59,933 nucleotides of DNA, taken from NCBI RefSeq assembly GCF_016907925.1, contig NZ_JAFBCZ010000018.1:64001-123933 (forward strand), in the 5' to 3' direction. The notes beneath the pieces were generated by a model, which saw nothing but the letters and a program-made list of their open reading frames with translations, did no database searches and had not been told where the DNA came from. Positions 1 through 59,933 of this stretch are shown here, in pieces. The DNA comes from Herpetosiphon giganteus. Its GTDB lineage: Bacteria; Chloroflexota; Chloroflexia; Chloroflexales; Herpetosiphonaceae. Made by a program: the position numbers and the translations under genes. How positions within the stretch are numbered: position 1 is the first letter of the stretch; every line of letters begins with the position of its first letter.

Positions 1-70
1 TATTAGGGGGTGCTGGGGGATGAAAACCCCCGGCGTTTCCCTCCGGCGGAGGGACGGAAGGGTGGCGAAC
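1..70. repeat. 66-70 bp structured dispersed element, copy 1 (truncated by window edge): ttagggggtgctgggggatgaaaacccccggcgtttccctccggcggagggacggaagggtggcgaac
   Basis: Identical sequence recurs at 35768-35837 and 35989-36057. It contains hairpins gggggatgaaaaccccc and ccctccggcggaggg. Confidence 0.8.
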
Positions 71-180
71 CAATACCTAATTATGAGCAATTGTCGATTA
101 CAAATCAATTGACAAAGAACCGCAATCAACATAAAGCCTACCCTCATCAGGAAACTCCAATGGTACAATAGCCGCTGCTG

Positions 181-1071
181 ATGTGTAGATTGGGGCTGGC
201 GATGCGACGAAAAAAACCATTAGATTGGGCAACTCTTGGGCCAATTGCGGTGCTTTTGGGCTTATTGCTGTTAATTGTCAACCAGCTTAATCAACCAAAA
301 ACTCGTTATGCCCCGCTAGGTGCCTATTTCAGCGATGCTGCTGCCAGCGTGCCGCAAAGCCAAGTTACGCCACTACCCCCAACCACCTTGCAAGCGATTG
401 AACAAAGCAACACCGCCGGAAGTTCCAATCAAATCGATTTGGTGCTTGAAACCGAGCTGTATCAAGACCAAAGCAACGAATTGGCGGGCGAGTTGCAAAC
501 AGCGCTCGATTATGTTCAGGAGCGCACCAATATTCGCCTCAATGAACGAGTGACCGTCGTCATTAGCCAGGATGCCCAATGTGGTTTTCATGGCGTGACC
601 TACTCCGATGTGCGGGTAATTTACATTTATAGTTGCGCTGGGGTTGCTCGCAGTCGCGTCGTCAATATCGCCGCTCACGAATTTGTGCATCAATTGCAAC
701 AAGATCGCTATGGCGCTGCCCATTTGAGCGCCGACTTGGCGCTGTCCGAGGGTTTTGCCACGTGGGGCGCGGGCCGCTATTGGCTTGGCAGTGCCAACGA
801 TTTTAGCAGTTTTGCCCGCGACTATCGGGCCAACGGCCAAGCCTTGCCGCTTGCCACGCACTACGCCAACGTTGGGATCGACGGCATGAATGTGCTCTAC
901 TATCAATGGGCGAGCTTTGTCGATTATTTGATTAACAGTTATGGCCGCGAAGCCTTCGATCAGTTGTATGTTTCTGGTGGAGAGCGTCAGCCTGGTGCTG
1001 CAAATTATGCGGCAATCTACAATCGCTCCTTTGGTTTGTTAGAGGCTGAATGGCAGCAAACACTCAATTAG
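181..1071 (+). CDS. Membrane-anchored hypothetical protein with an HExxH (HEFVH) zincin-like motif; putative metallopeptidase-like
   Basis: 296-aa ORF with an N-terminal hydrophobic segment (IAVLLGLLLLIV). Single HEFVH motif; family not recognised. Alternative start at 202 (MRRKK). Confidence 0.45.
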   Translation: MCRLGLAMRRKKPLDWATLGPIAVLLGLLLLIVNQLNQPKTRYAPLGAYFSDAAASVPQSQVTPLPPTTLQAIEQSNTAGSSNQIDLVLETELYQDQSNELAGELQTALDYVQERTNIRLNERVTVVISQDAQCGFHGVTYSDVRVIYIYSCAGVARSRVVNIAAHEFVHQLQQDRYGAAHLSADLALSEGFATWGAGRYWLGSANDFSSFARDYRANGQALPLATHYANVGIDGMNVLYYQWASFVDYLINSYGREAFDQLYVSGGERQPGAANYAAIYNRSFGLLEAEWQQTLN

Positions 1072-1113
1072 GCCGTGCTACAATGGCCCAAGCAATTGTT
1101 CTAAGGAGAGTCT

Positions 1114-2016
1114 ATGCAACCGCCGTTTGGTCCAAATTTGCTTGAATTAGGCCCGATTATTATTCGAATGTATGCGATTGCCATTTTGAGTGGCGCGATG
1201 ATGGGTGGCTGGTTGGGTGCGCATCGCGCGCGCGCTCGTGGCTATAATCCCAACATCGTGTGGGATTGGTTGATCGTTGGCTTGATTTTGGGCGTTGCCG
1301 GGGGCCGAATTTGGTATGTCGCCTCGTCGTGGCCGCAATATCGCGATGGCCCATTCATCGACATGATCAACACCACCAAAGGCGGGCTGGCAATTCACGG
1401 CGCAATCGTTGGCGCAGTGCTCACGGTGATTATCGCCTCGTGGCGCACCAAAACCAATGCCCTGACATGGATGGATATTATGGCTCCATGTTTGAGCGTT
1501 GGCCAAGCAATTGGGCGCTGGGGCAATTTTTTCAACAACGAAGCCTATGGCGGCCCCGTCAATAATGGCCTGCCTTGGAACTTAAACATTCCCGCCCAAT
1601 ATCGGATTCGTGGCACCGAACAATACGATGCAGCAACCCGCTTCCACCCAACCTTCCTGTATGAATCATTCTGGAATTTGGGCGTGTTGTTCGCAATTGT
1701 GTTTATCGAGCGCCGCTTTCGGGGCCGCTTGCGCAACGGCGATTCATTGCTAATCTACGGCGTGCTCTATTCAATTGGCCGCTTCTGGATCGAAGATCTG
1801 CGGGTTGATAAGCTGTGTACTGGCGGGGTTGGCGGCGCTGCCTGTGGCGATAGCCTTTCAACCGCCCGTTTAACCAGCATTGTTTTGATTGTGGTTTGTA
1901 GCAGTTTGTTTGTGCTGCGCCGCGCCTTACAACGCCGCCCACCAGCCAGCAGCTACCAACAATGGGATAATCCTTGGCAACCAGATCCAAGCGAGCCAGC
2001 CAAAGCCGCCGCTTAA
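1114..2016 (+). CDS. lgt: Prolipoprotein diacylglyceryl transferase
   Basis: Lgt signature GNFFNNEAYG and multi-TM profile. RBS aaggagag 6 nt upstream of ATG. Confidence 0.85.
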   Translation: MQPPFGPNLLELGPIIIRMYAIAILSGAMMGGWLGAHRARARGYNPNIVWDWLIVGLILGVAGGRIWYVASSWPQYRDGPFIDMINTTKGGLAIHGAIVGAVLTVIIASWRTKTNALTWMDIMAPCLSVGQAIGRWGNFFNNEAYGGPVNNGLPWNLNIPAQYRIRGTEQYDAATRFHPTFLYESFWNLGVLFAIVFIERRFRGRLRNGDSLLIYGVLYSIGRFWIEDLRVDKLCTGGVGGAACGDSLSTARLTSIVLIVVCSSLFVLRRALQRRPPASSYQQWDNPWQPDPSEPAKAAA

Positions 2017-2151
2017 TCAGCAATAGAGCTTGGGGTTACTGCCTCAAGCTCTTTTTGCGCAACAATCAGCCCCTAAACCACGTACCTTTTGCAAGATTTT
2101 CTCCCAATTCTGGCCATTTTCTGCGATGTTCTTTTTGAGAAAGGGCTTATT

Positions 2152-3525
2152 ATGTTTGGCGTTTTGCGTGGGTGCTCGCCGCACCTCGATCAATCAACCC
2201 ATGCCGCTTGGTGGAGCCATATTTGTGGCATGTGCCTCACATTGCGCGATCAGCATGGCCAAGTTGCCCGCATCACCACCAATTACGATGCGGCCTTGCT
2301 TTCGGCGCTCTACGAAGCGCAACGCCCTGAACAAGGCGCACGGCGCACGAGTGTTTGTGCTTTGCGCAGCTTTCGGGCGCTCGATGTGGTAGCGGCTGAT
2401 GATCATGGGTCGCGCTATGCATCAGCGGTCAGTTTGCTGATGGCAGCAATTCGGCTGCGGGATAATGTGGCCGACCGCGATGGCTGGGCTGGCAAAGTGC
2501 CCTTCGTTGCCAATGGCGTGGCCAAGCGCTGGGATAAGCAGGCAGAGCAAACCGCCCGTGAATTGGGCTTTGAGCCAGCTTTATTGCGCGAACAAGCAGT
2601 TGCCCAAGCAGCAGTCGAAGCCTTGCCCAACGCCGATTTTTGCACCTATTCAGCGCCAACCGAGGCCGCTGTGGGCGCGGCCTTTCGGCATACCGCGATT
2701 TTGGCCAACCAGCCAAGCAACGCCGAGCCGCTGGAGCATATGGGCCGCATGTATGGGCGCATGATGTTGCTGCTCGATAGCTATGGCGATTTTGCCGAAG
2801 ATCAAGCGCGTGGCCATTTTAATGCCTTGAATGCTACGCCCCAAGCCGAATTGCGTACCACCGCGCATAAAATTTTCAACGATGCCTTGGCAAGCTTGCG
2901 CCAACACTGGCAACGCTTAACGCTTTTGCAAGCGCATTTGGTTGAAGTGCTGTTGCTGAATATGTTGCCAGCAATTGGCTCAAAAGCTTTTGGGGCTTGC
3001 AAACGCCATAGTTTGGTCTGCGCTACTGCATTGCCAGTGGCCGCCGCCTTGTTGCCAGCCATGGCCAGCGATTACGACGACGACCCTTCGCGCCGCGACC
3101 CCAACCGCGCCTACACTGGGCCAACACGAGCGCTCAAACCCCACGAAAACCCAGAGTATCAAGGCCAATATCCACAACAACCGCCCTACCAAGGCCAACA
3201 ATATCCTTCACAATATCCGCCACCGTACAATCCCAACGATCCAGGGATGTTACCACCTGGCACGTTGCCGCCAGCCAGCTCGCATCCAGCGCCGCAGGGC
3301 CATTATCAAGATAGCAAGCGCGATGTAGCCTTAGGTGCGGCCTTGTGTTGCTGCCAAAGCCGCCGCCATTCGCATCGCTCGCGCAGCCGCTGTTGTGATA
3401 GTGATTGCTGTGATTGTTGTCAATGTTCATGTTTATGTTGCGATGCAGCTGATCTATGCGAAGGCGGCTGTAGCTGTTGCGAATGCGGGAGTTGCTGCGA
3501 ATGCGGGAGTTGCTGCGATTGCTAA
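2152..3525 (+). CDS. Three-part protein: DUF5685-like N-domain (MFGVLRGC...HICGMC), Pro/Gln/Tyr-rich linker, and a 59-aa metallothionein-like tail with about 26 Cys
   Basis: Start moved to the MFGV methionine inside ORF 2089..3525. The N-terminal MFG-x-RxC...CGxC pattern matches my recollection of DUF5685. Tail reads CCCQSRRHSHRSRSRCCDSDCCDCCQCSCLCCDAADLCEGGCSCCECGSCCECGSCCDC. An 18-bp unit gaatgcgggagttgctgc is tandemly duplicated at 3478-3513. Confidence 0.55.
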   Translation: MFGVLRGCSPHLDQSTHAAWWSHICGMCLTLRDQHGQVARITTNYDAALLSALYEAQRPEQGARRTSVCALRSFRALDVVAADDHGSRYASAVSLLMAAIRLRDNVADRDGWAGKVPFVANGVAKRWDKQAEQTARELGFEPALLREQAVAQAAVEALPNADFCTYSAPTEAAVGAAFRHTAILANQPSNAEPLEHMGRMYGRMMLLLDSYGDFAEDQARGHFNALNATPQAELRTTAHKIFNDALASLRQHWQRLTLLQAHLVEVLLLNMLPAIGSKAFGACKRHSLVCATALPVAAALLPAMASDYDDDPSRRDPNRAYTGPTRALKPHENPEYQGQYPQQPPYQGQQYPSQYPPPYNPNDPGMLPPGTLPPASSHPAPQGHYQDSKRDVALGAALCCCQSRRHSHRSRSRCCDSDCCDCCQCSCLCCDAADLCEGGCSCCECGSCCECGSCCDC

Positions 3526-3591
3526 ATTAAAAGCTAACCCCGCCATGCGTCTAGGCTGCATGGCGGGGTCGCAGTGTGTATCTGTAAGTTT

Positions 3592-4038
3592 TTAGGCGCG
3601 AGCAGTAATTTGGCGGCCAGTCAAGCGTGGGCTGAGCAAGTTGTCGAGCGCCAATGAGCCTGAACCAAGCAAGACCAAGGCAAGGCTTGCCCCAATCAAA
3701 GCCAACACATATTCGTAGCCACCAGTTTGTGATGAGAAGCCATTTTCTAAGTGCACAGTTACCAAGGCCACAACCATGGCAATTGCTTCAGCCACTGCAA
3801 CATAGCGGGTAAAGAGGCCGAGAATCAACATAATCCCGCCAATCAGTTCAGTCGCAATCAACAAAACTGCCATAAAGGTTGGCGCTGGAATCCCAAGGCT
3901 GCCCAAAAAGACAGCAGTGCCTTCAATCCCACCATTGAATTTTTCCCAACCATGCATAAAGAAAATAAAACCAACCACAATTCGCAAAATAGCGATCCCA
4001 AACCCTGGCTTATCGAGTAATTTATTGATACTTGCCAT
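3592..4038 (-). CDS. DoxX family membrane protein
   Basis: 148 aa, 4 TM segments, MHGWEKF motif typical of DoxX. RBS aaggag upstream. Confidence 0.7.
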   Translation of the reverse strand: MASINKLLDKPGFGIAILRIVVGFIFFMHGWEKFNGGIEGTAVFLGSLGIPAPTFMAVLLIATELIGGIMLILGLFTRYVAVAEAIAMVVALVTVHLENGFSSQTGGYEYVLALIGASLALVLLGSGSLALDNLLSPRLTGRQITARA

Positions 4039-4354
4039 GACCGTGTGCTCCTTTCAAGCAGAGGTGAATTTCAAACCTCGGCCACTATAAAGCTAGATAG
4101 TCCGAAACAACGTCCTTGCCCACGTCCCAAAGGTCAATAAAAGATTAATAAACGATGAAGTAGCGATGAAGATTGCTGAGAATTCCAGCTAACAAACTTA
4201 ATTTTAGCCACACCCACGCATAAACGTGCGCAAACAGCAAACCAAAAAGCCTTTAGTTCGCAATCATTCTTGGGACATCCACAGCATGAAAAAGCCCCTC
4301 ACACGCTAGGCATGCGCGGGGTTGGGGTAAGCTTACAAAAGGAAGTTATGAAGA

Positions 4355-4488
4355 TCCCCTCACCCCAACCCCTCTCCCATTCGATGGGAGAGGGGCTTTA
4401 ATGTCGTAGTTTTTGCATGATTGGTGGTAAAAACGGGTGCTCCCCCTCGCCCGCGTCAAGTGGGAGAGGGGGTTAGGGGGTGAGGGCA
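4355..4488. repeat. REP-like nested palindromic element: cctcaccccaa + cccctctcccattcgatgggagagggg ... ccccctcgcccgcgtcaagtgggagaggggg + ttagggggtgaggg
   Basis: Two internal perfect or near-perfect hairpins flanked by outer inverted arms. Lies immediately 3' of the FTR1 gene. Related elements at 43941-44033, 48588-48633 and 59803-59853. Confidence 0.7.
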
Positions 4489-4496
4489 TATTCAAT

Positions 4497-6827
4497 TTAT
4501 TTGGCAGGGGCACTTTGGCGTTTAACCGCAACATCGGTTTTGCGATGTTGCAAGTGCTCGGCAATCACATACGAGCCAATTACGAAGGCCGCAGCCGCAA
4601 CTTGTGAGGCAATGCCTTCCCACGTTGCATAGAAGCCTAGCCACATATTGGCCCAATACGGAATTTCAAGGCTGCGAATTGGGTGCAGCGGCATCCAACC
4701 AACCAATTGCATAATGTGCACCGTGTTGCCAACCATAATCAGTAGCACCGCGCCAATCATCACGCCAGTAACGATCAGCATTTTCTTATGCGGTAATTTG
4801 GCTTGCAAACCAAAGACCAGCACGCCAACTAAGGCTGTGCCGCCAAGGCCCAGCGCAACCCCGCCAAGCACCACTTGAGTGCTGGCTTCGAGCACCAGCG
4901 CTTGCAAAAAGAGTACGGTTTCAACGCCTTCGCGATAGATGCTGGTAAAGCCCAAGGTTATCAAACCTAGCCAAAGCCCAGCTTTGCCGCCGATAATTCG
5001 GCGTTTTTGGGCATGGAAATTGGCCATCCAGCCTGTCCAATAGACTTTGTGGAAGAACCAGTTGGTGATCAACAGCAACACGCCAATCGCAATCAACGAA
5101 ACAATCGCCTCGATTTTTTCTTGATCGCCACGCCGAATCAGTTCGTTGATCAGGCCGCGTGCCAGCAACCAGGTCAGTACAGTAGCCACCATCGCCAAGA
5201 CTGCGCCAATCCAAATTGGCTTGCGATACGTGCGTTGTTCGCCAATTTTGAGGCTGGCGAGCAACGAGGCCAAAATCAATACGGCCTCTAAGCCTTCGCG
5301 GAACACAATCACGGCAGCGCTGGTAGCCACAGCTTCTGGGGTGCTGGAGCCACCAAGGGCATCTTGCGCCAAATCAAGTTGTTTATCCAAGGCTTGGCGG
5401 CTGGCGCGAATATCGCTCAATGGCGCTTTTTGGCGAATCAACTCTGCAAGGCCAGTAAATTCGTCTTTGCCATACCAAAAAAGGTTTTCAATGGGGGCTT
5501 TGTATTCTGGCGCAAATACAATCAAGCGCGCTTCTGGGCCAGATTCGAGCACAGCGTAGGCTTCCAAACGCGCCGATTCGGCCAGATCATATTGATCGCC
5601 AGCAACAGCATTTTCCATTTGATCGAGCATTGAATCGATCACATCGAAATCGCCTTCGAGGCTCGATTTTTGCCACTCGGCGGGCATGATTGAAGCCAAG
5701 GTTGTGTTAATGCTATCAATTTTGGCTTGCACTGCATCGGGTTCGGCGACGCTGGTGCGTTGAGCCGCAGCGGTCAGGATTGTTTCCAATTCGCGTAGAT
5801 CGCTGGCAACTTGTTGGGTTTTAGTTGGATCAATTTCGACCAACAAGCTTTCGAGGTCGCTGAAGGCAGCAGCAGCACCATTGCGGAAGGTCGTGGCTTC
5901 TTGAATTTCGAGGTCAAGTGTGACTTGGCCGTTGCGCACGCCACGTTCATATTCAACAGGCACAAGGCTCAAGAATCGGCGCAATTGACCAGCGCGGCGC
6001 ACTTGTTCCGCTGGGCTTAGTGGAGCCGCCCGAAAGCCGCTGAGCGAGCCTTCAAACGTTGTAATTGCCGTTTCGAGGTTGGTGTTGCTTAGCGCTGCTT
6101 CGCGCAAGGCTTGAGCATTGGTTAATGCACTATCAGCTTTATCAGGATGTTGCCCACGATAGGCTGGCTCTAAAATATTAAAATAGCCTTGAATTGCTGC
6201 GCCTGCCTCTGCTTGTTGAATCCGATTGCCTTTTTGGGCAGCGCTACGCAGGGTGCGCAAACTTTCGTTAAGTTTGGCTTGGTAGGTATCCAACAAATCG
6301 GCATCGAGGGCAATGCGAGCATCGGCGGCGCTATAGGCTGCTTGTTTCCATTGCTCGATCGCGCGGGCGGCATCGCCGTTGGGGCGTGAAAAGCGGGTCG
6401 CATTGCGAAACTCGCGGACTGGCAGCCATTGCAAGGCTTGTTCAGGCTTGCCGGTATCGATTGCTTGGCCGACGATGCCATAGCTCGCTTTGAGCAAATC
6501 AATCCAGAGCAAGGCGCGCTGTTGAGCAAAGGCCGCAACATCGTTCGCAGCCAAGGCTTGATCTAAATCTGCCCAGCGTGTGGCGATTTCAGTAGCCTGT
6601 TGGGGAGCCAAGCTGGTCAAATCCTTGGCCAGCGCTTGATCATATAAGGCTTGGGCTTCGCTGACCAAACGTTTGGCGTTGGCAGCATCAGTTGTGAGCG
6701 ATAATTGGGCTTGCACCAACAACGAACGCACCGATTCGCTGGCCTGGGCTGGTGATGGTTCGGCGGCCATGGCCGACCATGGCAATAAAGCAACGACCAA
6801 CGCCAGCAAAAAACGACGCAACCACAT
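4497..6827 (-). CDS. FTR1/EfeU-family high-affinity iron permease fused to a ~540-aa N-terminal secreted helical domain
   Basis: C-terminal half has two RExxE motifs (REGLEAV, REGVETV) in a 7-TM region. Signal peptide MWLRRFLLALVVALLPWSAMAAEP, so start is placed at the MWLRR methionine within ORF 4497..7010. Confidence 0.75.
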   Translation of the reverse strand: MWLRRFLLALVVALLPWSAMAAEPSPAQASESVRSLLVQAQLSLTTDAANAKRLVSEAQALYDQALAKDLTSLAPQQATEIATRWADLDQALAANDVAAFAQQRALLWIDLLKASYGIVGQAIDTGKPEQALQWLPVREFRNATRFSRPNGDAARAIEQWKQAAYSAADARIALDADLLDTYQAKLNESLRTLRSAAQKGNRIQQAEAGAAIQGYFNILEPAYRGQHPDKADSALTNAQALREAALSNTNLETAITTFEGSLSGFRAAPLSPAEQVRRAGQLRRFLSLVPVEYERGVRNGQVTLDLEIQEATTFRNGAAAAFSDLESLLVEIDPTKTQQVASDLRELETILTAAAQRTSVAEPDAVQAKIDSINTTLASIMPAEWQKSSLEGDFDVIDSMLDQMENAVAGDQYDLAESARLEAYAVLESGPEARLIVFAPEYKAPIENLFWYGKDEFTGLAELIRQKAPLSDIRASRQALDKQLDLAQDALGGSSTPEAVATSAAVIVFREGLEAVLILASLLASLKIGEQRTYRKPIWIGAVLAMVATVLTWLLARGLINELIRRGDQEKIEAIVSLIAIGVLLLITNWFFHKVYWTGWMANFHAQKRRIIGGKAGLWLGLITLGFTSIYREGVETVLFLQALVLEASTQVVLGGVALGLGGTALVGVLVFGLQAKLPHKKMLIVTGVMIGAVLLIMVGNTVHIMQLVGWMPLHPIRSLEIPYWANMWLGFYATWEGIASQVAAAAFVIGSYVIAEHLQHRKTDVAVKRQSAPAK

Positions 6828-7076
6828 ACAAGCTCCTAAAATTGTGGTTTGCTGCTGCTCACAATGGGCAACAGCAAAATAAACCGACAAAGGACGTGAA
6901 CTGTATGCCAACAGTTCACGCCCTTTACTGCTTAAGTTTTGTGATGGAGGGACGCACACCCAAACTCCATCGACCTTGCTCCGGCGCAACTTCTTTCTCA
7001 CTGAGCGCATAGGTATACCTGTGATACAAGCAGTATACCTATTTTGGTTCGATTTGCGAATCAGTTCGGGAACCGA

Positions 7077-7095
7077 TTTTTAGCCTAACCTACAA
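7077..7095 (-). promoter_or_regulatory. Candidate DtxR/IdeR-type iron box half-site (minus strand reads gTAGGTTAGGCTAAaaatc)
   Basis: 13 of 19 positions match the IdeR consensus TTAGGTTAGGCTAACCTAA. The left half is perfect and the right half degenerate. Located between the imelysin-like gene and the FTR1 gene. Confidence 0.25.
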
Positions 7096-7103
7096 TTTTT
7101 AGC

Positions 7104-8183
7104 TTATTCGCTAATTTTCACGTTCAAGCGAGCAGCAATTTGGCTAACTTGGCCGGTAATTGCATCGGCACGATTTTGGGCTTCAGCACCAAGCAAATCG
7201 GCTTCTTCAGCGGTAAAGCGTTGGCCAGCTTGTTCTTTTTTGTGCACATCGGCAACAAAATCGCGCAGACCTTGTAAGTTGGTCTTGATTTGGCGATCTT
7301 GGTCGGCATCGAGCGTAGCAATTTTGGGGCTAAGGCTGTCGTAGACAACTTGCAAGCTGCCCAAAATATCGCCAATGTCGGCCAAACGTGAGATCGCCAC
7401 GAAATCGCGTTGGGTGCTGCTAGCGCCAGCAACAAAGCGCGAGTTCTTCCACGAATCGAAATATTCGTTCATGGTTGGCACCATCACGACCAAGGCGCTG
7501 AAGGCATCACTGTCGGTTGGTTCCCAGGCTTTGGCGGCGGTATCAAGCTCGGTTGCGGTGGCTTTGAGCTTTTGGGTGGCAGCCAACAACACATTCGCTT
7601 CTGGCAACGATTCGCCAAATTCAAGCGTGCCGTTGCCGTTGATATCGGCTTCAACATCGGTGATGCGGAAAGCATCGTAGGTGCCCCAGAGCGTGCTTTC
7701 GGTTACGCCAAACAAGTTGCCTGGTTTGGCAACCGTGCGACCATCAGCCAAGCTCAAATCGTAGTTGACCACGCTATCGCCGCCTTCTTCAGCCGAAGCG
7801 CCAGCGTCAAGCGTTACGTCGAAATCGGCCAAGCTGCTTACGCCTGCAACGATCCCTTCCATTTGTTCGTAGGTAGGGCTGGATTTCAACCAAGCTGCTT
7901 TGGCATCGTTCAAGGTCGTGCCAACCTCAGCTTGCTTGCTGCTCCAAAGCGTTGCATAATCGAAATTAGCAGCTTTTGCCAAATCATAATAGCGTTGGCT
8001 AGCGGTTTCCAAAGCGGTGGTACTGGTGATCAAATCGCCAGTTTTGCCCAAAAGATAGGTCTTGATTGCGCCAAGTTCGCCAGCGGCGGCGGCTTGGGTT
8101 GGTTGCGTGGTAGGAGCAGCTTCTTCAGCACCACAGCCGAAAAGCACTGCCACGAGCGTTAATGCACAAAGCCAACGATACAT
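7104..8183 (-). CDS. Imelysin/EfeO-like lipoprotein, iron-uptake associated (putative)
   Basis: Lipobox LFGC after start MYRWLCALTLVAVLFGCG (start moved from TTG at 8207 to ATG at 8183, RBS ggagg). Directly upstream and co-directional with the FTR1 permease, as in EfeU/EfeO systems. Family assignment is by overall resemblance only. Confidence 0.45.
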   Translation of the reverse strand: MYRWLCALTLVAVLFGCGAEEAAPTTQPTQAAAAGELGAIKTYLLGKTGDLITSTTALETASQRYYDLAKAANFDYATLWSSKQAEVGTTLNDAKAAWLKSSPTYEQMEGIVAGVSSLADFDVTLDAGASAEEGGDSVVNYDLSLADGRTVAKPGNLFGVTESTLWGTYDAFRITDVEADINGNGTLEFGESLPEANVLLAATQKLKATATELDTAAKAWEPTDSDAFSALVVMVPTMNEYFDSWKNSRFVAGASSTQRDFVAISRLADIGDILGSLQVVYDSLSPKIATLDADQDRQIKTNLQGLRDFVADVHKKEQAGQRFTAEEADLLGAEAQNRADAITGQVSQIAARLNVKISE

Positions 8184-8291
8184 GAGCCAGAAACCTCCAA
8201 ATGCCAAGGTTTAGTTAAATCATTTAGTACGGAAAAAACAGTTTTTATTGTGATTGGCAGAGTATACGTCGCGCTATTGGTTCTGTCAAAC

Positions 8292-8305
8292 GAGAATGAT
8301 TCTTA
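8292..8305. promoter_or_regulatory. Candidate Fur-family box (gAGAATgATTCTta, 7-1-7 inverted repeat)
   Basis: Palindrome in the divergent region between the imelysin-like/FTR1 operon (minus) and the CNNM gene (plus). About 10 of 14 positions match TGATAATnATTATCA. Confidence 0.25.
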
Positions 8306-8443
8306 GATTTAGCTGCCGAATCGAGCCTAAAGCTGCGTCAACGCGAGGCCAAGTCAATGGTACAATTTGTGATATTACAGCACAAGGAATCCCACTTAAG
8401 AACCTGTGCTGGAACATTCTATATTTGAGAAAGGAACAATTGA

Positions 8444-9742
8444 ATGCTAAGTGACATAGCCAGCGAGCTAGGAATTGTCTTGGTATTGCTGGTTGCCAAC
8501 GGGGTTTTTGCTGCATCGGAGCTAGCCATGGTTTCGGCGCGGCGTTCTCGCTTAGAACAACAAGCCGCCGATGGCGATCTTCGGGCAAAGAAGGCCCTGC
8601 AACTCGCCGACCAACCTGATCGTTTATTAGCCACCGTTCAAGTTGGGATCACATTAATTGGTACGTTTGCAGCAGCTTTTGGGGGCGCGAACATCAGCAA
8701 ACCCTTTGCCGAATATCTGAAAACGATTCCTGCGCTCGAGAGTTATGCCGATTCAATTGCCTTTACGGTGGTTGTATTGCTCATCACCTATCTTTCGTTG
8801 ATTATTGGTGAGCTGGTGCCAAAACGCTTAGCTTTGTTGCATGCAGATACGATTGCGCGCAACCTTGCGCCGTTGCTTTCGTGGCTTTCGTGGCTCACCC
8901 GCCCAATCGTTTGGGTGCTTACCAATTCATCAACTTTGATTTTGATGTTGATTGGCCAGAACAAAAAACCTGATTCTAGCGTTACCGAAGACGATATTTT
9001 GTATATGACCCGTGAAGGGCGAGCCGGCGGCACGGTGGCCTTGCACGAAGAAGCGTTAATCTCACGGGTTTTCGATTTTTCGGATCGCACGGCACGCATG
9101 CTGATGACCCCCCGCCCCGATGTGGTAGCGGTCAGCGCCAATACGCCACTTGCTGAAATCACCAAAATTGCAGTTGAACATGGCTATTCGCGCATGCCAG
9201 TCTACGAAGGCGATTCGCTTGACCGCTCGATTGGCACGATCTATATAAAGGATGTGTTGCCATCGATGTTGGGCAACGACCAACGCCAACTACGTGAATT
9301 GGTGCGCCCGCCAACCTATGTCTTGGAGCACGAGCCAGTTTCCAAAATGTTGAGCCTGTTTCGCCGAACTGGCTCGCATATGGCCTTGGTGGTCGATGAG
9401 TATGGCCAGATTTCGGGGATTCTGACCCTCGAAGATGTACTTGAAGAACTGGTTGGCGATATTCGCGACGAATATGATTCGAACGAAGAACAAACCATGG
9501 TCAAACGTGATGATGGCTCATGGCTGATCGACGGCTCTGAATCCTATGCAGTAATTGCTGATCGTTTAAATATTGCAATTAATGATGCCAACGATTTTGT
9601 GACGATTGCAGGCTATGTGCTAAACGAACTGCATCGATTGCCAAATGTTGGTGATCATGTGGCTTGGGATGATTACGATGTTGAAGTGATCGATATGGAT
9701 GGGCGGCGGATTGATAAAGTCTTGATCAAAAAACGCGCCTAA
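8444..9742 (+). CDS. CNNM/TlyC/CorC family transporter-associated protein (DUF21 + CBS pair + CorC_HlyC)
   Basis: N-terminal 4-TM DUF21 region, a CBS pair, and a C-terminal transporter-associated domain. RBS gaaaggaac. Confidence 0.8.
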   Translation: MLSDIASELGIVLVLLVANGVFAASELAMVSARRSRLEQQAADGDLRAKKALQLADQPDRLLATVQVGITLIGTFAAAFGGANISKPFAEYLKTIPALESYADSIAFTVVVLLITYLSLIIGELVPKRLALLHADTIARNLAPLLSWLSWLTRPIVWVLTNSSTLILMLIGQNKKPDSSVTEDDILYMTREGRAGGTVALHEEALISRVFDFSDRTARMLMTPRPDVVAVSANTPLAEITKIAVEHGYSRMPVYEGDSLDRSIGTIYIKDVLPSMLGNDQRQLRELVRPPTYVLEHEPVSKMLSLFRRTGSHMALVVDEYGQISGILTLEDVLEELVGDIRDEYDSNEEQTMVKRDDGSWLIDGSESYAVIADRLNIAINDANDFVTIAGYVLNELHRLPNVGDHVAWDDYDVEVIDMDGRRIDKVLIKKRA

Positions 9743-9862
9743 ACTGCTTGATCGATAATTGGCAATGACGAAGCTCGTTTGAGTTTCGTCATTTGCGTTA
9801 ATCACGAACCTGTTGAATTAATTGTTGATAAAGCCCGTCACGTGTTTACAACAAGAGGTGAT

Positions 9863-10462
9863 ATGCTTGATTTAGATCGTGCTTTAGCCCAATTTCCTGT
9901 GTTGGAGACCGAGCGCCTGATCTTGCGCCAGCCAGTTTTAGCTGATCGCGACCCCATGTTTGCGATTATGGCCGACCCACAGGTCTTGCGCTATTTTGGT
10001 CAATTGCCAATGGAAACGCCTGAGCAAGCAGAAAATCGCTTGAACAGTCTCAAACGATCGTTTAAGCAAAAAATTGGTGTGCGCTGGGCCATTACCTTAC
10101 GCGAGCATGGCGAGTGGATTGGTTCAGGTGGGTTTTGGCGATTTGAGAGCGAGCATGCACGGGCAGAAATTGGCTACGAATTGGCAGCGCACTATTGGGG
10201 CAAGGGCATTATGACCGAGGCCTTGCAGGCGATTCTCCAATTTGGCTTTGAAAACCTTGGCTTGCATAGCGTCGAAGCCCAAATTCACCCTGAGAATCAA
10301 GGCTCGCGGCGAGCGCTCGAAAAAGTTGGCTTTCATCAAGAAGGGCTGCTGCGCGAGAACTATTTTGATATTGTTGAAAACCGCTTTACCGACACCGTAG
10401 TCTTTGGCTTGCTTGGTGCTGATTGGCGGGCGGCGCAGGCCAAAAAGATTAACAACGGTTAA
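9863..10462 (+). CDS. GNAT family N-acetyltransferase (RimJ/RimL-like)
   Basis: Start moved to MLDLDRALAQFPVLETERLILRQP (RBS aggtga). Acetyl-CoA motif region QGSRRALEKVGF. Confidence 0.7.
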   Translation: MLDLDRALAQFPVLETERLILRQPVLADRDPMFAIMADPQVLRYFGQLPMETPEQAENRLNSLKRSFKQKIGVRWAITLREHGEWIGSGGFWRFESEHARAEIGYELAAHYWGKGIMTEALQAILQFGFENLGLHSVEAQIHPENQGSRRALEKVGFHQEGLLRENYFDIVENRFTDTVVFGLLGADWRAAQAKKINNG

Positions 10463-10535
10463 GCCAAAGCTTTGACTTTTTATCGGCGCTACGGTAGCAT
10501 AACGAGCGATTGAAAACCCATGGAGGTTCTTACAG

Positions 10536-10772
10536 ATGCGCAAACACATGTTGGCTAGCCTTGTTGTGCTAGCACTCTTGGCTGGTTGTTCAACCACCGG
10601 TTCAGCTCCAACCACGGCTCCGGTTACCAACCAACCAACCAATCCGGCCCCAGCCCAAACTCCCGCCAGCTACCCAACGCCAGCAGATGGCAACGTAGTT
10701 GTTGAGCCAACCTTGGAGCCAGGCCAATACCCAGTTCCCAACTCGCAACCAACGGCCTACCCAACTCCCTAG
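10536..10772 (+). CDS. Small Pro/Thr-rich lipoprotein
   Basis: Signal peptide plus lipobox LLAGC. Low-complexity PT-rich 78 aa. RBS ggagg. Confidence 0.55.
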   Translation: MRKHMLASLVVLALLAGCSTTGSAPTTAPVTNQPTNPAPAQTPASYPTPADGNVVVEPTLEPGQYPVPNSQPTAYPTP

Positions 10773-10947
10773 GGTTGCACGGCCTTAGTGGTAGTGATAT
10801 ACTATAATCAGTATGAAGTACACAGACCGAAACGTGGGTGTCCCCCACGTTTCTTCTTGTCAACAAGGTTAACCAACGCAGGGTGGCTCCATCAAAGCAG
10901 GTATTATGTCGATACCTGACCCACTGCACCCCTAAGCGAGGCTAGAT

Positions 10948-12282
10948 ATGAAAAGTGATTTTTACGCAGCTATTTCACAGATTGCCGCCGAGCGCGGCAT
11001 TCCCCGCGAGTCGGTGCAGGATGTGGTCGAGCAAGCCCTAATCTCCGCCTATCGGCGTTATTTGGGCAATAATCCACCACCCGTTGACGTTAAGATTGAA
11101 TTAGAGCCAAATACTGGCCGCATTCGAGTTTACGCTGAAAAGCAAGTTGTCGATGAAGTGATGGATGATCGCTTCGAGATCGACATTGAAGATGCGCGCA
11201 ACGTACGGGCCGATGTTGAAATTGGCGAAACCGTGTATGTTGAAAGCACGCCCGACGATTTTGGCCGGATTGCCGCTCAAACTGCCAAGCAAGTTGTGCT
11301 CCAACGAATCAAAGAAGTTGAACGCGACCATATTTATGGCGAATACTTTGATCGTGAAGGCGAAATTGTTACGGCAACCGTACAGCGCACCGCCAAAGGC
11401 AACGTCATTTTAGAAGTTGGGCGTGCAGAAGCGATTCTGCCGCAAAAAGAGCAAATTAGCCACGACAACTATCGCCATGGCCAGCGGCTTAAAGTCTATT
11501 TGATGGAAGCCCGCCGTGATGATCCCCGTGGCCCGCGCTTGGTGGCCTCGCGCACCCACAAAGATTTGATCAAACGCTTATTTGAGATGGAAGTGCCCGA
11601 AATTTATAACGGCACGGTTGAAATTAAATCAATTGCCCGCGAACCAGGCTTACGCTCGAAAGTAGCCGTCCATGCCCGCCAAGAAGGCATCGACCCGGTT
11701 GGCTCGTGTGTGGGGATGCGCGGGATTCGGATTCAAAATATTGTCAATGAACTGAACGGCGAGAAGATCGACGTGGTGCAATGGGGCGCTGATATGCGGG
11801 TATTTATTGCCAACGCCCTCAGCCCAGCCCAAGTCGTCGAAGTTCATCTTGATGAAGGCGAGAAAACGGCCACCGTGGTCGTGCCAGATAAACAATTGTC
11901 GTTGGCAATTGGCAAGGAGGGCCAAAACGTTCGTTTGGCAGCCAAACTGGTTGGTTGGCGCATCGACATCAAGAGCGCATCTTCACTCCTTGAGGAAGAA
12001 CGCGCTGCTGCCGAAGTGCGCGAAGCTGCCGCGTCGGAACAAATGCTGCAAGAAGCAGCGCTTTCAACCGCCAAAGTCGAAACCCGCAAGGTTCGCGTCG
12101 ATTCCTTGGTTACCTATCAAGGGCGACAATACGGCCCATTGCCAGCAGAGATTATTGGCGAAGAAGTCGCTTTGCGCGCCGCCGCCCAAAAACTCAATAT
12201 TTATTTCAATGACAAGCTCATTGCTAGCTATATCATCGATGATGAAGCTGGCGAGAGCGACGAGACGGATACCGAGGCATAG
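10948..12282 (+). CDS. nusA: Transcription termination/antitermination factor NusA
   Basis: S1 and KH domain sequence ([17 protein letters not shown]) and acidic C-terminus. Conserved operon context. Confidence 0.9.
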
Positions 12283-12285
12283 CCT

Positions 12286-12609
12286 ATGGCTGCTCAAAAG
12301 CAGTCGCCGCGCCCACGCCATGTGCCACAGCGCATGTGTGTTGCTTGCCGGCGTACCGATAATAAACGTCAGTTGGTACGTCTTGTACGCTTGGCCGACC
12401 AAAGTGTTGTGGTCGACCCAAGTGGCAAGCAAGCGGGCCGCGGTGCATATCTCTGTGCTGAACGCCCATGTTGGACCAATGCGCTAAAGCGCGGGGCCTT
12501 AGAGCGAGCCTTGCGCGTCGAATTGAGCGCGATTGATCAGCAGGCTCTGCAAACAATTGCTGATCAATTTCCCGATGCTGACCCAGCGGTGGAGGCTGCG
12601 ATGAACTAA
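12286..12609 (+). CDS. ylxR: YlxR/DUF448 family RNA-binding protein
   Basis: Motif RMCVACRR...QLVRLV. Lies between nusA and infB as in many bacteria. Confidence 0.8.
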   Translation: MAAQKQSPRPRHVPQRMCVACRRTDNKRQLVRLVRLADQSVVVDPSGKQAGRGAYLCAERPCWTNALKRGALERALRVELSAIDQQALQTIADQFPDADPAVEAAMN

Positions 12610-12692
12610 GCCGCATCACTGCCTTCGCCTCTGGCTTCAGCTTCCCAAGCCCTTAAACACAAGTTTCGTGTTGGGCATTAGGAGGACCATAG

Positions 12693-14915
12693 ATGCCAGT
12701 TTCTCAAAAAAATACCCGCGATGGCGTAAGTGATCGCGCAAACAATCGCAAATCATTCTCTGCTAGCAGCGGCGGCAGCGGTGGTAACCGTGGCGGCGGC
12801 GGCGGTGGCGGTGGTGGCAACCGTGGCGGCGGCGGCGGTGGCGGTGGTAACCGCAATCGGCCTCAATCGTCTGGTGGCGCACGCCCTACCCGTAGCGGCG
12901 AAGACGACCGTAACCGCACAGGTGGCGGTGGTGGCGGCGGCGGTAACCGCAATAATAATAACCAAAACCGTAGCGGCGGCCCTGGTGGCAATCGCGGCGG
13001 CGGCGGCGTTCCTCCACGCGGCAGTGGTGGCGTTCCACCACGCGGCAGCGGCGGACGCGGCCAAAACAACAATCAACAAGGTGGTCGTGGCCGTGGCACG
13101 CCAATGATGGCTCGCCCAGTTGCGCCTGCGCGCCCACGCGGCCCAGTCGAGCTTGCTCCGGTTATGACCGTGCGTGAGCTATCGGAAGCGCTGAGCGTTG
13201 GCGCAGCTGATATTATCAAAGAAATGCTCAAGCAAGGCATTTTGGCAAATATTAATCAACAGCTTGATTATGAAACTGCCGCTGTGATTGCCGCAGAATT
13301 TGATATTGAAACCACCGAGCATGTGCCTGAAAGCATGGCTGGCTTGGTCGATGATATTGGCGATGCGCTGCGCGCCGAAACCGCCGAAAATCTCAAAACT
13401 CGCCCACCAGTTGTCACAATCATGGGTCACGTTGACCATGGTAAAACGAAATTGCTCGATGCAGTGCGCTCAACCCGCGTTGCTGAAGGCGAAGCTGGCG
13501 GGATCACCCAACACATCGGGGCTTACCAAGTTGAAATCCATGGCCGTAAAATTTCGTTCTTGGATACACCAGGTCACGAAGCGTTTACCGCCATGCGTGC
13601 CCGTGGGGCAACCGTCACCGATATTGTTATTTTGGTGGTTGCAGCAGACGACGGCGTGATGCCACAAACGGCAGAAGCTATCGCCCACGTTAAGGCCGCT
13701 GGCGTGCCAATGATTGTGGCGATCAATAAAATCGACGTGCCTGGGGCCAACCCCGACCGCGTGCGCCAACAATTGGCAGTCGAAGGGATTGCGACTGAAA
13801 GCTGGGGCGGCGACGTTCCTGATGTCGAAATTTCGGCCAAGCACAAGAAAAACATCGATGGCTTGCTGGATATGGTGTTGTTGGTTGCCGATTTGCAAGA
13901 ATTGAAGGCCAACCCCGATAAACCAGCCATCGGTACAATCGTCGAAGCTGAGCTCGACAAAGGTCGTGGCCCTGTCGCAACCGTGCTGATTCAAAACGGC
14001 ACGTTACGTCAAGACGATATTGTGGTGGTCGGCGCGACTCACGGCAAAATTCGGGCAATGTTTACCGATATTGGCCGCCGGATTCGCATCGCCGAACCTG
14101 CAACGCCAGTCTCGATCATCGGGCTTTCGGAAGTGCCACAAGCTGGCGATATTTTGCAAGTGCTTGATGATTCGCGGATTGCCCGTGAAGTGGCAACTCA
14201 ACGCCAACGCCAACGTCAGATGGAACACTTAGCCAACCAGCTTGGCAAAGCAACCACGCTTGATGAAGTGTACAAACAAATTCAAGCAGGCAAAATCAAG
14301 GATCTCAATATTATTCTCAAAGCCGACGTACAAGGCTCAATTGGGGCCATCGAACACTCGTTGGCGCAGTTGAACGAGAAACAAAGCGAGATTCAAATCA
14401 AGATTTTGCACCGTGGCACTGGCACAATCAGCGAGTCGGACGTGAGCTTGGCCGTGGCATCGCACGCGATTATCATTGGCTTTAATGCGCGCCCCGATGC
14501 TGCTGCCCGCCGTAGCGCCGAAGCAAACGGGATTGATATTCGCTTCTACAACATCATTTACCAATTGATCGAAGACCTGAACAAGGCCATGATCGGGATG
14601 CTCGATCCTGAGATCAAGGAAGTGACCGATGGCTTTGCAGAAGTGCGCAACACCTTCCGCTTGCCATCACGCGAAGTTGTGGCTGGCTTGATGATGATCG
14701 ACGGCAAGGTTACCCGCAACTCATTGGTCCGGGTCTTGCGCTCAGGTGTTGTGTTGCACGACGGGCGGATTGGCTCGCTGCGCCGTTTCAAAGACGACGT
14801 GCGCGAAGTGCTTTCTGGCTACGAGTGTGGGATGCAGGTCGATGGCTTCAACGACATCGAAGCTGGCGATACGATGGAATTCTATCGCAAAGAAAAGATT
14901 ATTCGCACCTCGTAA
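12693..14915 (+). CDS. infB: Translation initiation factor IF-2
   Basis: GTPase motifs [13 protein letters not shown] and NKID. Gly-rich repetitive N-terminus. RBS aggagga. Confidence 0.95.
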
Positions 14916-15014
14916 GCGCTGATTAACCGGTAGAGTGGAGACAAATAGATCTGTTGTTTGTAACAGGTGTGTTTGTCTCCATTCTGCATTATTAAACCTG
15001 TGGGAGTGACTGTT

Positions 15015-15395
15015 ATGGCAAAAGGTAAACGAGTTGAACAAGTTGCCGAAGAAATTAAAGTCATTTTGAGCAACGCGATTCAATTTGAAATTCAAGACCC
15101 ACGCTTGGGCTTTGTAACCCTCACCAGCGTGAATGTTAGCCCAGATTTGTATCATGCCAATATCAACGTCAGCGTGATGGGCGATGATGCAGCGCGCAAA
15201 GATTCGATTGCAACCCTTGATCGGGCTAAAGGCTTTTTGCGGCGTGAACTGGGCCAGCAAATGAAATTACGAGCTGTGCCAGAGTTGCATTTTCATCTTG
15301 ATGTAACGATTGATACACGCCAACATATGGACAAGCTGTTCAACCAAGTGGACGAAGAACGGCGGGTTAACCCACCAAAACTAGACGACGAATAA
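15015..15395 (+). CDS. rbfA: Ribosome-binding factor A
   Basis: Start moved to MAKGKRVEQVAEEIK (RBS gggagtg). RbfA-like sequence throughout. Confidence 0.85.
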   Translation: MAKGKRVEQVAEEIKVILSNAIQFEIQDPRLGFVTLTSVNVSPDLYHANINVSVMGDDAARKDSIATLDRAKGFLRRELGQQMKLRAVPELHFHLDVTIDTRQHMDKLFNQVDEERRVNPPKLDDE

Positions 15396-15406
15396 GGAAT
15401 ACCACG

Positions 15407-16399
15407 ATGCTGTATACCACTATTCAACAAGCGGCTCCGGCCCTGCGTGATGCCATGACCGCCGCACGCCATATTTTGGTTACCTCGCATATCAACCCCG
15501 ATGGCGATGCAGTTGGCTCAAGTATTGGGCTAACCCGCATTCTACGGGCGATGGGCTGTCGGGTAACTATGGTTTTGCCAACCGATCTGCCAAGTTTGGC
15601 GGTGGTTTTGCCCGATGCACCAGAGGTTGGGGTTTATAGCCAAGGGGCAAGTTTGCCAGACGATGTTGATTTAGTGGTGTTGGTCGATACTGGCAGCATC
15701 TCGCGGATTGAGCCAATTTTTAGCGCAGAACGGGCCTATTTGGCCCAACGCCCATTGTTGGTGATTGACCATCACGCTACCAATAGCGGCGAAGGCTTTT
15801 TAAACTTGGTGATGACCGAAGCCGCCGCAACTTGCGAAATTTTGGGCTTGCTGGCCCAAGCTTGGAACCAAGCAATTGACGCAGAAACCGCAACCGCCTT
15901 GTTGATGGGCTTGGTGACTGATACCCAAAGCTTCCAAACTTCGCATACTAGCCCGCGCACTTTGCGCGTTGCCGCCGATTTATTGGCACTCGGTGGGCGA
16001 TTAAACGAGGTTATGCGCTCGATGATGTATGGCAAGCCGTTTGCCCATGCCAAAGCTTTGGGCATGGCAATTGAGCGCATGCACGACGAGGGCGATATTA
16101 TCTGGACGGAATTTACCCAAGCCATGCAACAAGGTACGGGCGCAGATGATGAGGCTGGCGATGAAATTACGGCCTATCTCAGCCGCGTTGCCACAGCCAA
16201 AGCCTATGTGCTGTTTAAAGAGCGGCGTGATGGCACGGTGAAAATCAGCATGCGCTCGCAGCCTGGAATTGATGTTGGCAGCGTGGCCCATAATTTGGGT
16301 GGTGGCGGCCATCGCGAAGCTGCTGGCGCAACCTTGCAAATGGGCTTGGCCGAAGCCCGCGATTTGGTGCTGAGCACGTTACGGTCAGCCTTAGCCTAA
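15407..16399 (+). CDS. nrnA: DHH/DHHA1 phosphoesterase (NrnA-type oligoribonuclease/pAp phosphatase)
   Basis: DHH motifs HINPDGDAVGS and LVLVDTG. C-terminal GGGH. Confidence 0.8.
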   Translation: MLYTTIQQAAPALRDAMTAARHILVTSHINPDGDAVGSSIGLTRILRAMGCRVTMVLPTDLPSLAVVLPDAPEVGVYSQGASLPDDVDLVVLVDTGSISRIEPIFSAERAYLAQRPLLVIDHHATNSGEGFLNLVMTEAAATCEILGLLAQAWNQAIDAETATALLMGLVTDTQSFQTSHTSPRTLRVAADLLALGGRLNEVMRSMMYGKPFAHAKALGMAIERMHDEGDIIWTEFTQAMQQGTGADDEAGDEITAYLSRVATAKAYVLFKERRDGTVKISMRSQPGIDVGSVAHNLGGGGHREAAGATLQMGLAEARDLVLSTLRSALA

Positions 16400-16445
16400 T
16401 TAATAGAAAGGTTGTGGCTCGTTCATTGACGAGCCATATTTGCGT

Positions 16446-17321
16446 ATGCTGCATGGATTTTTAAACATCGATAAGCCCCAAGGCATGACCTCAACCGATG
16501 TGGTGCGGGTGGTCAAACGAACTGCGCGCATGAAACGGGTTGGCCATGGTGGCACGCTCGACCCAATGGCCACGGGCGTGCTGCCAATTGCCTTGGGCAA
16601 TGCCACTCGTCTGCTCGAATATTTGCAAGAGGAAGATCACAAAGCCTATATTGCAACCTTGCGGCTCGGCATCACCACCGATAGCGACGATGCAGAAGGC
16701 GCTGTAATTGCTGAGTCAACGGTTCCTGCGCTTGATGCAGGTTTGATTGAGCGCGTCTTGAGCCAATTTCGTGGTGCAATCGAGCAAGTGCCGCCGCAAT
16801 ATGCAGCGATTCGAGTCGATGGCAAACGCATGTATGAATATGCTCGCGAAGGCACGCATATCGAGTTGCCAGCCCGCCCAATCACGATCGAGCAGCTTGA
16901 TTTGTTGGCTTGGGATGCGCAGCAATTAACAATTGCGGTCGATTGCAGCAAAGGCACCTATATTCGAGCCTTGGCCCGCGATATTGGAGCCTTGCTTGGG
17001 TGTGGCGCGCACCTAACTGCCTTGCGGCGTACGCGAGCAGGAGCCTTTGATTTGAGCACCAGCATTGCGTTGGCTGAACTTGATCAGCAGCCTGAGGTTT
17101 TGGCTGCGGCGCTTTTGCCACCACAGGCAGCAATTGCCAACTGGCCCTTAATCTCGCTGCCTGAGGTGGTTGTAGCCGATGTGCGTATGGGGCGGGTTGT
17201 ACAAGTTGATAGCGTTGCCGAACGAGTAGGTTTGCTTGATCAAGCTGGCCAATTAGTGGCGATTGCGATATTGAGCGAAACTGGCTATCAGCCAATCAAG
17301 GTCTTTGCTCCCGAAGCTTAG
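16446..17321 (+). CDS. truB: tRNA pseudouridine(55) synthase TruB
   Basis: Motif LNIDKPQGMTSTDVV...GHGGTLDPMATGVL. ATG at 16446; ORF track begins at TTG 16440. Confidence 0.9.
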   Translation: MLHGFLNIDKPQGMTSTDVVRVVKRTARMKRVGHGGTLDPMATGVLPIALGNATRLLEYLQEEDHKAYIATLRLGITTDSDDAEGAVIAESTVPALDAGLIERVLSQFRGAIEQVPPQYAAIRVDGKRMYEYAREGTHIELPARPITIEQLDLLAWDAQQLTIAVDCSKGTYIRALARDIGALLGCGAHLTALRRTRAGAFDLSTSIALAELDQQPEVLAAALLPPQAAIANWPLISLPEVVVADVRMGRVVQVDSVAERVGLLDQAGQLVAIAILSETGYQPIKVFAPEA

Positions 17322-17330
17322 CAAAGTATG

Positions 17331-17445
17331 AAGGATGAATTATGAGGGATGAAGCACAAATCAACCTAATAATCTGTGGCTAAAAACCTTCTTTGTGCAC
17401 TTCATGGTTTGTATAATTCATCCCTCATAATTACGTAAACCTGAT
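17331..17445. repeat. MITE-like inverted-repeat element of the GGATGAA/TTCATCC family
   Basis: Left arm gaaggatgaattatgagggatgaagcacaaa. Right arm tttgtgcacttcat...ataattcatccctcataatt (inverted). Lies between convergent truB and 17539..18033. Confidence 0.65.
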
Positions 17446-17538
17446 CCCTAGCCCCTGAACCCTCTTAACTAAAGCCCAAAGCCTATAGCCTATAGCCACA
17501 TGGACTCTTCAGCCTTCATCCCTCATCATTCATAATTG

Positions 17539-18033
17539 CTATTGGGTTGTATACGGCAAAAAGACGAAATTGGCAGGCACAACTGAGAAGGTGCGGGTGA
17601 TACTTTGGCCTTGGTAGGTGCTGCAATCATACTCAACATGCCAATTCCATGGCCCTAGTGCATCTGCTGGCAATGCTTGAGTTTGGGTATAAATGTAGGT
17701 AAACGGGACGATTGCTTGGCCTTGGCCCATAACGCCATTGAAAACATAATTCCGATCGCCAGGCCCATCGAGATGGATCGTATGACCACAGCGCGGGCCT
17801 TGCCAATTAAATGTCCATTTGTTGGGGGCAACTGGCTGTGGCAAAATGGCTTCGTTGGCTGGCGATTGCAGGGTAGGTTCTGGCCCGGGAGTTGCGGTTG
17901 GGCCGCCAAACGAGTAGGCAAGGCTGCTTGTAGTTGCTGAAGTGGCATGGTTCGGTGCAAGCAAGGTTCCGACGATGAACAGTCCGATCAGCGCTACCAC
18001 AACGATAGTGCCTGTGCGTTCGATCAAATTCAT
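17539..18033 (-). CDS. Hypothetical secreted/membrane-anchored protein
   Basis: N-terminal TM segment; RBS aggagg. No recognised domain. Confidence 0.5.
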   Translation of the reverse strand: MNLIERTGTIVVVALIGLFIVGTLLAPNHATSATTSSLAYSFGGPTATPGPEPTLQSPANEAILPQPVAPNKWTFNWQGPRCGHTIHLDGPGDRNYVFNGVMGQGQAIVPFTYIYTQTQALPADALGPWNWHVEYDCSTYQGQSITRTFSVVPANFVFLPYTTQ

Positions 18034-18189
18034 ACCATCCTCCTAAACTGTAGCACTGGCTGAATCAGCAACAGTCAGATGCTACAACTCGATAGTAATT
18101 TTTTTGAACGCAATAAGCAATAGCCGATCTAGGCTAGATTATCGTTTTGATCCACGAAGCGCAAGCAGAACATAGAACATAGACAATTA

Positions 18190-18530
18190 GTTACGAAGCC
18201 CACAAAGATAACGTTTTTAGCCACGAATTCCACGAATTCCACGAATGATCATTTTTTGAGCCACAGATTCACACAGATTAGCTCAGATTATGATTCCTAT
18301 AGCCAATAGCCAATAGACTACAGCCACGTTTTCGCCACAGATTGCACCGATAAAGCTTTTTAGCCACGAATTGCACGAATTGCACGAATAATCCGTTAGT
18401 TGCCACAGATTGGCCCAGATTATAATTCCGATAGCCTCCAGCCAAAAGCCACGTTTTCACCAAAGAGTGCCCAGATTGATTTGCTATTTGAGGTGGCATT
18501 TCATTCCTCATCCTTCATCCTTCATAATTT
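18190..18530. repeat. Mosaic tandem repeat block: two ~140-bp higher-order units built from ccacgaatt, cacagatt/ccagatta and tagccaatag sub-repeats, ending in ttcatccttcatccttcataatt
   Basis: Unit A is about 18214-18355 and unit B about 18356-18490. Both begin tttttagccacgaatt(c/g)cacgaatt(c/g)cacgaat. Confidence 0.7.
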
Positions 18531-18532
18531 TA

Positions 18533-19438
18533 TTAGAGGCCAATAATGCCGCGCCGCCGTAGGAAGGGCAGAATGCTTTGCTCAAGCGGGCGATCGCTGC
18601 GAATGCCAGCATAGGTCGCCCCATAGCGCTGACACAGTTGCTCGTGCATGCGCACCCAACGCACCAATTTTTCGCGATCATCTTTTTGGGTTTGTTGATC
18701 AAGCTCAAGCGCTAACACTTGGCCAGTTTCACTATCTTCAAATTCAACTGGGCCGCTTAGCGTAGGCTTAATTTCTTCGGGATGCAGCAGGTGCAGCACC
18801 ACAACTTGCCAGACTGGCGGAGCAGCAGCCCGTAGCAATGGCTCTAAATCACTCGTCCAAAGGTCGGAGATGATCAAGAGCATGCCGCCAGAACTGCGGC
18901 GAACTGCTTGGGTAATCGGCGTGAAGGAGGTTTGTCCAGCCCAATTCAAATTACTCAAATAGCGCAGCAAATCGGGGCCGCGCGCCCGACTAACCGCCGG
19001 CCCAAACGGCTTGATCAATTTGCTGGTAAATGGCCAAATCGTGGTTTGATCGTTTGAGGTGAGGCCGAGATAGCCGAGCATTGCCGCCAAACGCAGCGCA
19101 TAGCGACCTTTATGCAGCTCGCCTTGGCCCCAATCCAGCGAGGCCGAGCAATCCAAAGCAATTGTAATATTGATATCTTGTTCGGTTTCGCCAAGCTTCA
19201 CATGCAAATCTTCATGGCGTGCATAGGCAAACCAATCGACGTGGCGAAGGTCGTCGCCCGGGCTATAGGCGCGATGATCGCTAAATGTTGGCGCGGGCAA
19301 ACGCCGTCGCGAGGCATGTTCGCCGCTCAAGCCTCCGCGTAAGGTACGCCGCGAACGCAACGCGAGACGTTCGATCCGCGCTAAAAAATCAGGGTTAAAC
19401 AGGTCGCCACTAGCGCCCGAAGTAGTCTTGAATCGCAT
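18533..19438 (-). CDS. DUF58 domain protein (vWA-like, MoxR-associated family)
   Basis: Motif DWFAYARHEDLHVKLGETEQDINITIALDCSASL. Start set to the MRFKTTS methionine, which overlaps the end of the upstream gene by ~28 nt. Confidence 0.7.
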   Translation of the reverse strand: MRFKTTSGASGDLFNPDFLARIERLALRSRRTLRGGLSGEHASRRRLPAPTFSDHRAYSPGDDLRHVDWFAYARHEDLHVKLGETEQDINITIALDCSASLDWGQGELHKGRYALRLAAMLGYLGLTSNDQTTIWPFTSKLIKPFGPAVSRARGPDLLRYLSNLNWAGQTSFTPITQAVRRSSGGMLLIISDLWTSDLEPLLRAAAPPVWQVVVLHLLHPEEIKPTLSGPVEFEDSETGQVLALELDQQTQKDDREKLVRWVRMHEQLCQRYGATYAGIRSDRPLEQSILPFLRRRGIIGL

Positions 19439-20744
19439 CGCGTAGCTCCGCAGGAATATTGGATGGATCGCTAATATCGCTGGGGACGCTGCCACCGCTA
19501 CCGCCAGCATTGCCGCCGCCAGTCCCCTCGCCACCAGGCAAGGTTATTGAGGTATCGCCGCCAGTTCCTGGAGTCGTTTCGCCAGCGGCAGGCGCTTCCG
19601 GCAAGCTGACATCGGGGCCAAGCGCAGCGCTCGGTGGCGGCGATGAACGGCTGCCAGTGCCGGGATTATTGCCAGCGCCATTGTTGCTTGGCTGGCCGTT
19701 TTGGTTATCGCCTGGCTGGCCTTGTTGCGGCTGGTTGCCAGCTTGTGGCTCGCTGCCAGCTTGCCCATTCTGCTCGCCATTGGCCAAATCAGGTTGGGCA
19801 TTATCAAGCTGATCGGTCAGTTGGGCCAAATCTTCGAGCGCATCGGCACCATTTTGGGGATTGCCACGCAATTGATCGGCATCGCTACGCAAGCGCTCGG
19901 CCACTTCTGGCTGATCTTGCAATTGCGCGGCTGCTTGTTCAAGCCCATCGGCAATTTCGTTGCGGGTTTGCGGCGATAGCTGATCAGCTTGATCGGCAAG
20001 TTTGGACAATTCGTCGGCTGCTTGTTGCACATCGCCCCGACGCAAAGCATCGGCAGCGGCCCGCGTTGCGCCATTATCACTTAAGCCATCAGCCAAAGCA
20101 TCGGCAATTTCTTGGCCTTCGGGGCTGATTTCTGGTTGTTGATCAGGCTGATTGCCCACTGGCTGATTGGGATCAGCAGCGGGATCTTGCTCAGTGGCAG
20201 GCTGTTGCGGCGGTTCAGTCGTGGTTAAACTGGCCAACTCGCGCAATGGCTCGGTGGTTGGGGCTGGCAAGCCAGCATTAATTTGGCCCAAAACAAACAA
20301 GCCAGTAGCCAACACCGCAGCCAAACCTAAACTTTGCCATTCAAGCGCAATCGGCGCAAGCACGCGGGCGGTGGCATCGTTGGCAACGCTAGGCAAACGG
20401 CGCTTGGCACGTTCGATATTCACCGCGTGAAAGCCACCACGTTGGTCGTGAAACTCGCTGGCAGTGCTCAATTGGGCATTTAATTGATATTGCTGATCGA
20501 GCATTTGCACAAATTGGGCTGGGGCAAGAATTGATTTCCACGCATACACCCCGCCCAGTGCTGCCACCAGCACCACAATTAAGCCTAAGATCGGCCACGT
20601 AAGCGGCCAAGCTAGCCAGTTTCGGCCAATTAGGCCAAGGCATAACACCGCCAAGGCCATCCAAGCGGCGCGAATCAATAAGCGCTGGCGTTGGCGCTGT
20701 TGAACTTCGACATATAATTCAAGAATTTGTTGGGTCAGATTCAT
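19410..20744 (-). CDS. Hypothetical membrane protein with 4 TM segments, a coiled-coil/acidic middle region and a Gly/Pro/Ser-rich tail
   Basis: Start moved to the MNLTQQILELY methionine. Upstream partner of DUF58 on the same strand. Confidence 0.5.
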   Translation of the reverse strand: MNLTQQILELYVEVQQRQRQRLLIRAAWMALAVLCLGLIGRNWLAWPLTWPILGLIVVLVAALGGVYAWKSILAPAQFVQMLDQQYQLNAQLSTASEFHDQRGGFHAVNIERAKRRLPSVANDATARVLAPIALEWQSLGLAAVLATGLFVLGQINAGLPAPTTEPLRELASLTTTEPPQQPATEQDPAADPNQPVGNQPDQQPEISPEGQEIADALADGLSDNGATRAAADALRRGDVQQAADELSKLADQADQLSPQTRNEIADGLEQAAAQLQDQPEVAERLRSDADQLRGNPQNGADALEDLAQLTDQLDNAQPDLANGEQNGQAGSEPQAGNQPQQGQPGDNQNGQPSNNGAGNNPGTGSRSSPPPSAALGPDVSLPEAPAAGETTPGTGGDTSITLPGGEGTGGGNAGGSGGSVPSDISDPSNIPAELRDAIQDYFGR

Positions 20745-20840
20745 GTTTGCGCTCCTAGCCTTGCGCGCTGGTGAATAGCTGCATGCCCTGAGGGGTGGGA
20801 AGGACAACTAAACAGTTGCAATTATGAGTGTACCATAGAA

Positions 20841-20868
20841 TTACAATGGATCGGCCTCTGCTATAATT
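20841..20868 (+). promoter_or_regulatory. Candidate sigma-A promoter for tkt (-35 TTACAA, 16-nt spacer, -10 TATAAT with upstream TGc)
   Basis: Lies 37 nt upstream of the tkt GTG start, which is preceded by RBS aggagg. Confidence 0.35.
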
Positions 20869-20904
20869 GACAGTTGGAACTGATACATCACCGCAGGAGG
20901 ATTT

Positions 20905-22911
20905 GTGACTCAAGCACATACACTCGATGAACTGGCCATCAATACAATCCGCATGTTGGCGGTTGATGGCGTGCAAGCGGCTAATTCGGGCCACCCAGGC
21001 TTACCAATGGGGGCTGCGGCCATGGCTTATGTGCTGTGGACGCGCCACCTCAAACATAATCCGGCTAATCCAGCTTGGGCTGACCGTGACCGCTTTGTGC
21101 TGTCGGCGGGCCATGGCTCAATGCTGTTGTATAGTTTATTGCATCTCACGGGCTACAGTGACATGACGCTCGATGATTTGAAGAATTTCCGCCAATGGCA
21201 CAGCAAAACCGCTGGCCACCCAGAATATGGCTATGCCGCTGGGATCGAAACCACCACTGGCCCGCTTGGCCAAGGCTTTGCAACTGGCGTGGGCATGGCA
21301 ATTGCCGCCCGTCACTTGGCTGGCACATTCAATCAAGCTGAACTCGAAATCGTCAAGCACCATATTTATGCAATTGTCTCCGATGGCGATTTGGAAGAGG
21401 GCATTAGCGCCGAAGCCGCGTCGTTGGCAGGCCACCTCAAATTAGGCGAGTTGGTTTATCTCTACGATGATAATGAAATTTCGATTGAAGGCGATACCTC
21501 AATTGCCTTCACCGAAGATGTGCCAGCCCGTTTCCGCGCCTATGGCTGGCATGTTCAAGAGATCGATGGGCTTGATACCGAGCAAGTTGATGCAGCCTTG
21601 ACCGCCGCCAAAGCAGTGACCGACCAACCATCGTTGATCGTGGCCCACACCGTGATTGGCTATGGCTCGCCTAATCGGGCTGGCACGGCCAAAGCGCACG
21701 GCGCGCCACTAGGCCCCGATGAAGTGAAATTGACCAAAGAAGCCCTTGGCTGGCCGCTCGAACCAACCTTCTACGTTCCTGAAGAAGTGTCGGCACATTT
21801 CCGCGAGGCCTTAACCAAGGGCGCTGCTGCTGAGCAAGCTTGGAACGAATTGTTTGACCGCTACGCTGAAGCGAATCCAGCCAAGGCTGCCGACTTCAAG
21901 CAACGCATGGCTGGCGAATTACCAGACGGTTGGGATAGCAAGTTGCCGGTTTGGGAAGCTGATGCCAAGGGCGTGGCAACTCGCAAATCATCAGAAGCAG
22001 CGCTCAACGGCTTGGCCGAGCAAATTCCGGCCTTGATTGGCGGCTCGGCAGATTTGGCCGAATCGACCTTTACCTTGATTGAGCATGCAGAATCGTTCCA
22101 ACCAGCAACACCTCAAGGCCGCAACATGCACTGGGGTATTCGCGAACATGCGATGGTCGCAGCCGTCAACGGCATGGCCTTGCATGGCGGCACGATTCCC
22201 TACGGCGCAACCTTCTTGGTGTTCAGCGATTATTGCCGCGCCTCGATTCGCTTGGCAGCCTTGATGGGCATTCGCACCATTCAAGTCTTTACCCACGATA
22301 GCATTGGCGTTGGCGAAGATGGCCCAACCCACCAACCAATCGAACACATTCCATCGTTGCGGATTATTCCCAATTTGAATGTGATGCGACCTGGTGATGC
22401 CAATGAAACCAGCCAAGCCTGGCGCGTGGCCGTAACCCACAAAGGCCCAACCTTGCTGGCCTTGACCCGCCAAAACTTACCAACCCTTGATCGCAGCCGC
22501 TATGCTTCGGCAGAAGGCGTGGCCCAAGGTGGCTATGTGTTGGCTGATAGCGACGGCCAACCAGAACTGATTATCATTGCAACCGGCTCGGAATTGCAGC
22601 ATGCGGTTGCTGCCTACGAGCAATTGAGCGGCGAAGGAGTCAAAGTGCGCGTGGTTAGCATGCCATCGACCTTCTTGTTTGATGCGCAGTCGGCGGAATA
22701 TCGCGAAAGCGTGCTGCCCAAGGCTGTGAGCAAACGGATTGCGATTGAAGCTGCCCATCCAGTCACGTGGTACAAATATGTTGGCACCGAAGGCGATATT
22801 ATTGGGATTGATCACTTCGGTGCATCAGCGCCAATTAATATTTTGATGAAGGAATTTGGCTTTACCGCTGAAAACCTGATTGCCCGCGCCAAGGCCTTGT
22901 TGGCTAAGTAA
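20905..22911 (+). CDS. tkt: Transketolase
   Basis: TPP-binding motifs GHPGLPMG and GDGDLEEG; full length 668 aa. Confidence 0.95.
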
Positions 22912-22988
22912 TCGTTGCTTGATTGAGCATGTAACGCGAAGTACGAGCAGTTCGTGCTTCGCGTTGTGCTGTTGAAAGGAAATAAATC

Positions 22989-23432
22989 ATGAAAATTGCG
23001 GTTGGAACCGATCATGGTGGCCTGATTTTGAAGCAAGCAGTGATTGAGGCAGTGCAGCGGCTGGGCCATGAAGTGCTCGATTTTGGCACCGATTCGCCAG
23101 CCTCGGTCGATTACCCTGATTTTGCGGCTGCGGTGGGCAATGCGGTCGTTAGCGGCCAAGCTGAGCGCGGGATTGCGATTTGTGGCAGTGGCGTTGGCGT
23201 GACTGTTGCCGCCAACAAAATTAAGGGTATCCGTGCCTGTTTATGCCACGACACCTACTCGGCGCATCAAGGCGTTGAGCACGATGATCTGAATGTGCTC
23301 TGTTTGGGCGGGCGGGTGATTGGCCCAGCCTTGGCCGATGAAATTGTGCAAGCCTTTTTGAGCGCCAATTTCCACAACGAAGCACGCTTTACCCGCCGCT
23401 TGGATAAAGTAATCGCCCTCGAAAACCAATAG
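22989..23432 (+). CDS. rpiB: Ribose-5-phosphate isomerase B
   Basis: Motif [11 protein letters not shown]...[20 protein letters not shown] gaaagga. Confidence 0.9.
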
Positions 23433-23444
23433 ATCACCAATCAA

Positions 23445-23484
23445 AAAAGCCCCGCCCTTGGTTTGAATCAAGGGCGGGGCTTTG
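23445..23484. terminator. Bidirectional rho-independent terminator (aaaagccccgccctt...aagggcggggctttg)
   Basis: Perfect 11-bp GC-rich stem flanked by A/T runs. Sits between convergent rpiB and the S1 protease gene. Confidence 0.75.
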
Positions 23485-23503
23485 GGCTATTCAGCGCAGC
23501 GAT

Positions 23504-26110
23504 TTAGTTCTTCATTACTGCTGGCAAGTAGACCAAGGCTGGGCCTTCTGGCTCAGATTCTTCGGTACAAGCCTTCACGCTGACGTTATCGATCTTCCAG
23601 CCATCAGGCCGGCCAACTGAGCTGTCCGAGGCAAGACGGAAGCGGAACATCACGGTTTCGCCGTTGTAGGCTGCCAAATCAACCACGCTCTTGATCCAGT
23701 CTTGTGGGTCGCCACACCAAGCATCGCGGCCATTAAGTGGGTTCGATGCAGCAGTGATTGCGCCATTGTATGGGTCGGTCAACAAGGCAGCGTTAGGAAT
23801 TTGCTCCCATGCGGAGCCGCCATCGGTTGATACTTCAATCAATGCGCCATCATAACAGCCGCCATCGGTGCGATCTTCAATCGTTTGTGAGTTCCAGAAT
23901 TGCAGGGTATGGGTCACACCTTCGGTCAAGGTAATTGCTGGGGTCGTCAGCCATTGATCTGATGCTGTGGTCGGATCAATCGCCTTCATCCCTGAAGTGC
24001 CACCGTAACCAAATGCACCGTGTGCCCAGGTATTGCCAGTGCCACCGCTAACCCAGTTTGGATTGGTTTCGAAATTTTCTTCGAACGTAACCACAGTTTC
24101 GGTGCCAATTGAACAATCGCCAGGTGCTGCTTCAGTGGTAAAGCTGAAGATCGCGCTATTGGCGCTAACGCCACACGCATTGGCAGCGCGCACGCGCCAG
24201 TAGTGTTTGGTGTTGGTGCTCAAAGGAGCGCTGGTCAAGCTGGTCAACTCGGTCGTAGCCGTGTAAACCAAATTACTGAAGCTAGCATCGCTAGCAATTT
24301 CGAGCACATAGCTATCTGCGCCAGTAGCGCTTGACCAAGTGAAGGTTGGGGTATCGCTCACATCAGTAGCGTTGTTGGCTGGTGCGGTCAAGGTTGGTGC
24401 TGCGCTTGGAATGCCAGCCGAGATGCTGAGATCCAAATCAGCGGTGCGGGTGATGCTCGTGCTATCGGCATGCACCACAACCGTGTAATCACCAGCTGCG
24501 GCAGCAGTTACATTTCCAATGGTTAGTTGGCTGCTCAAGGTTGGTGAAATCACTGGGTTTGGCGTAAAGGTTGCGGTTGCGCCAGCAGGCAAGTTGCTTG
24601 CCGAAAGGTTTACCGGCTCGCTGAAGCCTGAAATCCAGTTTAAGTTAACCGTGGTTTGGCCCGAAGCTGGGGCACAAACTGCCAAGCTGGCAGGGCTGAG
24701 ATTCATGGTGAACGCAGGCGAACCACCATTACCATCAAGCACCAACGTCCCTGAGTTGGTTGGGTCAAGCCAATCCTTCAAGCGGCTTGCGCTGGTACCG
24801 CCACCATTCCATGATACAGAAACCCGACCATACCAGTCTGATAAATCGTTACCACAGGCAGCGCCGCCACCATGCAGTTGGCCAACGACACGGTGATTAG
24901 GGTCATACAAGGCTGAACCTGATGAACCGCGTTCGGTTGTGCCTAAATCCCAGTCGACAACCCGCACGTGGGTGCCATCGCCTGGCACTGTTTCCCCGCC
25001 ATAGCTGGTGGTTTGGGTCGCTTGGTTTTCAAAGCTGATCCGTTTTTCTTCAACACCTGGGTGGTGAATCGCCACAACGCTGGCAAAGTCGCCGCTTTGC
25101 GCATTCCAACCAGCCCAGAATGGTGAGTATTCGGTTGGAACTGCATCATCAAGCTCAACTAAGGTCATGTCTGATGGCGCATATTCGGCGCGTAAAATTG
25201 CCCCCGTCATGGTTGTATTGGGCTTGGGCAATGGCGTACCATTTTCCGGCGAGCCAACCGTGCGACACAAGGTTGATTCGTAGTTCCAATATGTCACCAT
25301 CGAAGCAGCATTGCCTGCGCTAATGCCACAGTGATCGGCGGTCAGGAAGTAGGGTTTTTGATCTTGGGCGGTGTTGTTGAGCAACGTCCCAGTACAGGTG
25401 TCCGCACCATTCAAGGTGTAGGCTGCAACTGAATTGATTTCTGAGCGCCAGTCGTCGCCTTCTGGACAAATAACGTCGACATTACACGAGCCTGATTTAT
25501 CGACCAAGAGATCACGCGGAACGCCGAAGCCACTAAAGCCACGGTTGATTGCGCTCAAGGTCAGGTCGGCAGTTGCAAACTCGCCACTATCAGCGCTATA
25601 TTCGATGATCATTTCATCGCCAGCGACAATTGGAGTCCACAATTGGCCATGATCTTCGTTATCAGCAGCACCATATGGCCCAATAACTGAGCGATAATCA
25701 GGGCTGTACATAAACAATTGGCCGCTCTTGGGCAGGTTATAGCGCGTATAGCCAAGGTTAATCGACAAGGCTTTGGGAGCGCTAATTCGCAAGCGAGCTA
25801 CCGTACGATTGCCAACGACTTCGATCGTCGATACTTGCTTGATGTCAAGCGAGGTTTGATAGTCTTTGGCAAAACGCATTGGGGTATTGCTTGGGCGTTT
25901 GGCTGCATCTGAGCGCTCTTTGGCCACATCAAGTTCTGGTACAGCAATCTGGGCTACTGTCGCCAAATCTTTCAAGCCTTGCGCCAATGCCAACGGTCGG
26001 TCGGACGTGCTGGCTTGATTCTGCGCAGCAGTGAACGGCACCTTCGCCCCAATTACCGATAATAAAACGGTAATCGCAAGTAAAGCAAATAGCCAACGGG
26101 ATCGAACCAT
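23504..26110 (-). CDS. Large secreted S1-family serine peptidase (lysyl-endopeptidase-like) with FN3-like and C-terminal beta-sandwich domains
   Basis: Signal peptide. TADHCG (catalytic His region) and GSSGSAL (catalytic Ser region). An FN3-like segment (PTFTWSSATGADSYVLEI). C-terminal domain ...MFRFRL...WKIDNVSV, ending VYLPAVMKN. Confidence 0.75.
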   Translation of the reverse strand: MVRSRWLFALLAITVLLSVIGAKVPFTAAQNQASTSDRPLALAQGLKDLATVAQIAVPELDVAKERSDAAKRPSNTPMRFAKDYQTSLDIKQVSTIEVVGNRTVARLRISAPKALSINLGYTRYNLPKSGQLFMYSPDYRSVIGPYGAADNEDHGQLWTPIVAGDEMIIEYSADSGEFATADLTLSAINRGFSGFGVPRDLLVDKSGSCNVDVICPEGDDWRSEINSVAAYTLNGADTCTGTLLNNTAQDQKPYFLTADHCGISAGNAASMVTYWNYESTLCRTVGSPENGTPLPKPNTTMTGAILRAEYAPSDMTLVELDDAVPTEYSPFWAGWNAQSGDFASVVAIHHPGVEEKRISFENQATQTTSYGGETVPGDGTHVRVVDWDLGTTERGSSGSALYDPNHRVVGQLHGGGAACGNDLSDWYGRVSVSWNGGGTSASRLKDWLDPTNSGTLVLDGNGGSPAFTMNLSPASLAVCAPASGQTTVNLNWISGFSEPVNLSASNLPAGATATFTPNPVISPTLSSQLTIGNVTAAAAGDYTVVVHADSTSITRTADLDLSISAGIPSAAPTLTAPANNATDVSDTPTFTWSSATGADSYVLEIASDASFSNLVYTATTELTSLTSAPLSTNTKHYWRVRAANACGVSANSAIFSFTTEAAPGDCSIGTETVVTFEENFETNPNWVSGGTGNTWAHGAFGYGGTSGMKAIDPTTASDQWLTTPAITLTEGVTHTLQFWNSQTIEDRTDGGCYDGALIEVSTDGGSAWEQIPNAALLTDPYNGAITAASNPLNGRDAWCGDPQDWIKSVVDLAAYNGETVMFRFRLASDSSVGRPDGWKIDNVSVKACTEESEPEGPALVYLPAVMKN

Positions 26111-26338
26111 GCTCTAACCTCCTGAGGTGAGTTCCACACAACACTGAGGGGAATTGAGAGGATTTGTTAATAAGCTTAATATAAAAAGATTTAGCTCATT
26201 TGTCAAATTTATTAATTATTGTCTTATCGCGATAAGCCGATATATATTCAATTCGACGCTAAATGAACAAGTTCAATTTAGCTAGCTAGATGGAGATTCA
26301 GATTAATTTAACTGCAATTAAATAACGCATGTGGGCAA

Positions 26339-26390
26339 CAAAAAAACAGCATTCTTCAAATAATACACTTTTGTCAGAATGCTGTTTTGG
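26339..26390 (-). terminator. Rho-independent terminator downstream of the FAH gene
   Basis: Minus-strand RNA: stem aacagcattc...gaatgctgtt followed by uuuuuuug. Confidence 0.6.
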
Positions 26391-26397
26391 TGTGAAA

Positions 26398-27267
26398 TTA
26401 ACCGGCGACAACCGGATTGCGCAGCATGCCAATGCCCTCAACTTCGGTTTCGAGCAAATCGCCTGGGCGCAAAAATTCTTGCGGGGTGCGGGCAAAGCCC
26501 ACGCCAGCAGGAGTGCCAGTTGCAATAATATCGCCTGGTTCAAGGGTCATGCCTTGCGAGAGCACGCTAATTAAGGTTGGAATATCAAAAATAAGATCGT
26601 TGGTATTGGATTCTTGCTTGATCTCGCCATTGACCCGTAAGCGCACAACCAAATTATGCGGGTCGGTCAACTCGCTGCTGGTGATAATCCACGGCCCCAT
26701 TGGGCACGAGCCATCGAGCGCTTTGCCTTTGAAAAATTGCTGGTGGCGGGTTTGCAAATCGCGGGCCGAAATATCGTTAATCACGGTATAGCCCCAAACA
26801 TGCTCCATGGCTTGCTCGCGGCTAATGTTTTTGCCAGCTTTGCCGATGATCACGCCCAACTCAACTTCCCAATCAATCCGCTCGGAAACCGCCGGATCGA
26901 TCACGATTTCACCGGTTGGGCTATTAATGGCGGTTGGTGGTTTGGTAAAAAAGACTGGATGTTCGGGCATTTTGACCTCAAGGCCTTTGGCTTGCAACGA
27001 TTCGCGCGCGTGGGCAGCGTAATTCAAGCCAACACAAAACACATTTTTCAATGGGCGTGGCAACGGAGCCAATAATTGATCAAGATTGAGCTGAATGCCT
27101 GCACGGCTTTGATATTCAGGCAAGGCTGCTTTGACGATTTCTAAGCCAGCATCACCAGCCTCAATCAAGGCTTGCAGTGATTGATAGCCATCGAGCAACA
27201 TCACCCGATCGCCGAGCACAATGCCTGGGCGCGGCCCAACCGCTGTTTTGAGCGTTACAAATCGCAT
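26398..27267 (-). CDS. Fumarylacetoacetate hydrolase (FAH) family protein
   Basis: FAH-family sequence over the full 289 aa (GLNYAAHARES..., metal-binding acidic residues). Confidence 0.8.
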   Translation of the reverse strand: MRFVTLKTAVGPRPGIVLGDRVMLLDGYQSLQALIEAGDAGLEIVKAALPEYQSRAGIQLNLDQLLAPLPRPLKNVFCVGLNYAAHARESLQAKGLEVKMPEHPVFFTKPPTAINSPTGEIVIDPAVSERIDWEVELGVIIGKAGKNISREQAMEHVWGYTVINDISARDLQTRHQQFFKGKALDGSCPMGPWIITSSELTDPHNLVVRLRVNGEIKQESNTNDLIFDIPTLISVLSQGMTLEPGDIIATGTPAGVGFARTPQEFLRPGDLLETEVEGIGMLRNPVVAG

Positions 27268-27363
27268 AGTATCTCCGCAATATCGCCATGATAGCGTTTT
27301 CGCACCATCGTTTTGGCAAAGAATATGCTTGCATTATAACGATATTCGCTTATGTTGATGAAG

Positions 27364-28608
27364 CTAGCTTGATTCAGGGTTGAGCTTGACGACCAACAAG
27401 GTCAAATCGTCGATCGGCGGCGTGCCACTCTGAAAGGCGCGCACATCACCAAGGATGGCATCTGCAAGGCCATGGGCTGGTAAGCGTCCATAGGCTTGGA
27501 CCGCTGAAATCAAGCGCTCGCGACCATAGGTATCGCCAGCAAAATTGCGCGCATCACATAAGCCATCGGTATAAAACACCAAGGCATCGCCTGGCTCTAA
27601 ATCGATGTGCATCTGCTCGAAAAAGGCTTCTTCGGTGATGCCAACGGGCATACCACCACCCTCAAGCATCGCAACCCGCCCTTGTTTTGAGCGATAATGC
27701 AACGGCCAATCGTGGCCCGCTCGCACATAGCTAAATCGTCGCCGCGCCAGATCCAAATGCGCATAAACCATGGTAATCACTGCTGCATCAAGGTTGGTGG
27801 TACGAATTAATTGATTGAAGCGTTCGACCAACGCCAAAGGATCACGCTGATCCATACCCAGCAACAGGCCTTTGGCCAGCGCCATCACCAAGGCAGCGCC
27901 CGCGCCTTTATCGCAGACATCGGCCATTACAATTGAGAGCATGTGCTCGCTAAGTTGGCGCACCTCGTAGAAATCGCCGCTCATTTCGTAGGCAGGGAAG
28001 GTCGCGGCGGCAATCACCACGCCATGCACATTGGGAAAGCTGGTAGGAATCAAGCGGCGTTGTAATTCGCGGCCCAACTCCAATTCCCGGGCGGCTCGCG
28101 CGCGACGCAACGCCTCTGCTTGAGCTTGCTCCAAAGCTGTGTAGGCATCAGTTAAAAGCCGATTTTTATGGCGCAAATCTTCCAAGCGGCGTTCATCGGA
28201 GCGGCGCACATGGGCCGCAACTCGGCGCAACATATTGTAGGCAATCGCGGGGTAGGTGTGTAATAAGGTTTCAAATGCCGCAATCGGAATCTCCAAGACC
28301 TCGCTTTGGACGACTGCAATTGCGCCAGCGGCCCGCGTGCCATCAGGCTCCAATAAGCTCAGCTCGCCGAAAAATGCCCCAACCCCCAACAAACCAAGGG
28401 TCGTTTCCTCGGAACTACCTTGCTCAAGCACCAGCCGCAAGGTGCCACTCACCACCACATAACAGGCATCGCCACGATCACGCTGGTGGAACAACCACGC
28501 ATCTGCCGGCAAGCCACGGATTCGGGCCTGACCATCGAGCATTTGCAAGCCTTCGAGCGAAAGGTCAGCAAATAGGGGCACTCGACGTAGGAACTCCATT
28601 TGGGACAT
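27364..28608 (-). CDS. Fusion protein: N-terminal cyclic-nucleotide-binding domain plus C-terminal PP2C/SpoIIE-type Ser/Thr phosphatase domain
   Basis: cNMP-binding motif GELSLL...RAA. PP2C motifs SGDFYEV and DVCDKG...YTDGL. ATG for MSQMEF follows RBS aggaggtg; the ORF track starts at an upstream GTG. Confidence 0.75.
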   Translation of the reverse strand: MSQMEFLRRVPLFADLSLEGLQMLDGQARIRGLPADAWLFHQRDRGDACYVVVSGTLRLVLEQGSSEETTLGLLGVGAFFGELSLLEPDGTRAAGAIAVVQSEVLEIPIAAFETLLHTYPAIAYNMLRRVAAHVRRSDERRLEDLRHKNRLLTDAYTALEQAQAEALRRARAARELELGRELQRRLIPTSFPNVHGVVIAAATFPAYEMSGDFYEVRQLSEHMLSIVMADVCDKGAGAALVMALAKGLLLGMDQRDPLALVERFNQLIRTTNLDAAVITMVYAHLDLARRRFSYVRAGHDWPLHYRSKQGRVAMLEGGGMPVGITEEAFFEQMHIDLEPGDALVFYTDGLCDARNFAGDTYGRERLISAVQAYGRLPAHGLADAILGDVRAFQSGTPPIDDLTLLVVKLNPESS

Positions 28609-28728
28609 ACCCACCTCCTAGCAACGACCAAAATCCAGCATAGCACGCTCGCTAGCCTGATGCAAGACAGGCTTGCGCAATGGCTGCGGTACAATACAGC
28701 TATACCTGCTTAGTGATGGAGGAAGACC

Positions 28729-29859
28729 ATGCCTCGTCAGCTTTTAACCTATCTTGATGCTTGCCTGCCGGATCTGTTGGATGAAATGCGTCAATGGATC
28801 GAAATTGAGTCGTTTACCCGTGATATTACGGCGGTTTCTTGGATGGTCAATGTGGTTGGCGAGCGCTTGAGCAAACTTGGCGCAAGTGTGCGCAAATACA
28901 ATGGCAAACCTCAAGCCGACCATTTGTTGGCCAGCTGGCCCGGCGAGGGCGAGCCAATTCTAATTGTCGGCCATGTTGATACCGTCTATCCGCCAGGCAC
29001 GATCGATCAATTTCCCTTCCGCATTGATGGTGATGTTGTGCGCGGGCCAGGCGTGAGCGATATGAAGGGCTGTATTTTGCTGACCTGCGCTGCCTTGCAA
29101 GCGTTACGCCATTTTGGGCGCTGGACAAGCCGTCCCTTAAAATTTTTGATTACCACCGATGAAGAAATTGGCAGCCCAACCTCGCGGCGCTATATTGAAG
29201 AGCAGGCGCGAGGCTGTCGTGCTGCGCTGATTATCGAATCGGCGGAAGAAGGCGGCTGGCTCAAAACATGGCGCAAAAGTGTCAGCATGTATGATTTGGA
29301 GATTACTGGCAAGCCGTCGCACGCTGGCGTTGCCCCTGAGCTTGGCATTAGCGCCATCCATGAATTAAGTTATCAGATTGGCCAGATTTTGCCTTTGGCC
29401 CGACCTGATATTGGCACGACGATCAATATTGGCAAAATTAGCGGGGGCACTGCCGCCAATGTAGTAGCCGCCGCAGCTCATTGCACCATTGATGTACGCG
29501 CACTCAAAGTTGGCGAGGCCGAACGCGTCGATCAAGCCTTACATCAGTTAGCGCCACGGCTGGCTGGAGCCAAATTAAGCTTGGAAGGCGGCGTGAATCG
29601 CCCAGCCATGGAACCAACGCCGGCAACGATGGCCTTATACGCAGCTGCCGAGCATATTGCCAATCAACTCGATTTGCCGATTAAAGCCAGTGGCACTGGC
29701 GGCGGCTCGGATGGCAATTTCACCTCGGCGATCGGCGTGCCGACCCTCGATGGCCTTGGCGGCTGGGGCAGCGATTCGCATAGCTTCGACGAGTGGCTCT
29801 CGATCAGTCAATTTGCGCCTCGCGCTGCCTTGTTGGCGCGTTTGATTGAAACGTTGTAG
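28729..29859 (+). CDS. M20 family metallopeptidase (carboxypeptidase G2/ArgE-like)
   Basis: M20 metal-binding motifs GHVDTV and ITTDEEIGS. RBS ggagga. Confidence 0.75.
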   Translation: MPRQLLTYLDACLPDLLDEMRQWIEIESFTRDITAVSWMVNVVGERLSKLGASVRKYNGKPQADHLLASWPGEGEPILIVGHVDTVYPPGTIDQFPFRIDGDVVRGPGVSDMKGCILLTCAALQALRHFGRWTSRPLKFLITTDEEIGSPTSRRYIEEQARGCRAALIIESAEEGGWLKTWRKSVSMYDLEITGKPSHAGVAPELGISAIHELSYQIGQILPLARPDIGTTINIGKISGGTAANVVAAAAHCTIDVRALKVGEAERVDQALHQLAPRLAGAKLSLEGGVNRPAMEPTPATMALYAAAEHIANQLDLPIKASGTGGGSDGNFTSAIGVPTLDGLGGWGSDSHSFDEWLSISQFAPRAALLARLIETL

Positions 29860-29860
29860 A

Positions 29861-30157
29861 GCATAGAACATAGAGTATAGAGCGAAAGGATGAAGGATGA
29901 AGGATGAAGGATGAAGTTTAACGCATAGGCGCAGAGAACCAAAGGATGAGGGATGAAGTCAATAACCTCATCTTCGTGTCCTTCGTGCTCTTCGTGGATC
30001 AATTCATTAACGCAGAGGCGCAGAGAAAACGTGGCTTTTGGCTATGGGCTATCGGAAGATTGTTTAGAAGGCACAGGATCATCCATCCTAGAGCCTATAG
30101 CCTAGAGCCTATAGCCTCACTTCGTGTCATTCGTGGATCATATTCAGGAGCTAAACA
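29861..30157. repeat. Mosaic intergenic repeat block: (ggatgaa)x4, aacgcagaggcgcagag x2, cttcgtg modules, tagagcctatagcc modules
   Basis: Same module families as at 17331-17445, 18190-18530, 33700-33990, 35640-36070, 41165-41423 and 56730-56947. Confidence 0.7.
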
Positions 30158-30619
30158 ATGGCAGGCTACACAGTTAACGTCGAATGGGAGCGCAAGGCGG
30201 CTTCATTTAGCGACGGCAAGTATAGCCGCGCTCATCGTTGGATTTTCGATGGCGGCCAGGTTGTGCCAGGCTCTTCATCGCCGCATGTCGTGCCACTACC
30301 CTACTCCGACGAACAGGCGGTTGATCCAGAGGAAGCTTTTGTGGCCGCCTTATCAAGCTGTCATATGCTCTGGTTTTTATCAATCGTGGCCAAAGCAGGC
30401 TTTATCGTCGATCACTATGCCGATCAGGCGCTGGGCAAAATGGGCAAAAATAGCGCTGGCAAAATCGTCATGACCAAAGTAACCTTGCGTCCAAGCATAA
30501 TCTGGGTCGAGCCAGCACCCAGCGCCGAGCAAATCGAGCACTTCCATCATCAAGCCCATGAGCAATGCTTTCTGGCCAACTCAGTCTATACCGAAATTAG
30601 CATCGAGCCACAAGCCTAA
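30158..30619 (+). CDS. OsmC/Ohr family peroxiredoxin-like protein
   Basis: OsmC-like motif with conserved Cys (ALSSCHMLWFLS). Confidence 0.7.
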   Translation: MAGYTVNVEWERKAASFSDGKYSRAHRWIFDGGQVVPGSSSPHVVPLPYSDEQAVDPEEAFVAALSSCHMLWFLSIVAKAGFIVDHYADQALGKMGKNSAGKIVMTKVTLRPSIIWVEPAPSAEQIEHFHHQAHEQCFLANSVYTEISIEPQA

Positions 30620-32016
30620 CGCAACAGTTGATCGAACTCCTGAGCGGCTTCATGCATTTTGCCTTGTGGCTCGCTCAGGCTCCATTCGCGCCATTGCTGG
30701 CCAAACGGCTGATCAACAAACCAACACAAGGCCTGCACCTGCGGATTGGCGCTCACTTCGCGCAGCGCATTGCTCAGCCACCCGTTAGGATAATTCTCCA
30801 GCGGCGTTTGACCTTGCTCAGGGTGAAACGTGTTGGTAGCCGTGATATACACCGGACGATTGGCCATACTCGGGTAACGATTGATAAGCGCCAACCAATC
30901 GCGATAGACCCGAAACCCACGCTGGGCCTTGCCCGATTGCGCCAAATAGACATCGCGTAATGGCTCTTGGGCAGGGTCAGCGCTCTGTTCGGGCCAGCCA
31001 AACGTACTCACCGCAAAGCCATCGGGCGCAACATTAATTTGCTGCGCATGCTTCAAACGAATTGTTTGATCAAGCAATAGCAACAAACTATTAAAATAAT
31101 TAAGCCATGGTTGATTCAGCGGATCGGCCCAAGCGCCATCAGCATCGTTGCTCCAAGGCCGCACTGGCCCGACCAACAATTTGAGCTGCGGATTCAAGCC
31201 GCGCATGGTTTCAATCACATTATCGTGACGCTCAACTGCAACTCCATAACCAACCAGCATGCGCGCAACCCAAGCAGGATTTAGTGGTTCTTGGGTCAGG
31301 GTATTTTCGCCAAGGCTATTGTATCCATTGCCAATGCTATAGCCATAAACCGCCTGCAAGCGTTGATCATGGGCCAAACGCTGGCAAAAACGCAAAAAGA
31401 TCGCCAAGGCAGTTTCTTCATCATTCGGCGGCAAACTTTGGCCTTGGTCGTAGGCAACCCGAATAATCACCCGCAAACCAGCTTTATGCGCCGCCGCCAC
31501 CCGCGAGGCTAGGGCATCGATGCTCCATTGGCTCTCATCGGCCCGCAACGCATAGGCCAATTCAATCGTCCAAGCAGCGCGGCCATGCCAATCGCGCTCA
31601 GGATTGGCGAAGACAGCACCCAACAAGGTGCTTTGGCGTGGCATCGGCGTTGGCGCTGGCTGACCAAGCATCAAACTGCCACGCTCTTGGCAACCACGAT
31701 CACAATCGTGGTAAAAACGAATATCCGCTTGGGTCAAATTGCCTGTTGTGTTCCAGCGCCACGTCCATGGGTCGCTGCCAGTGGCAAATTGCTGATCGCG
31801 GCTCAAGGTTGCGCCATCAAGCGTCAAGGCCACATAGACCCAAGGCTGGTTATCGCGCACATAGACCCATTGCTGATTTTCGGCATCGCGCTCGAACCAA
31901 ATTTGAGGCCAGCCAGCTTGTTGGTTGGTCTGAAGCACTAAATTACCGTCGATTGGCAAGAGCCAGTAGATGATTGAACCAAGAACGAGTAGGCTAAGCC
32001 AACGCCATTTAGTCAT
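30616..32016 (-). CDS. Hypothetical membrane-anchored protein, possibly a TIM-barrel glycoside-hydrolase-like fold
   Basis: Start moved to MTKWRWLSLLVLGSIIYWLL to avoid overlap with the histidine-kinase gene. No confident family assignment. Confidence 0.35.
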   Translation of the reverse strand: MTKWRWLSLLVLGSIIYWLLPIDGNLVLQTNQQAGWPQIWFERDAENQQWVYVRDNQPWVYVALTLDGATLSRDQQFATGSDPWTWRWNTTGNLTQADIRFYHDCDRGCQERGSLMLGQPAPTPMPRQSTLLGAVFANPERDWHGRAAWTIELAYALRADESQWSIDALASRVAAAHKAGLRVIIRVAYDQGQSLPPNDEETALAIFLRFCQRLAHDQRLQAVYGYSIGNGYNSLGENTLTQEPLNPAWVARMLVGYGVAVERHDNVIETMRGLNPQLKLLVGPVRPWSNDADGAWADPLNQPWLNYFNSLLLLLDQTIRLKHAQQINVAPDGFAVSTFGWPEQSADPAQEPLRDVYLAQSGKAQRGFRVYRDWLALINRYPSMANRPVYITATNTFHPEQGQTPLENYPNGWLSNALREVSANPQVQALCWFVDQPFGQQWREWSLSEPQGKMHEAAQEFDQLLR

Positions 32017-32821
32017 AGGGCAAAATCCACCATACATGCGTGCCAGTCGGCGGGCTGGTGCTGCTTTCAAGCTGCAAGCTGCTATGATGGCGGGCCAAAA
32101 TCTGTTTGACCAAGCTCAAGCCCAAGCCGCTGCCTTGATTATCCAGCACGCCACGATACAATGGCTCAGTTACATGCGGCAAATCAGCGGCGGCGATCCC
32201 CGGCCCGCTATCTTCAACACTACAACGCAACCCTTGCTCGCTCGCAGCAACCCGCACCAGCACCCGATCGCCAGCCCGACAATAGCGCAAACAATTGATC
32301 AGCAAATTTAACCAAACTTGTTTTAAGCGATCAGGATGGGCTAAAACGCGCTTGTGGGTTGGGTCGGCCTCAAATTGCAATTCAATTTGGGCTTCATCAG
32401 CCATCACCCAAATACTGGCAAGCGCTTCTTCGGCCAGCAGCGCCACATTAACTGGCACCAACGGCAATTCGTCGCTCAATTCTAACCGATGCAATTCCAA
32501 CAGATCGCGCACCAAGCGGGCCATACGTTGGGCTTCGCGTTCCAATGTCAGCAACGAATGGTCGCGCACCGTTTGCTCGCTTTGTTGGTTGCGCACAATT
32601 GCGGTATGAGCTAAAAGCGCGGTCAACGGCGTGCGCAATTCATGCGAAAGCGTGCCAATAAAAGCCCTATGTTGGGCAATTTGCTGGCGCAAGATTGGGT
32701 CAGCAGTGTGTTGAATAATCGGGCGCTTGCCACGCTGGCCCAACCACCAGCCAAGGCTAGCGACCAGCCACAGCAACAGCAAGATACCAAAAATCATGGC
32801 TTTAAGCGGCAGCACAATCAT
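32009..32821 (-). CDS. Sensor histidine kinase (short: TM, HisKA and HATPase_c)
   Basis: H-box LSHELRTPLTAL and G-box DSGPGI. Overlaps the response-regulator gene by 4 nt. Confidence 0.8.
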   Translation of the reverse strand: MIVLPLKAMIFGILLLLWLVASLGWWLGQRGKRPIIQHTADPILRQQIAQHRAFIGTLSHELRTPLTALLAHTAIVRNQQSEQTVRDHSLLTLEREAQRMARLVRDLLELHRLELSDELPLVPVNVALLAEEALASIWVMADEAQIELQFEADPTHKRVLAHPDRLKQVWLNLLINCLRYCRAGDRVLVRVAASEQGLRCSVEDSGPGIAAADLPHVTEPLYRGVLDNQGSGLGLSLVKQILARHHSSLQLESSTSPPTGTHVWWILPYD

Positions 32822-33510
32822 GGTTCACACTTCAAGCGATAGCCAAACCCCCGCACAGTCTGAATTGGGTCGGCACTAGGATCAAGTTGGTTGATTTTAG
32901 CACGTAAGCGTTGCACACATACATCAACAATTCGCGAATCACCCAAAAAGTTCGTGCCCCAAACGGTTTGCAACAGGGCCAAACGGCCCCAAACATGGCT
33001 TGGCTGACGCATTAATTGCAATAAAACGCCGCTTTCTTTGGGTGTTAATTCAAGCAATTGTTCATCCCACCATGCGCGTTGTAATTCGCAATCGAAGCGT
33101 AATTTGCCGCATTCCAATGCACCAAGCGTTTCGCGTTGATGTTGGGCCAAGCGCAAAATTGCTCGTACCCGCGCCAATAATTCAACGGGCGCAAACGGCT
33201 TGGTCAGATAATCATCAGCGCCAACCGTCAGGCCTTCAACCCGATCATGCAGCTCATCACGCGCCGAAAGCATTAAAATTGGCAAATATTGGCTGCTCTG
33301 ACGAATTTGGCGACAGAGTTCAAAGCCATCGCCATCTGGCAACATTAAATCGAGAATCACCAAGCTTGGGGGATTGAATGCCTGCAAGTGTGCCCGTGCC
33401 TGAGCCACGCTTGCAGCCTGAGCAATCTCATAGCCTGCTTGCTCCAACAGGGTGCTCACCCCACTTAAAATTGCTGGATCATCATCGACAATCAGGATGC
33501 GACCACTCAT
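32818..33510 (-). CDS. OmpR-family response regulator
   Basis: Receiver domain (ILIVDDD...DLMLPDGDG) plus winged-helix C-terminus (RGFGYRL). Confidence 0.85.
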   Translation of the reverse strand: MSGRILIVDDDPAILSGVSTLLEQAGYEIAQAASVAQARAHLQAFNPPSLVILDLMLPDGDGFELCRQIRQSSQYLPILMLSARDELHDRVEGLTVGADDYLTKPFAPVELLARVRAILRLAQHQRETLGALECGKLRFDCELQRAWWDEQLLELTPKESGVLLQLMRQPSHVWGRLALLQTVWGTNFLGDSRIVDVCVQRLRAKINQLDPSADPIQTVRGFGYRLKCEP

Positions 33511-33699
33511 AGCCCAAAACCTCCAAACTGTTGCATAGGGCTATTTTAGCTATAAAAGCGCACTCTCAGCAGCACATCAGCGCTTTATCAGCCAATTGTT
33601 ACCTAATTGTTACACAAGGGTGCTAGGCAGCTGCGTAGGAAGTTGCTACAATAATCAGTGAGGGGTGCGAACTAGTGTGTGGAAGTGATATGTGGTGGT

Positions 33700-33990
33700 T
33701 GATCGGGTAGCATTGCTACCCTTTTTTAATTTAATCCACGAAGGATACGAAGCTGAGAAACCGCGAAGGTCGAGAAATTTTCTCAGTCCCTCGTCCGTGC
33801 ATTTCATCCTTCATTCCGCATCCTTCATATTTTTGAAGCTCTACACCTCTGCGTTAAATGCGTACTCTATTTTGCTTTTTGACTTTTGATTTCTGCCTTT
33901 TCACTTTTAAAAAGGGATCAGGCTTGATGGAATCCATCCTCCAAAGCCTAATCCCTTTTGCTTTTTGATTTCTGACTTTTGACCTTTAAC
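33700..33990. repeat. Mosaic intergenic repeat block (ttcatccttcattccgcatccttcat; cttttgatttctg(c/a)cttttgac modules)
   Basis: ctttt-gac modules recur at 59721-59760; ttcatcc modules recur elsewhere. Confidence 0.6.
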
Positions 33991-34842
33991 TTATGCTTGC
34001 AATTCGCGCAAAGTTTGGAAGTCTTCGTCGCTCAAGGCAATCTTTTCAGCGCCCAGATTTTCTTCGAGGTGCTTGATTTTCGAGGTGCCAGGAATTGGCA
34101 AAATCACTGGTGAGCGTTTGAGCAACCAAGCCAAGGCAATTTGGCCAACCGTGGCTTCATATTTCTTGGCAATCTGATCAAGCGTGCCGCCAGGCGCAGT
34201 TAGTTTGCCAGCAGCCAAGGGGAACCACGGAATAAAGGCAATTTGCTGGGCTTCGCAGGCATCGACCATGCTTTCCCATTCGTGGTCACCAATGCTATAG
34301 CGATTTTGCACCGAAACGATTGGCACAACTTTTTGAGCTTGGGCCAGTTGTTCATTGTTAACTTCGCTCAAGCCAATATGCCGAATTTTGCCTTCATTGC
34401 GCAAATCGCTCAACGCGCCCAACGATTCTTCCAAAGGCACTTGAGCATCGATGCGGTGCAATTGATAGAGGTCGATCCGATCGAGTTTCAATTGGCGCAA
34501 GCTTTTTTCAAGCGAGATGCGCAAGTGTTCAGGCCGTCCATTTGAATACCAAATGTTTGGGCCGCCGCGCAACAAACCACCCTTGGTCGCAATCACCATA
34601 TCTGATGCATACGGATGCAAGGCTTCGCCGATCAAGCGTTCGCTCACATCGGGGCCATATGAATCAGCGGTATCGATAAAATTCACCCCAAGTTCGGCGG
34701 CGCGGCGCAACACAGCCTTCGCTTGTTCGGGGTCGCTTGGCTCGCCCCAAATTCCATCGCCAGTGATGCGCATCGCACCATAGCCCAACCGCCGAATTTC
34801 GAGATCGCCACCAAGTTTAAATGTTAGAGAACCGAGGCTCAT
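33991..34842 (-). CDS. Aldo/keto reductase
   Basis: AKR motifs (GYGAMRI, IDTADSYG). Start at the MSLGS methionine after RBS ggagga. Confidence 0.85.
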   Translation of the reverse strand: MSLGSLTFKLGGDLEIRRLGYGAMRITGDGIWGEPSDPEQAKAVLRRAAELGVNFIDTADSYGPDVSERLIGEALHPYASDMVIATKGGLLRGGPNIWYSNGRPEHLRISLEKSLRQLKLDRIDLYQLHRIDAQVPLEESLGALSDLRNEGKIRHIGLSEVNNEQLAQAQKVVPIVSVQNRYSIGDHEWESMVDACEAQQIAFIPWFPLAAGKLTAPGGTLDQIAKKYEATVGQIALAWLLKRSPVILPIPGTSKIKHLEENLGAEKIALSDEDFQTLRELQA

Positions 34843-34937
34843 CGAGCTTCCTCCAAAACACAATCAATACCGTTCAGTACGGAACTTCATTTATTGTACC
34901 CCAAAAAAGCTAAAATTCAGGGTTGTCACTGGGCAAT

Positions 34938-35573
34938 TTAATCGATCAAGCGGGTAGCAATATCGGGAACTTGAAAAAAAACCTCGCGTGGTGCATAGGG
35001 TGCAAAATCTTGGATGCGGCTCATGCCCCAACCAACCGCGCCAAAAGCCAATTGCGCTTGCTTAGCAGCCTCTGCATCGCGAATTTCGTCGCCAACACAT
35101 AGAATTTTTTCGCGCTCAAGGTTAGCTTTGCGCACAATTCGCTCAAAGCGCGCTCGTTTGCGCAAAATCGGCACGCTACATTCATAAAACTCAACTACAT
35201 TGGCTAAGGCATCGCCCAGCACATGGCGCACATTCTCCTCGCTATTGCTGCTGACCACGCCCAAACGCACATCGGCGGCACTCAGCTGAGCCAAAATGAT
35301 TTCCATACCCTCAAATAGCTGAATCTGACGAATATTCTGGGCCGCCAGTTGGCGAACATGCCGAGCAATGAGTGGCACTTTCCACCACGCCACTTGCATA
35401 TACTTCATCACCTCGCGCGGGCTGCGGCCCCGCAATTCGCTAAATTCCTTCGGCGTAAGTTGGCGAAATTTATATTTTTCGGCCACACCGTTGATCGCCT
35501 TGACCAACCAAGGAATCGAATCGGCCAACGTGCCATCAAAATCAAACAGAATCAATTCGTATTTTTTCATCAC
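34938..35573 (-). CDS. HAD-superfamily hydrolase (phosphoglycolate-phosphatase-like)
   Basis: Motif I LILFDFDGTLADS and motif IV GDEIRD. Confidence 0.8.
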   Translation of the reverse strand: MMKKYELILFDFDGTLADSIPWLVKAINGVAEKYKFRQLTPKEFSELRGRSPREVMKYMQVAWWKVPLIARHVRQLAAQNIRQIQLFEGMEIILAQLSAADVRLGVVSSNSEENVRHVLGDALANVVEFYECSVPILRKRARFERIVRKANLEREKILCVGDEIRDAEAAKQAQLAFGAVGWGMSRIQDFAPYAPREVFFQVPDIATRLID

Positions 35574-35687
35574 ATCGCACCACTAAAATTGCTCATTGCT
35601 AAGCATACCTTGCCACAGCGTTGTTGCCAATGTTTGAGTTACTCTAAACGAACTTTAAAGGCTCAGCAATGAGATCAAAATCCTTAA

Positions 35688-36127
35688 CGCAGAGGCGCAG
35701 CGTGTTTTTTGCACGCGAAGCACCCAAAGTTTGGGAATTGGAACTCTAACAACAATCCAACAAACAAACATTAGGGGGTGCTGGGGGATGAAAACCCCCG
35801 GCGTTTCCCTCCGGCGGAGGGACGGAAGGGTGGCGAACGATGAAAGATCTAAGCATCCAGCACTTTGCGCACGGTTTGCGCTAAGGTTGCCAATGAAACC
35901 AGAATGTTGCAGAGGCGCAGCGTGTTTTTTGCGCGCGAAGCACCCAAAGTTTGGGAATTGGAACCCTAACAACAATCCAACAAACAAACATTAGGGGGTG
36001 CTGGGGGATGAAAACCCCCGGCGTTTCCCTCCGGCGGAGGGACGGAAGGGTGGCGAACGATGAAAGATCTAAGCATCCAGCACTTTGCGCACAGTTTGGG
36101 CCAAGGTTGCCAATGAAAACGGCTTGC
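35688..36127. repeat. Tandem direct duplication of a ~220-bp unit (copy A about 35688-35907, copy B about 35908-36127). Each copy embeds the 66-bp structured element. Copy B overlaps the 3' end of the hybrid HK gene; copy A carries a pseudo-3'-end fragment of it.
   Basis: The units differ at only a few positions. Both contain ...gatgaaagatctaagcatccagcactttgcgcac..., the reverse complement of the HK C-terminal codons plus stop. Confidence 0.85.
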
Positions 36128-38210
36128 TAAGCAACAACGGTTGCTGCGCAAATTGCTGTTGTTGGGCCAAACTATGTTCAGAATAGCCTGAAATAAACAA
36201 AATTTTGAGGCTTGGGTCACGCTCGCTCACCAGCTGGCCTAGCTCAAAACCACCCATTTGGGGCATAATCAGATCGGTAATCAACAGCTGAATTGTGCCT
36301 GTAGCGTGGGCCTGCAACAGATCTAGGGCAGCCGAACCATTAGCTGCTTCCAGCACCCGATAGCCCAAACCTTGCAGCATGCGCACCAAGACGGCGCGCA
36401 CTTGTGGCTCGTCCTCGCTGACCAAGATGGTTTCGTTGCCTCGAGGCAGATTTTGGCTAGCATTTGGCGACTCAATGGCAGGCGTTTGCTCCGAACGTGG
36501 CAAATAGATTTTGATTGTTGTGCCACGATCAACTTCGCTATACAAACTAATATGACCGCCATGTTGTTTGATAATGCCATAACTGGTTGCCAAGCCCAAA
36601 CCAGTGCCTTCGTGATCGCTTTTGGTGGTAAAAAATGGCTCAAAGGCGCGGCTTTGCACTGCTTGCGTCATCCCAACGCCGCTATCGCTTACCGCAAACA
36701 CCACATACCGACCAATCGGTACATCAACATGGCTACGCGCATAGGCTGCATCAACCACCAGATTCTGCGTTTCAACCAACAAATGCCCACCGTTGGGCAT
36801 CGCATCGCGAGCATTCACCACCAAATTTAAGAGCACTTGCTCAATTTGGCCTGCATCAGCCACAACTACATCAATAGCAGGATTAAGCACAGTTTTCCAG
36901 TGAATTGATTCAGGCAAGACGCGCTTAATTAATTTTTCCATAGCAATAATTAAATCGTTAAGATTAATAATTTTTGGCTGTAGCTGTTGCTTACGAGCAA
37001 ACGTTAATAATTGAGTTGTGAGTAATGCAGCGCGATTGGTTGCATGTTGAATTTCAGTTAATTCTTCGAGCACTGGCAAACCATGCTGAAAACTATCAAT
37101 CGCCAGCGTGGTATAGCCACTAATCGCCGTTAGCAAATTATTGAAATCGTGGGCCACACCACCAGCCAAGCGCCCAATACTTTCCATCTTTTGAGCCCGA
37201 ATTAATTGCATTTGCAATTGATTGCGATCAGTGCGATCTTCTGTATGCACCATAATTAAATCTGGCTCAATAAAAACATAGCTTACATATAAATCTCTGA
37301 ATTGCTCGCTAAATTTAAATTGATAGCGTAACTCTTGATGAATTGTACTTTTTGTCTGACAACAACGCTGAAAATGTTCGAGAATTTCCGGATCATGTTG
37401 ATAGACAAGTTTGGCTGATTGATTGACAAGTTTAGTAATTGTACCTTGGGTGATGGCTATAGCTGCATCGTTGTAGGTTTCGAGGATAAAATCACTATCA
37501 ACCCAACGCCATGTATAGGTTGGAATCGGAATGCCAGCATATTGGGCGCGAAATTGGTTTTCGCTAGCGCTCAATTGGGCTACAGCCAAACGCTGTAAAC
37601 TTGCCAAGCGATAGACTACGCCAGCAATCATAATCAAAAAGATCGACCAACCCACTAAGACCAACGAATAGCGTTCCGATTGGCGTTTAATCGCTATTTC
37701 CAAATCAAGATACAGCCGATTTTCCAACTGCTCTGCTTCTAACTCAAGTTGCGAGAAGGCAATACGCCGATCGATCGTGGCTTGAGCGTGATTTTGGGGG
37801 CGATTGAGATGCTGCAATAACAAGCCGCGAAAATTGGCTAAATCTTGGCGATATTGGTTGAGTGCTTGGGCTATGGGTGGGGCTGGCGGCAGCAATTGCT
37901 CAAACACGACAACCGGATTTTGGCCCTGCTGCCAATCATCAACCGCTAAAATTGCCCAATCAAGGTAAGCAATTGCATCTTGGGCCAACAAGGTTTGGTT
38001 GCCATTCAGCACTTGCTCGGCAATCAAATAGCCGCGTTGCATATTCAAGCGGGCTTGAGTCAGGCCGTTGAATGCAGTAATTTGGGTTTGAATCATTGCG
38101 CGCATTTGGGAATAATTGGCCTGCAACAAGCCAATTGAAACCAAGGCCACACTCAATAAGGCAATTAATGGGCGTAATTCTTTGCGCCGTAGCCAAGCCA
38201 AAGCCTTCAT
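36069..38210 (-). CDS. Hybrid sensor histidine kinase (TM/sensor region, PAS-like, HisKA, HATPase_c and a C-terminal REC domain)
   Basis: H-box HDFNNLLTAISGY and G-boxes DSGVGM and GTGLGL. C-terminal receiver (ILVSEDEP...LITDLIMPQMGG). Its ATG overlaps the TGA stop of the upstream SBP gene (ATGA). Confidence 0.85.
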   Translation of the reverse strand: MKALAWLRRKELRPLIALLSVALVSIGLLQANYSQMRAMIQTQITAFNGLTQARLNMQRGYLIAEQVLNGNQTLLAQDAIAYLDWAILAVDDWQQGQNPVVVFEQLLPPAPPIAQALNQYRQDLANFRGLLLQHLNRPQNHAQATIDRRIAFSQLELEAEQLENRLYLDLEIAIKRQSERYSLVLVGWSIFLIMIAGVVYRLASLQRLAVAQLSASENQFRAQYAGIPIPTYTWRWVDSDFILETYNDAAIAITQGTITKLVNQSAKLVYQHDPEILEHFQRCCQTKSTIHQELRYQFKFSEQFRDLYVSYVFIEPDLIMVHTEDRTDRNQLQMQLIRAQKMESIGRLAGGVAHDFNNLLTAISGYTTLAIDSFQHGLPVLEELTEIQHATNRAALLTTQLLTFARKQQLQPKIINLNDLIIAMEKLIKRVLPESIHWKTVLNPAIDVVVADAGQIEQVLLNLVVNARDAMPNGGHLLVETQNLVVDAAYARSHVDVPIGRYVVFAVSDSGVGMTQAVQSRAFEPFFTTKSDHEGTGLGLATSYGIIKQHGGHISLYSEVDRGTTIKIYLPRSEQTPAIESPNASQNLPRGNETILVSEDEPQVRAVLVRMLQGLGYRVLEAANGSAALDLLQAHATGTIQLLITDLIMPQMGGFELGQLVSERDPSLKILFISGYSEHSLAQQQQFAQQPLLLSKPFSLATLAQTVRKVLDA

Positions 38211-39082
38211 GAGCCATGCTCGCACGCCTGGAGAATACTCGCAGTTGAACGATTGGGCAATTGTTCGCGCGCAAAACCAAACGGCGCAATCAAGCCATAA
38301 TGTTCGTCGCTGCCAATAAATCCAAGCAACTGCTGATCGATTGCGCTGCGCAAATGGGTATCAGCAGGGCGCATCGCAAACGCCCCATAGCCAATACTCA
38401 GATTACCATTGATGATTGGCGGCACAAATGGCTGAGCGCGTTCAACCTGATCCGGCGCTTGCTGAACTAAGAGATCGACGCTAATGTCGGTTAAGGCTAA
38501 GCCATCGGCCCGCCCTGCGAGCACTGCTGCCAAGCCAGTTTGCACATCGGGCACAAATAATAATTGCTGAGCATCAATCCCAAGTATTTGGGCGATTGTT
38601 GCTTCCTCAGCGCCGCGCATCACCGCCAACCGCCGATCAGGTCGCCGAAAATCGCTAAAACTCTGAATATGCAGGGGATTGCCAAACTGAACCAAGATCG
38701 CGGGGCTCAGGGCAAAAGTTGGTTGACTAAAAGCCAACAGCTGGGCACGCTCGCAGGTAATAAACATGCCGCTAGCAATCAGATCAAACTTGCCAGCCTG
38801 CAAGCCAGGAATTAAATCGGCCCACTCGGTCTGAACCCATTCAAGCTGGGGGATGCCTAAGCGCTGCATAACCCATGTCATGACCACCGCCGCCTCGCCG
38901 TGCATCTCGCCGCTGGCACTACGATAAGCAAACGGTGCTTCGGGAGCATAGCCAATCCGGATCATGCCAGTGCGTTGGGCACGTTCTAAGGTTGTTTCCA
39001 CCGGAGTTGTCAGCCACCAGATTAAAGCAGTGGTAACAATAATCAGCGTTAAACCAGCAAAGCTCCACCATGCTCGACGCAT
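38207..39082 (-). CDS. Family-3 periplasmic solute-binding protein (SBP_bac_3), likely a sensor partner of the hybrid HK
   Basis: Start moved to the MRRAWW methionine followed by a TM segment. Amino-acid-binding SBP-like sequence. Translationally coupled to the HK. Confidence 0.65.
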   Translation of the reverse strand: MRRAWWSFAGLTLIIVTTALIWWLTTPVETTLERAQRTGMIRIGYAPEAPFAYRSASGEMHGEAAVVMTWVMQRLGIPQLEWVQTEWADLIPGLQAGKFDLIASGMFITCERAQLLAFSQPTFALSPAILVQFGNPLHIQSFSDFRRPDRRLAVMRGAEEATIAQILGIDAQQLLFVPDVQTGLAAVLAGRADGLALTDISVDLLVQQAPDQVERAQPFVPPIINGNLSIGYGAFAMRPADTHLRSAIDQQLLGFIGSDEHYGLIAPFGFAREQLPNRSTASILQACEHGS

Positions 39083-39260
39083 GCCAAAACCTCCAGCGCA
39101 AGAGGTTGCAGCAAGCTCACCAATTGCGAACTGCAATCAGCGAGTCAAGCGCAAAGTGCCTGATACTATTGGGCTATAGTATAACGCAGCTAGTTGAGGA
39201 TAGCACTAGTACTACGCCGTTATCCGTACTAAAGAACTAGTGTACAGAGCTGAGGCCAGC

Positions 39261-39293
39261 AAAAAGCCCGGACTCGTGTGAGTCCAGGCTTTG
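39261..39293 (-). terminator. Rho-independent terminator downstream of the Zn-ribbon gene
   Basis: Minus-strand RNA: agccuggacuc-acac-gaguccgggcu followed by uuuuug. Confidence 0.6.
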
Positions 39294-39326
39294 CTTATAA
39301 GAGTGAGGATTGATTCCCCAGGGTTC

Positions 39327-39737
39327 TTACCAGCGGTTCGAGCGTGATGATGATTGTTGGCTTTGGAAGCAATCGCGGCAGTAAACTGGCTTGTCGCCAC
39401 GTGGTACGAATGGCACTTGTGCAGGGCCGCCACATGATGAACAGGTGGTGGTGTGCATTTCGCGTTGACCGCGATCTGAGCTGAAGCCACCACGATCTGA
39501 GCTGTAACCACCACGGTCTGAGCCATAGCTGCTGCGGCTGTAGCCACCACCGCCGCCACGGCTTGAGCTTTCGTAGCCACCGCCACCGCGATTTTGTTTG
39601 CGGGCTTGGCGGCAGTTTGAACAGCGAGTTGGCTCGTTGTCAAAGCCCTTTTGAGCATAAAATTCTTGTTCGCCAGCGGTAAATACGAACTCGTTGCCAC
39701 AATCGCGGCAGTTCAACGTCTTGTCGGTAAAGCTCAT
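39327..39737 (-). CDS. Zinc-ribbon protein with two CxxC pairs flanking RGG/GGY-rich low-complexity repeats (putative nucleic-acid binding)
   Basis: N-terminal CRDCG...CSNC and C-terminal CSSCG...CRDC. Middle region RGGGGYESSSRGGGGGYSRSSYGSDRGGYSSDRGGFSSDRG. RBS ggagaa. Confidence 0.55.
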   Translation of the reverse strand: MSFTDKTLNCRDCGNEFVFTAGEQEFYAQKGFDNEPTRCSNCRQARKQNRGGGGYESSSRGGGGGYSRSSYGSDRGGYSSDRGGFSSDRGQREMHTTTCSSCGGPAQVPFVPRGDKPVYCRDCFQSQQSSSRSNRW

Positions 39738-39973
39738 TAGCTTGTTTCTCCAACTATGGTAAGGGATTCCAATTGTTTCAGGTTGGAGTCACGAAGCTCA
39801 GGGAAGAGATTGCATATCCACTCAGTCCGAGGTAATGTGAGGAACCAAACCATGTCAACGCAATCATTGTACCAAAACTATCTACAATTTACAAGAGGCA
39901 AAATGTGCTTTTTTGCCACGAGTTTAATCATGCGGGGTAGCTAGGGGTGAAAAAGTGGTTAAACTATGGTGGC

Positions 39974-40001
39974 AAAGGGTAGGTAGCTAGTTAGCCTACC
40001 C
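39974..40001 (-). terminator. Possible terminator hairpin downstream of dnaJ (agggtagg...cctaccct)
   Basis: 8-bp stem. On the minus strand it is followed by ccacuuuuucacc, a weak U-run. Confidence 0.35.
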
Positions 40002-40020
40002 TACCCTTTACCCAACATGC

Positions 40021-41157
40021 TTAGCTGCCGAAGATTTTGCTCCAAAAGCCACGCTCTTTTTGCTCGAAATGATCCATGCCCATGGTCTCGCCAAGTTTCT
40101 GGAACAGTTCGCGCTGGTCTTCGTTGAGTTTGGTTGGCACGCGCACTTTAACCACAACCATTTGATCGCCGCGGCGGCCTAAGTTGCGCCCCGATGAATC
40201 AATGTAGGGCACGCCTTTGCCGCGCAAGGTAAAGACTGTCCCATCTTGGGTGCCCGCTGGCACATTCAACGGCTCGTCGCCATCAACGGTTGGCACATTC
40301 AGTTGCGCACCCAAGGCTGCTTGCACAATGTTAATTGGCAGTTGCAACAGAATATTGTTTTCTTCGCGCACAAAGAAATCGTGTGGTTGCACCCGTAAAT
40401 TAACATACAGATCGCCAGCAGAGCCGCCACTTGGTCCGCTATCGCCAGCCCCACCAATTCGAATCCGCATGCCATCATCAACCCCAGCTGGCACGGTCAA
40501 TTTGCGCTTGACGGTTTCGCGGACGCGGCCTTCGCCGCGACAGGTTTTACATGGAATCGGAATAATCACGCCACGCCCAGAACATTGATCACAGGTGGTG
40601 ACGGTGACCATATTCAGGAAGGTGCGCACCCGCATCTCGCCCGAACCTTGGCACTTGGGACAGCGCGTTGGCTCGGTGCCAGGTTCAGCGCCATTGCCAC
40701 CACAAGGCCCACACGATTCGAGCCGCCGATAATCAAGCTCTTTTTCGGTACCAAAAATCGCTTCTTCAAAGCTAATCACCAAATCGGCGCGTAAATCGGC
40801 ACCTTGGCGCGTGCCGCCACGGCTACCGCCACGCGCACCTTGGCCAAAGAAGGCATCGAAGATGGTGCTAAATGGATCGCCGCCAGCGCCACCAAAGCCC
40901 GAAAATGGGTCGAAGCCTTGGCCGCTGCTGCCAGCATGGCCAAATTGGTCGTACATGCGGCGCTTTTGATCGCTCGAAAGCACCTCGTAGGCTTCGGTTG
41001 CCTCTTTGAATTTGTTTTCGGCTTCTGCATTGCCGGGGTTGCGGTCGGGGTGATATTGCATGGCCAACTTGCGGTAGGCCTTTTTGATCTCGTCAGGTGA
41101 GGCACTTTTGCCCACACCTAGTACTTCGTAGTAGTCGCGTTTTGCCTCAGTTGCCAT
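40021..41157 (-). CDS. dnaJ: Molecular chaperone DnaJ
   Basis: J-domain with HPD, a G/F-rich region, and four CxxCxGxG zinc-finger repeats. Confidence 0.95.
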
Positions 41158-41164
41158 ACATATC

Positions 41165-41423
41165 CCTTATGTAGTAAGGATGAAGGATGAGGGATGAATT
41201 ATGAACATCCCCATCGCTCACACCTTGGTTAATCTTGTAGAAGGGTGAAGGATGAGGGATGAATTATGAACATCCGCACCATTCACACCTTAGGTTTGTA
41301 ATGTAAGTTCTGCGCTTGATGTCTAAATTACATATTCAATAATGAAGAATGAAATAACCTTTCTAAATTCATAATTCGTCTATTTCATCCTTCATCCTTC
41401 ATCCTTCATCCTTCATAATTTCG
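41165..41423. repeat. dnaK-dnaJ spacer filled with GGATGAA-family repeats: two ~50-bp direct repeats (gaaggatgagggatgaattatgaacatcc...cacacctt) and (ttcatcc)x4-ttcataatt
   Basis: R1 at about 41178-41230, R2 at about 41244-41295, heptamer run at 41385-41420. R1/R2 and the run are mutually inverted, so long hairpins are possible. Confidence 0.7.
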
Positions 41424-43280
41424 TTAGAGTTCTACTTCGTCGGCATTGCCTTGTTCTTGGCTGGAGGTTTCTGGCTCGATGCCAAAATCGGGTGCTGGCT
41501 TGAGCCGTTGCATTGCCACGCTCAATTCAGCAGTACGATTGTTGATCGCTTCCATATCGTCGCCATCAAGCACCGCCCGCAGTGCCGCAATCCGATCTTC
41601 GACTGTGTTACGAGCAGAGTAATCCACATTCTCATCGGCTTCGCGCAACATGCGATCGGCGGCGTAGATTACGCCATCGGCTTTGTTGCGAGTTGCAATT
41701 TGATCACGGCGGCGCGCATCACTATCGGCGTGATCTTCAGCATCGCGAATCATCGAGGCAATTTCATCATCGTTTAAGCCCGACGATGGCGTGATGGTGA
41801 TTTTTTGCTCTTTATTGGTTGCTTTGTCGGTAGCGCTAACATTAACAATCCCGTTGGCATCAATATCAAAAATAACTTCAATTTGCGGCACGCCACGCGG
41901 CGCGGCAGGAATGCCATCGAGGGTAAAACGGGCCAACGATTTGTTATGCCGAGCTTCGGCGCGCTCACCTTGCAACACATGAATTTCGACACTATTTTGA
42001 TTGTCGCTCGCGGTTGAGAAAATTTGCGAACGCTTGGTCGGAATCGTGGTGTTGCGATCAATCAGCGGGGTCATCACACCGCCATAGGTTTCGATGCCCA
42101 AGGTCAATGGCGTTACGTCAAGCAACAGCACATCGGTCACATCACCCGAAAGCACACCCGCCTGAATTGCCGCGCCAATTGCCACCACTTCATCGGGATT
42201 CACACCCTTGTGTGGATCTTTGCCAAAGAATTTTTTGACGGCGGCTTGCACAGCTGGCATGCGGGTTTGGCCACCAACCAAAATCACTTCATCAACTTCG
42301 CTGGCTTTCAAGCCAGCATCTTGCAAGGCGAGTTTGATTGGCTTGAGCGTGCGTTCGACCAAATCGCCAGTCAATTGCTCAAGTTTGGCGCGGGTCAAGG
42401 TGGTATTCAAGTGTTTGGGGCCGCTGGCATCGGCACTGATAAACGGCAGCGAAATATCGGTTTGCAACACGCTCGAAAGCTCTTGTTTGGCCTTTTCGGC
42501 AGCTTCCTTCAAGCGTTGCAAGGCCATGCGGTCGCTGCGCAAATCGATATTATTTTCGCGTTGGAATTCGCTTGCTAGCCAGTCGATAATCTTTTGATCG
42601 AAATCATCGCCGCCGAGGTGGGTATCGCCGTTGGTTGCGCGAACCTCAAACACCCCATCGCCAAGCTCCAAAATTGAAACGTCGAAGGTGCCACCACCAA
42701 GGTCATAGACGACAATTAATTCGTTGGTGTTGCGATCTAAGCCATAGGCCAAGGCGCTGGCGGTTGGCTCGTTGATGATGCGCAATACTTCGAGGCCAGC
42801 AATTTTGCCAGCATCTTTGGTCGCTTGGCGCTGCGAATCATCAAAATAGGCCGGAACCGTAATCACCGCTTGAGTGACAGGCTCGCCCAAATAGGCTTCG
42901 GCATCTGCTTTGAGTTTTTGCAAAATCATGGCCGAAACTTCTTGCGGCGAGTAATCGCGACCACCCATCAAAACCCGGGCATCGCCATTGGGCGCGCTGG
43001 TCATGCGATAAGGAATCAAATCCTTGTCGCGTTGAACGCTAGGATGATCTAATTTACGGCCAATAAAGCGCTTGACCGAATAAATTGTATTTTCGGGATT
43101 GGTGACCGATTGGCGCTTGGCCACCAAGCCAACCGTGCGTTCACCGTTTTTGCTCAAGGCGACAATTGAAGGCGTGGTGCGTGCGCCTTCGGCGTTGGGA
43201 ATAACCACCGCCTCGCCACCTTCCATGACCGCAACCACTGAATTGGTTGTTCCAAGGTCAATACCGATCACTTTACCCAT
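41424..43280 (-). CDS. dnaK: Molecular chaperone DnaK (Hsp70)
   Basis: Start at the [14 protein letters not shown] methionine. Hsp70 signatures throughout. Confidence 0.95.
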
Positions 43281-43374
43281 ATACTTATTGCTCCACAGAC
43301 AGCGACAAAGCATCGTTAAGCGACAGCCACGAACGGCAGCGATGCCACTTAAACGATGCTTTGCCTAGGTGCTC

Positions 43375-43890
43375 CTACTTGCCGACTTTGACGACCGTTG
43401 GACGCAAGACCCGTTCGCCGAGCTTGTAGCCGCGGCGCAATTCGGCCACGACTTTGTTTGATTGGGCTTCGTCGCCTTCTTCAAACATAATTGCTTCGTG
43501 AACATTGGGGTCGAATTCTTCATCAACGGCGGGAATTGGTTGCAGGCCAGCGCCCTCAAGCACCGTTTCAAATTTACGTTGTACTTGTTTAACGCCGCCA
43601 ATCCACTGATTGTTTTCAATTTCAGCGGGAATTTGGCCCATCGCCAAGAGCAGGTCGTCGAGCACTGGAAGCAATTTCAACATTAAACCAGCGCTAGCAT
43701 TGCGAATCAACTCCTCGCGTTCGCTTTCGGTGCGGCGTTTGTAATTTTTGAAATCGGCAATTGCGCGCATCCAGTTGGTTTTATGTTCTTCAACTTCGCG
43801 TTCGAGCGTGGCGATCCGTTCGTTCAGGCTTTCTGCATCGCCTTCAGGATTGGTATCGTCAGTTGATTGTGCTTGCACTTCTTCCGTCAT
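43375..43890 (-). CDS. grpE: Nucleotide exchange factor GrpE
   Basis: GrpE-like coiled coil and C-terminal beta domain. RBS ggaggtatggag. Confidence 0.85.
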   Translation of the reverse strand: MTEEVQAQSTDDTNPEGDAESLNERIATLEREVEEHKTNWMRAIADFKNYKRRTESEREELIRNASAGLMLKLLPVLDDLLLAMGQIPAEIENNQWIGGVKQVQRKFETVLEGAGLQPIPAVDEEFDPNVHEAIMFEEGDEAQSNKVVAELRRGYKLGERVLRPTVVKVGK

Positions 43891-43940
43891 GAGAACTCCA
43901 TACCTCCGTAAAGATCAAATTTGTATTATCACCGAATTAG

Positions 43941-44033
43941 GTTTCCTCACTCCCGCCCTCGCGCACCCGTGAGTCAAAAATCCTGTGCTCCCCTCGCCCG
44001 CTCTGTGGGAGAGGGGTTGGGGGTGAGGGAACC
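43941..44033. repeat. REP-like palindromic element (cccctcgcccgctctgtgggagagggg + ttgggggtgaggg)
   Basis: Same family as 4355-4488. Lies between hrcA and grpE. Confidence 0.6.
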
Positions 44034-44042
44034 TTATTCAAC

Positions 44043-45107
44043 CTATTCTGTTGGTTCTATTTTGCGTTCGCCGTATAAATCGCCCATCAGATCGCTCATG
44101 ACCCCAGCGATATAGCGCACGCTAGAGATTGAGCGCGGATAGGCCATGCGGCGCGGCCCCAAAACCCCGACAACTCCGGCAACATCGCCATTGACTCCGT
44201 AGCGCGAAAGAATCACACTATAATCGCGCAACTCATCGCGGCTATGCTCGCCGCCGATAATCACCTGCACGCCATCGGAGGCCAAGGCTTGGGGAATGAG
44301 CGATTCGAGCATCGTGCCGCCTTCGAGAATCGAAAGCACCTCGCGCACCCGCGTCACCTGGCCAAACTCTGGTTGATGCAGCATTTCGAGCAAGCCATCG
44401 TGATGAATTAATTCGTTGACATGCTCCTCGAATTGTTGCATTGCCCGCGCCACGCTCTCGATCACCAGCATTTCAAAACTGCTGAGCGGAGGTTGAGCCA
44501 CAGGCTGCGTCAGCGCAAGCGCCGCAATCGCCTTGGCCGAAGCTTCATGACAAAGCTCATTGATCCGGCCAGCGATTCTGCTAAGCTGCTCTTGGGTGGT
44601 GTTGGGGTCGGCGGGCAGCGTTTGTTGCTTAACCGAGCCTTCGTGCAACACCAACACCATCAACACCAAGGCATCGTTGATCGCGATCAATTCAATATGT
44701 TTAAAGCGACTTTCATAGGCGCGCGGGGGGGTAACCACGGCTGCGGTTTGGGCAGTTCGGGCCAAAACCGCTGCTGCCAAATGAATCCATTGGTTCAATT
44801 CCGAGCGGATTTGATAGAACTGATGTTGGATCATGCGCTGTTCTTGGGTGGAAAGCGCCGCCCGATCCATCAAATTTTCGACAAAGAAGCGATAGCCAGC
44901 ATCGGTGGGCAAGCGCCCAGCCGACGTATGCAAATGGGTCAAAAGGCCAGCATCTTCTAAGGCCGCCATTTCGTTGCGGACAGTCGCCGAGCTAACCCCC
45001 AAACTCCGCGCAAGATCCTGCGAGGCGACTGGAGTTGCCGTATCGATGTATTGTTGGATAACTGCCTTAAGCACCCGTCGTCGCCGCTCATTGAGTTCTA
45101 GATTCAT
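44043..45107 (-). CDS. hrcA: Heat-inducible transcription repressor HrcA
   Basis: N-terminal winged-HTH ([28 protein letters not shown]). Heads the grpE-dnaK-dnaJ operon, with a CIRCE operator upstream. Confidence 0.9.
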
Positions 45108-45121
45108 CGCTCACCTCGCTT

Positions 45122-45148
45122 TAGCACTCTTGGCCGCCGAGTGCTAAC
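45122..45148. promoter_or_regulatory. CIRCE operator (HrcA binding site) TTAGCACTC-N9-GAGTGCTAA
   Basis: Perfect match to the canonical CIRCE consensus, 15 nt upstream of the hrcA start. Confidence 0.9.
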
Positions 45149-45527
45149 TCGGTAAGTTATAAGATTGGCGTGCTCGCCGCACGCCGCTGAATATTGTAAC
45201 ACGCCGCGAAAGAGCTAGCAACGGGGCCACGCCAGCTCTTACATCGCTCTAACATTCAGCCAATTTAAACCAGTTGCGACTAAATCTCAAAAATTGGCTG
45301 AATTTCCGTTAGATCTATATCGCAAGAACTATGCACATTTTGCCCAGAATCGGCTATAATCGCCAAACGCTATTACGATATGATCATCAAGTGCTATGAG
45401 GAGGTTTCGAATGTGGGTCGGGGAGAAACTCTGCTGATTGAGGAGCAGGTAGCATCGGGGGGGTCTGGCAACTCTCCTTATAGCGTGATGCTGAATGTCA
45501 ATAGTTTTTAGTGTGTAAGGAAGGTCT

Positions 45528-48500
45528 ATGCGTTCGATGCGTATGCTGCGTTTGCTAGCAGCATTAATTGTGGTGAGCATGCTTCCATTGAGCCGAAGCA
45601 ACGCCCAAACTCCAACCACCAATGCCCCAATCAATCGCTTGCTCAACCAAGGAGCCAATGTTGCTCGCCACAGCCAAACAGGCTATGTGCGTTGGATTGG
45701 CGCGGCAGCAGGCACAACCCTCGATCAGCCAAGCGGCCTGAATCGGGCAGATACGGTTAATGTTGCCAACGCCTATGTGGCCGAATATGGTAGCTTGTTT
45801 GGCTTAGCCCAAGCCAGCGATGCAGCAATTGCAAAAACGACCACCACCCAAGATGGTCGCCAAGTTGTGCGTTATCAACAACGCTACCAAGGCGTGCCAG
45901 TAGTAGCTGGTGAATTGCAAGTGCAATTGAACCAAGCAGGCGAATTGCTCAGTATGAATGGCGAAGTGTTGCCAAATCTCAATCTGAGCACCAGCGCCAA
46001 ACTGAGCCAAGCCAACGCTAGCAGCATTGCCCAAAACTATGTTGCCGCCAAATACGATGCCAACACTGCCAACTTGAATGTGAGCAACAACGAGCTTTCA
46101 ATTTACAACCCAGCCTTGTTGGGTGGCACTGGTGTTCAAAAAAATAGCTTGGTTTGGTTAGTCACGATTGAATCAACCAGCAGCGAGCCAATTCGCGAGT
46201 ATGTGTTTGTCAATGCCCAGTCGGGCGAGATTAGCTTAGCCTTCAACCAAATTGGCTATGCCAAAAATCGCTTCGTCTGCGACGACGACAATGTGATTGA
46301 TACCGACAACACTCCCAATAATAACTGTGATGAAGCCAGCGAATATGTGCGCACCGAAGGCTCAGCCCCAAGTGGCGATGCAGATATCGATGCCGCCTAC
46401 GATTATTCGGGCGACACCTACGACTTCTACAACTTGTTCTTTGGCCGCAACAGCATCGACAACAACGGCATGAGCTTGATTTCATTGGTCAAGCATTGCC
46501 CACCTGGTGCTGGTTGCCCTTACCAAAACGCCTTCTGGAATGGTCGCCAAATGACCTATGGTGAAGGGTTTGCTGCTGCCGACGACGTGGTTGCCCACGA
46601 ATTGTCGCACGGCGTAACCGAATATACCTCAAACCTGTTCTACTACTTCCAATCAGGCGCAATCAACGAAGCCATGTCGGATATTTTCGGCGAATTCATG
46701 GATCAAACCAACGGTAGCGCCGACGATGATACAAGCACTCGTTGGATTATGGGCGAAGATTTGGGCGGATTGCGTGATATGCAAGATCCACCGCAAGGCG
46801 GCCAGCCTGATAGCATGCTCAGCCCATTGTATGTGCTTGACGCAAGCTTGGCTGACAACGGTGGCGTGCACACCAACAGCGGGATTGCCAACAAGGCTGC
46901 CTATCTGTTGACCGATGGCGACAGCTTCAACGGCCAAACGATCAACTCGATTGGCATCACCAAAACTGCCCATTTATTCTATGAAACCCAAATTAGCTCG
47001 TTGACTTCGGGCAGCGACTATGCTGATTTAGCGTCGGCTTTGCGCCAAGCGTGTAGCAGCCTAACTGGCAGCCATGGGATTACGGCAGCTGATTGTGCTG
47101 AAGTTAACAAAACCATTTTGGCCACCGAAATGGATTTGCAGCCAACCAACGCACCAGCTCCTGACATCAAGGCCTGTAGCCCTGGCCAAACTCAGGTTAA
47201 TGTTTTCGCCGATGATTTTGAAGCCTTGCCAAACACCAAATGGACTGCAAGCGCCTTGAGCGGTAGCAACGAAAGCTGGACGACCAATCCTGCTCAAATC
47301 GTTGGCGCGTATGCAACCAGCGGCAATGGTTCGGCCACCAACATCAATGGCGTGTATGGTGTGAATCAAGATGTTGAAGAATCGGCCTTCAGCCAAAATG
47401 CAGCTGTAACGGTTCCAGCCAATGGCTTTGCCTACTTCCGCCATGCCTACGATTTCTACTCACCAATCGATGCGGGCGTGGTTGAATATAGCACCAACAA
47501 CGGCAACAGCTGGCAATCGGCAGCAAACTTGTTTAGCTACAACGGGCCAAACAACATTGCTGCAGGCGGCGAATTTGCAGGCGAGCAAGCCTATGTTGGC
47601 AACAGCAATGGCTACACTGCTAGCCGCTTGAATCTCTCAAGCTTGGCTGGTCAATCAGTTCGCTTCCGCTTCAAAGTGGCGCTTGGCGACAACCCAACTC
47701 CAAGCCGCTCGGTTACCTGGTCGATTGACGATTTCGCAATCTACAGCTGTAGCGGCGCAGTAACGCCAGCAGCACCAAGCCTGTTCCTCACCAGCGATGT
47801 CTTGGCCCAACAAGGCAAGATTAGCAGTGCTGTGATTGGGACGGCCTCTGATGATATTGATTTGGCTGGTTCGTTGGCCGTGAGCGTTGCTGGCGCGCCA
47901 GCAGGCTTGAACGTCAACGTCGCCAACCAAGCAGGCATCTTGAAAGCGACGGTCAATTGTGCTTGTGACACCGAAGTTGGCAGCTACCCAATTACGGTAA
48001 CCGTCCGCGACAGCGGCAACCGCACCGCTAGCCAAGTATTCAATGTTGAAGTTGAAACCGCTGGCCAAAGCGTGATTGACGGTGGCTTTGAGCTCGGCGA
48101 GGGCTGGGAAGCCTTCTCAAGCTCGTTTGGCGACGTTTCACCGCCATTGTGTTTCTTGCCTGGCTGCGCTGGCGAGCCACGCACTGGCAATAGCTGGTTG
48201 CGCTTTGGCGCACGCGCTGGCAGCACCGAAACCGCGTTTGCAGAGCAAACCTTCACCTCAACTGCGAGCGATGCAACGCTTGAATTCTATCTCTCGATCT
48301 ATGCCCATAACGGGCGTGGCACGCAAGATTACGTCAAGCTTAGCATTGATGGCGAAGAAGTGTTCCGCGTCACCGATGCCAACACCGAATACGACAATGG
48401 CTATGCCAAAGTGACGATTCCATTGACCGACCTTGAAGCAGGCGCACATGTCTTGCGCTTCGATTCAGTCAATAATTCGACTACACGCAACATTCGCTTT

Positions 48501-48581
48501 AGCATTGATGACATCAGTTTGATTACTGAAACCAATCAATGCCGTGGCGTTGGCGTGTATCTGCCTGCCGTCACCAAATAA
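45528..48581 (+). CDS. Large secreted M4 (thermolysin-family) zinc metalloprotease with propeptide and ~500-aa C-terminal beta-sandwich/Ig-like extensions
   Basis: Signal peptide. HEXXH VVAHELSHGVTEY and the thermolysin motif GAINEAMSDIFGE. C-terminal domain ...VRFRFKV...WSIDDFAIY. Ends GVGVYLPAVTK. Confidence 0.85.
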   Translation: MRSMRMLRLLAALIVVSMLPLSRSNAQTPTTNAPINRLLNQGANVARHSQTGYVRWIGAAAGTTLDQPSGLNRADTVNVANAYVAEYGSLFGLAQASDAAIAKTTTTQDGRQVVRYQQRYQGVPVVAGELQVQLNQAGELLSMNGEVLPNLNLSTSAKLSQANASSIAQNYVAAKYDANTANLNVSNNELSIYNPALLGGTGVQKNSLVWLVTIESTSSEPIREYVFVNAQSGEISLAFNQIGYAKNRFVCDDDNVIDTDNTPNNNCDEASEYVRTEGSAPSGDADIDAAYDYSGDTYDFYNLFFGRNSIDNNGMSLISLVKHCPPGAGCPYQNAFWNGRQMTYGEGFAAADDVVAHELSHGVTEYTSNLFYYFQSGAINEAMSDIFGEFMDQTNGSADDDTSTRWIMGEDLGGLRDMQDPPQGGQPDSMLSPLYVLDASLADNGGVHTNSGIANKAAYLLTDGDSFNGQTINSIGITKTAHLFYETQISSLTSGSDYADLASALRQACSSLTGSHGITAADCAEVNKTILATEMDLQPTNAPAPDIKACSPGQTQVNVFADDFEALPNTKWTASALSGSNESWTTNPAQIVGAYATSGNGSATNINGVYGVNQDVEESAFSQNAAVTVPANGFAYFRHAYDFYSPIDAGVVEYSTNNGNSWQSAANLFSYNGPNNIAAGGEFAGEQAYVGNSNGYTASRLNLSSLAGQSVRFRFKVALGDNPTPSRSVTWSIDDFAIYSCSGAVTPAAPSLFLTSDVLAQQGKISSAVIGTASDDIDLAGSLAVSVAGAPAGLNVNVANQAGILKATVNCACDTEVGSYPITVTVRDSGNRTASQVFNVEVETAGQSVIDGGFELGEGWEAFSSSFGDVSPPLCFLPGCAGEPRTGNSWLRFGARAGSTETAFAEQTFTSTASDATLEFYLSIYAHNGRGTQDYVKLSIDGEEVFRVTDANTEYDNGYAKVTIPLTDLEAGAHVLRFDSVNNSTTRNIRFSIDDISLITETNQCRGVGVYLPAVTK

Positions 48582-48587
48582 CGGGAT

Positions 48588-48633
48588 ACCCTCACCCCAG
48601 CCCCTCGCCTACTCAACACGGGCGAGGGGAGCA
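48588..48633. repeat. REP-like palindromic element (ccctcacccc + cccctcgcc-tactcaacac-gggcgagggg)
   Basis: Same family as 4355-4488. Confidence 0.55.
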
Positions 48634-48676
48634 CTGGTCTCGTGGTTAACCTGATATACCAATACGAATAACCACA

Positions 48677-48718
48677 AAAGCGCCACCATGGCTTAGGTCA
48701 TGGTGGCGCTTTTGATTT
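48677..48718. terminator. Bidirectional rho-independent terminator (aaaagcgccaccatg-gcttaggt-catggtggcgcttttgattttt)
   Basis: Perfect 11-bp stem followed by a T-run. Sits between the convergent M4 protease gene and the 48719 gene. Confidence 0.8.
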
Positions 48719-51034
48719 TTAGCGCCCAAACGCTGTCAAGGCGCGCTGGCTCAATAGTTCAGCTGGCAGCGGAAACTGGGCAATAAGCTGCCCATAGCTG
48801 CGCTCTTGAATCAAATTGCCAGCAACCCCAACCAAAACCAGCGTTTCAGCATCGGCACTAACCACCGCATGATTGTGTAATGGCAACTCATCGCTCCATT
48901 CCAAGGCTCCAGTTGCGGCGGCATAAACCCGATATTGCTTGCTGAGCACAGGTTGTTGCAAACTGCGTTGCCACCATAAGCGCGTGCCATCAGCCGACCA
49001 ACCGACAATTGGGGTTGTAGTTACCATCGGCCCGCTTGGTTGTTGATCAAGCACGTGCCATGTTTGGCTAGCATGATCGTAACGCTGCAATTGAGCCATG
49101 CCCTGCGCCGAATCAAAGGTTACTGCGGCTAAAGCAGAGCCATCAGGAGCCAAGGCTAGGGCATGGTCTGAGCTAAGCGGCAAACTGAGCGTACTTGAGG
49201 TTTGGTTGGTTAAATTCCACCAAACCAGCTGTTGCTCGCTAGCAGTTTGGCTTTGGCGATAAACCAAGGTTTGTTGGTTTGCCATAACCAAGGTTTGCGG
49301 CTCGTAGGGCAATTCGGCCAAAATTTCAATTTCCGCTTGTTGGGTGAGCATAATTTTGGCAAAAAAAGTTTTTTTGTTGAAAGCGCTTGTTCTGGCACCA
49401 TGCAATAAGGCATACAGGGTTTGACCACTCCACGCTAGCGGCTCGATCTTTTGATAGTTATGTGGTTTGAAGGTTGTTTCAAGCGCTGTAAGCTGGTTGG
49501 TAGTGAGATCTAAAAGCAGTAACGGTTGAGCAGAATGACGTGGCAAAAGAACAATCAGTACCTGTTGCAAATCGGGATTGATTACTGTTTGGATTGTCGT
49601 ATCTAATGGGTGTTCTATAGCAGAATAATCAATTTGACGATGGGTTTGGGTTTGGGGATCGTAGAGCCATAGTGCATCAGACGAATCGTCGCGGTAAAGC
49701 GCCAAAGCAGGGAGCTTAGGCCGCTTAATTAATAACCGTATATCAAGCATTTCAATCTGTTGATCGCTCCATAGGGTGGAATAGATAGTTGTTTGGTTCA
49801 TTGTCTCCTTGGCAAACAGTGCCAAGGGATAGCGCTCGGTAGCAGGGAGTACGATTTGATTGGTTGCTAGTGATTGAGCATTCGGCAACCCTCCATCAGG
49901 TATAGTTTGCGGCACTATTAAAATGTTCCCAACCGCTTGAATAGGTTGTTGCCCAACCGCAAAACTGGTGCGTTGTTGGCTTTGGGGATGCCACAAATCA
50001 ATAAAATAATTGTCATACAAATACGCATACCAATAGCCCGATTGATAGCTTGGCACGAGCGACAAGCGTTGCTCAACAGGATAAGAATCAAGCAATTTAC
50101 CGGTTTCAAGATCATAAATGTGCCATGTATAGGGCGGTTTCTTTCTAAAGGGCAGGGATTCTTCAATAACTGCAATCTGCTTTAAATCGGGCGCAACGAT
50201 AATGTTATAAGGCTGCTCGCTTGGTGGTGGCGTAAGTTGAACTGTGCGTAATGGCGCTCCCGTAAGCCCATCCAACTCAAGCACAGCCGTTTCGTTATGC
50301 AACACAAAAAGCCGTTGCTGAACAAATGTAATAATTCCACGCTCCTCAGCCGTGGTTAACTCAGCAGTTCGTGGGTCATAGTGGCTCATTTTCTGTTCAG
50401 ATTTATAGGTGGAGCACCAAAATGTCCCGTGGAGGTTCAGTGTACACGTATATCGAGAAATATACTCAAGGTTAATATCGTGCTGCTCAAGTATTGCTCC
50501 ATCGCTTAACTGAACATGCATCCATGTCCAAAAAAAAGCTCCAAGTTTTGGTTTACTGCGCTCAATTGTCAAATATACGCCAGTTTTGGCTTCATCGAGC
50601 GCCGCAAAGACGAAATCAGTCCCATCAAAAGTATCGAATTCTATTTCCCAGCGGTATTGATTGGTTGCAAAATCAAACAGCTGAATACCATTGAAGTGAT
50701 GACTAATTGCTAGGTGTTCTTCAGCAAAGATACTGACAATTTTATCGGGGTATTTCGCGCCAACAGGGGTTAATTCGCCGCTCGCTGCAAGCCAAACATA
50801 ATTTAAATCCAAGCCAAACTCTGGCTGTTTCAATTGCACCAACACCCGCTCATTGGCTGGCATGCTCAAGGCTTGGGTGGGCGTGGCAATTGGCTGGCTT
50901 GGGCTGGCTTGGGCTGCCGACGGTAAAGTTGGCGTGGCTTGGCTAACGACAGTTGGCGTGGGCTGTTGCGCTTGGCAATTGCTCAACAACCCAACCAATA
51001 TCCCCAGCAAAAGCATTCGATACACTTTTTGCAT
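48719..51034 (-). CDS. Lipoprotein with Pro/Thr/Ser-rich linker and beta-propeller-like (PD40/PQQ-like) repeats; distant member of the downstream paralog array
   Basis: Lipobox LLSNC; RBS gggagaagg. Repeat-like segments LELDGLTGAPLRTV, YDLETGKLL, ALAPDGSALAAV and WSADGTRLWW. Confidence 0.6.
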   Translation of the reverse strand: MQKVYRMLLLGILVGLLSNCQAQQPTPTVVSQATPTLPSAAQASPSQPIATPTQALSMPANERVLVQLKQPEFGLDLNYVWLAASGELTPVGAKYPDKIVSIFAEEHLAISHHFNGIQLFDFATNQYRWEIEFDTFDGTDFVFAALDEAKTGVYLTIERSKPKLGAFFWTWMHVQLSDGAILEQHDINLEYISRYTCTLNLHGTFWCSTYKSEQKMSHYDPRTAELTTAEERGIITFVQQRLFVLHNETAVLELDGLTGAPLRTVQLTPPPSEQPYNIIVAPDLKQIAVIEESLPFRKKPPYTWHIYDLETGKLLDSYPVEQRLSLVPSYQSGYWYAYLYDNYFIDLWHPQSQQRTSFAVGQQPIQAVGNILIVPQTIPDGGLPNAQSLATNQIVLPATERYPLALFAKETMNQTTIYSTLWSDQQIEMLDIRLLIKRPKLPALALYRDDSSDALWLYDPQTQTHRQIDYSAIEHPLDTTIQTVINPDLQQVLIVLLPRHSAQPLLLLDLTTNQLTALETTFKPHNYQKIEPLAWSGQTLYALLHGARTSAFNKKTFFAKIMLTQQAEIEILAELPYEPQTLVMANQQTLVYRQSQTASEQQLVWWNLTNQTSSTLSLPLSSDHALALAPDGSALAAVTFDSAQGMAQLQRYDHASQTWHVLDQQPSGPMVTTTPIVGWSADGTRLWWQRSLQQPVLSKQYRVYAAATGALEWSDELPLHNHAVVSADAETLVLVGVAGNLIQERSYGQLIAQFPLPAELLSQRALTAFGR

Positions 51035-51055
51035 AGCCTTCTCCCTCTCTGGCTC

Positions 51056-53440
51056 CTATGGTTGCGGATAGACATACTCAACACTAAATGATCGAAATGG
51101 AGTCGTCGCATCAAAGCCATTAAATTGGATTAACGGCAACCAGTGTTGATTAATTCGCTCCAAAATATACACATCGTCGGGCATCACCACCATGACACGC
51201 TGGCCAAACCAATCACTCTTGGTTAGATTGAACCAATCAGCAAGCACCAGTGAATGGCCGATTTGGCTTGTGCGGCTCAATGTCAGCAAGCGTGAGTTAA
51301 TCGTCTGGCTTTGGGCAAGCAAATAATATTGACTATCGCCCGACCACGTACCTTGAAAGCCTATCTGCAGCGGCTGGCGCATTAACTCCAAACCAGTTGC
51401 ACTATCAAACATCAACAAGGTGCCATAGCGCCAAGGATACGTCCGCTCAAACAGCATAATCGTCTGGCCATCGGGCGCGATCTCAATTTCAAGGGCCTTG
51501 CGATCATCGGTTGCCATGAGCAATTGGGTTAGTTGGCTGACGATTGAATAGCGCTGAAGTTGATCTTGGAAATCTTGATAGACGACAATTGGCGAGCCAG
51601 CCGTATACCAAAGCTCCTTCGCCTGATCAGGATTGAGCAGATTTGTGCCTTGGCTTGGGTCATTGGCCGAGCTTTGCCAGACCAAATATTCAAACGATTG
51701 CGCCGATTCAAGCCACGTTCGACCAACAATTGTTAGTTGCTGCCCATCCCAGTAGATGGGGATTAATGTGGTTGCGGCGGGCAGTTCGGCAAAAATCCTG
51801 GGTTGGCCAGTTTGCAGATCAACCGCAAGGCAACGGTTGACTCGTGAATTGGATTGCGCATTGAAATGATAGCTATAGCACACCGCAATGCTCCGATTAT
51901 CGGGCGCACTGACTCCCGCAAAATCATCCCAACCGCCAATTTCAGCGGGATCGAGATCAAGGGTAAGGGTTGTTTGGCTGGTTGGATCAAAAATCTGCCA
52001 GCTTGCGTCTGTCCGATCAATCAGCAATGGCGCTGCATTCCAACGGGCAATACGATAAAAACTTTCTTCAGACTCCACGCGACGGCTTTCGTTAGGCCAA
52101 AGCTGGAGGGTCTGCGATTCATGCCCAACTAAAGCCAAAGGCTGAGCGGCCAATGCCACAGGCGCAAGCGGAGCATTTGCCGGAAACGGAACAGTCAAAA
52201 TTTCAAGCTGTGGGTTAGCAACCGAGGGCAGTGGCTGAAACTTGGGAATTAATCCAAACCCAAAAATTGTATGCTCAAGCTCAATCGTTTGAGTTTGGTT
52301 GGTTGGGAGATCAATCGTTTCCAAGACACCAGTGCGATTGAGCAGAATGAGGCGTTGGTCATCGAGAAAGCGAATCAACTGACTCACATCATAGCTACTG
52401 GTATGAGTTCGTTCATAGACTAATTGACGTTGCCACAAACCAAGCCCATTGCCAGCGCGATCATAGGCGAAAATTTGCTGAACTAAATTTGTGTCGAAGT
52501 TTTCGAAACGATTAACAACCGCAACCACATAGCTGAGATCGGGCGAAACCAACAGATGATCAATGCGTCCAGCACGTGGTAAATGTGAAAATTCAGTTTG
52601 GTTGAGCGTTTGACGCTTGAGCAAATCGATTTCGTTGACCATGCCTGAACCAAAGACCAAGGCCCGCTGCCCATCGGCTGCCACCGCAGCGAACTCAAGC
52701 TGGCTAAACCAGGGTTCTGCAAAGCCTTCACTGGCCGCATCAAAGCCAAACAATTGACCGTCGGCCAAAAGCCATGGACCAGCGGCGGTTGGCAAGACTT
52801 TGGGTTGTTGGCGCAACAGCGGTGCTTGATATTGGCGCAATTCTAGGCCACTGCGGCTATCCAGCCCACGCAAACGCACCGTCGCAGGCTGAAATGGGTC
52901 ATTGGTGGCTTGCTTTTCGATTAACCAAACCACATCCATAAATGGATCGTTGACCACATCCAAAATTGTGGTTTCGCGTTGATCTGTTTGGGTAAACAGT
53001 GGCAATTGCCACAAACGCCGATCATCGCGCAACGAACGGGCTTCGAGCCAGGCATAATTGCGACTCAACAGCACATTATGGTCGCGGTCAATTGTAATTA
53101 TCGGCTCTCGATCGATGAGCTTGCCTCGCGGTTGAGGCTGATTAACGCCATCCCAAAAATGCGACTCAGCCTCATCTCCCATCAACAGCAACTGTTGCTC
53201 GCCCAGATCAAGCGTTTTGCTGGCGGGCAGCGGCTGATTGGGTTGGGGCTGAGTTGCAATACTCGGGGTTGGAACTGCTGCAACCACCACCGTCGCAGTT
53301 GGCACAGGTGCTGGGGGCGCTGGCGTTTGGGCTGCCAAAATCATGGCAATTAATAAACCAATCCCAGCCATGACTGGTAGAATTTGCCAACGACGGCCTG
53401 AACCGCCAATCTTGGCGCGCTGCGAATGCTCTTCCATCAT
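51056..53440 (-). CDS. Membrane-anchored beta-propeller-repeat protein, paralog family member 2 (ends YVYPQP)
   Basis: Start set to the MMEEHSQ methionine after RBS gagagg. N-terminal RRWQILPVMAGIGLLIAMILA TM segment; P/T-rich linker; PD40-like segments (IAPDGQTIMLF). Confidence 0.6.
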   Translation of the reverse strand: MMEEHSQRAKIGGSGRRWQILPVMAGIGLLIAMILAAQTPAPPAPVPTATVVVAAVPTPSIATQPQPNQPLPASKTLDLGEQQLLLMGDEAESHFWDGVNQPQPRGKLIDREPIITIDRDHNVLLSRNYAWLEARSLRDDRRLWQLPLFTQTDQRETTILDVVNDPFMDVVWLIEKQATNDPFQPATVRLRGLDSRSGLELRQYQAPLLRQQPKVLPTAAGPWLLADGQLFGFDAASEGFAEPWFSQLEFAAVAADGQRALVFGSGMVNEIDLLKRQTLNQTEFSHLPRAGRIDHLLVSPDLSYVVAVVNRFENFDTNLVQQIFAYDRAGNGLGLWQRQLVYERTHTSSYDVSQLIRFLDDQRLILLNRTGVLETIDLPTNQTQTIELEHTIFGFGLIPKFQPLPSVANPQLEILTVPFPANAPLAPVALAAQPLALVGHESQTLQLWPNESRRVESEESFYRIARWNAAPLLIDRTDASWQIFDPTSQTTLTLDLDPAEIGGWDDFAGVSAPDNRSIAVCYSYHFNAQSNSRVNRCLAVDLQTGQPRIFAELPAATTLIPIYWDGQQLTIVGRTWLESAQSFEYLVWQSSANDPSQGTNLLNPDQAKELWYTAGSPIVVYQDFQDQLQRYSIVSQLTQLLMATDDRKALEIEIAPDGQTIMLFERTYPWRYGTLLMFDSATGLELMRQPLQIGFQGTWSGDSQYYLLAQSQTINSRLLTLSRTSQIGHSLVLADWFNLTKSDWFGQRVMVVMPDDVYILERINQHWLPLIQFNGFDATTPFRSFSVEYVYPQP

Positions 53441-53520
53441 CAATACCTCTCGTAGGGTTGCTCTCATTGGAGCATACTATCGAACCTTGCCCTAATCATA
53501 GCAAACTATGCCAAGTTGGC

Positions 53521-53862
53521 TTAGCGAGGATACACATAACGCACCCTGCTTCTAGGCGTGGCTTCGAGTTGGTGTTGCCGAAGAAGCACTAGCGCTGTGC
53601 GAGCTTGAGCACTTGGCGTGGCATGAGGAGTTGTGCTTGGAAATAGAACAATCGTGGCGGTCGGGCTGGGTTTAATCGTGGGCGAGGCAGCAAGCGCCAC
53701 GGCTGTTGGCTGGTTGGTAGGGCTAGGTTAGGCTTGATCAACAGGGCTTAAACCAAACAGCATACGCACAACTAAGCCAAGCCCAATTACTGTGCAACTC
53801 AGCAGCAAAACCCGCCAATGTCGCCCTAGATTGCGAGCCTTGGCGGCAGAACGATCATCCAT
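53521..53862 (-). pseudogene. Decayed paralog remnant: N-terminal anchor (MDDRSAAKARNLGRHWRVLLLSCTVIGLGLVV...), in-frame TAA, linker (PTAVALAASPTIKPSPTATIVLFP) joined directly to a C-terminal ...RVRYVYPR stop. The ~2.3-kb ectodomain is deleted.
   Basis: Single reading frame with an internal TAA at 53728-53730. Matches N-terminus, linker and C-terminus of the 54024 and 56948 genes (compare DRNWWRVLPVLGALGLLGLMLVL, TAVALLGSATPSIQPSPTLIAAPFP, YYVYPR). Confidence 0.6.
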
Positions 53863-54023
53863 CAGCAAACCCTCTCACTCGTGCTTGACCATGGGGAATA
53901 GTACGATCAAGCCTAGCGCACACGTCATGGGTTGCACAATGATAGCAAGCTGATGCCAAGCTGAGTCAAGGCTGGGGATCATAACCTGTCATCCGATCCC
54001 CAACCCCCGATCCCTATATCCAA

Positions 54024-56708
54024 TTAGCGTGGATACACATAATAAATCTCTTCGGAAAGGCCAATATCCTCGCTAATCCGCCAATCAATCTGTAATGCTT
54101 GGCCATCCCAGCTGAGTTGCTCAAGGCTTGGTTGCCACAAATGCTGGGCCAGCAGCGTTTTGCCATCGTTATACAAGGCTACTGGTTTTTTGAGCGGATC
54201 ACGCTTTGTACTAAATACGAGGCTTGGTTGTTGGGCGTTATAAACGCCAAGCCGTTGTTCGCGGCTAATATTCCCAAAATCCAACAACAACCAACGGCCA
54301 TCAGGCGACCATAAAAATGGGCTTTCGCTACTCTCGGAATACGCGCCTGAATCTAGTTGATACCAGCGTTGCTGCTCAAGCTGATATAAGGCCGGAGCAC
54401 TACTGCCATCAGCTGTTGGCAACATAAAAGCAAAGCTATTGCCTTCGGGCGAAAAACTCAGCGCATCGGCGGCTAATGGCATCAATGGCAGGGCAATATC
54501 GTGGCTTTGCTGCTTAACCAAATCGAGCACTCGCAACAGCATCGTTTTATTAGCAGCAGCCAGCGGGTAGATTAGCCAGCGTTGATTGGGCGCAACATAC
54601 ACCCGGGCCAGAATCGCATTGCTCACATCAGGAATGTTGGCCACAATCGCGGGAATTTCAGCGATTTTTTCTGCTTGGAATGGCGGCCCGAGCTGCACCC
54701 GCCAGAGCAGTTGAGGGTTTTTGCTGGTTTGCAGAAAATAGATGCTATCGCCTTGCCAAGCAAGCGGCTTAGCCCATTTCAATTCTGGCCAGGTGCGCGA
54801 ATCGGCGAGCACATTCCATTCGCCAGTTTGGGTATTGATTTGCAGCAGTTGACTTGCCCCAATAAATTGATCGTTGCTACGCATATCTTGGCCTACCACC
54901 ACCACCATGCTTTGATAATTTGGCGCAAGCATGCTGTCGATAAAACTTTCGTCGTTCAGAATCTTTTCAAATTCCCATTCGACAGTTTGCTGGCTCACCG
55001 GATCAAGCAATTGCCATGTTTTTGATTTGGGGTGTTGCAGCACTAAGGGCGGCTGATTATAGCGCTCAAACAGCCTAGAACCTTCCTCAACCAATACTTC
55101 AAGCGTTTGATCAGATGATAGCCGTTGCAAGCGTAAATCTAGGCCAAGTCGATCGCCAAAAATTGCCACTGGCTGAATGCTTGGGGGTTGAATCGTTGGC
55201 AAATTCGGTTGATCATACATTGGCACCATGGTTGGTAACGGCGTAACCGCCGCTTGATATTCGCTATTCGCCAGATTAATCGCCGGGCCAGCGATCTCAC
55301 CCAGCCATGCAATGCCATGATCGCCCCAAACTGAAGCTGGAACAACCTCGGTCAAGCTATTGGTTGCGACATTCCAACGGCTAACCAACTGCTGCTCACG
55401 CTCCCAATCGAAGCTCGAGATGAACCATTGATCGGCAGTTATGCCAGGGTAGATTGAGCTAAGGCTGTCAACTTCGCTGATCCCAAGCAACTGCCCAGTT
55501 TGCAGGTTGTAGACCGAGCTGAAATACCGATCGTCAACGCGTGGATCATCACTGCTGACGATGCTCTCAACCACTAAGGTTTGTTGGTTATGCGAGAACG
55601 TGGCGCTAAGCAGATTGCCTTGAAACGGCGGATTTAATGCTACTTTTTGCTCATTACCACTCGCCCAATCGATCAGGCTCAACGTGGTTGGTGCCCGAAA
55701 CACCCCCAAGAATGGTTGCGTGCCATCACCAACAATCTCATTCTTATTAAGCGCACCAACATCACGTTTTGTCATGGTCATGGGGTCAAATTGAAACAGT
55801 TTATCCTCTTCGATGCCCCAAATCTTGCCATCGCTGGTCATGATATGGCTATGGCCTGGGAGTGGTAATGAGCTGGGGCCATCAAGCAGCTGACCATCCT
55901 GAATCGCGAGATGGCTCCACGTCCAACGTGCATCATCGCTACGTTGATCAAGCACATAGACCCCGCTGCCAGCTTGATCAACTTTTAGCCTACTTTTACG
56001 ATCATACTGGTTTTTGGGCAATAATTGCATACTCCAACGCGGCTGACCCGTTTTGAGGTCAATTGCAACTAAGTTTTGGTTACGCGGCAGCAGCAAGGTT
56101 TGTTGCTCGGGCAACAGCGCCATAAAGTTTGCTGCATACTCATCGACGGTCGCAATTGGCACAAAGCCTGTAGCCTCAACGCGTACCAATTGATATTGCT
56201 CTATATCAGCACGCACAATCATTGCATAGCTATGGATTTGGTCAACAGGTGTAGGTTGAGCCGTTAACGTTGGCAGCGTTGTAGGTGTTTGAAGCCCAAG
56301 CGTTGCTGCGGGAATCGTCGTTGTTGGTTGTTGAATCGCGGGCACAATTGTTGGCAACAACTCGGCATCATTCAGATCCCTGGTTGGAACGCTGGTGAAT
56401 GCTGGCTCAATCGTCGCTAACCGAAACTCGCCTGGGTCTGCTGGCAAAACTTGGATTGGCGGCGCTGATTGCTCTGGTTGCCAGGCAGGAAACGGCGCGG
56501 CAATCAAGGTTGGGCTAGGCTGAATACTTGGCGTAGCTGAACCAAGCAAGGCCACCGCAGTGGAGTCAACATCCGCTTCATCAAGCCTACTTGGCATGAA
56601 TGTCAGCACCAGCATCAAGCCAAGTAGGCCCAACGCCCCAAGCACGGGCAGCACCCGCCACCAATTGCGATCCTTGCTCAGTTTCACCCGTTCTCGTTGT
56701 GGTTGCAT
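54024..56708 (-). CDS. Membrane-anchored beta-propeller-repeat protein, paralog 3 (TolB/PD40-like repeats; ends IYYVYPR)
   Basis: ATG for MQPQRERV follows RBS gaggag; the ORF track starts at an upstream TTG. TM segment WWRVLPVLGALGLLGLMLVL; P/T linker; motifs AIDLKTGQPRW, LSFSPEGNSF and WSPDGRWLLLD. Confidence 0.65.
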   Translation of the reverse strand: MQPQRERVKLSKDRNWWRVLPVLGALGLLGLMLVLTFMPSRLDEADVDSTAVALLGSATPSIQPSPTLIAAPFPAWQPEQSAPPIQVLPADPGEFRLATIEPAFTSVPTRDLNDAELLPTIVPAIQQPTTTIPAATLGLQTPTTLPTLTAQPTPVDQIHSYAMIVRADIEQYQLVRVEATGFVPIATVDEYAANFMALLPEQQTLLLPRNQNLVAIDLKTGQPRWSMQLLPKNQYDRKSRLKVDQAGSGVYVLDQRSDDARWTWSHLAIQDGQLLDGPSSLPLPGHSHIMTSDGKIWGIEEDKLFQFDPMTMTKRDVGALNKNEIVGDGTQPFLGVFRAPTTLSLIDWASGNEQKVALNPPFQGNLLSATFSHNQQTLVVESIVSSDDPRVDDRYFSSVYNLQTGQLLGISEVDSLSSIYPGITADQWFISSFDWEREQQLVSRWNVATNSLTEVVPASVWGDHGIAWLGEIAGPAINLANSEYQAAVTPLPTMVPMYDQPNLPTIQPPSIQPVAIFGDRLGLDLRLQRLSSDQTLEVLVEEGSRLFERYNQPPLVLQHPKSKTWQLLDPVSQQTVEWEFEKILNDESFIDSMLAPNYQSMVVVVGQDMRSNDQFIGASQLLQINTQTGEWNVLADSRTWPELKWAKPLAWQGDSIYFLQTSKNPQLLWRVQLGPPFQAEKIAEIPAIVANIPDVSNAILARVYVAPNQRWLIYPLAAANKTMLLRVLDLVKQQSHDIALPLMPLAADALSFSPEGNSFAFMLPTADGSSAPALYQLEQQRWYQLDSGAYSESSESPFLWSPDGRWLLLDFGNISREQRLGVYNAQQPSLVFSTKRDPLKKPVALYNDGKTLLAQHLWQPSLEQLSWDGQALQIDWRISEDIGLSEEIYYVYPR

Positions 56709-56947
56709 CGATATTGCTCCTCTATTCAATCATGAGTGGCTATCGGCACTAGGCTATAGGCTATTGGCTATGGGCTATTGGCGTTGGGAACCGCGAAGCG
56801 CACGAAGGACGCGAAGGTTCGTTTTTAGCCACAAATTGCCCGAAGCATAGAGTGTCGCCACAGCTTCATACTCCCAATAGCCTTCAGCCTAGAGCCGATA
56901 GCCTAACTCCTCCCCCCTGATCCCCGATCCCCGATCCCTACGTACAA

Positions 56948-59611
56948 TCAACGCGGATACAGATAGCGAATCGTCTCAAGCCTTATTTCCATTGGGGCCA
57001 TACGCCACTCAGTTTGCCATTCTTGCTCGCGCCATGTCAACTGGGTAAATGCCGGATTCCAAGATTGGCCAGTTAGAAGCGTTTTGCCATCGTTATCCAA
57101 GGCTAGTAATCGATGCTCGGTCGGCTCAATTTGCGAACGCAAAGCGAGGCTTGGTTGCTGCGTATTATAGATGCTCAGGCGGCGGTTAAGCCCAACATAG
57201 CCAAAATCGACCGCCAGCCACTTGCCATCAGGCGACCACAAAAACTGGTCTTGGCTATTGGCATAAAAGCCTGCATCAAGCTGATACCAACGTTGCTGCG
57301 CAAATTCATACAAGCCAACATAGTGATCATGTTTGGGGTTCAAGCTTGGCAGGATTAACCCAAAACGCTCGCCATCGGGCGCAAAGCTCAAGCTCACCAG
57401 ATCGATCAATGGCAGCGTCAATTCATGGCTTTGTTGCTCGACCAAATCGAGCACCTTCACCAACATAGTTTCCTTATTCGCCGTCGCCAGCGGATAGAGT
57501 AACCAGCGTTGGTTGGGTGAAATAACGATTCTGGCAAAGATTGGATAACTTGAAACTGCTGGATCACTGGTAACAACGCTGGGAATTTCAGCCAGTTTTG
57601 TGGCTTGGAACGGTGGGCCTACTTGCACGCGCCAAAGCACCTGCGGGTTCGGCCCAGCTTGCAGAAAATAAGCGCTATCGCCGTGTAATGCAATTGGTTT
57701 AGCCCATTGCAGCTCAGGCCATGTCCATGAATCAGCGAGAATATTCCATGTGCCAGTTTGCAGATTAATCTGAACTAACTGACTTGAGCCGGTAAATTGA
57801 TCGCTGCGCTGTAAATCTTGGCCCACAATCACCAGCAAGCTGCGATAATCGGGTGCTAGCAAGGGGTCAAAATCCAATTCGCTAGTACTAAGAATTTTTT
57901 CAAATTGCCATTCCACAGTTTGTTGGGTGTTTAGGTCGAGCATTTGCCACTGGCGTGCTTGGGGGCGTTGCAGCACTAATGGAGTTTGGTTATAGCGTGG
58001 AAACGTGTGCACCACAAAATCAGCAAGCAACTCCGTGTGCAAGTCGCTATCGATCCGCTGTATGCCACCGTTAGCAGCAACCAAGGCCACGGGCTTGGTC
58101 GTAGCAGGCAAGATCGTTGGCAATGGTGTTTGTTCATAGATCGAAACAGGGCTAGGCAAGGGCGTAACTGCTGCTTGAAATTCACTTGCAAGCGGTTCAA
58201 TTGGCGCACCGCTAACCTCGCCAAGCCATAGAATGCCATTATCGCCAATGATCGTTGGCACAACTACTTGGGTCAACGTATTGGTTGCCATGTTCCAAAG
58301 GCTAAGATCGCGCTTGGAACTCACATAATCAGGCATGATTACTAACCATTGATCGGCACTATTGGTTGGATAGAGGCTGCTAAACATATCATGCTTGATC
58401 GTGGCAATTAATCGGCCAGTTTGGAGATCATAGGCTAAATAGTCATCATTTGCGCTGAAGGAACTGGTAGGCGGAGCCGCACTATCAACAACCAAGATCG
58501 TTTGATCGTTGGATAAAAAGCCTGCTCTAGGCATCCACTCAAATGGGCTTGCGTCTAATTCAACTGAACGCTCGTCGCCAGTTGCCCAATTGATCAGGCT
58601 CAATGTTGTTGGGCTACGAAATACGCCCAACAACGGTTGGCGGCCATCGCCCAAAATTGTCGCGTTGGAGAGTGAACCAAATTCTTGGTAGGCTTGGGTT
58701 GCAGGGTCATAGTGAAACAGGGTTTCCGGCGTGGAAAACCAAATGTGGCCAGTGCTCGTGAGCAACAGTTGATCAACTGCTGGCAATTTAAAATGTTGGG
58801 CTGGTTGCTGCAAAATTCCATCATTCAACCCAAGGTGACTTAAACGCCAGGTCATCGTTGCTTGATTAATTTCAATCAGATAGACCCCAGTGCCAGCCTG
58901 ATCAAGCGTCAAGTGACTTGTATAATCAAGCGCCGTTTTGGGCAACAAACCATAGCGCCATAGTTCGCGACTAGTCGCCAAATCAAGCGCAACCAATTGC
59001 TGATTGCGCGGAATCAAGACACGTTGTTGCGCAGGCAACAAGGTCATAAAGCGCTCAGCATAGGCATCAACGGCAGCAATCGAAACCAAATTATTGGAGT
59101 CGATTCGCACGAGGTTATGGCCCGCAGGGCTATGCACAATCGCATAGCGCTGGCTTTGGGTAGCTGGCGTTGGGCGCGCAGTTGGCGCTGGCAGCGGCGT
59201 AACGGTTGAGGCTGGTAGATTGGTTGGTGCTGGCTCAATCACCGGCACAATCGTGGGTAAGGGCATCGGATCGCCTGGCAATTTAGGAGGAACGGTTGTC
59301 AGCACAAGTTCTGGTTGCACCGTCACCACGCGAATCTCGCCCAGTTTATCGGGCAGCAGCCGAATTGGCGGTGGCTCCGCTGGTCGGGTAGGAAATGGCG
59401 CGGCAATCAAGGTTGGGCTAGGCTGAATACTTGGCGTAGCTGAACCAAGCAAGGCCACCGCAGTGGGGTCAACATCCGCTTCATCAAGCCTACTTGGGAT
59501 GAATGTCAGCACCAGCATCAAGCCAAGTAGGCCCAACGCCCCAAGCACGGGCAACACCCGCCACCAATTACGATCGTTGCCAAGTTTGACTCGCTCCCGT
59601 TGTGGTTGCAT
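56948..59611 (-). CDS. Membrane-anchored beta-propeller-repeat protein, paralog 4 (ends IRYLYPR). The first 81 residues and the leader are nearly identical to paralog 3.
   Basis: Same architecture: ALDLATSRELW, LSFAPDGERFG and WSPDGKWLAVD. The 5' ~250 nt of the CDS and ~120 nt upstream are nearly identical to 56460-56850. Confidence 0.65.
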   Translation of the reverse strand: MQPQRERVKLGNDRNWWRVLPVLGALGLLGLMLVLTFIPSRLDEADVDPTAVALLGSATPSIQPSPTLIAAPFPTRPAEPPPIRLLPDKLGEIRVVTVQPELVLTTVPPKLPGDPMPLPTIVPVIEPAPTNLPASTVTPLPAPTARPTPATQSQRYAIVHSPAGHNLVRIDSNNLVSIAAVDAYAERFMTLLPAQQRVLIPRNQQLVALDLATSRELWRYGLLPKTALDYTSHLTLDQAGTGVYLIEINQATMTWRLSHLGLNDGILQQPAQHFKLPAVDQLLLTSTGHIWFSTPETLFHYDPATQAYQEFGSLSNATILGDGRQPLLGVFRSPTTLSLINWATGDERSVELDASPFEWMPRAGFLSNDQTILVVDSAAPPTSSFSANDDYLAYDLQTGRLIATIKHDMFSSLYPTNSADQWLVIMPDYVSSKRDLSLWNMATNTLTQVVVPTIIGDNGILWLGEVSGAPIEPLASEFQAAVTPLPSPVSIYEQTPLPTILPATTKPVALVAANGGIQRIDSDLHTELLADFVVHTFPRYNQTPLVLQRPQARQWQMLDLNTQQTVEWQFEKILSTSELDFDPLLAPDYRSLLVIVGQDLQRSDQFTGSSQLVQINLQTGTWNILADSWTWPELQWAKPIALHGDSAYFLQAGPNPQVLWRVQVGPPFQATKLAEIPSVVTSDPAVSSYPIFARIVISPNQRWLLYPLATANKETMLVKVLDLVEQQSHELTLPLIDLVSLSFAPDGERFGLILPSLNPKHDHYVGLYEFAQQRWYQLDAGFYANSQDQFLWSPDGKWLAVDFGYVGLNRRLSIYNTQQPSLALRSQIEPTEHRLLALDNDGKTLLTGQSWNPAFTQLTWREQEWQTEWRMAPMEIRLETIRYLYPR

Positions 59612-59632
59612 CGATATTGCTCCTCTATTCAA

Positions 59633-59760
59633 TCATGAGTGGCTATCGGCACTAGGCTATTGGATGTTGGCTATTGGCTTTTGGCGTTGGGAACCGCGAA
59701 GCGCACGAAGGACGCGAAGATCACGAGGGCTTTGGACTTCTGACTTCTGACTTTTGATGT
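59633..59760. repeat. Conserved leader/repeat block upstream of paralog 4 (tggctatcggcactaggctattgg..., cgcgaagcgcacgaaggacgcgaag, ctgacttctgacttttgat)
   Basis: Nearly identical block at 56730-56830 upstream of paralog 3. Contains TTCGTG/CACGAA and ctttt-gac modules. Confidence 0.6.
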
Positions 59761-59802
59761 TCTATGCTCTCTGTATACTGATTCATTGCGTTAACAACGA
59801 TT

Positions 59803-59853
59803 CACCCCTCACCCCCTAGCCCACTCACCCGCCCACGGGTTTAAGGGCGGACA
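59803..59853. repeat. REP-like element (cacccctcaccccctagcc...cccgcccacgggtttaagggcgg)
   Basis: Same CCTCACCCC family with a GC hairpin. Confidence 0.45.
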
Positions 59854-59933
59854 GGGACGCTCAACCAGGGGATACAGCACGACCTCGGTTTGGTATACTG
59901 GATGGTGACGAAACCAAACCCAGAGCAAAACCG

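Follow-up and report, generated by a model that had tools for sequence, protein, structure and literature searches.

A lineage-specific tandem array of anchored proteins with two predicted beta-propellers, variable in copy number among Herpetosiphon genomes

Herpetosiphon is a multicellular, filamentous, gliding bacterium that lives as a "wolf-pack" predator. We know of no work on how it contacts prey, surfaces or kin and, to our knowledge, the envelope and surface biology of the Chloroflexota as a whole is poorly known. A 59,933-nucleotide stretch of a Herpetosiphon giganteus contig (NZ_JAFBCZ010000018.1; hereafter the window) carries four large consecutive genes that the original prediction described as paralogues of one architecture, apparently forming an expanding, diversifying surface-protein family that it could assign to no described system. 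What do these genes encode, how has the array been shaped, and what may its products do?

All four genes lie on the minus strand. G1 (48719–51034) is an ORF for the 771-aa member of the family. G2 (51056–53440) encodes a TM-anchored protein of ~794 aa if read from the start used by its orthologues, which begin M(L)MEEHSQ; its longest ORF (51056–53467) gives 803 aa counted from the first ATG. G3 (54024–56708) and G4 (56948–59611) share one type of architecture and encode 894 and 887 aa, respectively, both counted from Met8. Their longest ORFs open with TTG codons at 56729 (54024–56729, 901 aa) and 59632 (56948–59632, 894 aa), and the orthologues of G4 have 887–892 aa and begin MQPQ. These lengths agree with those first proposed (771, about 795, about 894 and about 887 aa). 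Only 21 nt separate G2 from G1, so that these two genes are probably co-transcribed.

Comparison of the proteins revealed 52% identity between G3 and G4 along their full length, 22–23% between G1 and G3/G4 over 700–765 aa (E values of 6e-17 and 6e-18) and 25% between G2 and G4 over 555 aa (E = 2e-11), while direct pairwise comparison of G1 with G2 gave no significant match. A family profile aligns end to end with each of them (E of 1e-204 or better); since G1–G4 are rows of this profile's own alignment, this shows that they can be aligned over their full length but does not test the relationship independently. Judged by their sequences, which are similar far beyond chance, the four proteins are homologous, and the claim of four paralogues related beyond their low-complexity linkers is borne out by the pairwise matches. 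The motifs WSPDGxWL, SF(S/A)P(D/E)G and A(L/I)DLxTGxxxW were confirmed in the array proteins. As had been noticed, three of the proteins end in Y-V/L-Y-P-R/Q (YYVYPR in G3, RYLYPR in G4 and EYVYPQP in G2), with G1 lacking Y-x-Y-P; within the window this ending occurs only in G2, G3, G4 and the relic of a fifth copy described below.

The common plan of these proteins comprises an N-terminal anchor, a disordered Pro/Thr/Ser-rich stalk and an all-beta ectodomain. In G4 a basic N-terminal tail is followed by a TM helix (aa 17–36), a disordered Pro/Thr/Ser stalk (aa 37–150), a first predicted propeller of YVTN/PQQ_2-like type (aa 153–467; 58211–59155, minus strand), a Pro-rich hinge, a second predicted propeller of PD40/TolB-like type (aa 507–884; 56960–58093, minus strand) and the RYLYPR end. 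In G1 a cleavable-type signal ending in LLSNC and a short stalk precede propellers at aa 62–375 and 403–755. The AlphaFold2 model of G4 has a pLDDT of 74, with 80–93 inside the propellers, and that of G1 a pLDDT of 69; both are all-beta outside the anchor helix and the stalk, which is disordered. From the DSSP strand list of the G4 model, 28 predicted strands correspond to seven blades in the first propeller and 31 to seven or eight blades in the second. The best structural matches of both models in the PDB (Foldseek) are beta-propellers, mostly tandem double ones, and a tandem double beta-propeller is accordingly the fold that the models predict. Structure prediction, proposed earlier as a check on the propeller ectodomain, thus gave models that match solved propellers. 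The ~650-aa repeat region with PD40- and PQQ-like signatures is present as described, but it would form two propellers and not one.

The description of the anchor has to be corrected in part. The TM helix was recovered, but the supposed lipobox of G1, L-S-N-C, is non-canonical: position -1 is Asn (the orthologues read LSTC, LCNC or LSNC), and neither Asn nor Thr fits the canonical [LVI][ASTVI][GAS]C. The Cys is nevertheless kept by all G1-type copies as well as by the G2-like copies of lipoprotein type, and a lipid anchor on G1 is possible. At the other end of the proteins, the Y-x-Y-P-R/Q(P) ending was considered as a sorting signal of the sortase/exosortase type (LPXTG, PEP-CTERM, MYXO-CTERM) and rejected. 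In such signals a hydrophobic helix and a basic tail come after the motif, whereas here the motif itself closes the protein and the models place it in a beta-strand; in the AlphaFold2 model of G4, R-Y-L-Y is the last strand of the second propeller. The basic tail, the TM helix or signal peptide and the disordered stalk together suggest that the ectodomains are exposed at the cell surface.

Pfam and NCBIfam scans of G1–G4 gave nothing above threshold: PQQ_2 reached 14.1 bits on G3 (cut-off 27.6) and PD40 14.8 bits on the window proteins (cut-off 20.9). Similarity to known propellers appears with a broad family profile, whose positions 92–404 align with residues 9–305 of the YVTN propeller of 1L0Q (E = 1.2e-17), i.e., across the whole first propeller, and which in the region of the second propeller matches TolB chains (E = 4e-9) and the WD40 of PkwA (E = 6e-14). 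The HMM searches for PD40 and PQQ that had been suggested were positive at the same level, with PQQ_2 matches in 12 of the 30 family members (best E = 4e-10, in remote members) and PD40 matches in eight (best E = 1e-6). The assignment to YVTN and PD40 types is therefore one of the family profile, which includes more distant members, the window proteins being below the Pfam thresholds. A profile built from Herpetosiphon proteins only gave no significant match to PDB sequences, the best being a Bacteroides sensor (4A2L; E = 0.015), with TolB at 0.24.

The PD40- and PQQ_2-type signatures, together with the lipoprotein-like signal of G1, which recalls BamB and LpqB, might suggest housekeeping factors of envelope maintenance equivalent to TolB, BamB or LpqB. 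We regard this reading as already largely refuted and its chances as very slim. The TolB equivalog model TIGR02800 scored at best 13 bits (on G1; no match on G2–G4) against a cut-off of 343, and the BamB model NF008351 12.8 bits against 423. No tol-pal genes (tolQ, tolR, tolA, pal, cpoB) were found among the neighbours, no bam genes were seen in the window and no mtrAB genes in the neighbourhood; moreover, the general view is that the Chloroflexota have no classical outer membrane. The absence of a TolB orthologue and of a Tol-Pal context agrees with the original prediction. The variable copy number, the relics and the rapid divergence reported below also argue against a housekeeping role.

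Many extracellular propellers are catalytic, and there are propeller enzymes that show no recognisable motif. The array proteins could thus be enzymes on a propeller scaffold (a lactonase, lyase, glycosidase or cofactor-dependent dehydrogenase) with extracellular polymers as their substrates in predation, and weak sub-threshold matches to Lactonase, PQQ and DPPIV_N do occur in single family members. We consider this improbable. In agreement with the earlier remark that no enzymatic motif is visible, no window protein reaches the threshold of a curated enzyme family, and neither a catalytic domain nor conserved catalytic residues were seen. In the 30 family members P745 and W792 are the sole invariant positions; ten more columns are nearly invariant and hold for the most part Trp, Gly, Pro, Asp, Leu and Tyr, largely residues of structural type; weak constraint and frequent gene loss would also ill suit a conserved active site. 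PADLOC models of anti-phage defence gave no match to G1–G4 at E <= 0.1, and no account of this double-propeller family was found in the literature searched. The statement that the array cannot be assigned to a described system therefore still holds at the level of Pfam, NCBIfam and PADLOC.

The neighbourhood offers a candidate partner. The genes around the array are a PIG-L gene (at related loci), hrcA-grpE-dnaK-dnaJ and, as noted originally, a gene for a secreted M4 (thermolysin-type) metalloprotease of 1017 aa (45528–48581, plus strand; Pfam domains FTP, Peptidase_M4 and M4_C). The array proteins might capture or present substrates for this protease, retain it at the surface or shield the producer from it. 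The M4 gene is a neighbour of the array in most Herpetosiphon genomes and stands directly beside it in the window, in H. llansteffanensis and in a related MAG, and propellers gate access in tricorn and in S9 peptidases; the structural neighbours of the models include the propellers of PREPL, DPP-IV, acylaminoacyl peptidase, trilobed protease and tricorn protease, and one weak sequence match is to a tricorn-like protease. Such structural matches are, however, generic for propellers. The link is also weakened by the convergent orientation of the genes and by a strong predicted bidirectional terminator between the 3' ends of G1 and the M4 gene, a hairpin with an 18-bp stem (48675–48714). This hairpin marks the predicted end of the array's transcription unit, outside which the M4 gene probably lies. 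Furthermore, the protease gene is absent beside the H. aurantiacus copy and beside a distant three-copy array, and the M4 protein is 93% conserved in H. llansteffanensis as against 59–85% for the array proteins, so that the two do not co-vary. A partnership with the protease thus seems a long shot.

Among other transcription signals, a sigma-54-like reading of a conserved motif upstream of G2 and of the relic (TTGGCAT...TTGCT) was rejected, its GG–GC spacing being 1–2 nt too short as read from the alignment; the sequence may instead contain an extended -10 element (TGcTATCAT / TGcTATGAT). A scan for the sigma-70 consensus gave fewer sites than shuffled controls, and neither Rfam families nor tRNAs were found in the window.

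To see how the array varies, we compared this locus across related genomes. Named full-length relatives were found only in Herpetosiphon and the Herpetosiphonaceae. The word-seeded profile search missed orthologues of the G1/G2 type, which were collected from the loci and by a separate search; the patterns used to scan the genome collection matched genes of the G3/G4 type only. The arrays counted next have a conserved left flank and, in most genomes, the M4 gene on the other side, and all are located downstream of one and the same PIG-L gene. At this locus the number of copies ranges from one to eight depending on the genome: one in H. aurantiacus, four plus the relic in the H. giganteus window, four in a MAG (one of them split into two ORFs), at least five to six in H. 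geysericola and NSE202, and eight in H. llansteffanensis CP188824. The content of the array also differs between two strains of H. llansteffanensis, and a more distant genome holds a related array of three copies. The copy-number variation for which the original prediction proposed to look is thus evident.

The array genes also diverge much faster than their neighbours. Identity to H. llansteffanensis is 99.7% for DnaK, 98% for HrcA and 93% for the M4 protease, and that to the positional orthologues of G4, G3, G2 and G1 is 85, 83, 69 and 59%, respectively. The dN/dS ratios are 0.17–0.35 in the array against 0.005–0.04 in the flanking chaperone genes, a divergence 10–60 times that of the flanks, and dS itself reaches 0.75–0.93 in G2 and G1 (0.26–0.28 in the chaperone genes, 0.32 in the M4 gene). 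Ratios of this size imply that the array genes are functional but weakly constrained. This fast divergence proceeds under purifying selection. In a sliding-window analysis of pN/pS no 50-codon window had a robust excess of dN over dS, a result that lends no support to positive selection. The divergence of G1 is mosaic along the gene, and relaxed constraint combined with recombination could account for the overall rate. With one to eight copies, relics and broken genes among them, and a distribution confined to one lineage, the array is indeed an expanding and diversifying family and not a housekeeping locus.

Traces of the turnover are preserved in the window. The four-gene array was correctly described as far as the intact genes are concerned, but a degraded fifth copy, a relic of the 'MDDRS' type revealed by translation and blastn, is also present between G2 and G3 (53521–53862, minus strand, ~340 nt). 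It keeps the tail, the TM segment and the start of the stalk in one frame up to a TAA stop (53728–53730), after which come further stalk sequence and a C-terminal RVRYVYPR with its stop codon; the whole propeller body, ~2.4 kb, has been deleted. Blastn, by which deletions were mapped at the DNA level, places the relic on an intact 890-aa gene of H. llansteffanensis and on a truncated gene of strain NSE202. The 5' parts of G4 (59374–59673, minus strand) and G3 (56471–56770, minus strand), each comprising the upstream region, tail, TM segment and first part of the stalk, form a pair of direct repeats with 93% nucleotide identity over 300 nt, compared with 50–60% in the remainder of the genes. 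At the amino-acid level these cassettes are 92–94% identical between G3 and G4, as against 69–89% between G4 orthologues; here the paralogues are closer to each other than orthologues are, and the 5' ends have undergone conversion. No inverted repeats or invertible elements were found in the array, and no recombinase in the locus.

The explanation that we favour, and to which we give about an even chance, is that the locus is a lineage-specific tandem array subject to birth-and-death turnover, whose anchored and stalked double-propeller heads serve as non-enzymatic binding platforms. Each protein would be tethered to the cytoplasmic membrane at its N-terminus, either by a signal-anchor helix that stays uncleaved or, for G1, by a signal peptide with its conserved Cys, and a disordered Pro/Thr/Ser/Gln stalk of 40–110 residues would raise the head off the membrane. 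The head would consist of a seven-bladed YVTN/PQQ_2-like and a seven- to eight-bladed PD40-like propeller joined by the Pro-rich hinge, with the conserved Y-x-Y-P as the final strand of the second. The likeliest function of the heads is to bind ligands at the cell surface; their targets may be macromolecules outside the cell, for instance prey or environmental polymers, partners on cell surfaces or phage. The repertoire would turn over by tandem duplication, by deletion between the repeated 5' cassettes and decay to relics, as well as by gene conversion of the anchor module and mosaic replacement of propeller segments.

Fast evolution is typical of surface coats as well, and a membrane anchor, a Pro/Thr-rich stalk and a globular head are a common design of envelope proteins. 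Given also the homology of the first propeller to the surface-layer YVTN propeller of Methanosarcina mazei, the stalked propellers could instead tile the filament as an S-layer-like structural coat with a protective or mechanical role, without being specific receptors. We think this unlikely, though less so than an enzymatic or protease-linked role: an S-layer is as a rule encoded by a single, highly expressed gene, in contrast to one to eight divergent tandem paralogues that vary within a species, and no self-assembly or lattice domain was detected. Should they be no more than coat proteins, the locus would be nothing out of the ordinary, a lineage-specific expansion of propeller domains that are already well known.

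Returning to the binding platforms, one can tentatively go further and suppose a polymorphic recognition repertoire, in which each double propeller has a different target (prey surface, kin filament or phage) and the 5' cassettes act as recombination handles. We hold this stronger version to be possible, with perhaps one chance in a few. If it is true, strains would rapidly gain, lose and swap heads through the cassettes, and the locus would be a recombination-driven variable surface-receptor system, of which no example from the Chloroflexota was found in the literature searched. Copy numbers from one to eight, homogenised anchor cassettes, mosaic heads and relics are typical of molecules that face other organisms. 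In any case the locus defines a candidate set of surface proteins that is confined to one lineage and variable in content among strains; should these proteins bind prey, kin or phage, they would give a tractable starting point for the study of recognition in the Chloroflexota.

Among known systems, the M. mazei surface-layer protein (1L0Q), which is extracellular, resembles the array proteins in its YVTN propeller, alignable over ~300 residues with the family profile. It is archaeal, and its solved chain runs past the propeller (~residue 305) to residue 391, whereas the array proteins have a PD40-type propeller in second place, are anchored at the N-terminus by a TM helix or possibly a lipid, with a Pro/Thr stalk after the anchor, have the Y-x-Y-P ending and are encoded in a variable tandem array. 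TolB shares with them PD40-type, WSPDG-like blades, matched by the family profile in the second propeller, and, as is predicted for the array heads, it is located outside the cytoplasm. It is a soluble housekeeping protein of the periplasm, in which a TolA-binding domain at the N-terminus precedes a single six-bladed propeller, and diderms encode it once, in their tol-pal operon, while the Herpetosiphon proteins have two propellers, are anchored, multicopy and fast-evolving, and lack the tol-pal context. BamB and other PQQ_2 lipoproteins recall the array in the motif A-L-D-L-x-T-G-x-x-x-W of the first propeller and in the possible lipid anchor of G1; BamB is a single eight-bladed propeller within the outer-membrane BAM complex.

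Two consecutive extramembrane propellers are found in Bacteroides hybrid two-component sensors (4A2L, 3OTT) and in the beta6–beta7 propellers of tricorn protease (1K32), the latter giving a Foldseek match that spans both propellers (E = 1e-13). Tandem propellers of this type bind or gate macromolecular ligands, but these proteins continue into signalling or catalytic domains, whereas those of Herpetosiphon have only a ~15-residue cytoplasmic tail and nothing beyond the second propeller. Finally, the Mycoplasma families of the vsp/vlp type are variable surface-protein arrays with conserved 5' modules. The fold of the Herpetosiphon proteins is entirely different, no phase-variation machinery was found and no homopolymer switches were noted in the array; nevertheless, both kinds of array combine a near-identical upstream region and anchor-coding 5' end with a divergent exposed part and a copy number that varies among strains.

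Four long ORFs were found on the minus strand within window positions 48719–59632 and are numbered here by rising coordinate: G1 (48719–51034, 771 aa), G2 (51056–53467, 803 aa if the first ATG is used and about 794 with the M(L)MEEHSQ start seen in orthologues), G3 (54024–56729, 901 aa counted from TTG, 894 from Met8) and G4 (56948–59632, 894 aa counted from TTG, 887 from Met8, the start of its orthologues). In pairwise BLASTP, G3 and G4 were 52% identical end to end, G1 matched G3 and G4 with 22–23% identity over 700–765 residues (E 6e-17 and 6e-18), and G2 matched G4 with 25% identity over 555 residues (E 2e-11); G1 and G2 compared directly gave no significant match. The family profile aligned full-length with all four proteins (each E 1e-204 or better); as they are rows of its own alignment, this demonstrates that they can be aligned but does not count as independent evidence. 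Besides G1–G4, only one short relic matched this profile in the whole window. Thus, the originally predicted array of four related genes was borne out. The sequence motifs quoted for it were also found in the genes, and the Y-x-Y-P-type ending (YVYPQP in G2, YVYPR in G3, YLYPR in G4) was confined within the window to these three genes and the relic.

The AlphaFold2 model of G4 (21 input sequences; mean pLDDT 74, 80–93 in folded parts) revealed a basic tail, a TM helix (residues 17–36), a disordered stalk (37–145), a first all-beta domain of 28 strands forming seven four-stranded blades (153–467), a Pro-rich hinge and a second all-beta domain of 31 strands, or seven to eight blades (507–884). 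The R-Y-L-Y of the C-terminal motif forms the final strand (881–884). G1 is built in the same way, with a signal helix (2–18), a short stalk and domains at 62–375 and 403–755 (model pLDDT 69). The original prediction of a propeller fold for the region of about 650 aa therefore holds, but the region comprises two propellers rather than a single 7- or 8-bladed one. The family consists of N-terminally anchored, stalked tandem-propeller proteins.

The left flank of the array (DinG-like helicase, DUF gene, HD-GYP sensor and PIG-L) is kept in five Herpetosiphon genomes; on the right are a convergent M4 protease gene (45528–48581) and then hrcA-grpE-dnaK-dnaJ. Comparison of related genomes confirmed the suspected variation in copy number, with one to eight family genes between the flanks: one in H. 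aurantiacus DSM 785 (where the right flank differs), four plus the relic in the window, four in MAG MFD03066 (G2 as two ORFs), at least five in H. geysericola (some chimeric or broken), at least six in strain NSE202 and eight in H. llansteffanensis CP188824. Clustering at 55% identity gave at least 10 subtypes, and gene sets differ between the two H. llansteffanensis strains.

Translation and blastn identified the relic, at 53521–53862 on the minus strand within the 556 nt that separate G3 from G2, as the remains of a fifth ('MDDRS'-type) gene. A single frame encodes the tail, TM and early stalk, one internal TAA, further stalk, RVRYVYPR and a stop. Relative to its intact counterpart, an 890-aa gene in H. 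llansteffanensis, it has cleanly lost about 2.4 kb comprising the whole propeller body (blastn). By blastn, the window also lacks a further 4.7 kb, which in NSE202 carries two G2-like genes.

Chimeric or broken family genes were also observed in related genomes (loci L004, 15694–18901 and 21397–22680; L002, 15770–18191; L005, 15682–17202). Related genomes contain a split G4-like gene with a G2-type N-terminal fragment between its halves, a G1 copy with an internal deletion, a G2 copy turned into two overlapping ORFs and an 'MDDRS'-type gene cut to 506 aa.

Divergence was measured against H. llansteffanensis. DnaK, GrpE, HrcA and DnaJ are 98.1–99.7% identical in amino acid sequence (dN/dS 0.005–0.04 and dS 0.26–0.28, determined for DnaK, HrcA and DnaJ), and the M4 protease 93.5% (dN/dS 0.11, dS 0.32). 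Identity is 85% for G4 (dN/dS about 0.2, dS 0.39), 83% for G3 (about 0.2, 0.44), 69% for G2 (0.29, 0.75) and 59% for G1 (0.35, 0.93). G1–G4 are clearly under purifying selection, with weak constraint, and thus are real and functional genes. There is no demonstration of positive selection, as pN robustly exceeded pS in none of the 50-codon sliding windows. When G1 was compared with its positional orthologue (L007, 19934–22231), the last ~180 residues (about 595 to the end) diverged at the level of the flanks (pN 0.04–0.06, pS about 0.3), and residues 50–400 were near saturation (pN 0.35–0.57, pS 0.55–0.9). The excess dS and this mosaic profile point to divergent alleles or paralogues having replaced segments by recombination, rather than to simple acceleration, and suggest that the first propeller of G1 was swapped in by recombination.

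The 5' ends also bear traces of exchange. G3 (56471–56770) and G4 (59374–59673) have in common a 300-nt direct repeat with 93% nucleotide identity, which begins about 110 nt before the ATG and extends to about codon 75; outside it they are 50–60% identical. Within this segment the paralogues are 92–94% identical at the amino acid level, compared with 69–89% for G4 and its orthologue in the closest genome, which is the hallmark of gene conversion within a genome. Anchor modules move between subtypes, as a G1-type signal with its conserved Cys is found on some G2-like bodies. It is plausible that the repeated 5' ends serve as substrates for deletions and duplications between strains. Birth and death, 5' conversion and mosaicism shape the evolution of this lineage-restricted family.

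G2 and G1, spaced by 21 nt, are probably co-transcribed. A bidirectional terminator hairpin (48675–48714, 18-bp stem, T-rich on both sides) lies where G1 and the M4 protease gene converge and makes the protease a separate unit. No inverted repeats were found within the array. A motif, CTTGGCAT-N3-4-TTGCTAT(C/G)AT, is conserved upstream of G2 and the relic (53480–53520 and 53930–53965, minus strand) and may serve as an extended -10 promoter element; its spacing does not fit sigma-54.

Short tandem heptanucleotide repeats, resembling the cyanobacterial STRR type, recur at many intergenic sites across the window, among them 29886–29916 (AAGGATG x4.4), 41384–41416 (TTCATCC x4.7), 30087–30117, 18299–18316, 56738–56782 and 59640–59685 (GGCTATA/TGGCTAT x6.5) and 56915–56938 (CCCCGAT x3.4). 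Some are directly upstream of G3/G4, others right after their stop codons. A perfect CIRCE inverted repeat, TTAGCACTC-N9-GAGTGCTAA (45121–45147), the expected HrcA operator, lies directly upstream of hrcA (44043–45107, minus strand), which heads the hrcA-grpE-dnaK-dnaJ cluster. Two tandem copies of a 220-bp unit (35689–36118, 97% identity, no Rfam match) overlap the start of a 718-aa ORF (36069–38225, minus strand).

All named homologues, each annotated as hypothetical, belong to Herpetosiphon species or to MAGs of the Herpetosiphonaceae. An exhaustive HMM search added about 20 full-length relatives of 750–850 aa, with one or two matching stretches spanning most of the profile (E 1e-80 to about 1e-12); its other ~500 matches, PD40-like blades in giant repeat proteins with multiple stretches, were rejected as members. 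The distant members retain the full layout, from the basic tail and TM through a Pro/Thr/Ala stalk and both propellers to a hydrophobic strand at the C-terminus (...IYLIYAP, ...IVYVP, ...IYIP or ...IVWVGE). One of their genomes has three tandem copies in another neighbourhood with no protease nearby which, like the separate transcription of the M4 gene, argues against the array proteins being partners of the adjacent protease.

No catalytic domain was found, in keeping with the original view that no enzymatic motif is visible; only P745 and W792 are invariant across 30 members, and most of the ten near-invariant columns hold Trp, Gly, Pro, Asp, Leu or Tyr. For these reasons we infer that the heads, which in an N-in/C-out topology would lie beyond the wall, bind variable extracellular targets non-enzymatically. 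Alternatively, the proteins could be propeller enzymes, a reading that has to accommodate these few invariants, or could form a structural coat. If they are binding proteins, the array is a good way into the experimental study of surface recognition in a predatory member of the Chloroflexota, although the molecule class itself is unsurprising. These proteins are made of well-known domains, but the family itself, the way it is built and the dynamics of its array are undescribed. We found no curated family and no literature on any of the three, in agreement with the original view that the array fits no described system.

With respect to known propellers, the window proteins stayed under all curated cut-offs, scoring 14 bits with PQQ_2 (cut-off 27.6) and 14.8 with PD40 (cut-off 20.9), and a profile restricted to the genus Herpetosiphon had no significant match among PDB sequences. 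In single-member scans PQQ_2 was detected in 12 of 30 members (best E 4e-10) and PD40 in eight. With a broader profile taking in the ~20 distant relatives, propeller 1 matched the YVTN propeller of 1L0Q (E 1.2e-17, about 300 residues aligned), a surface-layer protein of Methanosarcina mazei, and propeller 2 matched the WD40 protein PkwA (E 6e-14) and TolB (E 4e-9). The family thus carries tandem YVTN plus PD40 propellers, and the label "TolB/PQQ-like" stands at the superfamily level but does not extend to TolB or BamB proper. Scores were 13 bits against the TolB model TIGR02800 (cut-off 343) and 12.8 against BamB (cut-off 423), and a TolB/BamB-like housekeeping factor is effectively excluded. 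The family resembles the 1L0Q surface-layer protein in its first propeller and TolB in its second.

Follow-up and report, generated by a model that had tools for sequence, protein, structure and literature searches.

A very probable pseudogene remnant of a C-type array member in Herpetosiphon giganteus

A broken frame between two full-length paralogs

The stretch of Herpetosiphon giganteus DNA analysed here (59,933 nucleotides, referred to as the window) contains an array of full-length paralogs on the minus strand, comprising p1 (48719-51034), the D-type p2 (51056-53440), the B-type p3 (54024-56708, with its stop codon at 54026-54024) and p4 (56948-59611). Between the minus-strand ORFs of p2 (51056-53467) and p3 (54024-56729) lies a gap of 556 bases (53468-54023), and the question raised by this locus is whether the gap holds a small gene in its own right or what is left of a larger one. 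A sequence-only reading had proposed the latter, namely a relic of a fifth array member with anchor, linker and C-terminus kept, the ectodomain lost and the frame interrupted by a stop. The HrcA, M4 peptidase, p1, p2, p3 and p4 proteins of the window are exact matches to the database entries MBM7844793-MBM7844796, MBM7844798 and MBM7844799; an 803-aa version of p2 has no exact match in the database because the annotators place its start later, the NCBI start giving a protein of 794 aa.

The gap is occupied by a single frame on the minus strand (53862-53521), the translation of which reads MDDRSAAKARNLGRHWRVLLLSCTVIGLGLVVRMLFGLSPVDQA, a stop, PSPTNQPTAVALAASPTIKPSPTATIVLFPSTTP...RSRVRYVYPR and a second stop, exactly as the sequence-only reading had transcribed it, and the gap has no further noteworthy ORF. 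The first 44 codons (53731-53862) encode a short cytoplasmic tail and a transmembrane anchor. They are followed by a premature TAA (53730-53728), after which 68 more codons rich in Pro, Thr, Ser and Ala lead to the terminal RSRVRYVYPR and the final stop at 53523-53521. Within this second part, codons 46-91 (53591-53727) represent the remnant of a Pro/Thr-rich linker, similar to the linker TAVALLGSATPSIQPSPT of p3 and p4, while the C-terminal tail remnant (53521-53572), ...QLEATPRSRVRYVYPR with its TAA, is in frame with the 5' part. The 18 nt between them, AGTGCTTCTTCGGCAACA (53573-53590), form a junction zone that permits no confident assignment. The relic lies between a B-type and a D-type gene, behind the conserved leader of C-type genes, and presents the N-terminal MDDRS... 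tail, transmembrane helix and Pro/Thr linker of the C type as well as the C-terminal Y-V/L-Y-P-R/Q motif directly before the stop (RYVYPR at 53538-53521). What it lacks of a C-type gene are the two β-propeller ectodomains (about 740 residues), nothing being found between codon 91 and the tail, and an unbroken reading frame, the TAA standing at codon 45. The leader, the ribosome-binding site, the anchor, a stub of the linker and the last ~16-23 codons are thus what is retained.

Comparison with the paralogs in the window places the relic in the same family. Read through its stop, it is collinear with the p3 and p4 N-termini (residue 16 to residue 17). The alignments score 87 and 94, whereas shuffled sequences average 38-39 (sd 5-6) and none of 300 reaches the observed values. 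For the N-terminal 35 residues the best match is p2 (again 0/300 shuffles). The pattern Y[VLI]YP[RQ] occurs at only four sites in the six-frame translation of the 59.9-kb window, namely where p2, p3, p4 and the relic end, each 0-1 residue ahead of a stop; the corresponding residues Y890, Y892, P893 and R894 are nearly invariant in an alignment of 19 family sequences. The similarity to the 5' and 3' ends of the paralogs that had been claimed for the relic is therefore confirmed at the protein level and, among nucleotides, for the terminal 19 nt alone (18/19, E=0.027), but BLAST within the window gives no 5' nucleotide match between the relic region and the paralogs. This weakness of the nucleotide similarity arises because the subtype of the relic is only ~35% identical to p3, and for this reason protein-level tests and orthologous loci were used, the latter supplying the nucleotide evidence that decides the matter.

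An RBS-like GAGAGGG (53876-53870) is located 7 nt ahead of the ATG of the relic, within the C-type gene's leader or promoter-proximal region (53863-53966, minus strand). The ~105 nt upstream of the ATG are almost invariant in five Herpetosiphon genomes, including H. llansteffanensis in which the adjacent coding sequence is only ~79% identical, and we attribute this conservation to a role of the leader ahead of the functional C genes of other species. The only two derived changes in the conserved core of the leader belong to the window (53922 and 53921). The motif TTGCTATSATTRKG is found in the whole window only in this leader and upstream of p2, whose own leader (53441-53520, minus strand, outside the relic) is, in the leader alignment, a shortened paralog of the C-type one; window positions 53511-53305 align to the locus of Herpetosiphon sp. 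NSE202 (L003 9930-10136) with 92.8% identity. A consensus scan gave no sigma-70 promoter-like site in the region and, as terminator candidates, only weak hairpins no better than expected by chance, an Rfam search of window 48000-59933 returned nothing at E<=1, and a metagenome scan with the conserved leader pattern produced 0 matches. A sigma-54 promoter at TTGGCAT-N4-TTGCT upstream of the relic and p2 was considered and rejected, as the GG-to-GC spacing is N9 and N8 instead of N10, and H. llansteffanensis has not kept the GG and TTGC bases.

The other end of the gap belongs to p3. Directly after the p3 stop, and outside the relic, a flank on the minus strand (53974-54014) carries GGGATC/GGGGATC repeats and a GGGGATC...GATCCCC inverted repeat. 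The sequence-only reading had described a resemblance between the 3' flank of the relic and that of p3. The resemblance of the 'gatcccc' flanks is real (20/22 nt, window 54016-53995, which extends 2 nt past the flank as delimited above, versus 56940-56919 by BLAST), but it had been assigned to the wrong gene, as one copy lies just downstream of the p3 stop and the other directly after the stop of p4. The two copies are therefore uninformative about the relic and reflect the duplication of p3 and p4.

Intact and half-length C genes at orthologous loci

A scan of species-representative genomes with p2 led to two syntenic loci, one in H. llansteffanensis CA052B (L002) and one in Herpetosiphon sp. 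NSE202 (L003). At the position of the relic, H. llansteffanensis has an uninterrupted gene encoding 888 aa (L002:7255-9921), which begins MDDRSPHAKSGNVGRW...VDQAQPSPSTQLTAVALATSTKIKPSATAIIVLFPSTTP and ends ...ARHGIRYVYPR before its stop. The gene stands between the B and D orthologs, with the same leader ahead and the p2 ortholog behind, in a locus that adjoins the same M4 peptidase and HrcA genes as the window, and it is also intact in a second strain of the species (P0001, locus tag ACP8Y2_01655, 92% identical). Both arms of the relic can be aligned directly to it, the left arm at 79% identity (window 53966-53593 versus L002 7151-7524, a 379 nt alignment) and the right arm at 85% (window 53541-53312 versus L002 9901-10129), while tblastn with the 888-aa protein against the window recovers residues 1-93 at 60% identity. 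About 2.32 kb of the H. llansteffanensis gene is absent from the window, where about the first 91 and the last ~16-23 codons survive. The relic shares with this protein its place in the array, its leader and its MDDRS...VDQAQPSP..TAVALA.. start, but the H. llansteffanensis gene is intact, has two propeller domains and reads CAG where the window has TAA. The proposal of a former fifth array member is borne out by the presence of this gene at the identical position in a related species, and the earlier estimate of about 2.3 kb for the missing sequence agrees with it.

The closest relative of the relic is found in NSE202, with 93.8% identity over 611 nt (window 54200-53591 versus L003 3290-3893). 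The alignment breaks off exactly at 53591, where the deletion's left arm ends; the right arm is formed by the tail remnant, so that the breakpoint lies between 53591 and 53573. At the protein level 83 of the 92 codons match (9 amino-acid differences), and codons 1-44 of the relic are orthologous to residues 1-44 of the NSE202 gene as they are to those of the intact one. The NSE202 C gene (L003:3622-5136), which encodes 504 aa from its ATG and is listed as 506 aa from an upstream TTG, is itself shortened. Its protein aligns to residues 1-500 of the 888-aa protein with 74% identity, and beyond that point the gene continues, in another frame, with the last ~30 codons (ELTDADWELAWRIQLEATPRSRVRYVYPR, followed by the stop). 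The identical deletion junction is present in a Logan contig of SRR26329190 (L004; P0002) and in H. geysericola (L005, 483 aa), and corresponds to the frameshifting loss of ~1.07 kb (L002 ~8758-9828). The equivalent stretch of p3 is the second propeller in its AlphaFold model (residues 513-891), and on the assumption that the 888-aa C protein is laid out like p3, the older deletion would thus have excised its second propeller almost exactly. The 520-aa 'F' gene of SRR26329190 and H. geysericola was examined as the missing second half of the C gene and discarded, its best matches being of A/B type (38-40%) and not of C type.

With dN/dS values of 0.2-0.3, against 0.17-0.24 for intact paralogs, the truncated C genes of these relatives appear to be still functional as single-propeller genes. 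They are the closest kin of the relic and like it have lost the second propeller, but they keep the first propeller under purifying selection, whereas the relic is without it and carries a nonsense codon. In the five-genome alignment the TAA of the relic is aligned with CAA in NSE202 and SRR26329190 and with CAG in H. llansteffanensis, the codon being that of a Gln in the VDQAQPSP of the relatives, and outgroup polarization identifies the C-to-T change as derived in the window and lineage-specific. The region therefore combines homology to a functional gene with derived lesions, a nonsense codon and a deletion, that are specific to the window, as is characteristic of a pseudogene.

The substitution pattern may reflect relaxed selection on the remaining codons, although few changes are available. 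The left arm of the relic has a dN/dS of 0.95 relative to NSE202 (4.5 synonymous and 11.5 non-synonymous changes), a value of little power given the 16 differences behind it; the first 92 codons of C genes evolve fast even where the gene has been kept (dN/dS 0.83 for NSE202 versus SRR26329190). For codons 1-44 alone the comparison with NSE202 gives an omega of 1.03, from only 10 differences in a fast-evolving segment. Polarized counts assign 4 derived changes to the window and 4 to NSE202, numbers that have no power to reveal a faster decay. These counts would fit a relic that is inert and of fairly recent origin.

Deletion history and alternative readings

We consider it very probable that the segment 53521-53966 (minus strand) is the non-functional remnant, in H. 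giganteus, of a C-type member of the array. Homology, synteny, the breakpoints and the derived stop are directly observed, and the loss of function is inferred, as are the number and order of the deletions. The ancestral C gene would have had ~888 codons and stood between the B-type (p3) and D-type (p2) genes. The second propeller would most likely have gone first, through a frameshifting deletion of ~1.07 kb in an ancestor shared by H. giganteus, NSE202 and H. geysericola, and the resulting single-propeller gene of ~500 aa would have stayed under purifying selection in the other lineages. In the H. giganteus lineage a further ~1.26 kb may then have been lost by illegitimate recombination with no more than 3 nt of microhomology, so that the first propeller disappeared together with the old junction, and a CAA-to-TAA mutation would have arisen at codon 45. 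That the two coding pieces stand in the same frame would be due to chance (1 in 3).

The stepwise character of this loss, an older deletion of ~1.07 kb followed by one of ~1.26 kb specific to H. giganteus, is in our view probable. The identities between B genes amount to 94.3% for the window and NSE202, 96.8% for L004 and L005, about 90% between these pairs and ~84.5% for H. llansteffanensis. The C remnant gives the same topology, with 16 differences between the window and NSE202 and 41-49 to SRR26329190. Distances of both genes therefore make the window the sister of NSE202 within the clade that carries the shared junction, from which it follows by parsimony that the ancestor of H. giganteus already had the ~500-aa form. 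The second deletion would span L003 3894 to about 5153, the old junction included. The relic tail (53572-53521) is identical at 48 of 52 positions to L003 5174-5225, at 42 of 52 to L004 and L005, and at 36 of 52 to the 3' end of the intact H. llansteffanensis gene. In the junction zone only ~8 of the 18 nt match the in-register NSE202 tail in a hand count on the alignment, and microhomology at the breakpoint amounts to at most GCT (3 nt). The idea that these 18 nt were copied as filler from within the C gene was rejected, since the match is not significant (42/200 and 77/200 shuffles reach it).

A single deletion of ~2.3 kb from a full-length allele is what the sequence-only reading had proposed, and the arrangement of the window has points in its favour: the tail is joined directly to the leader of the D gene as in H. 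llansteffanensis, the F and D' genes that accompany the truncated C gene in NSE202, H. geysericola and SRR26329190 are absent, and the locus is a mosaic (p2 body dS 0.58 relative to NSE202, p3 0.17) in which alleles may have been exchanged. The two-step order in its turn presupposes that the additional gene or genes found between the C tail and D in those three relatives have disappeared from the window. However, the C remnant of the window is sister to the NSE202 allele, and the NSE202 junction is common to the more distant H. geysericola and SRR26329190, so that a single event would need the old junction to have been spread by recombination after the window and NSE202 had separated. We regard the single event as rather unlikely. 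The 'precise internal deletion' of the sequence-only reading therefore stands as regards the ~2.3 kb lost, but probably conceals two nested deletions instead of one.

Readings that deny a decayed gene altogether fare less well. The short region could be an artefact, either a collapse that joined the 5' end of an intact gene to its 3' end or a TAA produced by a sequencing error, and the array is indeed repetitive; a tract of ~330 nt with ~96% identity is shared by p3 and p4, and it is at this tract that a Logan contig (SRR18701128) breaks off, at window 56523. Yet the same contig, the product of a different assembler, is 100% identical to the window over 44000-56523, 12.5 kb that span the relic and include the same base at the TAA, although it may derive from the reference's own read set. 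The breakpoints share at most 3 nt and thus leave an assembler no repeat over which to collapse the sequence, and the closest relatives are already without half of the C gene. An assembly collapse at the relic is unlikely, and an artefact of either kind is highly improbable. The 44-codon ORF (53862-53731) might on the other hand be a genuine gene for a small membrane protein, for example an anchor-only peptide that modulates the full-length paralogs. Its ATG, its RBS-like GAGAGGG and its highly conserved leader are intact, so that such a peptide, with a plausible transmembrane helix, could still be made, and gene callers predict it in two assemblies, the reference and the Logan contig of SRR18701128; GenBank and RefSeq list it as a hypothetical protein (MBM7844797.1 / WP_275580626.1). 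However, the product forms a cluster with a single member among ~15 billion proteins, and the ORF is not conserved as such, the same codons being the 5' end of a gene of at least 483 aa in every relative. Its stop is a derived nonsense mutation of a codon that specifies Gln in all of these, its substitutions fit neutrality within the small number of differences given above, and the conservation of the leader is explained by the C genes elsewhere, the only two derived changes in the leader core being those of the window. We judge a genuine small gene to be very improbable.

The sequence-only reading had also allowed for a decoy or short regulatory product should the TAA be read through or recoded, which would give a protein of ~113 aa with the anchor and the C-terminal tag. 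The 5' and 3' pieces do share a frame, and reading through one stop would reach the native YVYPR. Against this, the shared frame is a 1-in-3 chance under the two-step history, the tail being out of frame in an NSE202-like ancestor; the stop, which is CAA or CAG in relatives, is not conserved and hence no established recoding site, and the Rfam search detected no RNA family or structure signal. TAA is an efficient bacterial terminator, and a read-through product without a propeller would have nothing to display. With the singleton status of the 44-aa product and substitutions that, few as they are, look neutral, this proposal finds no support, and read-through or recoding is extremely improbable. 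The broader possibility that the stump yields a 44-residue anchor-only micro-protein, or rarely the ~113-residue read-through form, as a dominant-negative regulator born from decay has in our estimate very little probability; were it true, such a peptide could stand in competition with the full-length paralogs, either for a membrane partner or for a sorting step that recognizes the anchor or the C-terminal motif. A pseudogene remnant of a C-type gene is thus the reading we retain.

Array turnover in Herpetosiphon

The proteins of the array are predicted to consist of a short cytoplasmic tail, one transmembrane helix, a disordered Pro/Thr linker, two β-propellers and the YVYPR end. In the AlphaFold model of p3 (mean pLDDT 74) a transmembrane helix (residues 16-36) and a linker that is disordered to about residue 150 are followed by two all-β propeller-like domains (158-475 and 513-891). 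A Foldseek search with this model retrieved tandem-propeller chains at E values of ~1e-13 to 1e-16 with TM-scores of only ~0.2, and p3 resembles tandem double β-propeller proteins such as the Utp21-type tandem WD40, the Apaf-1 propellers and tricorn protease at the level of the fold only. The family does not belong to these at the sequence level, has no catalytic domain and is confined to a few Herpetosiphon-type genomes, and the relic keeps none of the fold. Pfam assigns no family at gathering score to the paralogs, the relic or four database relatives, the only signals being sub-threshold ones to PQQ_2, PD40 and Tricorn_2nd/β-propeller families. Of 1.84 billion representatives searched exhaustively by HMMER with the intact C protein as query, only 25 reach E<=1e-3 and only 6 reach E<=1e-30, the named matches being all from Herpetosiphon or Chloroflexi MAGs. 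A word-index protein search with the same query returned two clusters only, its candidates having probably been flooded by words from the low-complexity linker.

Eight loci were compared, seven complete Herpetosiphon-type arrays and one partial scaffold, and all differ in content. H. giganteus has A, B, the C relic, D and E, where H. llansteffanensis has A, B', B, C, D and E and NSE202 has A, B, a half-length C, D', D'', D and E. SRR26329190 and H. geysericola present B (with an additional B' in H. geysericola), a half-length C, a 520-aa chimera made of a D-type anchor and a second-propeller-type domain, D and a remnant of E. Of two MAG loci, one (L006) has A, B, a split D and E and no C, and the other (L007) B and D only. 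The partial metagenome scaffold (L010) carries a full-length but frameshifted C followed by the chimera. The 'ongoing birth and death' that the sequence-only reading had seen in the array is thus supported by seven mapped arrays that all differ, with the partial eighth as a further variant.

Within this setting the relic is a new and unusually well-resolved example of a known object, the pseudogene remnant. It resembles other bacterial pseudogene remnants in tandem paralog arrays in having functional homologous neighbours, a deletion combined with a nonsense codon, restriction to one lineage and a background of variable copy number; slightly uncommon among these is the survival of both native ends and the leader, with the pieces in frame. 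It represents ordinary gene decay, its value being mainly curatorial and evolutionary and mechanistically nothing new. On the curatorial side the label of MBM7844797.1 / WP_275580626.1 as a hypothetical protein should give way to that of a pseudogene 5' fragment. On the evolutionary side the locus provides a clean, dated series of domain-by-domain decay, from a two-propeller gene through a selected single-propeller gene to an anchor-only stump, within a surface-protein family that is very small, restricted to the genus and different in copy number and chimeric make-up in each Herpetosiphon genome examined. This turnover hints that the array, in a predatory bacterium, is a cell-surface locus that is exposed and evolves rapidly.

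Setting of the array and its lipoprotein-like member

Comparison of the flank at 44043-48581 of the window with the matching parts of L002-L006 (loci from H. llansteffanensis CA052B, Herpetosiphon sp. NSE202, an SRR26329190 Logan contig, H. geysericola and a MAG respectively) showed that one side of the propeller array is bordered in most genomes by a conserved, divergently oriented M4 (thermolysin-type) metallopeptidase of 1017 aa, which carries FTP and PepSY-type propeptide domains, and then by hrcA. A PIG-L deacetylase lies on the opposite side, and in the MAG locus L007 a two-gene array is found without an adjoining M4 peptidase. The minus-strand paralog p1 (48719-51034) starts with MQKVYRMLLLGILVGLLSNC, which on inspection resembles the signal peptide of a lipoprotein, lipobox cysteine included, unlike the uncleaved transmembrane anchor of the other paralogs. 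The YVYPR terminus is likewise absent from p1, which ends in ...TAFGR.

Leaders and upstream repeats

The leaders of the C-type genes are paralogous to those of the D-type genes, and both TTGCTATSATTRKG and GAT(A/C)GTA(G/C)TAT are present in them (minus strand, 53491-53504 and 53935-53948, with counterparts in the leaders of L002-L006). The C-type leader is better conserved than the coding sequence beside it, and in the MAG locus L006, where a C gene is absent, the D gene has a leader of the long, C-type form. Neither the C- nor the D-type leaders matched a known promoter or RNA family. Upstream of p3 and p4, 30-75 nt 5' of their ATGs, are tandem heptamer arrays of about six copies (56738-56782 and 59640-59685) reading GGCTATN on the plus strand and NATAGCC on the gene strand; these could serve as an array of binding sites for a protein or be a tract prone to slippage.

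The C-type stump and shortened C genes in relatives

The 44-aa stump of the C-type remnant (53731-53862, minus strand) is entered in GenBank/RefSeq as a 'hypothetical protein' (MBM7844797.1 / WP_275580626.1), for which the correct annotation should be part of a pseudogene. Half-length C genes occur in NSE202 (L003:3622-5136), SRR26329190 (L004:3014-4534) and H. geysericola (L005:15700-17151), where one common frameshifting deletion has removed the second propeller; that of H. geysericola has an additional nonsense codon approximately 20 codons earlier. Since dN/dS in these shortened genes is still 0.2-0.3, a single-propeller anchored protein seems to be maintained in these relatives.

Possible sequence exchange within the array

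Overall identity between p3 and p4 is only ~52%, yet the two share a tract of ~330 nt with ~96% identity (56818-56487 and 59721-59390, minus strand), extending from ~110 nt upstream through the start codon, anchor and linker as far as approximately codon 80, which looks like the product of recent gene conversion. The Logan contig from the independent assembly SRR18701128 ends at 56523, within the p3 copy of the tract, as would be expected if the p3/p4 repeat breaks the assembly. The body of p2 (51056-53440) shows only 70-73% aa identity to its orthologs (L003:10004-12406 and L002:10004-12394), with a dS of 0.58 and a dN of 0.20 against NSE202, while the neighbouring p3 is far less diverged (94% aa, dS 0.17). 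Despite this, the p2 leader and first codons remain ~93% identical to NSE202, a pattern suggestive of either mosaic recombination in the array or diversifying turnover there. Chimeric family members are also found: a 520-aa gene (L004:4652-6214, L005:17339-18901 and, in the partial metagenome scaffold L010, 2541-4058) joins a D-type anchor (MEEHSQ...) to a second-propeller-type domain, and an NSE202 gene (L003:7594-9924) combines an E-type lipoprotein signal with a D-type body and the terminus IYPQP. Taken together, these chimeras suggest that modules have been shuffled within the array.

Follow-up and report, generated by a model that had tools for sequence, protein, structure and literature searches.

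The hmw1 and hmw2 genes of Haemophilus influenzae have near-identical 5′ regions, with 7-bp tandem repeats in their promoters upstream of the start codon; the units are perfect copies, and expression is set by how many there are. Duplicated prokaryotic genes are also known to undergo concerted evolution, tufA/tufB being an example. The babA, babB and babC genes of Helicobacter pylori encode surface-protein paralogs that are homologous at the N-terminus and variable in the middle; 5′ conversion, at about 60-240 bp from the start codon, transfers 5′ features from one copy to another and gives rise to chimeric genes (PMC4552749). According to the available portion of one account, repeated gene conversion in prokaryotes makes paralogs of the same genome more alike than orthologs (PMC6053082); conversion of release-factor genes is presented as a case of such concerted evolution in what was available of another (PMC4530459). 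The accessible parts of two further reports describe patchy, short-tract conversion between paralogs in repeated families of Mycobacterium tuberculosis, where it is seen as mosaic identity (PMC13061034, PMC12046097).

Our analysis concerns two tandem paralogs of a Herpetosiphon array, paralog 3 (W3) and paralog 4 (W4), within a window of 59,933 nt (the whole stretch of DNA that was analyzed; Table 1). Their 5′ ends form a direct repeat at a constant offset of 2903 nt, and the 330-nt alignment of its two copies has no gaps and 17 mismatches. After 108 nt of leader, the repeat encodes the cytoplasmic tail, the membrane helix and the initial third of the disordered linker that follows. In the 60 nt on either side, at the same offset, 48/60 and 41/60 positions differ, and over the remainder of the two genes identity falls to 59.6% for DNA and 49% for protein. 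The initial annotation had described near-identical 5′ ends and leaders attached to divergent bodies, and this description stands, as do the four residue differences that it listed (S/G, K/N, M/I and S/P). Its limits for the block (56460-56850 and 59363-59750) enclose a real feature and overshoot it by about 30 nt at each end. The 81 shared residues and approximately 120 nt of shared leader that it reported are likewise present in shorter form, and the TTG that it took as the start lies seven codons too early. The likely start codon is the ATG at 56708 (W3) and 59611 (W4), judging from the GAGGAG that precedes it, in a region conserved in all family members, and from the residues MQP, with which all 13 homologs first retrieved and three added later begin. 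With this start, the shared coding part amounts to 74 codons and the shared leader to 108 nt. The antisense ORFs across the two 5′ ends, already suspected to be artifacts, can be dismissed as genes, as their stop positions are not kept among homologs.

Table 1. Features of the paralog 3 and paralog 4 genes and their leaders (positions in the window)
Feature	Position	Strand	Details
Paralog 3 (W3), 894 aa	54024..56708	-	ORF; ATG start with GAGGAG
Paralog 4 (W4), 887 aa	56948..59611	-	ORF; architecture as W3
Homogenized block, copy A	56487..56816	-	paralog 3 leader -108..-1 and codons 1-74
Homogenized block, copy B	59390..59719	-	paralog 4 leader -108..-1 and codons 1-74
Unconverted patch, copy A	56667..56694	-	codons 5-14; 8/28 nt differ from copy B
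Unconverted patch, copy B	59570..59597	-	paralog-4 states GAG, GTC, CTT GGC, as in NSE202 N4
Shine-Dalgarno GAGGAG, paralog 3	56717..56722	-	8 nt before ATG
Shine-Dalgarno equivalent, paralog 4	59620-59625	-	counterpart of 56717..56722
Membrane-helix coding sequence (LPVLGALGLLGLMLVLT), paralog 3	56601..56651	-	AlphaFold2 model and sequence
Membrane-helix coding stretch, paralog 4	59504-59554	-	counterpart of 56601..56651
Imperfect heptamer array (NATAGCC x6), paralog 3 leader	56738..56782	-	TRF period 7
Heptamer array, paralog 4 leader	59641..59685	-	5 positions differ from copy A
Three 9-nt units (CTTCGCGTC CTTCGTGCG CTTCGCGGT), upstream edge of block A	56790..56816	-	
Three 9-nt units, upstream edge of block B	59693..59719	-	identical to copy A
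Distal inverted heptamer array (GGCTATN units), upstream of paralog 3	56874..56903	-	outside block

The W3 protein consists of a short cytoplasmic tail, a membrane helix, a disordered Pro/Thr-rich linker of about 120 residues and two beta-propeller-like domains. None of the four paralogs matched a Pfam family above threshold, with just faint hints of PQQ_2 and PD40, and the fold was therefore taken from an AlphaFold2 model of W3 and a Foldseek search with it. The model places a helix at residues 20-36, a low-confidence stretch at 37-156 and all-beta domains at 158-473 and 514-892; the Foldseek matches were tandem WD/beta-propeller proteins. W3 orthologs in Herpetosiphon spp. are 94, 88 and 81% identical, and the N-terminal 74 residues, many of them invariant, are the best-conserved part of the family. 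A secreted M4 protease is encoded next to the propeller-protein genes.

Uniform divergence along the gene pair, which had been named at the outset as speaking against exchange, is not seen; identity collapses sharply past codon 74. The initial annotation had proposed a breakpoint near codon 81; a maximum chi-square scan placed a sharp boundary at nt 222, the end of codon 74, with a chi2 of 107; none of 1000 permutations gave a value above 24.4. An indel separates the paralogs immediately past this codon. Within the block, mismatches are clustered (positions of copy A): there are none in 56778-56816 (0/39) or 56695-56757 (0/63), 5/20 in the intervening part of the heptamer array (56758-56777), 8/28 in codons 5-14 (56667-56694) and 4/180 in the rest of the coding part (56487-56666). 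At least one of the five differences in the copy B array (AAAAGCC) matches paralog 4 of Herpetosiphon sp. NSE202, the closest comparison genome.

The array is collinear with that of NSE202 across 6 kb at 92.4% identity, and a four-sequence test was made with W3, W4 and their NSE202 orthologs, N3 and N4. The W4 body is 95% identical in DNA to N4 versus 59% to W3. Over codons 1-74 the order is different: W3 and W4 are 95% identical, W3 and N3 90%, and W4 and N4 82%. Ten sites in codons 21-70 group W3 with W4 and none group the orthologs; from codon 75 onward, 799 sites support orthology versus three. The grouping thus switches from paralogs together to orthologs together at codon 74, which places the event after the split from the NSE202 lineage. 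Silent sites agree: W3 and W4 are identical at 35/37 four-fold sites in codons 13-74, at 78/179 in codons 75-894 and at 68/152 in the body proper (codons 161-894). The tract itself differs by 4/180, compared with 5% between orthologous bodies. At about 30 sites of the block N4 is the odd one out, with W4, W3 and N3 alike. The patch at codons 5-14 behaves differently, with 1/5 four-fold sites identical and four orthology-type sites versus no conversion-type site; in its core (codons 6-11), copy A retains the paralog-3 orthologous state.

Comparable exchanges occur elsewhere in the genus. In the Ll3/Ll5 pair of H. llansteffanensis, codons 13-125 contain 27 conversion-type sites versus one orthology-type site; the leaders of this pair differ, and exchange went in both directions. 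The corresponding counts for the M3/M4 pair of a metagenome-assembled genome are 20 and eight, and genes of H. aurantiacus and H. gulosus have a leader and about 85 codons in common with bodies that are 40% identical. By these comparisons, independent 5′-end exchanges with other end points have evidently taken place in H. llansteffanensis and the metagenome-assembled genome. This recurrence indicates concerted evolution of the N-terminal module within genomes. In codons 13-74, pooled four-fold identity is 73% for same-genome paralogs (44% in the body) and 56% for orthologs (67% in the body), a pattern that, on the evidence of these silent sites, bespeaks concerted evolution and not selection on regulatory sequence. 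The array also varies in gene number between genomes, and family members outside it exist (L006). The source genome lacks about 6 kb that NSE202 has; a relic gene remains at 53521-53868.

Taken together, these observations make it very probable that the block arose by ectopic (interlocus) gene conversion between tandem paralogs lying 2.9 kb apart in direct orientation. The W4 leader and codons ~13-74 would have been overwritten with paralog-3-type sequence after the split from the NSE202 lineage, paralog 3 being a candidate rather than a proven donor. Gene order, gene bodies and the sequence upstream of -108 have, on this comparison, clearly remained orthologous, and codons 6-11 evidently escaped conversion, so that the tract is interrupted. 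The earlier suggestion of gene conversion or recombination affecting the leader, the anchor and the beginning of the linker is thereby borne out by the silent sites, the NSE202 quartet and the codon-74 breakpoint. A single unequal crossover, joining the 5′ end of paralog 3 to the body of paralog 4 in a hybrid gene, would invoke a process that clearly operates in this array, as the variable gene number, the missing 6 kb and the relic attest, and genes that pair the leader of one group with the body of another do exist. It is nevertheless very improbable here. Upstream of -108, the paralog 4 sequence is unrelated to that of paralog 3 and resembles the leader of the first-position gene of H. geysericola, which means that both ends of the tract return to native sequence; moreover, codons 6-11 inside the tract retain paralog-4 states, and the 4-3 order and spacing match those of NSE202. 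Extremely improbable, in our judgment, is a history without recombination, in which purifying selection at the nucleotide level kept a regulatory or RNA element and a constrained peptide. The strong conservation of the N-terminal 74 residues, and of about 35 nt before the ATG in all members, would be expected from it, but it is contradicted by the four-sequence test and by silent sites that are less alike between orthologs in the N-terminal region than in the body and more alike there between paralogs of one genome. The NSE202 paralogs, identical at 18/29 four-fold sites in this region, are not homogenized. Heptamer arrays that differ in length between orthologs, together with the Rfam and folding results given below, also speak against such an element.

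A third sequence, either a family member elsewhere in the genome or DNA from another strain, might have overwritten both paralogs. This is unlikely, although it has some points in its favor. The coding tract is mostly of paralog 3 type, yet at 10 sites W3 and W4 share states absent from N3 and N4, about six of which are unique to this genome among all 13 sequences; W3 and N3 diverge by 10% in the block versus 5% in the body, and family members outside the array exist. Against these points, most diagnostic sites are simply of paralog 3 type, the unique states are absent from all sampled family members, and small numbers combined with faster evolution of the linker could produce a similar pattern. 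Given the states confined to W3 and W4 and the doubled divergence, the source may have been an unsampled third copy, or the sequence may have evolved fast before it was copied. For the leader, the evidence on direction is ambiguous, since parts of the W4 leader resemble the H. geysericola first-position leader. An assembly artifact, in which the assembler merged reads of one 5′ end into the other, has a next to negligible probability: nothing specific suggests it, except that short-read assembly can go wrong at repeats of about 300 nt, and it is opposed by 17 differences that are structured and match NSE202 orthologous states, and by equivalent mosaics in separately assembled genomes of other species, one of them complete.

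The initial annotation also saw a shared regulatory module in the leader, a view that our results do not bear out. Across the family, leader conservation is confined to the ribosome-binding region, the ~35 nt that directly precede the ATG; further upstream, repeat number and content differ even between W3 and N3. The heptamer units are imperfect (78% matches by TRF), number six in the W3/W4 genome versus three in NSE202, and are found in many intergenic regions of the window. The leader heptamers are apparently a genome-wide intergenic feature that varies between orthologs. Phase-variable tandem repeats would be perfect, which these units are not; the count difference noted lies between species. 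A conserved leader RNA of a described family (such as a riboswitch or attenuator) found no support either: Rfam gave no match at E <= 1 in 53400-59933 and, across the whole window, none that reached gathering score. Folded alone, the block leader was no more stable than shuffled sequences (z = +1.08). The whole paralog 3 intergenic region reached z = -4.56 because its two inverted heptamer arrays pair; the promoter-proximal 30 nt of the array (56738-56767) and the distal array form an inverted repeat of 30 nt, 90% complementary, with a 106-nt spacer. Neither leader contained a sigma-70-like promoter or an intrinsic terminator, the totals being at or below shuffled expectation. Our literature search on heptamer repeats in Herpetosiphon or Chloroflexi found nothing.

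In the 322 nt between paralog 4 and the end of the window there is no counterpart of the distal inverted array, and no 3′ end of a PIG-L-like gene or family member. A PIG-L-like gene precedes the array in other genomes. Paralog 4 may be the first gene of its array, as its upstream similarity to H. geysericola, the sole ground for this placement, would suggest.

Gene conversion would probably have produced this tract as follows. Protein-level constraint on the tail, the membrane helix and the AVALLGS..TPS and APFP motifs could preserve enough 5′ identity for homologous recombination, and bodies of ~60% identity would block heteroduplex extension, so that the tract stops where paralog similarity collapses. 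The internal patch could result from patchy mismatch repair of one long heteroduplex or from two separate events. The outcome would be one ribosome-binding region, tail, anchor and proximal linker common to both genes. Both the recombination machinery and any effect on fitness are inferences, and nothing indicates selection for a shared 5′ end. A bolder reading, which we regard as quite unlikely, is that the 5′ module is actively targeted for exchange. Hairpins of inverted heptamers would stall replication or be cut, starting recombination at gene starts, and the array would shuffle a common 'address label' over beta-propeller bodies while expanding and contracting fast; heptamer arrays would then correspond, in Chloroflexi, to the STRR repeats of cyanobacteria and contribute to genome plasticity.

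Ectopic conversion is a common process in bacterial gene families, and the present case is clear but ordinary. It offers a clean, datable example of short-tract, patchy conversion at a 5′ end that recurs across the genus, in association with array members being gained and lost. For annotation, the promoters or leaders of W3 and W4 should not be counted as independently conserved, and trees built from the N-terminus of this family mislead. The family is uncharacterized and confined to Herpetosiphon, a predatory filamentous bacterium; bodies that turn over fast behind a homogenized anchor may interest researchers of the Herpetosiphon cell surface.

Among the described systems, the bab genes resemble the Herpetosiphon pair in being surface-protein paralogs with 5′-region conversion and chimeras. 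They differ in that bab loci are dispersed and share a homologous 3′ region too, whereas the Herpetosiphon genes are adjacent and share the 5′ end alone; bab conversion is also documented to contribute to phase and antigenic variation in a host, and the Herpetosiphon coding tract is without a phase-variable repeat. The hmw1/hmw2 loci are likewise paralogous surface-protein loci having near-identical 5′ regions with heptanucleotide repeats. In contrast to theirs, the Herpetosiphon units are imperfect and scattered as arrays over many intergenic regions. As far as the available parts of the M. tuberculosis reports go, patchy conversion is the common element, and organism and protein families differ. 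With the prokaryotic cases of concerted evolution, our locus has in common that paralogs within a genome are more alike than orthologs. Those cases are mostly whole, highly conserved housekeeping genes, whereas in Herpetosiphon only a 330-nt 5′ module is involved, in fast-evolving, lineage-restricted surface proteins and with end points that vary by genome.

Four mutually distant paralogous genes lie on the minus strand in the final 12 kb of the window. Repeat finding and pairwise alignment revealed one outstanding block shared by two of them, paralog 3 (W3) and paralog 4 (W4). By exact count the block is 330 nt long (56487-56816 and 59390-59719), with 17 mismatches, no gaps and a constant offset of 2903 nt, at which the 60 nt flanking it on each side are unrelated. 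Its leader part is 108 nt long and its coding part spans codons 1-74; outside the block, roughly 800 aligned codons show 59.6% DNA and 49% protein identity. The 5′ identity described in the initial annotation was therefore confirmed, while its outermost coordinates and the assigned start codon have to be corrected. The ORF listing begins both genes at a TTG seven codons 5′ of an ATG. However, GAGGAG precedes that ATG by 8 nt in both, the MQP encoded there is the start in 13/13 homologues first retrieved and in three added later, and database entries likewise start there. A breakpoint had been suspected near codon 81. A maximum chi-square scan located a sharp change where codon 74 ends, at coding nt 222 (chi2 107, versus a maximum of 24.4 among 1000 permutations). 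Immediately 3′ of this codon is a 6-nt indel where paralog similarity collapses, marking the downstream tract edge. The upstream edge is at -108; 5′ of it, W3 is similar to its orthologue in Herpetosiphon sp. NSE202, and W4 to the leader that precedes the first array gene in H. geysericola. Identity is uneven along the block (see table).

Coordinates of features in the window (block segments refer to the W3 copy)
Feature	Position	Strand	Remarks
Paralog 3 (W3)	54024-56708	-	One of the two upstream array genes
Paralog 4 (W4)	56948-59611	-	Other of the two upstream array genes
Relic of fifth array member	53521-53868	-	
Block segment	56778-56816		39 nt, no mismatch
Block segment	56758-56777		5 mismatches in 20 nt; within heptamer array
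Block segment	56695-56757		63 nt, no mismatch; array end through ribosome-binding site to codon 5
Block segment	56667-56694		8 mismatches in 28 nt; codons 5-14
Block segment	56487-56666		4 mismatches in 180 nt
NATAGCC-type arrays elsewhere	17469-17498; 18299-18316; 30087-30117		
Further heptanucleotide tandem arrays	29886-29916; 33803-33992; 59735-59757		
Inverted heptamer repeat pair	41176-41205 / 41384-41413		
Inverted heptamer repeat pair	56738-56767 / 56874-56903		W3 proximal array and inverted array
Antisense ORFs	56560-56850; 59463-59750		
M4 metalloprotease gene	45528-48581	+	1017 aa
Tandem 220-nt duplicate	35689-36118		97% identity
G/C-rich palindromic element	~59805-59860		~95 nt 5′ of block; related to the element in the NSE202 paralog 4 leader

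Since protein constraint cannot hold silent sites identical, the four-fold degenerate sites decide the question in favour of recombination over protein-level selection. W3 and W4 agree at 35 of 37 such sites in codons 13-74, at 1/5 in codons 1-12 and at 78/179 in codons 75-894 (68/152 in the body proper, codons 161-894); the NSE202 paralogues, which lack homogenisation, agree at 18/29. Alternatively, the segment might be maintained by selection at the nucleotide level because it contains a regulatory or structural element. Pooled silent-site identity in codons 13-74 is 73% for same-genome paralogues (body 44%), 55% for paralogues across genomes (body 42%) and 56% for orthologues (body 67%). 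Orthologues therefore resemble one another less here than elsewhere in the gene, which is the opposite of what such selection predicts. The pooled pattern is the one that repeated conversion would give.

A protein search assigned the window to Herpetosiphon. Orthologous arrays from a genome scan were compared in H. sp. NSE202, H. geysericola, H. llansteffanensis, H. aurantiacus and a MAG, with H. gulosus and a second llansteffanensis-like genome added later. The closest relative is NSE202: 6 kb of its array align collinearly with the window at 92.4%, and its gene bodies share 95% identity with the orthologues in the window. A four-sequence test was performed on informative sites in an alignment of W3, W4 and their NSE202 orthologues, N3 and N4. 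Sites grouping orthologues outnumbered those grouping paralogues by 4 to 0 in codons 6-11 and by 799 to 3 from codon 75 onward, whereas in codons 21-70 ten sites grouped W3 with W4 and none grouped orthologues. Together with the silent sites and the sharp limit at codon 74, this supports the earlier proposal of recent conversion or recombination at the 5′ end. At about 30 more block sites N4 is the sole deviant, so W4 has paralog-3-type sequence there; in the coding tract, paralog 3 probably served as the main source and paralog 4 as the recipient. The direction of transfer in the leader is ambiguous. Because the NSE202 paralogues are not homogenised, the event took place in the window lineage after its split from NSE202, and a tract divergence of 4/180, against 5% for orthologous bodies, would place it roughly midway along that lineage. 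Ten tract sites are common to W3 and W4 and differ from both N3 and N4, about six of them being unique among all sampled family members, and W3 and N3 diverge by 10% in the block versus 5% in the body. These observations would fit a third, unsampled copy as donor, which is possible; it is also possible that the segment changed faster before being copied.

The tract is not continuous, as codons 6-11 of W4 retain N4 states (GAG, GTC, CTT GGC), as does one position of its heptamer patch (AAAAGCC). Either one heteroduplex was repaired patchwise or more than one event took place. A single unequal crossover could also be proposed to have generated the pattern; however, native sequence resumes at both tract ends and the internal patch survives, and this explanation therefore fails.

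As the other genomes show, 5′-end exchange is a habit of the family. Orthologous groups are clear from the gene bodies, but not from the N-terminal 74 codons. In H. llansteffanensis CA052B, two adjacent array genes (locus L005, 3390-8893) have bodies 65% identical in DNA and different leaders, yet their proteins are identical for about 128 residues and they cluster with each other across codons 13-125 (27 sites of conversion type versus 1). The protein alignment reveals a mosaic in the shared segment, with residues 67-80 of one group's type and 85-128 of the other's; exchange therefore ran in both directions. The MAG pair has genome-specific motifs in common. The first genes after a PIG-L-like gene in H. 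aurantiacus DSM 785 (L004, 10001-12676) and H. gulosus (L007, 10001-12472) agree in their leader and their initial ~85 codons, but have bodies from different family groups (40% identity). The second llansteffanensis-like genome (L008, 13021-15717) is without one array member, and its paralog-3-type gene bears the leader that in CA052B precedes the missing member's counterpart, which suggests deletion by a crossover in the 5′ block. The window itself is without ~6 kb found in NSE202 (L001, 13109-19146). It holds a relic of a fifth member, the 'MDDRS...' paralogue (483-888 aa in other genomes), consisting of a 46-codon N-terminus, a frameshift and 59 codons to the family C-terminal ...VRYVYPR. 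Tail-to-tail with the array, 3′ ends facing, is a gene for a secreted thermolysin-type (M4) metalloprotease with a propeptide and Ig-like domains, a neighbour that H. llansteffanensis and the MAG also have.

A shared regulatory module had also been suggested, but the repeats show no sign of being a dedicated control element of W3 and W4, although they may conceivably act as one, and copying explains the identity of the two leaders. Family-wide conservation covers only ~35 nt before the ATG, Rfam matched no family, no sigma-70-like promoter was found in either leader, and the block leader folds no more stably than shuffles. W3 and W4 have six NATAGCC units, against three in the NSE202 orthologue. 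Period-7 arrays are the sole short-period arrays enriched in the window, almost all outside ORFs. At least two intergenic regions contain an array together with its reverse complement, making up a 30-nt, 90%-complementary inverted repeat whose arms are 100-180 nt apart. The inverted partner near W3 is not part of the block, and no such arm occurs in the 322 nt available 5′ of W4. The arrays resemble cyanobacterial STRR repeats; we found no paper on such arrays in Herpetosiphon. The antisense ORFs are by-products, as previously suspected: they share third codon positions with the real genes, and in homologues the frame is broken at varying places. Two other repeats were noted. A G/C-rich palindromic element (…CCCTCACCCCCAGCCCCTCTC…GAGGGGGCTAGGGGGTGAGGGG…) within the NSE202 paralog 4 leader (L001, 6973-7080), with a relative in the window, looks like a dispersed REP-like intergenic repeat. 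The tandem 220-nt unit spans the 3′ end of ORF 36069-38225 (-) and sequence 3′ of it, and had no Rfam match.

An AlphaFold2 model from 19 family sequences (mean pLDDT 72) predicts an unstructured 16-residue tail, a helix (20-36), a low-confidence region (37-156) and two all-beta domains (158-473 and 514-892). Foldseek matched it to tandem WD/beta-propeller proteins; Pfam gave no match above threshold. The block is thus predicted to encode the tail and the membrane anchor, together with the linker's first third; it stops within the linker and not on a domain boundary. The H. llansteffanensis tract has a different end point in the same linker. End points that vary in unconstrained sequence fit better with a mechanical limit, loss of homology, than with a selected module boundary. 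Invariant residues are present in the family N-terminal region. From established knowledge of homologous recombination, we predict that constraint acting on the tail, the helix and a small number of motifs in the linker preserves runs of identity at the 5′ ends, which would permit strand invasion between direct repeats during repair or replication, while heteroduplex would be blocked from entering the ~60%-identical bodies. Each conversion would rebuild identity and ease the next, and the same homology could be used in unequal crossovers deleting or duplicating array members.

In conclusion, the W3/W4 block is a clear, well-resolved case in which a known process acts on an uncharacterised gene family confined to one genus; the case is unsurprising, but useful as an example and in annotation. 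Conversion-driven concerted evolution is well described in prokaryotes (PMC6053082). The closest documented parallel is the bab adhesin family of H. pylori, whose genes combine an N-terminal homology region with a variable middle, and in which 5′ gene conversion, ~60-240 bp from the start codon, generates chimeras of the adhesin genes (PMC4552749).
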